Origin: Nitrospirae bacterium GWB2_47_37
GTDB lineage: Bacteria > Nitrospirota > Thermodesulfovibrionia > Thermodesulfovibrionales > Dissulfurispiraceae
DNA: 18,748 bases
Reading direction: 5' to 3'
NCBI GenBank assembly: GCA_001803635.1
Contig: MHDU01000011.1
Location: 1 to 18,748, forward strand
How positions within the stretch are numbered: the stretch's first letter is position 1; the number at the start of each line of letters is the position of its first letter. Positions 1-18,748 of the stretch are shown one piece after another. The translations under genes were made by a program, and so were the position numbers. The notes below the pieces were generated by a model. That model ran no database searches. It worked only from the letters and a program-made list of their open reading frames with translations, and was not told the origin of the DNA.

Positions 1-2
1 TG

Positions 3-1568
3 ACCACCCTCGATGTCCTCGCCATAGGATTATTGGCAATAGCCTTGTTCGAGGCGATTTTGAGCATAACGAGGACATATGTCTTTACCCACACTACAAG
101 TAAGATAGACGTAACATTGGGAACAAGGCTGTTCAAGCACCTGCTTGCACTGCCTCTCAGATACTTCGAGGTGCGAAGGGTAGGAGATACGGTAGCGAGG
201 GTAAGAGAGCTTGAGAACATAAGGCACTTCCTTACGGGAGCGCCGCTTACATCAGTGCTAGCTGTAATGTTCATGGTCATATTCATAGCTGTAATGTTCT
301 TTTACAGCACGGTATTAACTCTCGTAGCATTGGCCGCGCTGCCCTTTTTCGCGGGGCTTTCGGCCCTTATAACTCCAATGCTCAGGCACAGGCTCGACGA
401 GAGATTCAACAGGGGAGCGGATGCACAATCATATCTTGTGGAGGCGGTTACAGGAATGCAGACCGTAAAATCTTTTGCGCTCGAACCCGAGTTGCAGAAG
501 AAATGGGAAGGGCTTCTGTCAGGATATATCAGGTCGAGCTTTAAGACATATCAGTTGTCCGGAATTGCCGGGGCATTGGGACAATTCATAAACAGGGCGT
601 CTTATTTAGTCATCTTATGGGTAGGAGCGCATCTCGTGATAGACGGTAGTTTGAGCGTAGGCCAGCTTATAGCCTTTCAGATGCTTTCGGCAAGGGTGAT
701 AGAGCCGGTGCTCAGGCTTGTGCAGATGTGGCAGGAATTTCAGCAGACAGGGCTTTCGATAAAGAGGCTCGGAGATATATTCAACACAAAGCCCGAGCCT
801 GCAATGAATCCTACAAAGGCGAGACTTCCCGCGATAAAAGGGAACGTGCGGCTTGAAGGCGTGCGTTTCAGATACCGTGTTGACGGCTCCGAGATTTTGA
901 GAAACATGTCGTTCGATATAGATCCCGGAATGACTATAGGCATTATGGGAAGGAGCGGTTCGGGGAAAAGCACAGTTGCAAAGCTTATCCAAAGGCTTTA
1001 CATTCCCGAATCGGGAAGGATACTCATAGACGGCATAGACATATCTCTCGCGGACCCCGCTTGGCTCAGAAGGCAGATAGGCGTCGTGCTTCAGGAGAAT
1101 TTTCTTTTCAACGGAAGCGTGAGGGACAATATAGCGATACATTATCCGTCCGCAAGCGTGGCGGATATTATCAGGGTCGCCCAGTTGGCAGGGGCGCACG
1201 ATTTTATCCTCGAACTGCCCGAAGGATACGACACTATGGTCGGGGAGAAAGGCGCAGCGCTCTCAGGCGGGCAGAGGCAGAGAGTAGCGATAGCGAGGGC
1301 GCTTCTTACTAATCCGAGGCTTTTGATATTCGATGAGGCAACGTCGGCTCTCGATTACGAATCCGAAAGTATTATACAGAGGAACATGAAAAAGATGTGT
1401 CATGGAAGGACAGTGATAATAATAGCGCACAGGCTTTCTACATTGAGGAATGCGGATAAGATAATGGTGATAGACAAGGGAGAGCTTATAGAATCGGGCA
1501 GTCATGAGGAATTGATGGGCAAGAATGGGTTATATCAGTATATGTATAACAAACAGGCTAACGGCTAA
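3..1568 (+). CDS. Type I secretion / bacteriocin-type ABC exporter (HlyB family), fused permease and ATPase; 5' end lies outside the window
   Basis: The frame is open from the window edge with no start codon. The N-terminal half is hydrophobic TMD. The NBD shows Walker A GRSGSGKST, ABC signature LSGGQRQR, Walker B LLIFDEATSALD and H-loop IIIAHRLS. An HlyD-type gene follows 12 nt downstream. Confidence 0.85.
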   Translation, partial: TTLDVLAIGLLAIALFEAILSITRTYVFTHTTSKIDVTLGTRLFKHLLALPLRYFEVRRVGDTVARVRELENIRHFLTGAPLTSVLAVMFMVIFIAVMFFYSTVLTLVALAALPFFAGLSALITPMLRHRLDERFNRGADAQSYLVEAVTGMQTVKSFALEPELQKKWEGLLSGYIRSSFKTYQLSGIAGALGQFINRASYLVILWVGAHLVIDGSLSVGQLIAFQMLSARVIEPVLRLVQMWQEFQQTGLSIKRLGDIFNTKPEPAMNPTKARLPAIKGNVRLEGVRFRYRVDGSEILRNMSFDIDPGMTIGIMGRSGSGKSTVAKLIQRLYIPESGRILIDGIDISLADPAWLRRQIGVVLQENFLFNGSVRDNIAIHYPSASVADIIRVAQLAGAHDFILELPEGYDTMVGEKGAALSGGQRQRVAIARALLTNPRLLIFDEATSALDYESESIIQRNMKKMCHGRTVIIIAHRLSTLRNADKIMVIDKGELIESGSHEELMGKNGLYQYMYNKQANG

Positions 1569-1580
1569 AGGTAAACGGCA

Positions 1581-2933
1581 ATGATTAAACGAGTGAAGGA
1601 TTATTTTAAGGGCGACAATCTTGAATACGAGTTCCTGCCTCCGGCGCTCGAGATAGAGGAGACGCCGCCTTCTCCCGCTCGAAGGGTGTTGATATGGGCG
1701 ATATTTGCGATGGTCATTTTGACTTTTTTGTGGTCGTATTTCGGCAAGGTGGATGAGGTCGCCGTGGCGCGCGGAAAGGTCATTCCCGACGGAAGAGTAA
1801 AAGTAATTCAACCGATGGAAACGGGAGTCATAAGGGCTATTCATGTGGAAGAAGGGCAGAGGGTAAAAGAGGGGCAGATACTTATAGAACTCGACCCTAC
1901 CATAAAGCAGGCCGATGCGTTGAGCGCCGCAAAGGCGTTGTCCATTTATACGATGGACAGAGAGAGGCTTATTCAGGAACTTAACGGCAACACGACAGGC
2001 GATAGGCAAGAGGCTATAGGCAATGGGCGAAAGACAAAAGGCATCGGCGCATTGCAGGCAAAACTTAAAGAGGCGAGGGAATCCGAGTATAAGGCAAAAG
2101 AAGACGCCTTAAGGCTTGTAGCGGCGCAGAGAGAAAACGCCCTGCATGCGGCGGGGGCGATTTTAACGAAGCTCGAAAAGACATTCGCGATACTCAAAGA
2201 ACAGGAAACGGCATACAAAGATCTCTACAAGCATGAATACATCTCGAAGATGGATATGCTTAACAAGCAGATGGAATTTCATTCGGCGGAGCAGGAGCGT
2301 GAAGCGCAGAAGAAACTGGTAAGTCAGGCTAAAGACAGCCTCGAAGAAGCAAAGAAAAATTTAGACGCCCTTAAAAAGGAAAGGGAGAAGGGAATACTTA
2401 CGGACATAGTGGACAGGGAAAAGAGCATCAGCGCCATAGAAGGAGAGGCGATAAAGGCAAAGAAGAAATACGAACTCGAAAGGCTTTGCTCTCCTGTTGA
2501 CGGCACTGTTCACGGACTTGCCTCATACACTGTGGGAGGAGTGGTAACTCCTGCCCAACCCTTGGTCACGGTAGTGCCTGAAGGGACGCCTCTTATAATA
2601 GAAGCGACGGCATTAAATAAAGACATAGGATTTTTAAAAGTCGGGCAGGAGGCGGAGGTAAAGTTAGATACATTTCCGTTTCAGAAGTACGGCACCGTAA
2701 AAGGTAAGGTAACGGCCATAAGCCCGGATGCCTTCGAGGATGAAAAGTTAGGTCCCGTGTATAAGATAAAGGTAACTATCGAAAAATTGAAGATCTATGC
2801 GGACGACAGGTATATACCCGTAGCGCCCGGAATGAGCGTGTCGGTAGAAGTGAAGACAAATAAAAGGCGGATAATAGAGTTTTTCCTTTCGCCTATCGTC
2901 AAATACGCGAAGGAAAGCCTGACTTTGAGGTAA
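1581..2933 (+). CDS. HlyD-family type I secretion membrane fusion (periplasmic adaptor) protein
   Basis: 450 aa with a single N-terminal TM (VLIWAIFAMVILTFLWSYF), a long K/E/A-rich coiled-coil and a C-terminal beta domain ending RRIIEFFLSPI. This is the typical HlyD layout and position after the ABC gene. Confidence 0.8.
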   Translation: MIKRVKDYFKGDNLEYEFLPPALEIEETPPSPARRVLIWAIFAMVILTFLWSYFGKVDEVAVARGKVIPDGRVKVIQPMETGVIRAIHVEEGQRVKEGQILIELDPTIKQADALSAAKALSIYTMDRERLIQELNGNTTGDRQEAIGNGRKTKGIGALQAKLKEARESEYKAKEDALRLVAAQRENALHAAGAILTKLEKTFAILKEQETAYKDLYKHEYISKMDMLNKQMEFHSAEQEREAQKKLVSQAKDSLEEAKKNLDALKKEREKGILTDIVDREKSISAIEGEAIKAKKKYELERLCSPVDGTVHGLASYTVGGVVTPAQPLVTVVPEGTPLIIEATALNKDIGFLKVGQEAEVKLDTFPFQKYGTVKGKVTAISPDAFEDEKLGPVYKIKVTIEKLKIYADDRYIPVAPGMSVSVEVKTNKRRIIEFFLSPIVKYAKESLTLR

Positions 2934-3087
2934 AAACGGCAGGCTTAGGGCGAGAGCGATAGGTAATGACGGATTTAAATTGGCAGCTTAGGACTAATGT
3001 CTAAAAGTGAGTCTGACCTTAAGCGGATGATAACTAAGGAGTATAAAATCGAAGATATAATAAAACCGAAAGGGAGGCCGAAGAAAG

Positions 3088-3327
3088 ATGAAGACAAGAA
3101 TAAATAGAACCGTCCCGTTTTTTGTATCGAGGAGTATTCTCTCCCCCAGGGAGAAAGAGATTTTGGAGCGCATGAGAGACGGCAAAACCGACCTCGAAAT
3201 ATCCGCCATTTATACCATCAGCGAATACACTGTAAAGTTTCATATAAAGCATATCCTGCGTAAACTGCAAGCTTCAAATAGGACACACGCCGTAGGCATC
3301 GCCATGCAGAAACGCTTGCTCGATTAA
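3088..3327 (+). CDS. Solo LuxR/GerE-type helix-turn-helix transcriptional regulator (79 aa, HTH domain only)
   Basis: LSPREKEILERMRDGKTDLEISAIYTISEYTVKFHIKHILRKLQASNRTHAV matches the LuxR C-terminal HTH pattern. RBS GGGAGG lies at 3072-3077. No receiver or ligand domain is present. Confidence 0.7.
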   Translation: MKTRINRTVPFFVSRSILSPREKEILERMRDGKTDLEISAIYTISEYTVKFHIKHILRKLQASNRTHAVGIAMQKRLLD

Positions 3328-3362
3328 TTGACATCGAATCTACCCCCTACTCAAATGAGTAG
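3328..3362 (+). promoter_or_regulatory. Sigma70-like promoter candidate overlapped by a 16-bp inverted repeat
   Basis: Perfect -35 TTGACA at 3328-3333, a 17-nt spacer, then TCAAAT at 3351-3356. The palindrome CTACTCA-AA-TGAGTAG at 3347-3362 overlaps the -10. It could instead be the luxR terminator hairpin, but no T-run follows. Confidence 0.3.
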
Positions 3363-3709
3363 CTTACATTGGGGAAGGGGAATGTGGTATATAAAGGCCT
3401 GCATGTCTTGCAGCCGAACTTATAGGGAAGGTATGAACGAATTCAGTACGGCGTAAAAGAGTAAAAGATTGTGGAAATTACTGCTCAACAGAAATGCAAA
3501 AATTCCTGGAAGACTATTCCGACAGATTGCCTCGACTGTCAATGTCCGCTCCGAGCCGATTGCAGAGGAGGATGCACAGCTGCATCAGATGAGGTATATG
3601 GTTCACAATATCGGATTGATCCAATCTGTGAGTTATCTTGTTAAAAAAATTAGGTTGGTTTTTCAACGATAAGGAAAGAGCATGCCTTATTGAGATCGAA
3701 TAACGTGAG

Positions 3710-3726
3710 GCAAGATATAATCTTGC
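3710..3726 (+). promoter_or_regulatory. Perfect -10 box (TATAAT, 3716-3721) embedded in inverted repeat GCAAGAT-ATA-ATCTTGC, 30 nt upstream of the cassette start
   Basis: Read directly from the sequence. The nearest -35-like element, TTGAGA at 3690-3695, has a long 20-nt spacer, so promoter strength is uncertain. The inverted repeat could be an operator. Confidence 0.3.
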
Positions 3727-3751
3727 AGATTACTCTAAGTGGGAGGATTGT

Positions 3752-4303
3752 ATGCCTGACATGAAAGATTTTTTAAATCCGAAATCGATGTTAACGCCCG
3801 GCATTGCAGGCGGATTAACAGCCAGTGTTTCTTTAACATTGGCATCTGCATTTGCAATAAGCTTCAAATGGTCGGCACTTGGCATCAGTTTTTTGCTGGG
3901 GTTGCTTATAATGATTTCCATGCGGAACTCTATTCCCTTATTGCAGCGATTTATATATTGCATCCTAAATTCGCTGATTGTTTTTTCTATGGCGTTCGGC
4001 GCCGGTAAGGGCATTGATTCGCAGCCTCAGCTCGATCCTAAGATTATTGACAAAATTGTGAATACGCAATTATCAGTAGTTGAGCCTCAACCCCCTTCGG
4101 TTTTAGCGTTATCCAATGCATATGCGCAACAATATCCCATTAAATCAGATAAGCCTAAAAAAAGCACTGCTCCTTCCGGAACCGACAAAAAAGGGACAGG
4201 CAGCAATGAATCAAAGGAAAATAATCTGACCAAGAAAGAGATGGAACAGTTAAAAACGTATATTCAACAACAACAGAATTATGATAAGCGATGGTCGTGG
4301 TAA
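3752..4303 (+). CDS. Hypothetical small membrane protein (about 3 TM helices, with a hydrophilic P/K/Q-rich C-terminal tail)
   Basis: RBS GGGAGG at 3741-3746. Hydrophobic segments are GIAGGLTASVSLTLASAFAI, ALGISFLLGLLIMI and FIYCILNSLIVFSMAFGAG. I recognise no family. It is the first gene of the AT-rich cassette. Confidence 0.55.
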   Translation: MPDMKDFLNPKSMLTPGIAGGLTASVSLTLASAFAISFKWSALGISFLLGLLIMISMRNSIPLLQRFIYCILNSLIVFSMAFGAGKGIDSQPQLDPKIIDKIVNTQLSVVEPQPPSVLALSNAYAQQYPIKSDKPKKSTAPSGTDKKGTGSNESKENNLTKKEMEQLKTYIQQQQNYDKRWSW

Positions 4304-4345
4304 GAGAAAAGTGAAATTTTAAGAACAGAAAATGGGGAGGAGAAA

Positions 4346-5152
4346 ATGTGTAAAGATAAGTCAGTGAGTCATTTAAACGAGTTAGGATGGAATGTGGTAA
4401 GATTACCTAAAGAAAATATTAATCCGCTTTTAACTCTTTCCAAATCCAATAGCTATCTTGAAACTTTAGGAGAAATCTCTGATTTCGTGATAGAAGATCA
4501 ACCCAAGCCCCCAGAAATTGTCCAAGACCAATCAGTAGCAGAAATTTCAGGTTTGGAGACTGACAAATTTGAATTGGGAATAGGACTAAAGTTTTTAGAA
4601 AAATTCCTATCTTTAGTGGGAGTAGCGGGATTAGGATTAGAAGCAAGCTTTAAGAATGCAGAATCCATTCAATTTGCCTATCAGAATGTACTGACAGATT
4701 TTGTCTATCCAGTGAAGATTGGAAAGTACTTATTGAGTGTCAGTCCTGATGTCAGTAGCCCCTTTATGGAGCATATTAATGAAGAGGGAGAGGCTTATAT
4801 TATTACAGACACGCTTAGATCTAACACATTCGGTATTGTTGCCTATGATGAAAAAGGTGTAAAAATTGATTTGGATATTTCTGCATTAAAGCAACTTCTT
4901 AGCGCTACTCCACATATTGAAGTATCTAAAGATGAGAAGAAAGTTGTTTCTTTTAAGGGGGATAAATTTCTGCGTTTTGCCTTTAAGGCAATCGGCGTAT
5001 GGGTGGAGATACGGGACGGCAAAGCGAGATTTAAACTGAATAAGCCGGAAGGACCCATTGCACCAATGAAGGCTTTACCGTCCACTTTAATTAGTCCCAA
5101 TGAACCAACACCTGTAATTTTCGGTATGAACACCCTAATCAGACTAAAATGA
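4346..5152 (+). CDS. Bacterial gasdermin-like pore-forming protein (bGSDM-like), 268 aa
   Basis: RBS GGGGAGG at 4334-4340. Cys is at residue 2. N-terminal LNELGWNVVRLPKENINPLLTL..LETLGEISDF, central AEISGLETDKFELGIGLKFLEKFLSLVGVAGLGLEASFKNAESIQFAYQNVLTDFV and later EAYIITDTLRSNTFGIVA follow the conserved pattern I recall for bacterial gasdermins. The length is typical (240-300 aa). The similarity is recalled, not computed. Confidence 0.7.
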   Translation: MCKDKSVSHLNELGWNVVRLPKENINPLLTLSKSNSYLETLGEISDFVIEDQPKPPEIVQDQSVAEISGLETDKFELGIGLKFLEKFLSLVGVAGLGLEASFKNAESIQFAYQNVLTDFVYPVKIGKYLLSVSPDVSSPFMEHINEEGEAYIITDTLRSNTFGIVAYDEKGVKIDLDISALKQLLSATPHIEVSKDEKKVVSFKGDKFLRFAFKAIGVWVEIRDGKARFKLNKPEGPIAPMKALPSTLISPNEPTPVIFGMNTLIRLK

Positions 5153-5180
5153 ATCATAATAACTAAAAAGGAGATAAAAC

Positions 5181-6248
5181 ATGTCGAATCAAGAATCGAT
5201 CAACAGAGGTCTTGACAGGGCATATAATGAGTTGAAACCTGAAGATACGATAAAATGCGATATAGAGTCTGTGCGTATCGTTATCTTTTCAGATCATCAC
5301 AGGGGAGTTCGCGATGGAGCTGACGACTTCCAGCGGTGTGAAGGGGCATATTGTGCCGCACTCGGATATTATTTAGAGAGAGGTTATAACCTCATAGTTC
5401 TCGGCGATGCAGAAGAATTGTGGGAGTGTAGGCCCGCCCCTGTAATTAGAGCTTATGAAAACACATTGAAGCTTGAGGCAGAATTTTATAAGAATAGGGA
5501 AGACCGCTACTGCCGTATTTATGGAAATCACGATGATTACTGGAGGGATACGGGTAGTATTAATATAGGTGGGGAACAAATAACGGCAAGGGATAAGCTG
5601 ATGATAAGCCTGCATGATAAAAACAATAAATCTATTGGGGACATTTTTTTTGTTCATGGTCATCAAGGGACTTTTGAAAGCGACCGCTTTGGGAAGATCA
5701 GCAGGTTTTTTGTAAGAAACCTCTGGAGACCCTTTCAGAGGATTACTCATATAAAGTTGACTACACCTGCCAAGGATGCAGAATTGCGCGGCGAACACGA
5801 TACGGCAATGTATAATTGGGCTTTAAATAAGAATAATGGGCAAAAAAAGCTTTTGCTGATTGCAGGCCATACGCATTTGCCGGTATTCGCATCAAAAGAT
5901 CATATAGGAAAGATTAGCGATGAGCTTAAATCTCTTCAGCAGCAGCTTGATAATGCGAGGACATCCGGCGATCCCCATGTTGACGGCATTGCAGAACAGA
6001 CAGCGGAAAAACGGGCTGAGCTTGAATATCGAAAGGCGCAAAAGAATATGAAAGAGGATCAGAAAGGCATTTTTATGGAGAAGCCATGCTATTTTAATTC
6101 CGGCTGTTGTTCATTCAGCGATGGAGATATAACAGGATTGGAGATTGCTGACGGAAAAATAAAGCTTGTTAAGTGGCCCAAAGATAATCCGAGAGTAGAA
6201 GTTCTTGAGGATGCCGACTTGAGAAGCGATATTTTTGGAAGCTTATAG
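5181..6248 (+). CDS. Calcineurin-like metallophosphoesterase (LpxH-like arrangement) with a C-terminal extension
   Basis: The ordered metallophosphoesterase motifs are FSDHHRG, LGDAEELWE, YGNHDDYW, VHGHQG and AGHTHLP. RBS AAGGAG precedes the ATG. Confidence 0.8.
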   Translation: MSNQESINRGLDRAYNELKPEDTIKCDIESVRIVIFSDHHRGVRDGADDFQRCEGAYCAALGYYLERGYNLIVLGDAEELWECRPAPVIRAYENTLKLEAEFYKNREDRYCRIYGNHDDYWRDTGSINIGGEQITARDKLMISLHDKNNKSIGDIFFVHGHQGTFESDRFGKISRFFVRNLWRPFQRITHIKLTTPAKDAELRGEHDTAMYNWALNKNNGQKKLLLIAGHTHLPVFASKDHIGKISDELKSLQQQLDNARTSGDPHVDGIAEQTAEKRAELEYRKAQKNMKEDQKGIFMEKPCYFNSGCCSFSDGDITGLEIADGKIKLVKWPKDNPRVEVLEDADLRSDIFGSL

Positions 6249-6299
6249 CATTGCTGTACCTTAAGTTTTTTAAGATGACGTTTGTGAAAGGAGACGGCA

Positions 6300-6875
6300 A
6301 TGATTTACGAATACGAGATAGACGGCTTGACGGTGCGGACAGGCGATATCATCTGCACTTCTGACGGCGCTGCGGATACCGATATCAAAGGCCAGTTCTG
6401 GCGGCTGCTGGGGAAAATAATACCCGGCGAGGTCGATCACATTATTATTTATGTAGGACCAAACGGTCGTTGCGTAGAAGCGGGAGCAAAAGGCAGGGTG
6501 ATAACCTTTGAGATTATGGATACTACATGGGATTTTCAGAAGATGATTGCAAAAAGGGGAATAATAGATACCCTGTATGGAGCAGCATATCCGCTTCAGG
6601 GGAAGAGTCTGAGCGAAACGGAGATAACAGGAATACGGGAAGCGGTTGCCGCGTATTGCCTGAGGCAGGCTGAATTGGAGAAGCCGTATAATATGAATTT
6701 CCTTGATTCAACCACCGAAGATGCATACTACTGCAGCCAGCTCGCTTACCTTGCATATTTCAAACACGGCATCGACCTGAATACCGGCAAGGGAATACCC
6801 GAAATACCAGGGACTGAGCGCATAATCTTCCCGCAGGAGATATGGAGCGGGTGCGGGCATAAAAAAGCGCGGTAA
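6300..6875 (+). CDS. Permuted papain-fold cysteine peptidase/amidase, YiiX / peptidase C92 (DUF830)-like
   Basis: GDIICTSDG near the N-terminus, HIIIYVG....VEAGAKG in the middle and a late YYCSQLAYLAYFKHGIDL (catalytic Cys motif). This order is typical of the circularly permuted NlpC/P60-like YiiX family. RBS AAGGAG. Confidence 0.6.
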   Translation: MIYEYEIDGLTVRTGDIICTSDGAADTDIKGQFWRLLGKIIPGEVDHIIIYVGPNGRCVEAGAKGRVITFEIMDTTWDFQKMIAKRGIIDTLYGAAYPLQGKSLSETEITGIREAVAAYCLRQAELEKPYNMNFLDSTTEDAYYCSQLAYLAYFKHGIDLNTGKGIPEIPGTERIIFPQEIWSGCGHKKAR

Positions 6876-6888
6876 ACAAGTTTCGCTC

Positions 6889-6918
6889 TTGCCAAAATCC
6901 ATGCTTATTTTGTAGAAT
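6889..6918 (+). promoter_or_regulatory. Sigma70-like promoter candidate for rpmE
   Basis: TTGCCA at 6889-6894, an 18-nt spacer, then TAGAAT at 6913-6918, about 35 nt upstream of the rpmE start. Confidence 0.35.
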
Positions 6919-6953
6919 AAGAGTCTAAATTTTTATTTTCAGGAGGGTTTGCG

Positions 6954-7154
6954 TTGAAAGAGGGAATACATCCGAAATATAAAGAGGTAAAGGTCGCCTG
7001 CGCCTGCGGAGAGACTTTTACCACGAAGTCCACAATGGACAATATAAAGCTCGATATCTGCTCCAAGTGCCACCCGTTCTTCACCGGCAAGCAGAAGATA
7101 TTGGATGCCGAGGGAAGGGTAGAAAAGTTCAAAAAGAAATACGCTAAGAAGTAG
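6954..7154 (+). CDS. rpmE: 50S ribosomal protein L31 (zinc-binding type)
   Basis: [27 protein letters not shown]...[13 protein letters not shown] is the canonical L31 sequence with a CxC...CxxC pattern. TTG start with RBS AGGAGGG. Confidence 0.9.
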
Positions 7155-7170
7155 CGAATAAACATATCGG

Positions 7171-7210
7171 GGTTAGAGCGCGGGGTCGTTTGCGCTCTAA
7201 CCTTTTTTTT
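7171..7210 (+). terminator. Rho-independent terminator after rpmE
   Basis: An 11-bp perfect stem, GGTTAGAGCGC (7171-7181) with GCGCTCTAACC (7192-7202), a 10-nt loop, then T8 at 7203-7210. Confidence 0.85.
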
Positions 7211-7223
7211 ATTAAGGAGATAT

Positions 7224-8114
7224 ATGCATAAGATAGGCGGACAGGCCGTAATAGAAGGCGTTATGATGAAATCTCCCGAAGGCTGGAGCGTGGCCGTAAG
7301 GGGCCCGAAGGGCGACATCAGCTTTAAAACTGTAGTAACGAAAAAACCGAACAGGTTTTTCAGGCTGCCCTTTGTAAGAGGCGTGGCTGCCCTTATTCAG
7401 GCGCTTTCCATCGGCGTTAAGGCTATCGAATTTTCGGGAAATATCGCGTATCAGGAAGACGAGAAACCTATAGGCACGCTCGGCATGGGACTGACCATCG
7501 GTTTCGCGATTATTTTAGCCATAGCCCTTTTCAAGTTCCTTCCGCTTTTTCTCACGACTTTAATCGGAGGCGTTTCTGAAGGCGTTTCAAAAAGCTCCTT
7601 TATGTTCAACTTTATCGACGGGACGATTAGGGTGGGAATATTTCTTTTCTACATATTCGCCATCGGGCTCTGGAAAGAGATGAGGAGGATATATCAGTAT
7701 CACGGTGCGGAGCATAAGGTTATTTACGCTTATGAAGCCGGGGAGGAACTCACGGTCGAAAACGCGAAGAAATATAAGCCGTATCATCCGAGGTGCGGAA
7801 CCAGCTTTTTGCTGATAGTGATGGTTATCAGCATGCTCGTATTCATGTCGATCCCGCAGGGCTGGTCTTTTTCCGGAAAGCTGATGTCAAGGATTGTCCT
7901 GTTGCCTGTGATAGCGGGCATTTCTTACGAGACGCTGAGGCTTTCGGCGAGAATGAAGGATAATCCGGTCGTAGGGCTGATCGTCCTTCCCGGACTTTTG
8001 CTCCAGAGGATGACCGTGCGGGAGCCGGACGACACGCAAATAGAGGTGGCGCTGGCGGCAATGAACGAAGTCCTGAAATTAGGCGCGGATAAAGAGGTTT
8101 GCAAACAGTGTTAA
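7224..8114 (+). CDS. DUF1385 (YqhQ-like) membrane protein, commonly linked to prfA/prmC
   Basis: The N-terminal [23 protein letters not shown] and the later YHGAEHKVI and HPRCGTSF motifs are characteristic of DUF1385. Its position between rpmE and prfA is the usual one. Confidence 0.75.
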
Positions 8115-9169
8115 AAAAGCTGCTTACGATAGAAGAAAAATACGAAGAGATAACCAATTCGCTCGTAAATCCGGATGTGTTATCGAATCCCCAATTGTAT
8201 CAGAAATACTCGAAGGAGCAGTCGGATCTTTTTCCCATTGTCGAGAAGATAAAGGAGTATAAGAAGCTTCTTGCCGACCTCGAAGGTGCGGAGGAACTGC
8301 TTAAGGCCGGAGACGGCGATTTAAGGGATCTTGCTCAGGAAGAGATGGAGGAGCTTAAAAAGAGGAAGCCCGTTGTGGAAGACGAATTGAAAATAATGCT
8401 CCTCCCCAAAGATCCGAGGGATGGAAAGAACGTAATCCTCGAAATACGGGCGGGAACAGGGGGCGAAGAGGCCGCCTTGTTCGGCGCGGCCCTTTTCAGG
8501 ATGTATTCGAAATACTCCGAATCTAAAAGATGGAAAATAGATATTATAGATTCAAGCCCGACGGGACTCGGAGGCTTAAAGGAAGTTACGGCTAATATTA
8601 CGGGCAAAGGCGCTTACAGCAGGCTTAAATACGAAAGCGGCGTTCACAGGGTGCAGCGGGTTCCCACGACCGAGGCGTCCGGAAGGATACATACCTCGGC
8701 GGCAACTGTAGCCGTGCTGCCCGAGGCCGAAGAAGTGGACATTAAAATAGAGGAGAAGGATTTGAGGATAGATACCTTCTGCTCTTCGGGCGCAGGCGGG
8801 CAGAGCGTTAATACGACATATTCCGCCGTAAGGATAACTCATATCCCTACAGGGCTTGTCGTTCAGTGTCAGGATGAGCGCTCCCAGTTGAAAAACCGCG
8901 AGAAGGCCATGAAGGTGTTACGTTCGAGGCTTCTGGAACTCGAAATAGAAAAGAAGGAAAAAGAGCGTGCCGCCGACAGGAAGACGCAGGTCGGAAGCGG
9001 GGACAGGAGCGAGAGGATAAGGACTTATAATTATCCGCAGAACCGTATATCCGACCACAGGATAGGGCTTACGCTTCATAAGCTCGAACAGGCACTTGAA
9101 GGGAATCTCGATGAGCTTATCGACGCCTTGATAACCCATTATCAGGCGGAGAGGCTTAAGGAATTGTAA
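8108..9169 (+). CDS. prfA: Peptide chain release factor 1
   Basis: GGQ motif [13 protein letters not shown]1-type tripeptide region [17 protein letters not shown], and full-length similarity to RF1. The ORF track starts at TTG 8099. GTG 8108 is better spaced from AAAGAGG (8091-8097). It overlaps the DUF1385 stop. Confidence 0.9.
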
Positions 9170-9233
9170 AAATCGTCAATACGGGATCGAATTCTGCTAT
9201 AATATTTACAAAACAGAAAGGGGCGGTACGCAC

Positions 9234-9620
9234 ATAGACAGCAGGACTAAGGCATTAGAGGCGGCGCAGGCAGCGCTCGATAAAAAGGCAAAAGAGACGG
9301 TAATCCTCGAACTGAAAGACCTTACGATAATCGCGGATTATTTCGTTATCTGTTCCGGCGAAAGCACTACGCAGGTCAAGGCAATCGTCGAAAACATAGA
9401 GAAGATATTAAGAGAGCACAAGCAAAGGCCATTAGGGATCGAGGGGCTGAGGTCCGCCGGATGGGTCTTGATGGATTACGGGGATGTGATAGTCCACGTG
9501 TTCGAAGAAGATACGAGGGCGTATTACGAGCTTGAGAAATTCTGGCTGGACGCCCCGAAAATAGCGGTAGAAGACAAGTCCGCTAAGAAGGCCGCGGGAA
9601 GCAAAAAGCAGTATGTATGA
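9234..9620 (+). CDS. rsfS: Ribosomal silencing factor RsfS (iojap family); start codon uncertain and non-canonical
   Basis: This ORF is absent from the ORF track. The frame translates to ...TKALEAAQAALDKKAKETVILELKDLTIIADYFVICSGESTTQVKAIVENIEKILREHKQRPLGIEGLRSAGWVLMDYGDVIVHVFEEDTRAYYELEKFWLDAP, the RsfS pattern. The stop TGA at 9618-9620 overlaps the rlmH ATG. There is no in-frame ATG, GTG or TTG between the prfA stop and the conserved core. ATA 9234 follows RBS AAAGGGG (9217-9223). Confidence 0.7.
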   Translation: MDSRTKALEAAQAALDKKAKETVILELKDLTIIADYFVICSGESTTQVKAIVENIEKILREHKQRPLGIEGLRSAGWVLMDYGDVIVHVFEEDTRAYYELEKFWLDAPKIAVEDKSAKKAAGSKKQYV

Positions 9621-10054
9621 AGGCGCGGATATTATGGGTCGGAAGAACGAAGGAAAAATATTTGACGGAAGGGATTAACCGTTACCTGAAAATGTTAAAG
9701 CATATGGCGAATGTTTCCGTCATAGAGGTGAAGGAAGAGAAGGGCAAGACGAAGGAGAACGCCCTTTTTGCGGAGGGAGAGCGTATATTGCGCCAAACAG
9801 CGTCTTATATCCTGCTCGATGAGACCGGGAAGGAATTCAGTTCTAAGGATTTCGCGAAGTTTCTCGGCGAAAGGGATCAGGTCGATTTTGTGATGGGAGG
9901 CGCGTACGGGGTTTCCTCTGAAGTTAAGGCAAAGGCAACGGGTAAAATAGCGCTCTCGAAAATGACCTTTACCCATGAGATGGCAAGGCTGATATTTTTG
10001 GAGCAGTTTTACCGCGCGATGACAATCGTCAAAGGCAAGGAGTATCATCACTGA
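9617..10054 (+). CDS. rlmH: 23S rRNA (pseudouridine1915-N3)-methyltransferase, SPOUT family
   Basis: About 145 aa. It starts MKARILWVGRTKEKYL and ends GGAYGVS...LSKMTFTHEMARLIFLEQFYRA, the typical RlmH N- and C-terminal patterns. It sits directly after rsfS, as in many bacteria. Confidence 0.8.
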   Translation: MKARILWVGRTKEKYLTEGINRYLKMLKHMANVSVIEVKEEKGKTKENALFAEGERILRQTASYILLDETGKEFSSKDFAKFLGERDQVDFVMGGAYGVSSEVKAKATGKIALSKMTFTHEMARLIFLEQFYRAMTIVKGKEYHH

Positions 10055-11367
10055 TGGGCAAGATAGCGATACTTGTATTTTTGTTGTTCCTCGGAGTCCT
10101 CGGTTTTTTTGCGGTCGAGAACAAAGACGCCGTGATCATGAAAATTCCCTTCGGCGACGCTTATGAGATCCCGAAGATAGCGCTTGTTCTCCTTTCCTCC
10201 ACCATAGGCGCGCTTGCCGTCCTTATCGTGTTTTTTATAAGAGATACGAAACGCGTAATCGAAAATCTCCAGTATCAGAGGAGGCAGAAGAAAGAGGCCA
10301 GGATTCAGGAATTTTATTCCAAGGCGTTGAACGCCATAATGGGCGATAAGGAGGAGGAGGCGCGGGAAGCCCTCGGCGATATATTGAAGGAGGACCCGGA
10401 ATATATAGACGCCCTTTTACGGCTCGGCGACATCTCGCTCAATAACGGAAAATATGAAACCGCGTTCGATTATTACAAAAAGGTGAAGGACATAAACCCG
10501 AAGAATCTACAGGTGCTTTTTTCCATGGAAACAGTGATGGAAAAGCTGCAGAGATACAACGACGCGTTTAATTACCTCGAAGAGATACTCGATCTCGATC
10601 CCGAAAATCTTACCGGGCTCTACAAGAAGCGCTCTCTCCTCGAAAGGAAAGAGATGTGGGACGACCTCCTTTCCACGCAGAAGGCGATAATCAAGCTCGA
10701 ACATAACGAGCACGACAGGCAGCGGGAAGAGCGCAGGATGCTCGGTTATAAATATGAATACGCCCGCGCGAGCCTTGAAAACGGAGATGTTGAAAAGGCG
10801 GAAAAGGCGTTCAGGACAATGCTCAAGATGGACGGTAATTTTGTCCCGGCGCACCTCGGTCTTGCGGAAGTCATACTTATGAAAGGAGAGACCGAGGAGG
10901 CGATAAACTTTCTCGAAAAGGCGTACGAGCAGCTCAGGTCGATAATAATAATCGCTCGCCTTGAAGACCTTCTCATCAACGTAGGAGAACCGGGCAGGCT
11001 TATAAGATTCTATAAAAACGCCATAGCTAAAAATCCTCAGGACAACGGGCTGAGATTTCTCCTCGGCAAGCTCTACTACAGGCTTGAAATGGTCGATGAC
11101 GCCATGGAGATGCTGAATTCAATCGATACCACGGTCTTTTCGGTGCCCGAGCTGTATAGTTTGAAGGGAGAGTTATATATAAAGAGGAGCCAGATACAGA
11201 AGGCGCTGGACGAACTTAAAAAGGCATGCGGCATAAAAAGGCCGTTTAAGATCCAATACTGCTGCTCAAACTGCGGTTTAAAATCCGAAGACTGGTCGGG
11301 AAGGTGTCCCGGATGCACGGAGTGGAATACCTACAGGCTCGACGTTTATGGCTCCTGCAAAGCGTAA
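10054..11367 (+). CDS. lapB: LapB/YciM-like protein: N-terminal TM anchor, TPR repeats, C-terminal rubredoxin-like zinc site
   Basis: N-terminal TM helices, multiple TPR-like repeats (ALNAIMGDKEEEAREAL..., YETAFDYYKKV...), and a C-terminal CCSNCG...RCPGCTEWNTY (CxxC...CxxC) as in LapB. The ATG overlaps the rlmH stop (TGATG). Confidence 0.6.
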   Translation: MGKIAILVFLLFLGVLGFFAVENKDAVIMKIPFGDAYEIPKIALVLLSSTIGALAVLIVFFIRDTKRVIENLQYQRRQKKEARIQEFYSKALNAIMGDKEEEAREALGDILKEDPEYIDALLRLGDISLNNGKYETAFDYYKKVKDINPKNLQVLFSMETVMEKLQRYNDAFNYLEEILDLDPENLTGLYKKRSLLERKEMWDDLLSTQKAIIKLEHNEHDRQREERRMLGYKYEYARASLENGDVEKAEKAFRTMLKMDGNFVPAHLGLAEVILMKGETEEAINFLEKAYEQLRSIIIIARLEDLLINVGEPGRLIRFYKNAIAKNPQDNGLRFLLGKLYYRLEMVDDAMEMLNSIDTTVFSVPELYSLKGELYIKRSQIQKALDELKKACGIKRPFKIQYCCSNCGLKSEDWSGRCPGCTEWNTYRLDVYGSCKA

Positions 11368-12058
11368 AGACAGCGATGAGTTATCAGTGATGAGTGATGA
11401 GTTAAAAAACAAAAAAAAATCAAAGACGAAAAGTAAAAGCTCAAAAGCAAGCACATCACCGTCGTTAAAAGTCGTACTCGATACGAGCCTTTTCGTAAAT
11501 CCGGACGTCAGGACAAGCCTCGGAGCAACCCCCACAGAGGCTTTGGAAACATTCCTTTTTCTGGCGGCGCAGATACATATACTCGAATTCTACATGCCTC
11601 CGTCGATATTCGAAGAACTCCTGCATTTTGTGGAGAGGGACAAGATACCGGCCGATCTCCTTCTTATCTTGCATCAGAAACCGCCTAAAAAACATGAACT
11701 CACGACTCCCGCCTTTCTCTTATACGAATTGATTGAGGACATAAGGGAAAGGGTGAACAAGGGGCTGCGGATAGCAGAAAAGGCCGTAAGGAGTACAGAT
11801 CAAAAAAAGACGGATGAAATCGTTCAGGATATGAGAAGAAAGTACAGGGACGCGCTTAGAGAAGGGATCATCGACAGCAAGGAAGACGTCGATCTCCTGC
11901 TGCTCGCCATGGAACTTGACGCCCTGCTTATCACGGCCGATCAGGGGCTGATAAAGTGGGCCGAAAAATTAGGTGTAAGATGGCTGTTCCCGGAGAAATT
12001 CAAGGAATATTTAATGAGCGCGATAAAAAGAACCGAACTTCTTTCCGCAAAAGAATAA
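11348..12058 (+). CDS. PIN-like HARP family protein (homolog of Aquifex protein-only RNase P) with a Lys/Ser-rich N-terminal extension
   Basis: The core is VVLDTSLFVNPDVR...FYMPPSIFEEL...NKGLRIAEKAV...RRKYRDALREGIIDSKEDVDLLLLAMELDALLITADQGLIKWAEKLG. It closely follows the Aq_880/HARP pattern as I recall it. Residues 1-40 are K/S-rich. An alternative start is the ATG at 11390. Confidence 0.65.
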   Translation: MAPAKRKDSDELSVMSDELKNKKKSKTKSKSSKASTSPSLKVVLDTSLFVNPDVRTSLGATPTEALETFLFLAAQIHILEFYMPPSIFEELLHFVERDKIPADLLLILHQKPPKKHELTTPAFLLYELIEDIRERVNKGLRIAEKAVRSTDQKKTDEIVQDMRRKYRDALREGIIDSKEDVDLLLLAMELDALLITADQGLIKWAEKLGVRWLFPEKFKEYLMSAIKRTELLSAKE

Positions 12059-12076
12059 AGTGTAGAAACAATGTAG

Positions 12077-14302
<2,226 letters not shown>

Positions 14303-14304
14303 CT

Positions 14305-14449
14305 GAAAATTTTTTTAATGTCCTAACCCACAATGAAGGTGTCATTATCGACTGTAGTTTTAGTTTGGCTTAGGCTGGACAAACCCAAGCGTACATTCCT
14401 TCATCATATAGGCGTTTTACAATTAAGGCTCTTTTTGATTTTCGCAAAC
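14305..14449 (-). ncRNA. tracrRNA candidate (model 1): anti-repeat at 14449-14417 followed by about 110 nt of hairpin scaffold running toward the cas9 stop
   Basis: Plus strand 14417-14434 reads TTACAATTAAGGCTCTTT, the reverse complement of repeat segment AAAGAGCCTTAACTGTAA with 17/18 matches. Weaker inverted similarity continues to 14449. The one difference is a G-U wobble only for minus-strand RNAs. Hairpins at 14368-14390 and 14330-14348 also gain G-U pairs only on the minus strand. The ends and the strand are inferred, and no clear promoter or terminator was found. Confidence 0.5.
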
Positions 14450-14538
14450 CCCCTGGGGTTTATTTCAAAAGATGGCTTTTAGAAAATTATTGAAAATTTT
14501 CTCTGAAAACTTCTTGAAAATACTAAGCTATAAGGACG

Positions 14539-14645
14539 GTTTCAATCATCATTTTCAAAGAGCCTTAACTGTAATGTGCTGCCGTCCTGTGAGAGGGCTA
14601 TCTGCGGTAGTTTCAATCATCATTTTCAAAGAGCCTTAACTGTAA
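14539..14645. CRISPR. Minimal CRISPR array: two identical 36-nt repeats and one 35-nt spacer
   Basis: GTTTCAATCATCATTTTCAAAGAGCCTTAACTGTAA occurs at 14539-14574 and again at 14610-14645. The spacer is TGTGCTGCCGTCCTGTGAGAGGGCTATCTGCGGTA (14575-14609). The transcription direction is unresolved; the anti-repeat logic favours minus, while the AT-rich upstream region and the GTTT start favour plus. Confidence 0.85.
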
Positions 14646-14654
14646 CGCTCATAT

Positions 14655-14994
14655 AAGCAAGGTCTGTCCGCCGGAGAGGACGGTGTTTTCTCCATCGGTC
14701 GCGCTACTGAACCAACTGACTGTCAGTTAGACGAAACAATCAGAACAGAGTCCCTGCCGGAAACCGTTTCCGGTCGTCCAGCGAACATTGAGAAAGCTGC
14801 GACGCCAGATGCACCTTCCGGTGGGAAGTCCTCCGCTCAAACGCCTGAAGCGTCTCGCAGCCTTTCTGAAACAAATCAAAAAAGCTGAGACAAGATTCCT
14901 TTAAAATAGAGCATCTCAAAGAAAAGTCCCTGCGAGCAATGCGCTTCTTGAAGGAAGCCCCTCTCTAACGTCCGAAACGCTCAGGGACACTAAA
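14655..14994. ncRNA. GC-rich, densely self-complementary non-coding segment between repeat 2 and a degenerate repeat copy; candidate structured RNA of unknown class
   Basis: No ORF of 60 aa or more on either strand. Helices read by eye are 14664-14683 (6 bp), 14757-14773 (CCGGAAA/TTTCCGG, 7 bp), 14792-14866 (17 Watson-Crick bp in four blocks with an apical CTTCC/GGAAG hairpin) and 14926-14988 (GTCCCTG/CAGGGAC enclosing GCTTC/GAAGC). CTGAGA at 14885-14890 can pair with either TCTCA (14914-14918) or TCTCAG (15000-15005). Confidence 0.4.
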
Positions 14995-15030
14995 ATATAT
15001 CTCAGAATTGTAAAAGAGCCTAAACTATAA
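14995..15030. repeat. Degenerate third copy of the CRISPR repeat (direct orientation), 349 nt from repeat 2 and overlapping the cas1 promoter region; alternative anti-repeat if transcribed from the minus strand
   Basis: ATATATCTCAGAATTGTAAAAGAGCCTAAACTATAA matches the repeat at 25/36 positions by hand alignment. The half at 15013-15030 matches 16/18 and the other half 9/18. TATAAT boxes lie on both strands, at 15026-15031 (+) and 15045-15040 (-). Confidence 0.55.
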
Positions 15031-15081
15031 TATGATTACATTATATGCCTTTAAATTTCAAGAGCTTTAGCGGAGGTGGAT

Positions 15082-16275
15082 ATGCAAAGCAATACTTTTA
15101 AAATTTCACGCATCCATCCTGAATACGTGCCTAAAGAAAAATTGCCTCTTGCCCAATTCAATCTTTTTACAAACGAAGCGGAGAGCATTCCCTTATTGAT
15201 CGACAAAGATGTTGACGACGAGATATTTATCGATGAAGGGATTTCTCTGATAAAAAGCGGCGATTCATCGCAGATAGTGTTATCGGGGTTCGGCATTTTT
15301 TTAAGCAAAAAGAGCGAGCGTCTTATTGTAAAGAAAAACACTAAAGTTGTTTATGAGTTTCCCTTTTTCAGGCTGAACGAAGTCATCATGGCTTCCCGCG
15401 GCATATCGCTGTCGTCGGATCTTATAGAGGAATTGTGCGAGAGGGGTATAAGACTGAATTTTCTGAACAACAACGGCAAGCCGTACGCAATGCTTTCTTC
15501 TCCGATGCTCTCCGCAACCGTCATATCAAGAAGAGAGCAGATTATTGCCTTTACCGATACGCGCGGTCTTCAATTCTCAAAAGCTATTGTGGAGGGCAAA
15601 ATCAGAAATCAAGAAAGACTTTTGAGATATTTCGGCAAATATATTAAAACTGTTGACAGCGCCAGGTTTGACAGAATAGAGGAGATAACAGATGTCATTA
15701 GGAAGATGAGCAGGCAGGTGGAAGGTATTCACGGGCAGAGCATTGAAGATGCAAGAGGCAGACTGATGGCAATTGAAGGCGCTTCAGGTAGGCTATACTG
15801 GGACGGCGTTAAGGAGATAATCGGAAATAGAATAGAGTTTTTCGGGCGGGAAACGCGGGGAGCCATTGATGCCGTAAACTCCCTGCTGAATTACGGCTAT
15901 GGGATTTTATATTCCCACGTCTGGGGCGCCGTTATAAACGCCGGGCTTGAGCCGTTTGCGGGGTTTCTTCATGTGGACAGGCCCGGAAAGCCGTCTCTTG
16001 TTTTGGATTTGGTCGAAGAGTTTCGTCAACCTATTATCGATAGGATTGTAATCGCCCATATTAATCTTGGAGAATCAATCGAAATTAGAAATGGCCTGCT
16101 TGAAGCTGAGACCAGAAAGCTGATAGGGAACAAAATTATTGAAAGGCTGGAGAGTCAGGAAACACTTGACGGCAAAAAATATAAAATTAGGTCGATAATC
16201 CAGATGCAGGCCAGAAATTTAGCGGCCTTTCTGAACGGCAAAAGAGAATACAAAACGTTCAGATTTAAGTGGTAA
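15082..16275 (+). CDS. cas1: CRISPR-associated endonuclease Cas1
   Basis: Canonical C-terminal Cas1 motifs EGASGRLYW, AIDAVNSLLNYGYGILY, GFLHVDRPGKPSLVLDLVEEFR. RBS GGAGG at 15072-15076 favours ATG 15082, although the track starts at GTG 15076. Confidence 0.9.
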   Translation: MQSNTFKISRIHPEYVPKEKLPLAQFNLFTNEAESIPLLIDKDVDDEIFIDEGISLIKSGDSSQIVLSGFGIFLSKKSERLIVKKNTKVVYEFPFFRLNEVIMASRGISLSSDLIEELCERGIRLNFLNNNGKPYAMLSSPMLSATVISRREQIIAFTDTRGLQFSKAIVEGKIRNQERLLRYFGKYIKTVDSARFDRIEEITDVIRKMSRQVEGIHGQSIEDARGRLMAIEGASGRLYWDGVKEIIGNRIEFFGRETRGAIDAVNSLLNYGYGILYSHVWGAVINAGLEPFAGFLHVDRPGKPSLVLDLVEEFRQPIIDRIVIAHINLGESIEIRNGLLEAETRKLIGNKIIERLESQETLDGKKYKIRSIIQMQARNLAAFLNGKREYKTFRFKW

Positions 16276-16278
16276 TTG

Positions 16279-16560
16279 ATGGAAGAACATACAGTCTATA
16301 TTTTTTACGATATAGAAGATGACGGCATACGCAATAAGATTGCGGAGAAGTGTAAAGACTATGGGCTCGAAAGAATACAGTTCAGCGGCTTTTCCGGCAT
16401 TTTAAATAGAAACAAGCGGGAAGAACTATTTCTAAGGCTCATTTCTTTAATTGGCGGCAAATCAGGCAAAATTCTTATGCTTCCCTTATGTGAAAGGGAT
16501 ACGAAGGTAAGAAGGGAGTTTATACAGGAAGGACAAGATGATTCAACTGAGGGTCGGTGA
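16279..16560 (+). CDS. cas2: CRISPR-associated endoribonuclease Cas2
   Basis: About 93 aa. The N-terminal beta strand VYIFYDIEDD carries the conserved Asp, and the ferredoxin-like length is right. It starts 4 nt after the cas1 stop (TTG 16276 or ATG 16279). Confidence 0.8.
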   Translation: MEEHTVYIFYDIEDDGIRNKIAEKCKDYGLERIQFSGFSGILNRNKREELFLRLISLIGGKSGKILMLPLCERDTKVRREFIQEGQDDSTEGR

Positions 16561-17113
16561 TCTCAAGCAGTTCGTATATTGTCCAAGAGTCGTGTTCTAC
16601 AATTATGTGATGCCTGTCGAGAAAGTTCCAACCTTCAAGATGGAGCATGGGAAGATAGCAGAGGATAAAATAGACAGGCTTGAGCACAGAAGAAAACTTA
16701 AAAAGTACGGCTTGTCCGGCGGGGAAAGGGAATTCCACTTGAATTTATATTCTCCGAAATATGAGTTATCAGGCAAGATTGATCTGCTTATCAATACTGT
16801 CGGTTCTTATTATCCGGTTGACTTTAAATATACCACCTCGCAGCCGCATAAAAATCATATCTATCAACTTTTGGGGTATGCCCTAATACTTGAAGACATA
16901 TATAAATGCAAAGTCAATAGGGGATTTGTATATATAATTCCCAAAGAGGATGCAATTTCTTTTGACTTAACGGATGATTTGAAGGGCAAAGCAGAAATTT
17001 TGCTTGATGAGATCAGAGATATGATAGCATTGCAGCAAATGCCTGCCCCTGCAAACTCCAGAAATAAATGTGACGACTGCGAATATAGGAATTTCTGCGG
17101 AGATATTTTTTGA
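16538..17113 (+). CDS. cas4: CRISPR-associated exonuclease Cas4 (RecB-like nuclease with a 4-Cys cluster)
   Basis: N-terminal Cys (FVYCPRVVFY), the nuclease motifs GKIDLL and YPVDFKYT, the QxxxY-like IYQLLGYALIL, and a C-terminal CDDCEYRNFC. It overlaps cas2 by 23 nt. Confidence 0.85.
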   Translation: MIQLRVGDLKQFVYCPRVVFYNYVMPVEKVPTFKMEHGKIAEDKIDRLEHRRKLKKYGLSGGEREFHLNLYSPKYELSGKIDLLINTVGSYYPVDFKYTTSQPHKNHIYQLLGYALILEDIYKCKVNRGFVYIIPKEDAISFDLTDDLKGKAEILLDEIRDMIALQQMPAPANSRNKCDDCEYRNFCGDIF

Positions 17114-17116
17114 CAA

Positions 17117-17980
17117 TTATAAACCGCCGAGGGTTTTATACAGCCCTATCACGAATTCCGTCATCCTCTCGTAATCGAGCGTTTCGAATGTATCTCCCGG
17201 CGCATGGTAATGAGGATTCCTGTAAAATGCCGTGTCCGTGATCATGAACGCCGAATAGCCGAACTCCCAGAAGCCCCAGTGGTCCGAGAAATTAACGCCG
17301 GGGATCAGCGAAATCCCGTTGAACGATTCAGCGGGCAGTGAAGATGACTCTTGAAAATATCTCTTCACTTTTTTCGTAAAAGACATGGAGCGGATATTTC
17401 CGACAAACGTAATAAAATTGCCCTTGTCAGGATAAAACCATTTGAATATCGGAAAAGGATAATACTGAGAGTTTTTTCTGTCGGAGTAATATCCGAGCAT
17501 TTCGAGGGAGATCATGCCGCAGACTTTTATGCCTTCCTGTTTAAGGCTTTTAGCATAAACGTAGCTTCCCATATGTTTTGTCATAAAAGTGGGAGGCTCT
17601 TCAAGACTGAAGGCAACAAAGCGGACCGTCCTTTGGAAAGATTTTGTTACGGCAAGCCGCGCCAGTTCGAGCAGTCCCGCAATGCCGCTTGCATTATCGT
17701 CCGCGCCCGGAGTGCCCGTTACGGTGTCGTAATGCGCGCCTATTACGAGAATCCCGTCTTGCGGGTTTCCGGCGCCTTTTATTTCGCAGGATACGTTGTA
17801 ATATGTATTGCCGAGATACCCAAACGGCTGCTTTCTAACCTCACAGCCGTAAGAGCGAAATTTTTTTTCTATGTAATCGGCGGCCTTGTTGAGCTTATCT
17901 GTATCGCGATAACTCCTCTCGCCTATATCGTGGGCGAGGCGCTTGACGGTTTCGATAAGATTAGCTTTTATATTTTCCAT
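17117..17980 (-). CDS. M28-family zinc aminopeptidase
   Basis: The metal-ligand pattern typical of M28 is GAHYDTV, GADDNASGIAGLLELAR, FVAFSLEEP and a late HYHAPGD. Its stop codon lies 3 nt from the cas4 stop (convergent). Confidence 0.75.
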   Translation of the reverse strand: MENIKANLIETVKRLAHDIGERSYRDTDKLNKAADYIEKKFRSYGCEVRKQPFGYLGNTYYNVSCEIKGAGNPQDGILVIGAHYDTVTGTPGADDNASGIAGLLELARLAVTKSFQRTVRFVAFSLEEPPTFMTKHMGSYVYAKSLKQEGIKVCGMISLEMLGYYSDRKNSQYYPFPIFKWFYPDKGNFITFVGNIRSMSFTKKVKRYFQESSSLPAESFNGISLIPGVNFSDHWGFWEFGYSAFMITDTAFYRNPHYHAPGDTFETLDYERMTEFVIGLYKTLGGL

Positions 17981-17995
17981 TTTGCCGATTAATGT

Positions 17996-18418
17996 TCATA
18001 GCTTTATAAATTCTTTCGGCGCTAAATTCGTCCTCATTGTCCATACCGATGCAGTGCCGTTTTTCAAGCGATACACAACCAGCGGGTCATAGCCGTATTG
18101 CTCCACAAAGGGTTTCAGAAATTCGCGCTTTTGCACTATCTCCTTCTTTAGTTCAATATCTTCCGTAAGTTCAACGACCCCGCTGACTCTTATTTGTATA
18201 AGGTTCTCAAAGCTGCCGTTGTTAAAGCTCAGCTCGACCAGCGGGTTTTCGGTCAATTGTTTATGCAAGTCTTTCACCTTTCCCGTGTGAAACAAAATAC
18301 CGTTCTCATCAGCCCTATACATCAGCATACCGCGAACGCGGGGCTTATCACCTTCAATCGTTGCCATGTGAAATACCGGGTTTGCATTAAGAAACTCCAA
18401 AATTTCAGTCTTGTTCAT
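17996..18418 (-). CDS. Pyridoxamine 5'-phosphate oxidase-like FMN-binding protein (general stress protein 26-like)
   Basis: 140 aa. ILEFLNANPVFHMATIEGDKPRVRGMLMYRADENGILFHTGKVKDLHKQL has the split-barrel PNPOx-like pattern. RBS GGAGGAAG lies upstream on the minus strand. Confidence 0.65.
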   Translation of the reverse strand: MNKTEILEFLNANPVFHMATIEGDKPRVRGMLMYRADENGILFHTGKVKDLHKQLTENPLVELSFNNGSFENLIQIRVSGVVELTEDIELKKEIVQKREFLKPFVEQYGYDPLVVYRLKNGTASVWTMRTNLAPKEFIKL

Positions 18419-18499
18419 ATAAGCTTCCTCCTAACGATAAATGTTTTCAAGCCTGCGGATAATATCGAGTTTTTCTTTCTCTGTTGTTCTCACTCAGGG

Positions 18500-18748
18500 T
18501 TACTCCATTTGCGGCCCTTTGCCTATCTTCATTTTGCCCCTGAAATATCTTTGTTTGACTTCCGCGGTCTTTTCCTTCCATTTGTCCACGCCGTGCTGTT
18601 TAATGTAGCACAAAGCAAATAGTTTAATGTTGTGCGGCAGGTCGCCGGCCTTGTCCGTTGCGGGATTTAATTTGGCGCAGGGGAATTCCGCGCACTCGAA
18701 GCAGAAGTCATGTCCGCGTTTGCTGATGCAGGCATAGGTCTCGCATGT
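18500..18748 (-). CDS. DUF3795-like cysteine-rich protein, C-terminal 82 aa; N-terminus lies outside the window
   Basis: The minus-strand frame is open to the window edge: TCETYACISKRGHDFCFECAEFPCAKLNPATDKAGDLPHNIKLFALCYIKQHGVDKWKEKTAEVKQRYFRGKMKIGKGPQME, with the stop at 18502-18500. The Cys spacing and the LPHN..L..C motif resemble DUF3795. This ORF is not in the ORF track. Confidence 0.5.
   Translation of the reverse strand, partial: TCETYACISKRGHDFCFECAEFPCAKLNPATDKAGDLPHNIKLFALCYIKQHGVDKWKEKTAEVKQRYFRGKMKIGKGPQME

Follow-up and report, generated by a model that had tools for sequence, protein, structure and literature searches.

How is a bacterial gasdermin (bGSDM) activated when it is encoded without a dedicated protease gene beside it? 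The question is raised by an open reading frame of Nitrospirae bacterium GWB2_47_37, whose contig MHDU01000011.1 was analysed over an 18,748-nt stretch (positions 1–18,748, forward strand; the window). The ORF (4346–5152, + strand) starts with ATG and encodes a 268-aa protein, followed by a stop codon. It was matched by the PADLOC bGSDM profile (PDLC02986) with E=7.7e-79 over residues 1–266 of 268, and by the NCBIfam equivalog model NF051890 (prok_gasdermin) with a score of 178.9 bits (cut-off 100); its precomputed Pfam assignment was PF26164 (Bact_GSDM). A local Pfam-A scan of the ORF gave no matches, but the PF26164 model was missing from that copy, so this result is no argument against family membership. 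A single-sequence HMMER search matched the crystal-structure sequences 7N51 (E=6.1e-41) and 8SL0 (E=1e-40), and in a family-profile search against the PDB the gasdermins reached 9e-61, with 7N52, 9V2S and 7N50 now matched as well.

A structure search with a predicted model had been proposed in an earlier reading made from the sequence alone (the sequence-only reading). With an AF2 model of the protein (pLDDT 72, pTM 0.73), the best Foldseek match was 7N51 (E=7.6e-20, TM 0.74), and all 17 matches below E=1e-3 were gasdermins of bacteria, animals or Trichoplax. These matches place the model with the N-terminal-domain fold of inactive gasdermins, which is built on a core of twisted antiparallel beta-sheet. 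Gasdermin homologues numbered 29 at E≤1e-5, and dN/dS of the ORF against its relatives was 0.07–0.5, indicating that this is not a chance ORF. The sequence-only reading had called a bacterial gasdermin-like gene at this position, and the profile, Pfam and PDB sequence matches agree with it; we consider it practically certain that the gene product is a true bacterial gasdermin, of the Vitiosangium-like branch.

Every motif on which that call was based could be read in the translation: the N-terminal L10..L13-G14..V17-V18.L20-P21...I25.P27-L28, then L41-G42.I44.D46-F47, the Pro-rich stretch QPKPPEI (residues 52–58), ISG (67–69), a hydrophobic G/L-rich segment within the gasdermin core (GIGLKFLEKFLSLVGVAGLGLEASFKNAESIQF, 78–110), a later block (YIITDTLRSNTFGIVA, 151–166) and the C-terminal tail (PIAPMKALPSTLISPNEPTPVIFGMNTLIRLK, 237–268). 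By homology, residues 1–232 (4346–5041, + strand) form the pore-forming core, as delimited by the 7N51 alignment, the AF2 secondary structure and Foldseek; the HMMER alignment to 7N51 spans residues 1–234. Cys2 (codon 4349–4351, + strand) is a candidate S-palmitoylation site. In the HMMER alignment it falls on chain position 4 of 7N51; it is kept in at least 90% of 18 aligned family members and is nearly invariant in the clade. In the Vitiosangium bGSDM Cys4 is palmitoylated, and the corresponding position in Bradyrhizobium is C3. As to the residue itself, the earlier suggestion that Cys2 matches the palmitoylated N-terminal Cys of bGSDMs is borne out by the alignment with Vitiosangium Cys4, and by analogy Cys2 of the present protein would be palmitoylated too.

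The core is followed by a Pro-rich linker loop, K233–K242 (KPEGPIAPMK, 5042–5071, + strand), predicted to be a protease-accessible cleavage region. This loop is in register with the Vitiosangium loop P234–M239, in whose place a thrombin site was engineered for cleavage. The motif KP.GP[IV]APM[KR]A is kept across the clade and in L020, a relative linked to a C14 protease, and K/R242 is the candidate P1 residue. The remaining residues, 243–268 (5072–5149, + strand; ..EPTPVIFG.NTLI.LK), form the predicted autoinhibitory peptide. Conservation of this tail in the family alignment is high, V257, N262 and L264 being almost unchanging, and its dN/dS was 0.06–0.3 in most comparisons. Loop and tail thus appear from their conservation to be functional and under purifying selection. 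The last 30 residues of the AF2 model have a pLDDT of 39–51, and tail docking in the model is a low-confidence feature. Both length and position match the short C-terminal peptide of bGSDMs (about 20–30 aa), which replaces the C-terminal domain of eukaryotic gasdermins and lies across the core to keep it inactive, the core alignment ending at residue 234 of 268, and Table S1 of Johnson et al. predicts a 240-aa gasdermin domain for the 268-aa protein. These values fit the earlier proposal that about 30 C-terminal residues could be the autoinhibitory peptide, an assignment that stays at the level of prediction. In the Vitiosangium bGSDM the last 30 residues are inhibitory, with L260 capping the pocket of the N-terminal Cys, and the truncated protein is toxic.

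The closest solved relative is this bGSDM of Vitiosangium sp. GDMCC 1.1324 (7N51, inactive; 8SL0/9A84, active oligomer/pore). The two proteins match in sequence (E=6e-41) and in fold (TM 0.74, 31% identity in the structural alignment), and they share the position of the N-terminal Cys, the core length, a loop from P234 and a C-terminal peptide of about 30 residues. Their tails, however, do not align by HMMER past residue 234, and a CHAT protease gene lies immediately beside the Vitiosangium gene (Table S1 row 3), whereas the window has none. [quoted passage not shown] Both are operons with dedicated protease and sensor genes that were assayed for toxicity or phage defence, whereas the gasdermin in the window is solitary; similarity to them is low (7N52, E=0.028 in the single-sequence search).

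The protein is not new: it was in the founding 2021/2022 bGSDM catalogue of Johnson et al. The 268-aa sequence is identical to A2077_04710 of Nitrospirae bacterium GWC2_46_6 and A2Z82_02795 of GWA2_46_11, and row 23 of their Table S1 is the identical protein of GWA2_46_11, for which the table gives CRISPR-Cas in the vicinity and, two genes downstream (+2), a “Peptidase C1-like” protease. Sequence, +2 gene and CRISPR-Cas neighbourhood are all alike between that entry and the window. The entry was catalogued but not characterised, and its protease assignment is disputed here. A literature search found no experiment on the 268-aa gasdermin. Among the 50 genomic bGSDMs of Johnson et al., 43 were protease-associated and seven protease-less; by our own count of the first 92 metagenomic bGSDMs in their Table S4, a protease was nearby in 35 and not in 57 (~60%). 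Orphans of that catalogue, such as those of Aquificaceae Obs5_genome_078 (row 31) and scaffold Ga0187309_10928, fall in the same clade as the gasdermin studied here. The latter (our locus L007; loci of relatives are given L numbers) is 86% identical and was entered with neither protease nor defence system nearby; L026 and L030 were likewise entered without a protease. The copy in the window was scored protease-associated by Johnson et al., in contrast to these orphans, with which, we think, it belongs.

No caspase-like (C14/CHAT), trypsin-like, subtilase or U49 protease was found beside the gasdermin in the window by Pfam, PADLOC or NCBIfam. The adjacent protease gene expected of a bGSDM–protease system was thus not seen, the sole neighbour with a protease fold being a C92 gene of the host backbone (below). 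Defence-system finders are built on rules in which a bGSDM comes with a protease. The search was extended to the clade of gasdermins at ≥52% identity, and no clan-CD protease was found in its ~10 distinct contexts. More distant relatives served as a positive control: at 27–34% identity, C14, CHAT or C11 was adjacent in six of seven testable cases. Such an adjacent protease was found in L015, L020, L031, L034, L036, L037 and L038. In L020 (54% identity) the gasdermin gene begins 4 nt after a 580-aa Peptidase_C14 gene, and loop and tail are as in the query. The protease-linked relatives were basal in an NJ tree, and the orphan state therefore looks derived.

The base composition of the gene was then compared with that of its surroundings. 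Sliding-window GC was 0.35–0.38 over 4001–5250, versus 0.47–0.51 in the housekeeping flanks. The gasdermin gene had a GC of 0.375 and a GC3 of 0.316, the lowest GC3 in the window; rpmE, DUF1385, prfA, SPOUT and TPR housekeeping genes had 0.58–0.66, and the host-like class including ABC, HlyD, LuxR, C92, PIN_5, M28 and PNPOx genes had 0.52–0.66 overall. The impression, gained by eye in the sequence-only reading, that the gene is AT-rich relative to its housekeeping neighbours is thus upheld by the computed values. The gasdermin is part of a variable island of low GC that is immediately followed by a conserved backbone (C92-rpmE-DUF1385-prfA), and the composition and position of the gene suggest that it was acquired recently. 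A Cas9d-cas1-cas2-cas4 locus is located 7 kb downstream. This locus, the low-GC island and the relatives found near toxin-antitoxin (TA) pairs, an nSTAND-TPR protein and transposases together make up a defence-island or mobile-element setting.

By blastn, homology to copies 73–97% identical had edges at 4329–4336 and 5153–5154. The 5′ edge coincides with a conserved leader carrying a Shine-Dalgarno sequence (4329–4345, + strand; AAAATGGGGAGGAGAAA), and alignment of the junctions showed ..RGAGGAGAAA-ATG to be common to the copies, a strong RBS being kept. What these copies share at the DNA level is the ORF and 10–17 nt of RBS only, in at least eight unrelated contexts, which shows the gasdermin to move from genome to genome as a gene on its own. 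In all 20 contigs read, from several samples, the ORF was intact and identical.

Imperfect palindromes of ~95 nt with inner ..TAAC / GTTA.. boxes flank the gasdermin unit in five related contexts. When folded they form long hairpins (z = -7.5 and -9.3 for the L009 element), and the units so flanked are surrounded by small ORFs on the same strand and by TA pairs. Such palindromes with TAAC/GTTA boxes resemble the attC sites of integron cassettes, but the boxes depart from the consensus RYYYAAC/GTTRRRY, and they are not the outermost ones. No integron integrase scored above the cut-off near the relatives, the tyrosine recombinase of L030 being truncated and below it, and no palindromic element follows the gasdermin stop codon in the window. 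With non-canonical boxes and no integrase above the cut-off, a true integron found no clear support.

Two kinds of recurrent partner were considered and rejected. A small upstream gene is present at each relative, but these genes are mutually non-homologous, and one of them proved to be the terminal part of an aminotransferase gene; a 93–97-aa Cys-rich secreted protein encoded upstream is shared only by L009, L024 and L029. A holin-endolysin-like lysis pair was likewise discarded: the candidates, neighbours of peptidoglycan-hydrolase type in three contexts, namely M15_4 (L016), Amidase_2 (L029) and C92 (window), are mutually unrelated, differ in position, and C92 is backbone; no PHROGs matches and no relatives on phage or viral contigs were found for this reading.

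The immediate neighbours of the gasdermin in the window were also rejected as partners. Upstream, within the low-GC island, lies a gene (3752–4303, + strand; GC3 0.418) for a small membrane protein of 183 aa whose family has no name. This protein had no match in Pfam, PADLOC, NCBIfam or PHROGs, forms its own unannotated family of 576 cluster representatives and is absent from every non-identical gasdermin locus, and it was rejected as partner or immunity factor. A 355-aa metallophosphoesterase (Pfam Metallophos; 5181–6248, + strand; GC3 0.410) is encoded 28 nt downstream. With at least 2623 homologues across many phyla, its family is large and generic; no other gasdermin locus has it, and a homologue in L044 sits among housekeeping genes. 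As activator, the upstream ABC exporter's C39 peptidase domain was not retained either: such domains process leader peptides (double-glycine type), and the exporter gene belongs to a separate operon of host GC and is not conserved near other gasdermin copies. No + strand terminator was found between the 183-aa gene and rpmE, an Rfam search of the window found nothing, and promoter-like matches in the window were at chance level only.

We favour, as the probable reading on the whole, an autoinhibited pore-former released by removal of its tail by a protease that is encoded elsewhere. The protein would consist of three parts: a core of ~232 residues with a Cys at the self-palmitoylation position, the loop K233–K242 and a C-terminal peptide of 26–30 residues. 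By homology with characterised bGSDMs, the tail would clamp the core in an inactive state until it is removed, most probably via loop cleavage. The freed core would then enter the inner membrane and assemble there into large oligomeric beta-barrel pores that kill the cell, presumably in abortive-infection defence. The activating protease would most likely be a clan-CD caspase-like enzyme of the host, or possibly a phage protease; the choice of clan CD is modelled on the nearest protease-linked relative. Activation in trans is an argument by elimination, and is the most likely route because no dedicated protease gene lies nearby and the gene appears to have been acquired recently as a bare ORF and RBS. 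Autoinhibition, loop cleavage, pore formation and the defence role, like activation in trans, are all proposed by analogy with the characterised systems. To our knowledge, phage defence has been shown for no orphan bGSDM.

The gasdermin might instead be an orphan that uses no dedicated protease of the cell, either as a “tripwire” for phage or stress proteases or through a switch that needs no cleavage (redox, lipid or partner binding, for instance). Switching without cleavage has been reported for some eukaryotic gasdermins, and among the fold neighbours of the AF2 model are 8JYV and 8JYY, entries for TrichoGSDM and RCD-1, which we take to be cleavage-independent. Loss of the protease linkage looks derived, yet tail and loop have stayed under purifying selection in ~10 contexts, and mobility as a bare ORF implies function on arrival in genomes to which no partner is brought. 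The frequency of bGSDMs without a nearby protease in our count of Table S4 points the same way. Against this, all characterised bacterial gasdermins are, in the published work, protease-activated, and with a loop common to the C14-linked L020 a C14-type protease acting in trans is the simpler account. We consider such an orphan mode unlikely.

A canonical cis system, in which the dedicated protease is the C92 gene as in the assignment of Johnson et al., was judged very unlikely. This gene (6300–6875, + strand; identified with A2Z82_02805 of GWA2_46_11) encodes a C92/YiiX-like permuted NlpC/P60 cysteine hydrolase (Pfam PF05708) and is the +2 gene listed as “Peptidase C1-like” in row 23. It lies on the strand of the gasdermin in the same terminator-free string of genes with short gaps, and its product belongs to a papain-like fold family and has a plausible catalytic pair, His47/Cys145, read from the sequence. 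A “C1-like” gene is also at +2 in Geobacter sp. DSM 2909 (IMG 2756143509-12; Johnson et al.), and in L024, whose gasdermin is 96% identical, a papain-family C1 protease is encoded one cassette upstream, for which reason papain-fold activators were kept as a possibility. The C92 protein is, however, unrelated to that C1 protease, and members of the YiiX/NlpC-P60 family are annotated as amidases or hydrolases rather than endoproteases. The GC3 of the gene is host-like (0.542 versus 0.316 for the gasdermin), and its family, highly conserved across phyla, has at least 1375 members, against 29 gasdermin homologues. No C92 homologue was found in any other gasdermin context of the clade. The relative L042 (86% nucleotide identity) carries C92-rpmE-DUF1385-prfA but no gasdermin, and synteny with the window begins exactly at 6283. 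From its host-like GC3, its large family, the L042 synteny and its absence from other gasdermin loci, C92 was judged to be resident backbone, an ordinary host gene, and we therefore disagree with the published protease assignment.

That the gasdermin is selfish or decaying cargo with no defence role (a hitch-hiking cassette, an addiction gene or a future pseudogene) would fit its foreign composition, its bare ORF without a partner gene, and relatives found with TA cassettes, transposases and attC-like palindromes, but is extremely unlikely given an ORF intact and identical in 20 of 20 contigs from several samples, a dN/dS of 0.07–0.5 over core and tail, and the retained strong RBS.

Trans-activated release of the tail thus remains the reading that we prefer for this gene. 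A broader speculation, which we hold to be rather unlikely, is that the whole clade (≥52% identity) has escaped its caspase-like partner and is now a self-sufficient single-gene tripwire, responding to a phage or stress protease or to a non-proteolytic cue. It would be spreading as a bare ORF and RBS, in some cases as an attC-like cassette, among Nitrospirae, Deltaproteobacteria and Aquificae-like genomes, with cleavage loop and inhibitory tail still under selection. If so, the protease assigned in the founding catalogue would be a bystander.

The gene call itself adds nothing new; what the analysis contributes is a correction and a wider setting. The published statement linking bGSDMs with proteases draws on 43 “protease-associated” cases, in one of which the supposed protease gene is probably a housekeeping bystander, and the gasdermin appears to belong to a derived, highly mobile clade of orphans. 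How a solitary gasdermin is activated matters, orphans being frequent by our own count of Table S4. With its conserved loop and tail and a C14-linked relative at 54% identity, the clade would be a tractable place in which to test that activation.

The product of the gene at 4346–5152 (+ strand) was almost certainly a bacterial gasdermin (bGSDM), as indicated by four independent lines of evidence: profiles, matches to solved structures, predicted fold and the register of functional elements. The sequence-only reading, which had called a gasdermin from conserved motifs, was therefore correct. The ORF (ATG start, 268 aa) was present exactly as that reading gave it, and translation yielded the N-terminal L..LG..VV.LP...I.PL and LG.I.DF, the QPKPPEI stretch, ISG, a G/L-rich hydrophobic segment (78–110), the YIITDTLRSNTFGIVA block, Cys2 and a 32-residue tail. 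The PADLOC bGSDM profile matched residues 1–266 (E=7.7e-79), and the NCBIfam equivalog NF051890 “gasdermin” scored 178.9 bits (cut-off 100). PF26164 (Bact_GSDM) was annotated on this protein and all 29 homologues in the public protein collection; a local Pfam scan was empty because this model was missing from the set scanned.

A single-sequence search against solved structures retrieved the Vitiosangium bGSDM in both its inactive (7N51, E=6.1e-41) and active (8SL0, 1e-40) forms. A family-profile search gave 9e-61 and 1.8e-60 for these two, and also matched 7N52 (Runella), 9V2S and 7N50 (Bradyrhizobium). A structure was predicted from an alignment of 18 sequences (pLDDT 72, pTM 0.73) and compared with the PDB by Foldseek, as the sequence-only reading had proposed; the best match was 7N51 (E=7.6e-20, TM 0.74, rmsd 3.1 Å), and all 17 matches at E<1e-3 were gasdermins (from bacteria, mammals and Trichoplax). 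The AT-richness judged by eye was borne out by a sliding window, with GC of 0.35–0.38 in the gene against 0.47–0.51 in the housekeeping flanks. Its GC3 (0.316) was the lowest among the 20 genes of the window, host-like genes having 0.52–0.66.

This gasdermin, from a groundwater Nitrospirae MAG, is not a new find: it has been catalogued before as a bGSDM but not characterised. An exact-sequence look-up found the identical 268-aa protein in Nitrospirae bacterium GWC2_46_6 (A2077_04710) and GWA2_46_11 (A2Z82_02795). An entry in Table S1 of Johnson et al. agreed with the window gene for gene, the window having a Cas9d-cas1-cas2-cas4 locus 7 kb downstream of the gasdermin. Orphan bGSDMs, without a protease gene beside them, made up 7 of the 50 genomic cases of Johnson et al. 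and, by our own count, 57 of the first 92 rows of their metagenomic table. Three relatives retrieved here independently of their Table S4 are marked “no protease” in it (Ga0187309_10928, L007; Ga0210030_1000936, L030; Ga0210036_1001371, L026; L numbers denote other contigs with variants or relatives of window genes). A search of the literature available to the analysis found no publication characterising this protein or treating orphan or cassette-borne bacterial gasdermins.

Cys2, proposed from sequence as the palmitoylated residue, aligned with chain position 4 of 7N51, the palmitoylated Cys4 of the Vitiosangium protein; the match is one of residue only. The alignment to 7N51 stopped at P234, where the Vitiosangium loop P234–M239 starts, a loop whose replacement by a thrombin site allowed activation, and the remainder equalled in length the 30-residue inhibitory C-terminal peptide of Vitiosangium. 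The proposal that the last ~30 residues are an autoinhibitory peptide fitted in length, position and conservation; the predicted model, with a pLDDT of only 39–51 there, did not confirm docking of the tail onto the core. When 18 family members (30–96% identity) were aligned, KPEGPIAPM[KR]ALPS.LI.P.EPTPVIFG.NTLI.LK ranked among the best-conserved stretches, and V257, N262 and L264 of the tail were nearly invariant. Pairwise dN/dS against eight relatives was 0.07–0.5 overall and similar for tail codons alone (0.06–0.6), pointing to selection that maintains tail and loop. A basic residue at 242 was kept in 16 of the 17 sequences aligning through the loop. Since ortho- and metacaspases cut after Arg/Lys, this residue is a candidate P1 for protease cleavage. 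The Runella CHAT protease cuts after Leu.

Profile searches of the window detected no protease gene of the caspase-like, trypsin-like, subtilase or U49 types next to the gasdermin. Its upstream neighbour was a family-less 183-aa small membrane protein (3752–4303), followed downstream of the gasdermin by a 355-aa metallophosphoesterase (5181–6248) and a 191-aa C92/YiiX-like permuted NlpC/P60 hydrolase (6300–6875); the last two are A2Z82_02800 and A2Z82_02805 in GWA2_46_11. The 183-aa protein belonged to a family of 576 cluster representatives (E<=1e-3), conserved mostly over residues 1–90, and had no model in Pfam, NCBIfam, PADLOC or PHROGs.

For relatives of 52% identity or more, ~10 distinct contexts were examined (the window, L007, L009, L011 with two copies, L012, L016, L019, the L014/L025–L030 group, L024 and L029), none with a clan-CD protease beside the gasdermin. 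As a positive control, a protease was directly adjacent in six of seven testable loci of 27–34% identical relatives (Peptidase_C14 in L015, C11 in L031, CHAT in L034, L036, L037 and L038). In L020, a 54% relative, only 4 nt separated the gasdermin start from a preceding Peptidase_C14 gene of 580 aa. L020 was basal to the close clade in a neighbour-joining tree (no bootstrap), where the remaining sequences with a linked protease made up an outgroup ladder; from these sequences the orphan state looks derived. In L011 (39–11082), a whole module of PDDEXK_9 protein, 128-aa LTXXQ-like secreted protein, gasdermin and autotransporter-like protein was tandemly duplicated, giving two gasdermin copies 6 kb apart. 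Adjoining the relative in L029 was a defence-like protein of >763 aa (L029:3259–5547) with an nSTAND NTPase domain, TPR repeats and, by eye, a nuclease-like N-terminus.

What the analysis shows directly is that the protein belongs to the family, has its fold and carries the required elements in conserved form, and that no dedicated protease is encoded in cis. By homology with the Vitiosangium, Runella and Bradyrhizobium bGSDMs, on which every step rests, the protein would be made as an autoinhibited monomer, probably palmitoylated at Cys2, its core braced by the conserved tail. Cleavage in the exposed Pro-rich loop K233–K242 would release the tail, and the freed core would enter the inner membrane and oligomerise into large pores, killing the cell.

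Given that the protein is a gasdermin, the trigger is somewhat more probably than otherwise a protease encoded elsewhere. L020 and the orphan clade have loop and tail in common (KPSGPVAPMRAF...VTPVLFGRNTLVRLR), and, most simply read, the orphans would still be cleaved by a C14-type protease acting in trans. A “tripwire” set off by a phage protease or independently of any protease is improbable.

Slightly less probable still is that the C92 hydrolase, the “protease” assigned to this gasdermin in Table S1 of Johnson et al., is its activator. It retains a His/Cys pair, as read from its sequence, and no terminator interrupts the gene string that it shares with the gasdermin; the sole + strand terminator-like site in 2900–7300 comes after rpmE. 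Against this, five observations argue that C92 is resident backbone and not a partner. Its GC3 (0.542) was host-like, against 0.316 for the gasdermin and ~0.41 for the two genes on either side of the gasdermin. The C92-rpmE-DUF1385-prfA string occurred without a gasdermin in L042, a relative of 86% nucleotide identity collinear with the window from 6283 to 9168 only, so the variable island ends 17 nt before C92. Its family had at least 1375 members (the best 120 all at least 60% identical; named sources Nitrospirae, Thermodesulfobacteriota and Syntrophorhabdales), against 29 gasdermin homologues. No other gasdermin locus examined held homologues of the C92, metallophosphoesterase, 183-aa or LuxR genes. 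Finally, C92 showed no relationship to a genuine papain-family Peptidase_C1 (L024:962–1873) one cassette upstream of the 96%-identical gasdermin of L024. Row 22 of Table S1 (Geobacter sp. DSM 2909) lists a bGSDM whose +2 gene is likewise assigned to the “Peptidase C1-like family”, along with two caspases. That the gene is non-functional cargo is very improbable, and what likelihood remains falls to none of these options.

By blastn of the window, DNA shared with 73–97%-identical copies started at 4329–4336, 10–17 nt before the ATG and holding the Shine-Dalgarno only, and ended at 5153–5154, 1–2 nt past the stop. At least eight unrelated contexts showed these edges, suggesting a bare-ORF, cassette-like mobility. 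Viral-contig and PHROGs searches did not detect the clade as phage-borne. In L024, L029, L007, L009 and the L014/L025–L030 group, TTGCCCGCAAC.G.CA..TAAC lay a few bases after the gasdermin stop. It formed the left arm of an imperfect ~95-nt palindrome closed by GTTA..TG..ATTGCGGGC (L009:7606–7712 and 8874–8975; L007:8811–8916; L024:3144–3250; L029:3143–3250; L014:2349–2450 and 2945–3048). These palindromes folded as long ssDNA hairpins (z = -7.5 and -9.3 for the L009 element) and recurred at the next gene boundary, with a right arm preceding the gasdermin unit. They resemble attC-bounded cassettes among TA pairs, but their boxes, unlike those of integron attC, are non-canonical. No integron integrase was found, a recombinase in L030 being truncated by an IS91 element and below cut-off, and no attC-like palindrome was found at the window gasdermin. 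In three loci (L009:6510–6791, L024:2033–2326 and L029 upstream of 2336) the palindrome-bounded unit also held a 93–97-aa Cys-rich protein with a signal-peptide-like N-terminus and no family match in NCBIfam or PHROGs. Its stop codon overlapped the gasdermin RBS; of this junction the window retains just the final ~17 nt. On the Aquificae-like contig L007, 272-nt direct repeats (7698–7969 and 9076–9347, 95% identical) on either side of a solitary gasdermin suggest a duplication or insertion scar.

Elsewhere in the window, 12092–17113 held a compact type II-D CRISPR locus, of low GC as in the gasdermin island, with a 736-aa Cas9d (NCBIfam NF049971, E=1e-153), cas1, cas2, cas4 and a minimal array, in which two identical 36-nt repeats (14539–14574 and 14610–14645) were joined by a degenerate copy (14995–15030); in strain variant L003 the Cas9d ORF was in two pieces (133 and 332 aa). 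An ABC exporter, a HlyD-family adaptor and a 79-aa stand-alone LuxR/GerE HTH protein (33–3327) resembled a module for exporting a peptide or bacteriocin, apparently unrelated to the gasdermin; the exporter’s N-terminal C39 peptidase domain lay outside the window (full length 729 aa in L001). For rsfS (9170–9616, upstream of a SPOUT methyltransferase) the NCBI record (L005) gives 128 aa and metagenome contigs only 49 aa, and the window had no + strand ORF of at least 60 aa there; a frameshift or a difference in start-codon calling may account for the discrepancy.

For this gasdermin the new points are modest: a partner protease that was likely assigned wrongly, an orphan clade that appears derived, and a putative mobility as a bare, cassette-like ORF.

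Follow-up and report, generated by a model that had tools for sequence, protein, structure and literature searches.

An element antisense to cas9d at a Nitrospirae type II-D CRISPR-Cas locus, read as the tracrRNA contained in the published NbaCas9-1 guide

The stretch of DNA analysed here, 18,748 nt from Nitrospirae bacterium GWB2_47_37, is referred to below as the window. It constitutes a CRISPR-Cas locus of type II-D that carries an adaptation module, in which cas9d, the tracrRNA, a two-repeat array, cas1, cas2, and cas4 follow one another in that order. The cas genes are the following:

12092–14302, plus strand: cas9d (NbaCas9-1), 736 amino acids, with a TTG start
15076–16275, plus strand: cas1 (Pfam, NCBIfam)
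16276–16560, plus strand: cas2 (Pfam, NCBIfam)
16538–17113, plus strand: cas4 (Pfam, NCBIfam)

Directly upstream of cas9d, at 11348–12058, lies the gene for a PIN_5 protein of the "RNA ligase partner" family (PF08745, E 1e-59).

For the cas9d product, the score with the NCBIfam model NF049971 (CRISPR_Cas9d), whose title reads "type II CRISPR RNA-guided endonuclease Cas9d", was 514 bits (cutoff, 375); the NCBIfam match to IscB was below threshold. The protein is compact, Pfam recognizes in it the RRXRR, HNH, and Cas9_RuvC domains, and its RuvC is split, which combination is the one that defines a type II-D effector. From the PDB chain 9k32_A it differs solely by the changes D11A and H365A, and the residues at D11 and H365 are invariant across the alignment of the Cas9d family. 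In addition, the approximately 400 residues given for NbaCas9-1 in the published sequence table (contig MHDT01000042.1, PMC13180657) agree with the window protein, which is 66–69% identical to homologues of the MG34 clade and of the NsCas9d type.

Between cas9d and cas1, the array and its surroundings contain these elements:

14539–14575, minus strand: repeat copy nearest the tracrRNA, a 37-nt unit (repeat search)
14576–14609, minus strand: the single spacer (array parse)
14610–14646, minus strand: repeat copy GTTACAGTTAAGGCTCTTTGAAAATGATGATTGAAAC, the same sequence as the repeat portion of the published sgRNA
14995–15031, minus strand: degenerate repeat at the cas1-proximal end, 69% identical and 385 nt from the array

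An array adjacent to the effector gene, as type II-D requires, is thus represented by two identical repeats (the 36-mers 14539–14574 and 14610–14645) plus the degenerate copy. The repeat unit proper is of 37 nt and starts with G-TTACAG in the copy ending at 14646, and likewise in the majority of the copies found in homologous arrays; accordingly, the reservation expressed in a preliminary description of this DNA—namely, that the repeat read on the minus strand would not begin with the usual GTT—largely disappears. The two-repeat array is separated from the degenerate repeat by some 350 comparatively GC-rich nucleotides (14647–14994), which contain a terminator-like hairpin on the plus strand at 14664–14685. 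In that segment we found no homology to the related loci, none to the DUF5618 gene present at the corresponding site in three of them (L013–L015), and no convincing open reading frame in the minus-strand reading.

The element of main concern lies at the other side of the array, and starts with an anti-repeat:

14416–14434, minus strand: anti-repeat AAAGAGCCUUAAUUGUAAA (repeat search, duplex prediction)

That 14417–14434 would be an inverted copy, at 17 of 18 positions, of the repeat segment AAAGAGCCTTAACTGTAA had been proposed in the preliminary description, and the similarity is real: within the 18.7 kb no other inverted match with two mismatches or fewer exists, the chance expectation for matches of any kind to the repeat segment being 0.01. 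When both are read on the minus strand, 14434–14417 and the 5' end of the repeat, UUACAGUUAAGGCUCUUU, form an 18-bp duplex (P1) that includes one G-U pair, with A14416 facing the first G of the repeat. The only difference within the anti-repeat, a T for a C on the plus strand, yields an A-C mismatch if the plus strand is read and a G-U pair if the minus is, as had been claimed and as can be read directly from the sequence. The window accordingly has the hallmark of a Cas9 tracrRNA, in that it encodes, near cas9 and the array, an anti-repeat able to pair with the repeat; and the succession of a 5' anti-repeat, a spacer-proximal pairing, and a 3' scaffold is obtained in the minus-strand reading only.

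The extension of that duplex up to 14449 by two distal 4-bp blocks, also put forward at the outset, holds in part: the blocks do form in this window, but their pairing is not conserved across loci. The distal tracrRNA side, GTTTGCGAAA, is invariant among the loci and the 3' half of the repeat varies with no compensation; moreover, the energy of the distal duplex summed over 12 loci was -41.8 kcal/mol, versus -40.8 kcal/mol with shuffled repeats, and 41% of the shuffles were at least equal. We therefore rejected distal repeat:anti-repeat pairing up to 14449 as a conserved feature, its energies being those of the shuffled controls. In published truncations, the distal P1 was dispensable (PMC12339737, PMC11903963).

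To extend the comparison beyond this locus we collected Cas9d homologues and fetched 20 further loci through an alignment-based scan and exact-protein look-ups, a single-protein scan of genome contigs having returned no relatives. A profile search of the fetched loci with the minus-strand element of the window (E from 3e-38 to 1e-2) identified a full-length counterpart, antisense to cas9d and mostly immediately downstream of it, in 15 loci. Several of these loci have peculiarities of their own. Just after the anti-repeat, the tracrRNA of three of them has an insertion of about 30 nt (L013, 3430–3470; L014; and L011, 2960–3000), which forms an additional hairpin with a GAAA cap (L013, CAGCAUGAAAAUGCUG; L011, GGCAUGAAAAUGCC) and is a lineage-specific expansion of the scaffold. 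In L013–L015 the DUF5618 gene mentioned above stands between cas1 and the array, on the strand of the tracrRNA and the array and downstream of a conserved promoter block; in L019 and L020 a DUF5678 gene and an ORF of 139 aa stand between cas9d and the tracrRNA. L011 has at 2501–2879 only a short match to Cas9d, of about 125 aa with 86% identity, adjoining an intact-looking tracrRNA homologue and a single repeat; this match may be a decayed cas9d. Finally, in L014, L018, L019, L020, and L011 only one repeat was detected within the retrieved DNA, beside the linker and the tracrRNA, some of the contigs ending soon after; and the single repeat of L019 and of L020 has degenerate first bases, CTTTCAG and CTATTAG, respectively.

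The structure of the element on the minus strand comprises the following parts:

14303–14434, minus strand: tracrRNA segment, anti-repeat plus scaffold, 132 nt, of the published active NbaCas9-1 sgRNA (exact string match)
14398–14404, minus strand: 5' arm of the central stem P2, AUGAAGG, which pairs with 14339–14333
14333–14339, minus strand: 3' arm of P2, CCUUCAU (covariation in the 16-locus alignment)
14368–14390, minus strand: hairpin P3, GCUUGGG-UUUGUCCAG-CCUAAGC, with arms 14390–14384 and 14374–14368
14341–14352, minus strand: small hairpin P4, GUCG-AUAA-UGAC, with arms 14352–14349 and 14344–14341
14377–14381, minus strand: 5' strand of the pseudoknot, UGUCC, in the P3 loop, which pairs with 14323–14319
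14319–14323, minus strand: 3' strand of the pseudoknot, GGACA (covariation in the 16-locus alignment)

The three stems and the pseudoknot were evaluated in an alignment of 16 sequences, the window plus the 15 homologous loci, covariation across such loci having been suggested beforehand as a check. The helices do covary on the minus strand: taken together, 96.1% of the cells are paired and nine pairs change on both sides, with none of 500 shuffles reaching the observed values of either pairing or compensatory changes and with slid controls being paired at only 26–49%. In the 16 loci P2 is 96% paired, with two compensatory pairs and many A-U/G-U switches; P3 is likewise 96% paired, with three compensatory pairs; P4 has compensatory changes in three of its four pairs; and the pseudoknot is 94–100% paired. 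All four helices that characterize the Cas9d scaffold of the MG34 clade are accordingly present, within 14404–14319. The hairpin GCUUGGG/CCUAAGC at 14390–14368, which had been pointed out from the window sequence, is the P3 that covaries in the homologues. A second one had been proposed at 14348–14330 (AAUGA/UCAUU, evaluated at 14347–14331), but its pairing of 76.8%, with no compensatory change at all, does not exceed that of the shuffles; we consequently discarded that hairpin, the stretch being instead P4 together with the 3' arm of the long-range stem P2. The functional 3' limit of the element probably falls at about 14310–14319, as the mean pairwise identity, which is 82% within the scaffold, is only 43% once the pseudoknot has been passed on the 3' side. 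An Rfam scan of 14000–15200, with E values up to 10, gave chance-level matches only and no tracrRNA family, which result reflects the coverage of the library and not function, as no Rfam model fits this scaffold.

The same element is found in the literature. For NbaCas9-1, Kannan et al. (2025, Nat Biotechnol; PMC13180657, Supplementary Table 1) give an sgRNA scaffold that consists of GTTACAGTTAAGGCTCTTTGAAAATGATGATTGAAAC, a GAAA loop, and AAAGAGCCTTAATTGTAAAACGCC...GGACATTAAAAAAATTTTCAG. A string search located the 132-nt tracrRNA part of that scaffold, with an exact match, on the minus strand from 14434 to 14303, and the repeat part, also exactly, on the minus strand from 14646 to 14610. The layout claimed in the preliminary description, with a 5' anti-repeat at 14434–14417 and a 3' scaffold reaching to about 14305, is therefore that of the published guide; and the experiment proposed there—an sgRNA made of a spacer, the repeat beginning UUACAG, a loop, and minus-strand 14434–14305—had in effect been published, and had worked (PMC13180657). 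In that study, an in vitro screen gave NGG as the PAM of NbaCas9-1, and at a VEGFA site in HEK293FT cells the indels were approximately 0.5–1.0%, with the nontargeting control at about 0; editing in human cells by this protein is thus low, about 1%. The scaffold has been shown to bind Cas9d and to license NGG-dependent cleavage of DNA. The minus-strand model can be considered as already validated, because the published sgRNA has the same sequence and is active. We regard it as almost certain that the element is the tracrRNA of this Cas9d locus, encoded on the strand opposite to cas9d and already known to its exact sequence. The published design, which corresponds to the same locus and the same element, omits 14435–14449 as well as the linker that separates the element from the array, and is silent on native transcription.

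The other Cas9d systems with established guides agree with this assignment. NsCas9d, also called NbaCas9-2 (Nitrospirae bacterium RBG_13_39_12; PMC12339737; PDB 9LGI), has a protein with 67% identity to the window Cas9d and an element that is likewise antisense to cas9d and just downstream of it (L003). Its P1 is the identical 18-bp duplex, including the G.U wobble, the cryo-EM structure having revealed 17 Watson-Crick pairs, the wobble G27.U56, and a G21-A62 mismatch (PMC12339737). Its sgRNA contains P2, P3, P4, and the pseudoknot as in the window, with 102 identical positions over 123 columns, and its nucleotides 146–149 (GGAC) pair with the P3 loop (PMC12339737). The differences are in the segment between P3 and P4, longer by 8 nt in the window (CAAACUAAAA), and in the 3' half of the repeat. 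The sgRNAs of MG34-1, MG34-9, and MG34-16 (Aliaga Goltsman et al., 2022; PMC9755519) belong to the same family, with the same architecture and an NGG PAM, and the MG34-related Cas9d proteins that we recovered are about 66% identical to that of the window. The MG34-1 tracrRNA shares 97 identical positions with the window over 126 columns; in its cryo-EM structure (PMC11903963; bioRxiv 10.1101/2024.04.08.588528) a 4-bp tetraloop stem corresponds to the P4 of the window, and the P1 wobble and the pseudoknot are described as well. Environmental RNA-seq mapped the array and the tracrRNA region of MG34-1 in a single orientation, and cleavage assays confirmed the orientations (PMC9755519). The validated scaffolds were located exactly, at homologous minus-strand positions, in L008 (MG34-1), L001 (MG34-9), L021 (MG34-16), and L003 (NbaCas9-2/NsCas9d).

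Beyond type II-D, canonical tracrRNAs exist as separate small RNAs that are processed together with the pre-crRNA by RNase III. As in the window, those of the II-A and II-C systems (Streptococcus pyogenes, Neisseria meningitidis, Clostridium cellulolyticum) begin with an anti-repeat, to which a Cas9-binding scaffold is joined on the 3' side, and pair with the spacer-proximal part of the repeat; and in some II-C loci transcription of the array runs counter to that of the cas genes (PMC7038990), as it would here. The window differs from the canonical II-A/II-C systems in having a longer scaffold with an omega-RNA-like pseudoknot fold and a tracrRNA that follows the array immediately and shares its strand. 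For its part, the 5' portion of the IscB omega-RNA resembles the fold of the NsCas9d scaffold, pseudoknot included (PMC12339737); but the omega-RNA combines guide and scaffold in one transcript, longer than 200 nt, with no CRISPR array, whereas the guide in the window comes from an array accompanied by cas1, cas2, and cas4.

The assignment of strand and of function had to be weighed against two other readings. According to one of these, the array and the anti-repeat would be read in the direction of cas9d, the crRNA repeat would begin with GUUUCAAUC, and 14450–14538 would be either the scaffold or a classical leader; and for that reading speak the GTTTC with which the plus-strand repeat starts, the AT-rich and conserved region of 89 nt at the position of a classical leader, and a hairpin at about 14444–14470, AAACCCCCTGGGGTTT followed by TTTATTTC, that on the plus strand weakly resembles a terminator. 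In that orientation, nevertheless, the perfect duplex is placed far from the spacer, and the substitution within it would be an A-C mismatch. The same asymmetry pervades the scaffold, where the four helices contain 46 G-U cells versus 7 A-C cells, so that the strand must be the minus: 96% of the cells pair on that strand and 85% if the plus is read. Furthermore, minus-strand 14303–14434 folds with -29.4 kcal/mol (z -2.1), whereas the plus-strand fold, with -21.6 kcal/mol (z +0.28), does not surpass the shuffles. In the minus-strand reading, identity between loci is 96% over the first 21 nt of the repeat and 72% over the remainder, which conservation of the 5' half is to be expected if the spacer-proximal half is the part that is paired with the tracrRNA and in contact with Cas9d. 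In addition, all five of the working sgRNA designs retrieved for the Cas9d family, the one of this locus among them, use the minus strand. The plus-strand reading is thus effectively refuted, and we consider it highly improbable. The remaining objection, that the inverted match arose by chance or is what is left of an inverted CRISPR repeat in decay, and lacks any function as an RNA, can invoke that just 18 nt of the 36- to 37-nt repeat match well; yet, in view of the chance expectation cited above, of the conservation with covariation of the element and its 3' flank in 15 other loci, and of the functioning of the element in the published sgRNA (PMC13180657), that objection is refuted and its probability is negligible. 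For the minus-strand tracrRNA, covariation, the G-U/A-C asymmetry, and folding energy all agree, and the outcome matches the published working guide RNA.

A different matter is how this RNA would be produced in the native organism, for which consideration three further features of the minus strand are relevant:

14450–14538, minus strand: linker of 89 nt from the last repeat to the tracrRNA region (alignment of 16 loci)
14438–14449, minus strand: conserved block GTTTGCGAAAAT, 12 nt just 5' of the anti-repeat, with 95% mean pairwise identity in 16 loci
15032–15061, minus strand: promoter-like block TTGAAA-18-TGtAATCAT, oriented away from cas1 and towards the array

The 89-nt gap from the end of the repeat at 14539 to 14449 had been given correctly in the preliminary description. 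The linker is nearly constant in length, give or take a base or two, and can be aligned in all 16 loci, with a mean pairwise identity of 69% overall and of 77% in the 44 nt proximal to the tracrRNA. The block GTTTGCGAAAAT is absent from all five retrieved sgRNA sequences, and its pairing with the repeat was at chance level in 12 loci. A conserved hairpin, AAACCCnnnnGGGTTT, was observed inside 14438–14538, a region that might serve as a tracrRNA promoter, as an acquisition leader, or as a signal for processing.

With respect to transcription signals, the promoter-like block (CTTGAAATTT...TATAATGTAATCATATTA), located between the start of cas1 and the array, is kept in 10 homologous loci; homologues were noted in L003, L004, L005, L011, L013–L015, L019, and L020. 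In most of the loci with that block, the window included, the degenerate repeat begins at the predicted start site. This block plausibly supplies a candidate promoter for the pre-crRNA on the strand of the model. A canonical intrinsic terminator was found neither 3' of the scaffold nor between the array and the tracrRNA, and no strong sigma-70 promoter was present directly upstream of the anti-repeat; the lack of a convincing promoter or intrinsic terminator had been acknowledged as a weakness from the start. The motif TGcGAAAAT at 14446–14438 resembles an extended -10 and is possibly one. A repeat-embedded extended -10 of the type II-C kind was rejected, since the repeat is variable in its 3' part and TGnTAnnnT is not conserved.

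In this system, the 5' anti-repeat at 14434–14417 pairs with the spacer-proximal half of the minus-strand crRNA repeat to form P1, and the 3' part folds into the Cas9d scaffold through P2, P3, P4, and the pseudoknot that joins UGUCC in the P3 loop to GGACA near the 3' end; as we picture it, the array would be transcribed on the same strand as the tracrRNA, starting from the conserved promoter-like block beside cas1. Alternatively, in place of a tracrRNA gene of its own, the same RNA element might belong to a single minus-strand transcript comprising array, linker, and tracrRNA, as the preliminary description had suggested, whose last spacer-repeat unit would fold onto the anti-repeat and act in cis as a single guide, the others being served after processing. 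This possibility is backed by the coincidence in strand of the array and the tracrRNA, joined by a conserved linker of nearly constant length in 16 of 16 loci with no terminator detected between them; by the conserved promoter-like block upstream of the array; by the fold predicted for the read-through RNA from 14609 to 14303, which would adopt an sgRNA-like shape in cis with -79.2 kcal/mol (z -3.7); and by the MG34-1 RNA-seq, which spans the array and the tracrRNA region in one orientation (PMC9755519). Against it, RNAalifold found in the linker only two weak helices with zero compensatory pairs, and the conservation of the linker could equally be due to a role at the DNA level, as a promoter or an acquisition leader; the motif at 14446–14438, if an extended -10, could give the tracrRNA an independent start near 14431; and one copy of the tracrRNA per transcript would be insufficient for arrays of up to 29 spacers, as in L005. 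Nor do the terminal guides have a self-target: no 10- to 12-nt seed match of the repeat-adjacent "guide" exists elsewhere in any locus, for which reason an autoregulatory natural guide was also rejected. On balance, we consider a single transcript of this sort rather unlikely.

The position of the repeats bears on the alternative role of the linker. Degenerate repeats occur at the promoter-proximal, cas1-side end of the array in the window (14995–15031) and in L003 (near 4497), L004 (4700–4760), and L005 (near 7211), and perfect repeats occur at the tracrRNA-proximal end in these same four loci. This disposition points to the transcription-distal end as the site where new spacers are added; and with the degenerate repeats distal to the tracrRNA, the usual rule would place the acquisition leader at that end of the array which adjoins the linker. 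No spacer is shared between any two of the loci, so that polarity is deduced solely from the position of the degenerate repeats. That the linker and the invariant GTTTGCGAAAAT reflect expression of the array and the tracrRNA as one unit in Cas9d loci of the MG34 type, or that the linker is an acquisition leader towards which the array is transcribed, or both, is a proposal that we put forward with a correspondingly small degree of confidence.

NbaCas9-1, a compact Cas9d, has already served in editing and has supplied an engineered IscB with a REC domain, and the identification of its tracrRNA brings no new biology as such. That the strand, the boundaries, and the wobble pair were correctly read from the sequence alone nevertheless speaks well for the first-stage method that produced the preliminary description. 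What novelty remains is in the native biogenesis and in the conserved linker, as neither the coexpression of array and tracrRNA nor the linker as a leader is addressed in the Cas9d papers cited here. If the proposal concerning the linker were true, the last spacer-repeat unit would fold in cis with the tracrRNA as a natural single guide, and would represent an omega-RNA-like intermediate between IscB and the dual-RNA Cas9.

What the first reader, a model, noticed from the sequence alone, without database searches (positions are those of the whole stretch)
14646..14994. 349-nt GC-rich, highly structured non-coding segment sitting between CRISPR repeats like a giant spacer
The segment is bounded exactly by repeat 2 (which ends at 14645) and the degenerate repeat copy (which starts at 14995). 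It is clearly more GC-rich than the AT-rich flanks and has no ORF on either strand. It is packed with long helices. One is a 17-bp interrupted helix at 14792-14866 with an apical hairpin that reads CACC-GGAA-GGUG (a GNRA loop) on the minus strand. Another is 14926-14988 with a nested GCTTC/GAAGC hairpin. A third is the 7-bp CCGGAAA/TTTCCGG hairpin at 14757-14773. There are also mutually exclusive partners for CTGAGA (14885-14890), and the 9-mer AGTCCCTGC occurs twice (14749-14757 and 14925-14933). Wobble evidence for strand is mixed. Possibilities include an extended guide scaffold (compact RuvC-HNH effectors such as IscB compensate for a small protein with large RNAs) and an insertion into an ancestral array. 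It could also be a structured leader or an unrelated regulatory RNA. I could not match it to any RNA family from memory.
Basis: partly seen in the sequence, partly recalled or inferred. Interest (0 to 1): 0.7.

Follow-up and report, generated by a model that had tools for sequence, protein, structure and literature searches.

The report
Orphan structured insert in Cas9d array
The 349-base segment is real and folds unusually well on the minus strand, but it is not part of the Cas9d guide RNA: it is a strain-specific non-coding insert in a variable "cargo slot" at the promoter end of a tiny CRISPR array, where related bacteria carry small protein genes instead.

Summary
Bases 14646-14994 lie exactly between an intact repeat and a degenerate repeat. 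They are more GC-rich than the flanks and show no coding signal. On the minus strand they fold far better than shuffled controls (z -3.4 overall; -3 to -4.3 in 150-nt windows over 14700-14999; flanks about 0).

The "extended guide scaffold" reading fails. The true tracrRNA lies elsewhere (about 14320-14449, minus strand). It is conserved in every related Cas9d locus examined, including the published NsCas9d locus, and shows compensatory pair changes. crRNA and tracrRNA are therefore minus-strand RNAs.

The 349-nt segment has no match in any of the 53 loci fetched from public collections, except a 99.7% identical copy in an independent assembly of the same population. Even the closest relative (Cas1 97% identical) lacks it.

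The same slot lies between a conserved minus-strand promoter-like motif beside cas1 and the first intact repeat. In relatives it holds a DUF5618 gene (at least 12 loci), a DhiT/DhiA-like toxin-antitoxin pair, another small ORF, decayed repeats, or nothing.

Best reading: dispensable, lineage-specific cargo sitting in a spacer position, probably transcribed as a structured 5' part of the pre-crRNA. Its own function is undetermined. With only two near-identical copies, covariation cannot be tested.

The parts
14646..14994 (-). The 349-nt non-coding, GC-richer segment. It sits in a spacer position. The structure signal is on the minus strand, mainly in 14700-14994.
   Evidence: It is absent from relatives and present at 99.7% in the independent assembly L039.
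14793..14864 (-). Long interrupted hairpin with a CACC-GGAA-GGUG apex (read on the minus strand). The only SNP against L039 (14854 C>T) falls in a 2-nt bulge by my hand-indexing of the helix.
14926..14988 (-). Branched hairpin GUCCCUG...CAGGGAC with nested GCUUC/GAAGC. On the minus strand it is followed by UUUUCUUU.
14757..14773 (.). Perfect 8-bp palindromic hairpin CCGGAAAC/GUUUCCGG.
14995..15030 (-). Degenerate terminal repeat (69% to the repeat). It is the first repeat in the inferred direction of pre-crRNA transcription. It keeps TTGTAAAA, as in L022, L023 and L046, which is a predicted -35 for a plus-strand cas1 promoter.
   Evidence: The duplex with the tracrRNA anti-repeat is -22.0 kcal/mol.
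15031..15066 (-). Conserved motif ATARTGTAATCATAT plus TTGAAA. It is a minus-strand sigma-70-like promoter (TTGAAA-18-AATCAT with TG). The inferred start is near 15025.
   Evidence: It is nearly invariant in 11 loci, including the cas1-less NsCas9d locus. The start site is inferred, not measured.
14610..14645 (-). Intact CRISPR repeat 2, immediately 3' of the segment on the minus strand.
14575..14609 (-). The only normal spacer (35 nt).
14539..14574 (-). Intact CRISPR repeat 1.
14320..14449 (-). tracrRNA. The anti-repeat is at 14417-14449, followed by the conserved scaffold ending in GGGUUAGGAC.
   Evidence: The repeat:anti-repeat duplex is -28.4 kcal/mol on the minus strand and -21.0 on the plus strand. 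nhmmer gives E 1e-32 to 1e-15 in related loci. Seven pairs show compensatory changes and there are many G-U pairs. Relatives carry GCCAGAAAUGGC, which matches stem-loop 2 (G115-C126) of the published Cas9d sgRNA (PMC11903963).
12092..14302 (+). cas9d (736-aa ORF; RRXRR, HNH and Cas9_RuvC domains). It is 67% identical to NsCas9d.
15082..17113 (+). cas1 (15082-16275), cas2 (16276-16560) and cas4 (16538-17113).

Best explanation
The segment is lineage-specific, non-coding cargo sitting in a spacer position at the promoter-proximal end of a minimal type II-D (Cas9d) CRISPR array. It is not part of the guide RNA.

In this family the tracrRNA and crRNAs are minus-strand RNAs. A conserved promoter-like motif beside cas1 points into the array on the minus strand. 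The stretch between that motif (with its degenerate first repeat) and the first intact repeat is a variable slot. In relatives it holds a DUF5618 gene, a toxin-antitoxin-like pair, another small ORF, decayed repeats, or nothing. In this strain it holds 349 nt of non-coding sequence.

Inferred mechanism:
- Transcription starts near 15025, inside the degenerate repeat, and runs through the segment into repeat-spacer-repeat.
- The right-hand 300 nt or so fold into stable minus-strand helices and form a structured 5' domain of the pre-crRNA.
- tracrRNA pairing with the repeat at 14645-14610 and RNase III cleavage would separate this domain from the one real crRNA.
- The last 20 nt or so of the segment would be left as a pseudo-guide.

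Shown: position, non-conservation, non-coding character, strand-specific fold stability, and the location and strand of the tracrRNA.
Inferred: the promoter, transcription through the segment, processing, and any function of the fold.
For: - tracrRNA located elsewhere and conserved. Its strand agrees with the published Cas9d sgRNA stem-loop 2. Published Cas9d scaffolds are about 117-nt tracrRNAs within 156-173-nt sgRNAs, which the region at 14320-14449 fully accounts for.
- The segment is absent from all related loci by nhmmer and blastn. This includes L041, whose Cas1 is 97% identical.
- The slot is variable: DUF5618, DUF4160/DUF2442 resembling DhiT/DhiA, another ORF, nothing (L024), or decayed repeats plus the same degenerate repeat (L022/L023).
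- L046 keeps both a degenerate repeat and DUF5618, which is the same architecture as the window with the cargo swapped.
- The promoter-like motif on the minus strand is conserved, also beside the array of the cas1-less NsCas9d locus.
- The fold signal is specific to the minus strand.
- The segment is real and not a chimera: an independent assembly is 99.74% identical over 14.8 kb and carries it with one SNP.
Against: - No transcript data exist, so the promoter, the start site and read-through are consensus-based inferences.
- Two U-rich tracts follow hairpins on the minus strand (about 14925-14915 and 14884-14868). They could end transcription before the array, which would make the segment a separate small RNA or an attenuator rather than a simple leader.
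- The terminator scan found none on the minus strand.
- The strong z-scores suggest selection for structure, which simple 'cargo' does not explain.
- With only two near-identical copies there is no covariation test.
- The origin of the sequence is unknown.
Confidence: 0.55

Rival explanations
1. Functionless relic. A piece of foreign or rearranged DNA was captured by recombination at the repeat boundary, or by an aberrant integration event, in a nearly empty and possibly decaying array. The helices are incidental to its source sequence.
For: - The segment is an orphan: there is no homologue in 53 loci, in phage or plasmid collections, or in viral contigs.
- The array has only one spacer.
- Slot contents turn over quickly even among close relatives.
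- The segment abuts the repeat boundary exactly, as the DUF5618 cargo does.
- The right-most 35-60 nt align weakly with decayed-repeat trailer sequence of L022/L023.
Against: - Minus-strand z-scores of -3 to -4.3 over about 300 nt are far outside the local background, and they are strand-specific. Random or decayed DNA should not show this.
- The trailer alignment is not significant on its own: 53 to 246 of 1000 shuffles score as well.
- No internal decayed repeats were detected.
Confidence: 0.28
2. Autonomous accessory or regulatory RNA riding on the pre-crRNA promoter. One version is an RNA-based addiction module or cr-like regulator (CreTA-like or tracr-L-like logic), in which the degenerate repeat or the pseudo-guide recruits Cas9d. 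Another is a conditional terminator that gates crRNA output.
For: - The structure signal is strand-specific.
- The slot holds toxin-antitoxin-like cargo in relatives.
- A degenerate repeat flanks the segment and can still pair with the tracrRNA at -22 kcal/mol.
- Alternative, mutually exclusive helices and U-tracts are present.
- Cargo genes and cr-like RNAs in CRISPR loci are documented (PMC10120712; PMC8501985 and PMC9458426).
Against: - The pseudo-guide has no partial target in the window.
- The segment shows no unusual pairing with the tracrRNA (-39.4 kcal/mol against -37.8 +/- 3.3 for shuffles).
- No convincing mini-ORF or toxin feature was found.
- The segment is not conserved, and no Rfam family matches.
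Confidence: 0.1
3. Extended guide scaffold or alternative tracrRNA for the compact Cas9d.
For: Cas9d uses a larger scaffold than other Cas9s. The adjacent degenerate repeat is complementary, on the plus strand, to the minus-strand repeat RNA at -21.7 kcal/mol.
Against: - A complete, conserved tracrRNA of the published size exists at 14320-14449.
- The segment is missing from NsCas9d, from the loci of 66%-identical, 747-aa-class relatives (L004/L026) and from all other relatives.
- The plus strand, where the degenerate repeat would act as an anti-repeat, has no fold signal.
- The segment would lie 5', not 3', of that anti-repeat.
Confidence: 0.03
4. Plus-strand cis-regulatory 5' leader or terminator region for cas1-cas2-cas4, or a terminator for cas9d read-through.
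For: A plus-strand terminator-like hairpin lies at 14664-14683 followed by TGTTTTCTCC, and a plus-strand promoter-like site (TTGTAA-17-TATGAT) lies at 15008-15036.
Against: - The predicted cas1 promoter lies downstream of the segment, so the segment would not be in the cas1 mRNA.
- Plus-strand z-scores are about 0 except in one window.
- Relatives manage without the segment.
Confidence: 0.04

Closest known systems
Cas9d (type II-D) tracrRNA / sgRNA scaffold (NsCas9d, Cas9d-MG34-1; PMC12339737, PMC11706934, PMC11903963, PMC9755519)
   Same: Same locus type; Cas9d here is 67% identical to NsCas9d. Both are structured non-coding RNAs next to the array on the same strand as the crRNA.
   Different: The real scaffold is the conserved region of about 130 nt at 14320-14449. 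The 349-nt segment has no anti-repeat, shares no sequence with the scaffold and is absent from all other Cas9d loci.
Cargo genes and repeat-like elements inside CRISPR-cas loci: toxin-antitoxin cargo, mini-arrays with a degenerate distal repeat, CreTA, tracr-L (PMC10120712, PMC8501985, PMC9458426, PMC11417352)
   Same: It is a non-spacer element embedded in a CRISPR locus and flanked by an intact and a degenerate repeat. The same slot carries toxin-antitoxin-like genes in relatives.
   Different: The 'spacer' is 349 nt rather than about 30-40 nt. No partial target was found for the pseudo-guide. No toxin element was recognised. The system is type II-D, whereas the described cases are mostly type I and V-A. 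The segment is non-coding, unlike the protein cargo of relatives.
CRISPR leader
   Same: It lies between the inferred pre-crRNA promoter and the first intact repeat, so it would be the 5' untranslated part of the pre-crRNA.
   Different: Leaders are AT-rich and conserved among related loci. This segment is GC-richer, structured and unique to one population. The conserved leader-like sequences are the motif at 15031-15066 and the AT-rich 14450-14538.
IscB omega-RNA / HEARO RNA
   Same: A large structured RNA associated with a compact RuvC-HNH nuclease. The published Cas9d scaffold resembles the 5' part of omega-RNA (PMC12339737).
   Different: No Rfam match to HEARO or any other family. It is not adjacent to a guide in the omega-RNA arrangement. 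It is not conserved with the nuclease.

Membership tests
tracrRNA / Cas9d guide scaffold | Anti-repeat able to pair with the CRISPR repeat on the crRNA strand | tested here: not met
   The best duplex of the minus-strand repeat RNA with the segment is -18.3 kcal/mol, against -28.4 at 14410-14449.
tracrRNA / Cas9d guide scaffold | Conserved together with the Cas9d gene in related loci | tested here: not met
   No nhmmer or blastn hit in any related locus, whereas the cas9d-array spacer region hits at E 1e-32 to 1e-15.
tracrRNA / Cas9d guide scaffold | Sequence and structure of the published scaffold (P1 to P4, stem-loop 2, 3' GGGUUAGGAC) | tested here: not met
   These features are found at 14320-14449 and in relatives, not in 14646-14994.
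CRISPR spacer | Flanked on both sides by repeats | tested here: met
   Intact repeat on one side and a 69% degenerate repeat on the other.
CRISPR spacer | Length typical of the system (35-44 nt among 104 spacers of related arrays) | tested here: not met
   349 nt against gaps of 35-44 nt.
CRISPR spacer | Derived from a mobile element (protospacer match) | tested here: inconclusive
   No match in phage or plasmid collections (one 60-nt plasmid hit at 78%, E 2e-3, is judged chance). Three 19-20-mers found nothing in viral contigs.
CRISPR leader | Lies upstream of the first repeat in the direction of transcription and is conserved and AT-rich | tested here: not met
   The position fits, given the inferred promoter. 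However, the segment is GC-richer and not conserved.
Any Rfam family | Covariance-model score at or above the gathering threshold | tested here: not met
   There were 0 hits at gathering threshold over the whole window. The best sub-threshold hit was Fibrobacter-1 at 21 bits against 77.9 needed, E 0.11.
cr-like regulatory RNA / CreTA-type module | Pseudo-spacer partially complementary to a promoter in or near the locus, with a PAM | tested here: not met
   The 16-nt repeat-proximal end of the segment has no other match with up to 3 mismatches in the window. The rest of the genome could not be searched.
cr-like regulatory RNA / CreTA-type module | Degenerate repeat(s) flanking the element | tested here: met
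Protein-coding gene or pseudogene (including decayed DUF5618 cargo) | Detectable protein homology or host-like codon usage | tested here: not met
   - No Pfam match and no real homologue.
- tblastn with the cargo proteins of relatives gave only noise.
- nhmmer found nothing.
- Global alignment to DUF5618 cassettes gave z 1.2-2.9.
- Codon scores are in the non-coding range.
MITE / IS-derived element | Terminal inverted repeats and a target-site duplication | tested here: not met
   No inverted-repeat pair joins the two ends of the segment. There is no second copy in the window. The flanking direct repeat is the CRISPR repeat itself.
tRNA / tmRNA | ARAGORN detection | tested here: not met
   0 genes in the window.

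The most novel reading that the evidence does not exclude
The segment could be a functional RNA cargo that has replaced the protein cargo (DUF5618 or toxin-antitoxin genes) normally carried between the pre-crRNA promoter and the array of type II-D loci. Two versions are possible. In one, a structured RNA domain is co-transcribed with, and processed from, the pre-crRNA by tracrRNA and RNase III. It would then act as an RNA-only addiction or regulatory module, or yield a crRNA with a giant structured 5' extension whose last 20 nt or so program Cas9d. In the other, it is a conditional terminator that gates crRNA production.
Probability: 0.1. Interest if true: 0.7.

Novelty: new variant of a known kind. 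Interest (0 to 1): 0.35.

Why it matters
For Cas9d engineering the result is negative but useful. The guide scaffold of this enzyme, a 67% relative of NsCas9d, is the conserved tracrRNA of about 130 nt at 14320-14449. The 349-nt segment can be ignored when designing an sgRNA.

For CRISPR biology, the comparison exposes a recurrent cargo slot between the pre-crRNA promoter and the array of type II-D loci. It usually holds a DUF5618 gene whose stop codon lies inside the first repeat. That arrangement, in which cargo is co-transcribed with crRNAs, was not mentioned in the Cas9d papers consulted here. If the orphan RNA is functional, it would be an RNA counterpart of that cargo.

Tried and rejected
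- Rfam at gathering and at permissive thresholds: nothing credible.
- ARAGORN: no tRNA or tmRNA.
- Homologue searches for the segment:
  - nhmmer and blastn against the 53 loci fetched from public collections found only the same-population copy L039.
  - blastn against phages found nothing; against plasmids it found one 60-nt GC-rich hit in an intergenic stretch of a Skermanella plasmid, judged to be chance.
  - Three exact 19-20-mer scans of viral contigs found nothing.
- Coding hypothesis:
  - The 80-codon stop-free plus-strand frame was searched against 1.84 billion representatives. Only two tandem-repeat proteins came back, and they are spurious.
  - Pfam gave nothing.
  - Codon usage is in the non-coding range.
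- Decayed DUF5618 gene. The slot lengths are strikingly similar (385 nt against 387 nt), but there is no sequence or protein similarity. Cas1 is 97% identical to a DUF5618-bearing relative, so decay cannot explain it.
- Decayed repeat-spacer units inside the segment: the best identity to any repeat is 20 of 36, within the shuffle range. The weak alignment of the right end with the L022/L023 trailer is not significant alone.
- Spacer matches: 94 unique spacers from related arrays show only chance matches to the segment.
- Self-target for the pseudo-guide: none in the window.
- Special pairing of the segment with the tracrRNA: none.
- The conserved motif acting as a cr-like guide against the cas9d promoter. 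It shares a 12-mer with a site upstream of cas9d in one lineage, but the repeat-proximal bases mismatch and no NGG follows in register. The motif is also absent upstream of cas9d in the window.
- I tried to recover the published sgRNA sequences from paper texts to fix the numbering. They are not in the held texts. The strand was fixed from stem-loop 2 and from covariation instead.

Full report
**What is there**

The window carries a compact type II-D CRISPR-Cas locus.
- A 736-aa ORF at 12092-14302 (+) has RRXRR, HNH and Cas9_RuvC domains. It is 67% identical to NsCas9d of Nitrospirae bacterium RBG_13_39_12 (P0009).
- Two identical 36-nt repeats lie at 14539-14574 and 14610-14645, with one 35-nt spacer between them.
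- The 349-nt segment follows at 14646-14994.
- A 69% degenerate repeat lies at 14995-15030.
- cas1, cas2 and cas4 lie at 15082-17113 (+).

**Check of the observation**

- Composition: GC is 0.50-0.60 inside the segment and 0.31-0.40 in the intergenic flanks.
- ORFs: the longest are 59 and 50 aa, TTG-started, on the minus strand.
- Stop-free frame: a plus-strand frame runs 80 codons from 14646 without a stop or a start codon. It has no Pfam match. Among 1.84 billion representatives it hits only two tandem-repeat proteins, through many weak repeats of the same match.
- Codon usage: all six frames score as non-coding, -0.19 to -0.41, against +0.22 +/- 0.11 for in-frame chunks of the window's genes.
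- Fold statistics for the whole segment: MFE z is -3.41 on the minus strand (0 of 100 shuffles as good) and -1.36 on the plus strand.
- Sliding 150-nt windows: minus-strand z is -3.0, -4.25, -2.5 and -4.07 across 14700-14999. All windows in 13800-14650 and 14900-15850 stay between -1.8 and +2.0.
- Single helices are individually weak (z -1.0 to -2.2).

The strand that matters is the minus strand, and the signal sits in the right-hand 300 nt or so.

**Where the guide scaffold really is**

- A stretch at 14417-14449 is the reverse complement of the repeat. As minus-strand RNA it pairs with the minus-strand repeat RNA at -28.4 kcal/mol. The plus-strand version gives -21.0, the difference being due to G-U pairs.
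- The whole region between the cas9d stop codon and the array is conserved in every related locus that extends far enough. nhmmer gives E 5e-32 to 1e-15, including the NsCas9d locus L002/L021.
- An alignment of 11 minus-strand copies gives a consensus fold with 37 pairs. Seven of them show compensatory changes, for example C-G to U-A in 5 of 11 and 4 of 11 sequences, and there are many G-U pairs.
- The relatives carry GCCAGAAAUGGC. This is the 4-bp stem-loop 2 (G115:C126 to A118:U123) described for the Deltaproteobacteria Cas9d sgRNA (PMC11903963).
- Published Cas9d scaffolds are about 117-nt tracrRNAs within 156-173-nt sgRNAs (PMC12339737, PMC11706934).

The tracrRNA of this locus is therefore about 14320-14449 on the minus strand. 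The crRNAs are minus-strand too, and nothing is missing from the scaffold.

**The segment is an orphan**

- nhmmer and blastn with the 349 nt found no match in any of the 53 loci fetched from public collections.
- The one exception is L039, an independent ENA assembly of a groundwater metagenome. It is 99.74% identical to the window over 14.8 kb and carries the segment with one SNP, 14854 C>T, which by my indexing lies in a 2-nt bulge.
- That copy rules out an assembly artefact, but it gives no power for a covariation test.
- The closest other relatives all lack the segment: L041 (Cas1 97% identical), and L031, L032 and L033 (Cas9d 88% identical).
- Phage and plasmid collections and three exact 19-20-mer scans of viral contigs gave nothing credible.
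- Rfam gave nothing and ARAGORN gave nothing.

**The slot**

Lining up the relatives shows what the position means. All loci share a nearly invariant block, ATARTGTAATCATAT, preceded by TTGAWW when read on the minus strand. It lies about 45 nt upstream of cas1, and it is also beside the array of the NsCas9d locus, which has no cas1. In the window it scores as a sigma-70-like minus-strand promoter: TTGAAA-18-AATCAT with an upstream TG, at 15061 to 15032. Because crRNA and tracrRNA are minus-strand RNAs, this is the natural candidate for the pre-crRNA promoter. That is an inference.

Between this block and the first intact repeat the content varies:
- nothing (L024);
- 23 nt (NsCas9d locus);
- decayed repeats plus a degenerate repeat sharing TTGTAAAAGAGC with the window's copy (L022, L023);
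- a 125-128-aa DUF5618 gene on the minus strand (L019, L030-L033, L041, L042, L045-L048, L051, L053);
- a DUF4160/DUF2442 pair resembling the DhiT/DhiA toxin-antitoxin system (L029);
- another small minus-strand ORF (L001, L004).

In L033 the last 10 nt of the DUF5618 ORF (3140-3526) lie inside the repeat (3114-3149). The cargo therefore abuts the spacer-repeat junction exactly, as the 349-nt segment does. L046 has both a degenerate repeat and DUF5618. That is the window's architecture with different cargo.

The slot measures 387 nt in six DUF5618 loci and 385 nt (349 + 36) in the window. There is nevertheless no sequence or protein similarity. With Cas1 97% identical to a DUF5618-bearing relative, replacement is the only tenable history; decay is not.

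**How it most likely works**

Shown:
- The segment sits in a spacer position at the end of the array that faces the conserved minus-strand promoter-like block.
- It is non-coding.
- It is dispensable for the family.
- It has a strand-specific excess of fold stability.

Inferred:
- Transcription starts near 15025, inside the degenerate repeat, and reads through the segment and then repeat-spacer-repeat.
- The tracrRNA pairs with the repeat at 14645-14610, and RNase III separates the structured 5' domain from the single genuine crRNA.
- The last 20 nt or so (GGACAGACCUUGCUUAUAUGAGCG) would be left as a pseudo-guide. It has no other match in the window.

On the minus strand two hairpins are followed by U-rich tracts, at about 14925-14915 and 14884-14868. 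The RNA could therefore end there, as a small RNA or an attenuator. The terminator scan did not call these sites. The segment shows no special pairing with the tracrRNA, and no spacer of related arrays matches it.

**Rivals**

- A functionless relic remains quite possible (about 0.28). The array is almost empty and slot contents turn over fast. A relic does not explain z-scores of -3 to -4 confined to one strand.
- A functional accessory RNA (about 0.1) fits the structure signal and the toxin-antitoxin-like company of the slot. It also fits the documented cargo and cr-like RNAs of CRISPR loci (PMC10120712, PMC8501985, PMC9458426). No target, toxin feature or conservation supports it.
- The extended-scaffold idea is contradicted by the comparative data (about 0.03).
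- A plus-strand regulatory role for cas1 is unlikely (about 0.04). The predicted cas1 promoter lies downstream of the segment, and the plus strand has no fold signal.

**Comparison and novelty**

The segment is not a member of the tracrRNA/sgRNA family, of any Rfam family, or of the spacer, leader, MITE or coding classes; the membership table gives the tests. It is closest in kind to cargo embedded in CRISPR-cas loci and to mini-arrays with a degenerate distal repeat. It differs in three ways: it is a 349-nt non-coding, structured element; it is in a type II-D locus; and it replaces protein cargo. I rate it a new variant of a known kind, of moderate-to-low interest as it stands, because it is an orphan without testable conservation. 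The recurrent DUF5618 slot noticed on the way may be the more general finding.

Noticed in passing
L019 7873-8250; L030 about 8260-8640; L031-L033 (e.g. L033 3140-3526); L041 about 185-572; L042 236-622; L045 34-417; L046 3523-3900; L047, L048, L051, L053: A 125-128-aa DUF5618 gene on the minus strand sits between the conserved promoter-like motif beside cas1 and the first intact repeat in at least 12 type II-D loci. Two of these (L019, L030) have a Cas9 only about 25% identical. In L033 its stop codon lies inside the repeat. No held paper mentions DUF5618, and PDB 3mfn ('uncharacterized protein') is the only solved relative. It may be an unrecognised accessory gene co-transcribed with the pre-crRNA.
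   Followed up: partly
L029 4679-5184: In one relative the same slot holds a DUF4160/DUF2442 gene pair. It resembles the DhiT/DhiA type II toxin-antitoxin system, with scores below NCBIfam cut-offs. L001 and L004 carry a different 78-100-aa minus-strand ORF there, with no family match.
   Followed up: partly
window 15031-15066; L011 749, L034 4259, L035 644, L046 771, L047 405: The nearly invariant block ATARTGTAATCATAT lies next to the array in 11 loci, including the cas1-less NsCas9d locus. A related 12-mer (ATGATTACACTA) also lies about 60 nt upstream of cas9d in one lineage, but not in the window. It could be a shared promoter element or an operator for the cas genes and the array.
   Followed up: partly
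window 14995-15030; L022 4715-4750; L023 8675-8710; L046 about 3915-3940: The terminal degenerate repeat keeps TTGTAAAA where intact repeats have TTTTCAAA. This coincides with the predicted -35 of a plus-strand cas1 promoter, TTGTAA-17-TATGAT. The decayed repeat may have been exapted as part of the cas1 promoter.
   Followed up: no
window 14539-14645: The array is minimal: two intact repeats and one 35-nt spacer, and it is the same in the independent assembly L039. Relatives have up to 29 spacers (L023).
   Followed up: no
window 14450-14538 and the equivalent region in relatives: The AT-rich stretch between the tracrRNA anti-repeat and the first repeat is conserved among loci. Read on the minus strand it contains CGCTTTTATTTTGCTG.AAATTCAAAG and TTTTTTGAAATAAACCC..GGGGTTTGCG. 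It probably holds the tracrRNA promoter and possibly the spacer-acquisition end of the array. Repeat variants accumulate at the cas1 end in L023, which suggests that the cas1 end is the older end even though transcription appears to start there.
   Followed up: no
window 4346-5152: The identical ORF in L039 carries a precomputed PF26164 (bacterial gasdermin) label. hmmscan against the Pfam copy available here found nothing at E <= 1e-3. Its neighbours are a metallophosphatase-like ORF (5181-6248) and a Peptidase_C92-like ORF (6300-6875).
   Followed up: partly
window 11348-12058: A PIN_5 (PINc ribonuclease) gene ends 33 nt before the cas9d ORF and overlaps the upstream TPR/LapB-like gene. It has the same arrangement in L039 and L040. 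Relatives have unrelated upstream genes (ParA-like, Archease/RtcB), so it is probably not part of the CRISPR system.
   Followed up: no

Follow-up and report, generated by a model that had tools for sequence, protein, structure and literature searches.

A decayed CRISPR repeat upstream of cas1 in a type II-D CRISPR-Cas locus and its probable place in a conserved promoter block

Introduction

What does a degenerate copy of a CRISPR repeat do immediately upstream of cas1, outside the array to which such repeats belong? The question is raised by an 18,748-nt stretch of DNA (referred to below as the window) that carries a CRISPR locus. The original prediction, made from the letters of this stretch, held that the copy heads a minus-strand RNA of ~155 nt (15033-14878) acting as a second tracrRNA for a plus-strand crRNA. 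It offered three alternatives: that the copy is a decayed terminal repeat, that it is a repeat-derived promoter for cas1, or that it yields a guide-less repeat RNA competing for the tracrRNA. Comparison with related loci favors the first two. With a probability of roughly 0.7, we consider 14995-15031 to be a decayed terminal repeat from the array's old end, the one nearest cas1, which today lies inside a conserved bidirectional promoter block.

Results

Locus content and the strand of the guide RNAs

Open reading frame and family scans identified a chromosomal stretch (encoding PrfA, RlmH, a LapB-like TPR protein, and a PIN_5 protein) and, after it, a CRISPR locus with the order cas9d, tracrRNA, two-repeat array, cas1-cas2-cas4. 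The main features are as follows.

12104-14302, plus strand: cas9d (732 aa), the type II-D effector (NCBIfam CRISPR_Cas9d, 514 bits against a cutoff of 375)
14313-14437, minus strand: tracrRNA, from a 13-locus alignment and covariance model
14434-14417, minus strand: tracrRNA anti-repeat (the inverted repeat copy at 14417-14434), with the scaffold after it
14446-14461: hairpin AAACCCCCTGGGGTTT between the tracrRNA start and the leader, kept in 15 loci
14539-14575 and 14610-14646, crRNA sense on the minus strand: array of two perfect repeats and one spacer, the strand being given by published sgRNAs
14647-14994: GC-rich non-coding insert of 348 nt, in this strain only
14995-15031, plus strand: decayed direct copy of the CRISPR repeat, matching it at 25/37 positions in all and at 16/18 in one half
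15008-15030, plus strand: recognizable core of the decayed repeat, by repeat match
15082-16275, 16276-16560, and 16538-17113, plus strand: cas1, cas2, and cas4 (Pfam and NCBIfam matches)

Cas9d shares 66-67% identity with the published NsCas9d and with a relative of 747 aa, possibly MG34-1. Alignment with 397-aa orthologs sets the cas1 start codon at 15082, preceded by a Shine-Dalgarno sequence, GGAGG, at 15072-15076. The Cas9d effector, an array, and a homologous tracrRNA are all present, and the locus is a type II-D CRISPR-Cas system. Its repeat is 37 nt long, not 36, because nearly every spacer starts with C. In L039, which derives from the same strain in another sample, the spacer differs from that of the window. 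The hairpin at 14446-14461, whose loop and stem vary together across the 15 loci, is likely the terminator of the plus-strand cas9d mRNA, and it sits within the promoter region of the minus-strand tracrRNA.

The strand of the guide RNAs determines how the repeat-like copy is to be read. The NsCas9d structure paper names individual nucleotides of the sgRNA: a repeat of G21-U39 with A30, a G27-U56 wobble, an anti-repeat of A44-A62, U53, a pseudoknot via 146-149, and a total length of 156 nt. The sgRNA was rebuilt nucleotide by nucleotide from the NsCas9d locus (L021) and then checked against these names. Every named nucleotide, including GGAC 146-149 and A156, was reproduced only by the strand opposite cas9d. 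MG34-1 numbering is compatible with the minus-strand assignment but fits the plus strand as well; NsCas9d numbering, which fits the minus strand only, decides between them. Because the published Cas9d guide RNAs fit that strand only, we assign both the crRNA and the tracrRNA of type II-D to the minus strand relative to cas9d.

On the minus strand the crRNA reads 5'-spacer-GUUACAGUUAAGGCUCUUU... One half of the repeat, AAAGAGCCTTAACTGTAA(C), hardly changes across ~20 loci, and the other half is free to vary. The constant half is spacer-proximal and pairs with the tracrRNA; its constancy is expected if it forms the 17-19-bp duplex that Cas9d holds. The original prediction had noticed that the same half is preserved in the array, the inverted copy, and the direct copy, and had proposed selection on it. 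The tracrRNA-pairing role explains this preservation for the array and the inverted copy. Selection on this nearly invariant half stands for the true repeats and the anti-repeat; no such selection is evident for the remnant upstream of cas1, which has decayed to 9-14/23 in other lineages.

A complete tracrRNA between cas9d and the array

The minus-strand region running from the anti-repeat toward cas9d was aligned across 13 loci and used to build a covariance model. Of the 29 pairs in the consensus fold, 5 show compensatory double changes in the 13 loci, and the fold agrees with the published architecture; in the window, GGAC at 14323-14320 pairs with a loop GUCC to form the tracrRNA pseudoknot. 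The region is orthologous to the NsCas9d tracrRNA. When the window was searched with this model with filters off, a single strong match was obtained at 14300-14437 on the minus strand (128.6 bits, E = 1e-30), the remaining matches being plus-strand repeat echoes of 10-16 bits. The same 13-locus model, again with filters off, had no match on the minus strand of 14872-15045, and an Rfam search of 14000-15400 on both strands, with E up to 10, returned sub-threshold noise only. Hence, a complete, conserved tracrRNA already exists in the locus, ~600 bases from the decayed copy, and there is no second scaffold.

The old end of the array

Several observations bear on the polarity of type II-D arrays. 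Variant, degenerate, or truncated repeats occur at the cas1 side in L021, L023, L030, L041, and L043. Spacer 5 of L005 is identical to spacer 4 of L004, toward the cas1 side, and the tracrRNA-side spacers of these two arrays differ. Additionally, a 104-nt flank on the tracrRNA side is conserved up to the first repeat in the loci compared. From these few cases, new spacers seem to enter at the tracrRNA side, so that the cas1 side would be the old (trailer) end, which fits the presence of a decayed repeat there. With crRNAs read from the minus strand, transcription nevertheless has to reach the array from the cas1 side.

The repeat-like copy and its relatives

A direct copy of the repeat is present at 14995-15030 as originally described, matching at 25/36 positions, 16 of the 18 in one half among them; taken at the true repeat length of 37 nt (14995-15031), the match is 25/37. 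The better half is 15013-15030 (AAAGAGCCTAAACTATAA against AAAGAGCCTTAACTGTAA). A search for this 18-mer with up to three mismatches found four matches in the window, namely the anti-repeat at 14417-14434, the two repeats, and the decayed copy, against 0.02 in shuffled sequence.

Read on the minus strand, the decayed copy is AUUAUAGUUUAGGCUCUUU, the same sense as the crRNA repeat, which means that it cannot serve real crRNAs as their anti-repeat. Its only complement is the plus-strand repeat, and the published sgRNAs are not built from that strand. Its minus-strand reading is predicted to form a duplex with the tracrRNA of -19.0 kcal/mol, against -24.8 kcal/mol for the true repeat and -5.0 +/- 2.1 kcal/mol for shuffles. 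The copy is separated from the last good repeat by 348 nt, not by one spacer length. Further decayed repeats were sought within the insert, and the best candidate reached 14/24 (P = 0.17). A possible second decayed repeat at 14978-15001, not significant alone, aligns with the second one of L022 and L023.

Orthologous remnants lie at the matching position in L041, L043, L022, and L023. The window and L041 have derived bases in common (...TAAACTATAA for TTAACTGTAA), and the remnants are therefore orthologous old copies, not fresh duplications. When the 23-mer comprising the -35 hexamer and promoter spacer (see below) was compared with the repeat core TTTTCAAAGAGCCTTAACTGTAA, the window scored 19/23, followed by L023 (18), L022 (17), L041 (16), and L043 (15); at the lower end were L029 (14), L024 and L021 (12 each), L026 (11), and L001 (9). 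In five loci with a DUF5618 gene the remnant has been overwritten (4-8/23). L022, L023, and L029 carry a second decayed repeat alongside the first. The gap between remnant and repeat varies, with variable cargo inside: 348 nt in the window, 58-67 nt in L022 and L023, and 0-24 nt in L021, L041, L024, and L043. These comparisons show the repeat ancestry of 14995-15031 and its conserved position, just as those above show which RNA is the tracrRNA and from which strand the crRNA is read.

In the closest loci, L031-L033 (88% Cas9d identity), homology with the window ends at the last repeat and resumes at 15026, a minus-strand DUF5618 gene standing in place of window positions 14647-15025. These loci have no remnant because the DUF5618 gene occupies the spot. 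Among 13 loci, the block upstream of cas1 (described next) is most conserved in a palindrome and in the remnant's last 5-6 nt (CTGTAA/CTATAA); the inner part of the remnant is not kept across lineages.

A conserved block upstream of cas1

The remnant overlaps a block with promoter-like elements on both strands.

15008-15036, plus strand: predicted cas1 promoter from a promoter scan, with -35 TTGTAA (15008-15013), 17-bp spacer (15014-15030), and -10 TATGAT (15031-15036)
15026-15040: palindrome TATAAT-ATG-ATTACA, overlapped by minus-strand promoter candidates
15026-15061, minus strand: promoter candidates, one being TTGAAA (15061-15056), 18 bp, AATCAT (15037-15032)
Within the same interval, minus strand: a second candidate, TTTAAA (15055-15050), 17 bp, TATTAT (15032-15027)
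15045-15040, minus strand, and 15026-15031, plus strand: TATAAT hexamers, both in the sequence

The two TATAAT hexamers had been pointed out in the original prediction, and the minus-strand one counts as a third promoter candidate on that strand. The 17-bp spacer of the plus-strand promoter consists of decayed repeat sequence, and the -10 lies just past the old repeat end. The same plus-strand site was called independently in the window, L023, L026, and L029; these calls are consensus matches, each by itself close to what chance would give, with 5 found in the window scan against 1.6 expected and 1 in each of the L023, L026, and L029 scans against 0.5-0.8. The plus-strand hexamers and their spacing are kept in 10 loci, 49-57 nt before the cas1 ATG. 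The block common to 13 loci comprises TTG[TC]AA (TTGYAA), exactly 17 bp, TAT[GA][ATG]T, and then TACAC/T. It contains the palindrome TGTAAT-ATG-ATTACA and is followed by a AAATCAAG motif, the Shine-Dalgarno sequence, and the cas1 ATG. This 13-locus comparison supports two of the alternatives, namely decay of a terminal repeat and derivation of the cas1 promoter from a repeat.

On the opposite strand, a pattern TTGAwT-17/18-(TGT)AAyhAT, with AATCAT, AAACAT, or AACTAT as the downstream element, was present by eye in the loci inspected. Four unrelated minus-strand cargo genes (DUF5618, DUF2283, DUF4160/DUF2442) begin just downstream of the block in relatives, and in L033 the arrangement TATAAT-N6-ATG suggests a leaderless DUF5618 mRNA. 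Moreover, the NsCas9d locus L021, which is without cas1, still has the block next to its array. We infer that the block is a bidirectional promoter. The minus-strand promoter of the original prediction is probably real in some form, its likely product being a cargo or pre-crRNA transcript, not a tracrRNA.

The strain-specific insert

The hairpins and U-tract once proposed as a tracrRNA scaffold all lie inside the 348-nt insert, which has a GC content of 0.50-0.60 against 0.31-0.40 around it.

14926-14988, minus strand: 63-nt stem-loop
14885-14890 and 14914-14919, minus strand: small hairpin CTGAGA/TCTCAA, 6 bp with one G-U and a 23-nt loop
14878-14883, minus strand: U6 tract as the complement of these positions, from the sequence

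The 63-nt stem-loop is present as described, with a fold of -24.7 kcal/mol (z = -2.1; 6/200 shuffles as good). The UUGAGA/UCUCAG hairpin also forms the stated 6 bp with a G-U on the minus strand; the C-U6 tract placed after it lies at 14878-14883, 2 nt off the predicted 14876-14881. The small hairpin (14885-14919) is not the minimum-free-energy fold of its own segment (z = -0.6), and a terminator scan called no minus-strand terminator in the 14872-15045 unit. The proposed minus-strand RNA, taken as 162 nt, folds like shuffled sequence (z = -1.3; 18/200). The whole 388-nt minus-strand stretch folds unusually well, at z = -4.0 vs. -2.0 for the plus strand.

Searches for the origin of the insert gave the following results. 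Positions 14647-14994 had no match in 40 related loci, nor elsewhere in the window. Against plasmids the sole match was 60 bases (17% of the query, E = 2e-3) of a Skermanella plasmid, which is not convincing; no match was found among phages, nor in viral contigs for the one 20-mer tested. The insert ORFs (59, 50, and 38 aa) had no Pfam family and no convincing relative. The 59-aa ORF was rejected as coding, its one marginal match among 1.84 billion proteins (E = 2e-4) being repetitive. The possibility that the insert is a decayed DUF5618 gene was also rejected, tblastn and blastn both being negative, and no convincing MITE-like terminal inverted repeats of the insert were found. In relatives the corresponding site holds DUF5618, DUF2283, or DUF4160 plus DUF2442 genes, or almost nothing.

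Discussion

Origin and role of the remnant

Under the reading that we prefer, an ancestral terminal repeat would have abutted the upstream region of cas1 and would since have been decaying, with the positions of the promoter hexamers and the palindrome kept. On the plus strand, the remnant would provide the -35 (TTGTAA) and the 17-bp spacer of the cas1-cas2-cas4 promoter, with a predicted start at ~15043. The overlapping elements at 15027-15061 would start a minus-strand transcript at ~15020-15033, and this transcript would cross the 348-nt insert into the two-repeat array and serve as pre-crRNA. The small cargo genes of relatives may be driven by the same minus-strand promoter. Promoter activity, start sites, and the identity of the minus-strand transcript as pre-crRNA are deductions from sequence.

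Alternative explanations

That the resemblance to the repeat arose by chance in AT-rich promoter sequence is extremely improbable: the region is indeed AT-rich and dense in promoter-like hexamers, but a 16/18 match is expected 0.02 times per window, and independent lineages reach 15-18/23 at the same anchored position. Equally little credence can be given to the second tracrRNA of the original prediction. Its sequence features exist, and a duplex between the plus-strand repeat and the minus-strand remnant is predicted at -22.2 kcal/mol. However, functional Cas9d crRNAs are minus-strand, the remnant itself is in crRNA sense, and pairing would use the spacer-distal half of the plus-strand repeat. 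Furthermore, the covariance model finds no Cas9d scaffold at 14872-15045, the 162-nt RNA folds no better than shuffles and has no called terminator, the hairpin-bearing part (14872-14994) is unique to this strain and missing from every related locus, and a complete tracrRNA exists elsewhere in the locus. The claim of a second tracrRNA pairing with a plus-strand crRNA is rejected.

A different role at the RNA level deserves more weight, though it too is unlikely. Here the minus-strand transcript, if it starts at ~15033, would open with AUUAUAGUUUAGGCUCUUU and mimic a crRNA by pairing with the tracrRNA anti-repeat. It could then be a guide-less decoy that titrates tracrRNA or Cas9d, an entry site at which RNase III shortens the pre-crRNA or cargo transcript from its 5' end, or a scaRNA-like regulator. 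The remnant is predicted to pair well with the tracrRNA (-19.0 kcal/mol against -24.8 kcal/mol for the true repeat), minus-strand promoter candidates lie immediately upstream of the remnant, and the tracrRNA-pairing half is the better preserved one in the window, L022, L023, L041, and L043. Additionally, precedents exist in types II-A, II-B, and II-C in the form of scaRNAs and of a long tracrRNA that acts in self-regulation (PMC13431127; bioRxiv 10.1101/2020.05.21.102756). Against this, the predicted starts at 15020-15033 leave a guide of 0-2 nt or shorten the repeat by 6-11 nt at its 5' end, a search of the rest of the 18.7-kb window for seeds of 8-15 nt with NGG gave no match, and the protospacer in the own locus is followed by ATT, not by an NGG/NRG PAM. 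A search for natural guides found that words of at least 9 nt common to the tracrRNA/leader/array region and the promoter block are repeat-derived only. The remnant has also decayed to 9-14/23 in L029, L024, L026, L001, and L021 and been replaced in the five DUF5618 loci; decayed or replaced in many lineages, it is therefore dispensable. A narrower proposal, that some type II-D lineages have kept the remnant because the transcript's 5' end pairs with tracrRNA and recruits Cas9d and RNase III, is a distinctly long shot. If true, tracrRNA-Cas9d levels would help to set how much the array and the adaptation genes are expressed, much as in autoregulation by scaRNA or long tracrRNA but without a guide. 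The remnant and palindrome (TGTAAT-ATG-ATTACA) could also act as DNA, bound by Cas1-Cas2 or a transcription factor that regulates the divergent promoters. Integrases (Cas1-Cas2) recognize repeat ends, which counts for such an operator, as does the fact that conservation of the block in 13 loci is highest in the palindrome and the remnant's last 5-6 nt. We nevertheless regard it as very unlikely, in that no regulator gene is conserved beside the block, the palindrome is equally explained by two overlapping face-to-face -10 elements, and the inner remnant is not kept across lineages.

Relation to known systems

Read as a decayed terminal repeat within a promoter block, the element is of a known kind in a known CRISPR subtype, with a modest twist: a dead repeat fixed in a conserved bidirectional promoter. 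It resembles degenerate terminal repeats in orientation, in lying at the end opposite spacer addition, in its partial decay, and in having no guide role. It differs from them in being separated from the array by a 348-nt insert, not by one spacer, and in being fixed relative to cas1 in many loci, where it serves as -35 and promoter spacer. Promoters inside the repeats of type II-C systems were reportedly described for Neisseria and Campylobacter by Zhang et al. and Dugar et al. in 2013, each live repeat reportedly having its own -10 for transcription of a crRNA. There, as apparently here, the repeat of a type II locus is also promoter sequence; here, in contrast, a single dead repeat would supply a -35 and spacer for adaptation genes, on the strand opposite the crRNA.

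The window element has the same 18-nt repeat/anti-repeat sequence as the Cas9d tracrRNAs of NsCas9d and MG34-1 (PMC12339737, PMC11903963, PMC9755519). Unlike these, it is crRNA-sense and without a nexus stem, a central stem, or the GUCC:GGAC pseudoknot, and its downstream part is not conserved. ScaRNAs have been reported in types II-B and II-C (PMC13431127), and the S. pyogenes long tracrRNA acts as a "natural single guide" (bioRxiv 10.1101/2020.05.21.102756). Like them, the window element is an orphan repeat-like sequence by a cas promoter whose RNA could, judging from duplex predictions, pair with tracrRNA; unlike them, it is without a predicted upstream guide or PAM-flanked target in the window and is lost or decayed in many loci.

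These findings fix the annotation of the locus, with crRNA and tracrRNA on the strand opposite cas9d, and guides designed on the second-tracrRNA model would fail. They also locate the likely promoter of the type II-D adaptation genes, which seems to have arisen from a dead CRISPR repeat, a small case of sequence recycling. On its other strand, the block seems to be the source of transcription both for a variable set of small genes and for the array, which would be entered at its old end. The copy in the window is the best preserved of all (19/23), which may reflect extra constraint or a more recent origin.

Array Polarity and Spacer Content

Because the crRNAs lie on the minus strand, transcription must reach the array (14539-14646 in the window) from the direction of cas1. 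Yet this is apparently also the old end of the array, as marked by degenerate repeats and shared spacers in a sequence comparison with the related loci L004/L005, L021 (the NsCas9d locus), L023, L041 and L043. The newest spacers would then lie on the tracrRNA side and occupy the 3′ end of the pre-crRNA, approximately 104 nt upstream of the tracrRNA, with both on one strand.

The window's strain has also been assembled from another groundwater sample (L039), and the two assemblies share 99.7% identity across 14.8 kb. The single spacer between the two shared repeats is wholly different in each (14575-14609 in the window vs. 12473-12508 in L039), which suggests either spacer turnover or a population-variable array that was collapsed by assembly. 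The left repeat of the window ends in T rather than the usual C. Several type II-D loci have single-repeat arrays together with intact cas1-cas2-cas4, the adaptation module being kept next to near-empty arrays such as these:

L041, 3776-3834, near-empty array, its single repeat fused directly to the fossil/promoter element
L043, 5555-5637, near-empty array
L032, 3363-3398, near-empty array

A Possible Origin of the Anti-Repeat

The segment immediately 3′ of the tracrRNA anti-repeat, AACGCCTATATGAT (14403-14416), bears a weak likeness to two repeat flanks:

14646-14655, flank of the last repeat, CGCTCATATA
15031-15044, flank of the fossil repeat (the decayed repeat in the cas1 promoter block), TATGATTACA

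This resemblance hints that a terminal repeat and its flank were duplicated in inverted orientation to give the anti-repeat.

The Interval Between the Array and the cas1 Promoter

The strain-specific insert and fossil repeat together (14647-15033) fold much more stably on the minus strand, at -138.7 kcal/mol (z = -4.0), than on the plus strand, at -106.1 kcal/mol (z = -2.0), and contain the perfect palindromes CCGGAAACCGTTTCCGG and AACTGACTGTCAGTT; this stretch had no Rfam match and no convincing homolog. Within the insert, 14830-14849 forms a 20-nt inverted match with the cas1 5′ UTR and Shine-Dalgarno region (TTCAAGAGCTTTAGCGGAGG) at 15057-15076, and its 16/20 identity is of borderline significance by a rough count. 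The match could act as an anti-SD, provided that a plus-strand transcript reads through. Terminator-like hairpins directly follow the last repeat in two loci:

14664-14685 in the window, plus strand, terminator-like hairpin
10608-10626 in L023, plus strand, terminator-like hairpin

Such hairpins may insulate the cas1 promoter against plus-strand read-through.

In five type II-D loci (L019, L030, L031, L032, and L033) the interval from the array to the cas1 promoter block holds a DUF5618 gene (Pfam E = 1e-39) on the crRNA strand, for example:

3140-3526 in L033, minus strand, DUF5618 gene

The DUF5618 C-terminus adjoins the terminal repeat, and in L031-L033 the stop codon falls within that repeat. 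Elsewhere the same slot holds DUF2283, or DUF4160 plus DUF2442; possibly it recurs as a site for accessory or cargo genes co-transcribed with the array.

Neighboring Genes

Approximately 7 kb before the CRISPR system, on its upstream side, lies a second defense locus with a bacterial gasdermin gene:

4346-5152, plus strand, bacterial gasdermin gene (PADLOC bGSDM, E = 8e-79)
3752-4303, 5181-6248, and 6300-6875, gasdermin neighbors

The gasdermin gene is followed by genes for a metallophosphatase-like protein and a C92 papain-like peptidase, which could be the activating protease of the gasdermin.

RNA repair or ligation genes are recurrent neighbors of type II-D effectors, as seen in the window, L034, and L035. 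Immediately upstream of cas9d in the window is:

11348-12058, plus strand, PIN_5 "RNA ligase partner" protein

The corresponding place directly upstream of cas9d is taken by an archease gene in L034 (region 2326-4217) and L035, and fragments of the RNA ligase RtcB lie beside it in L034.
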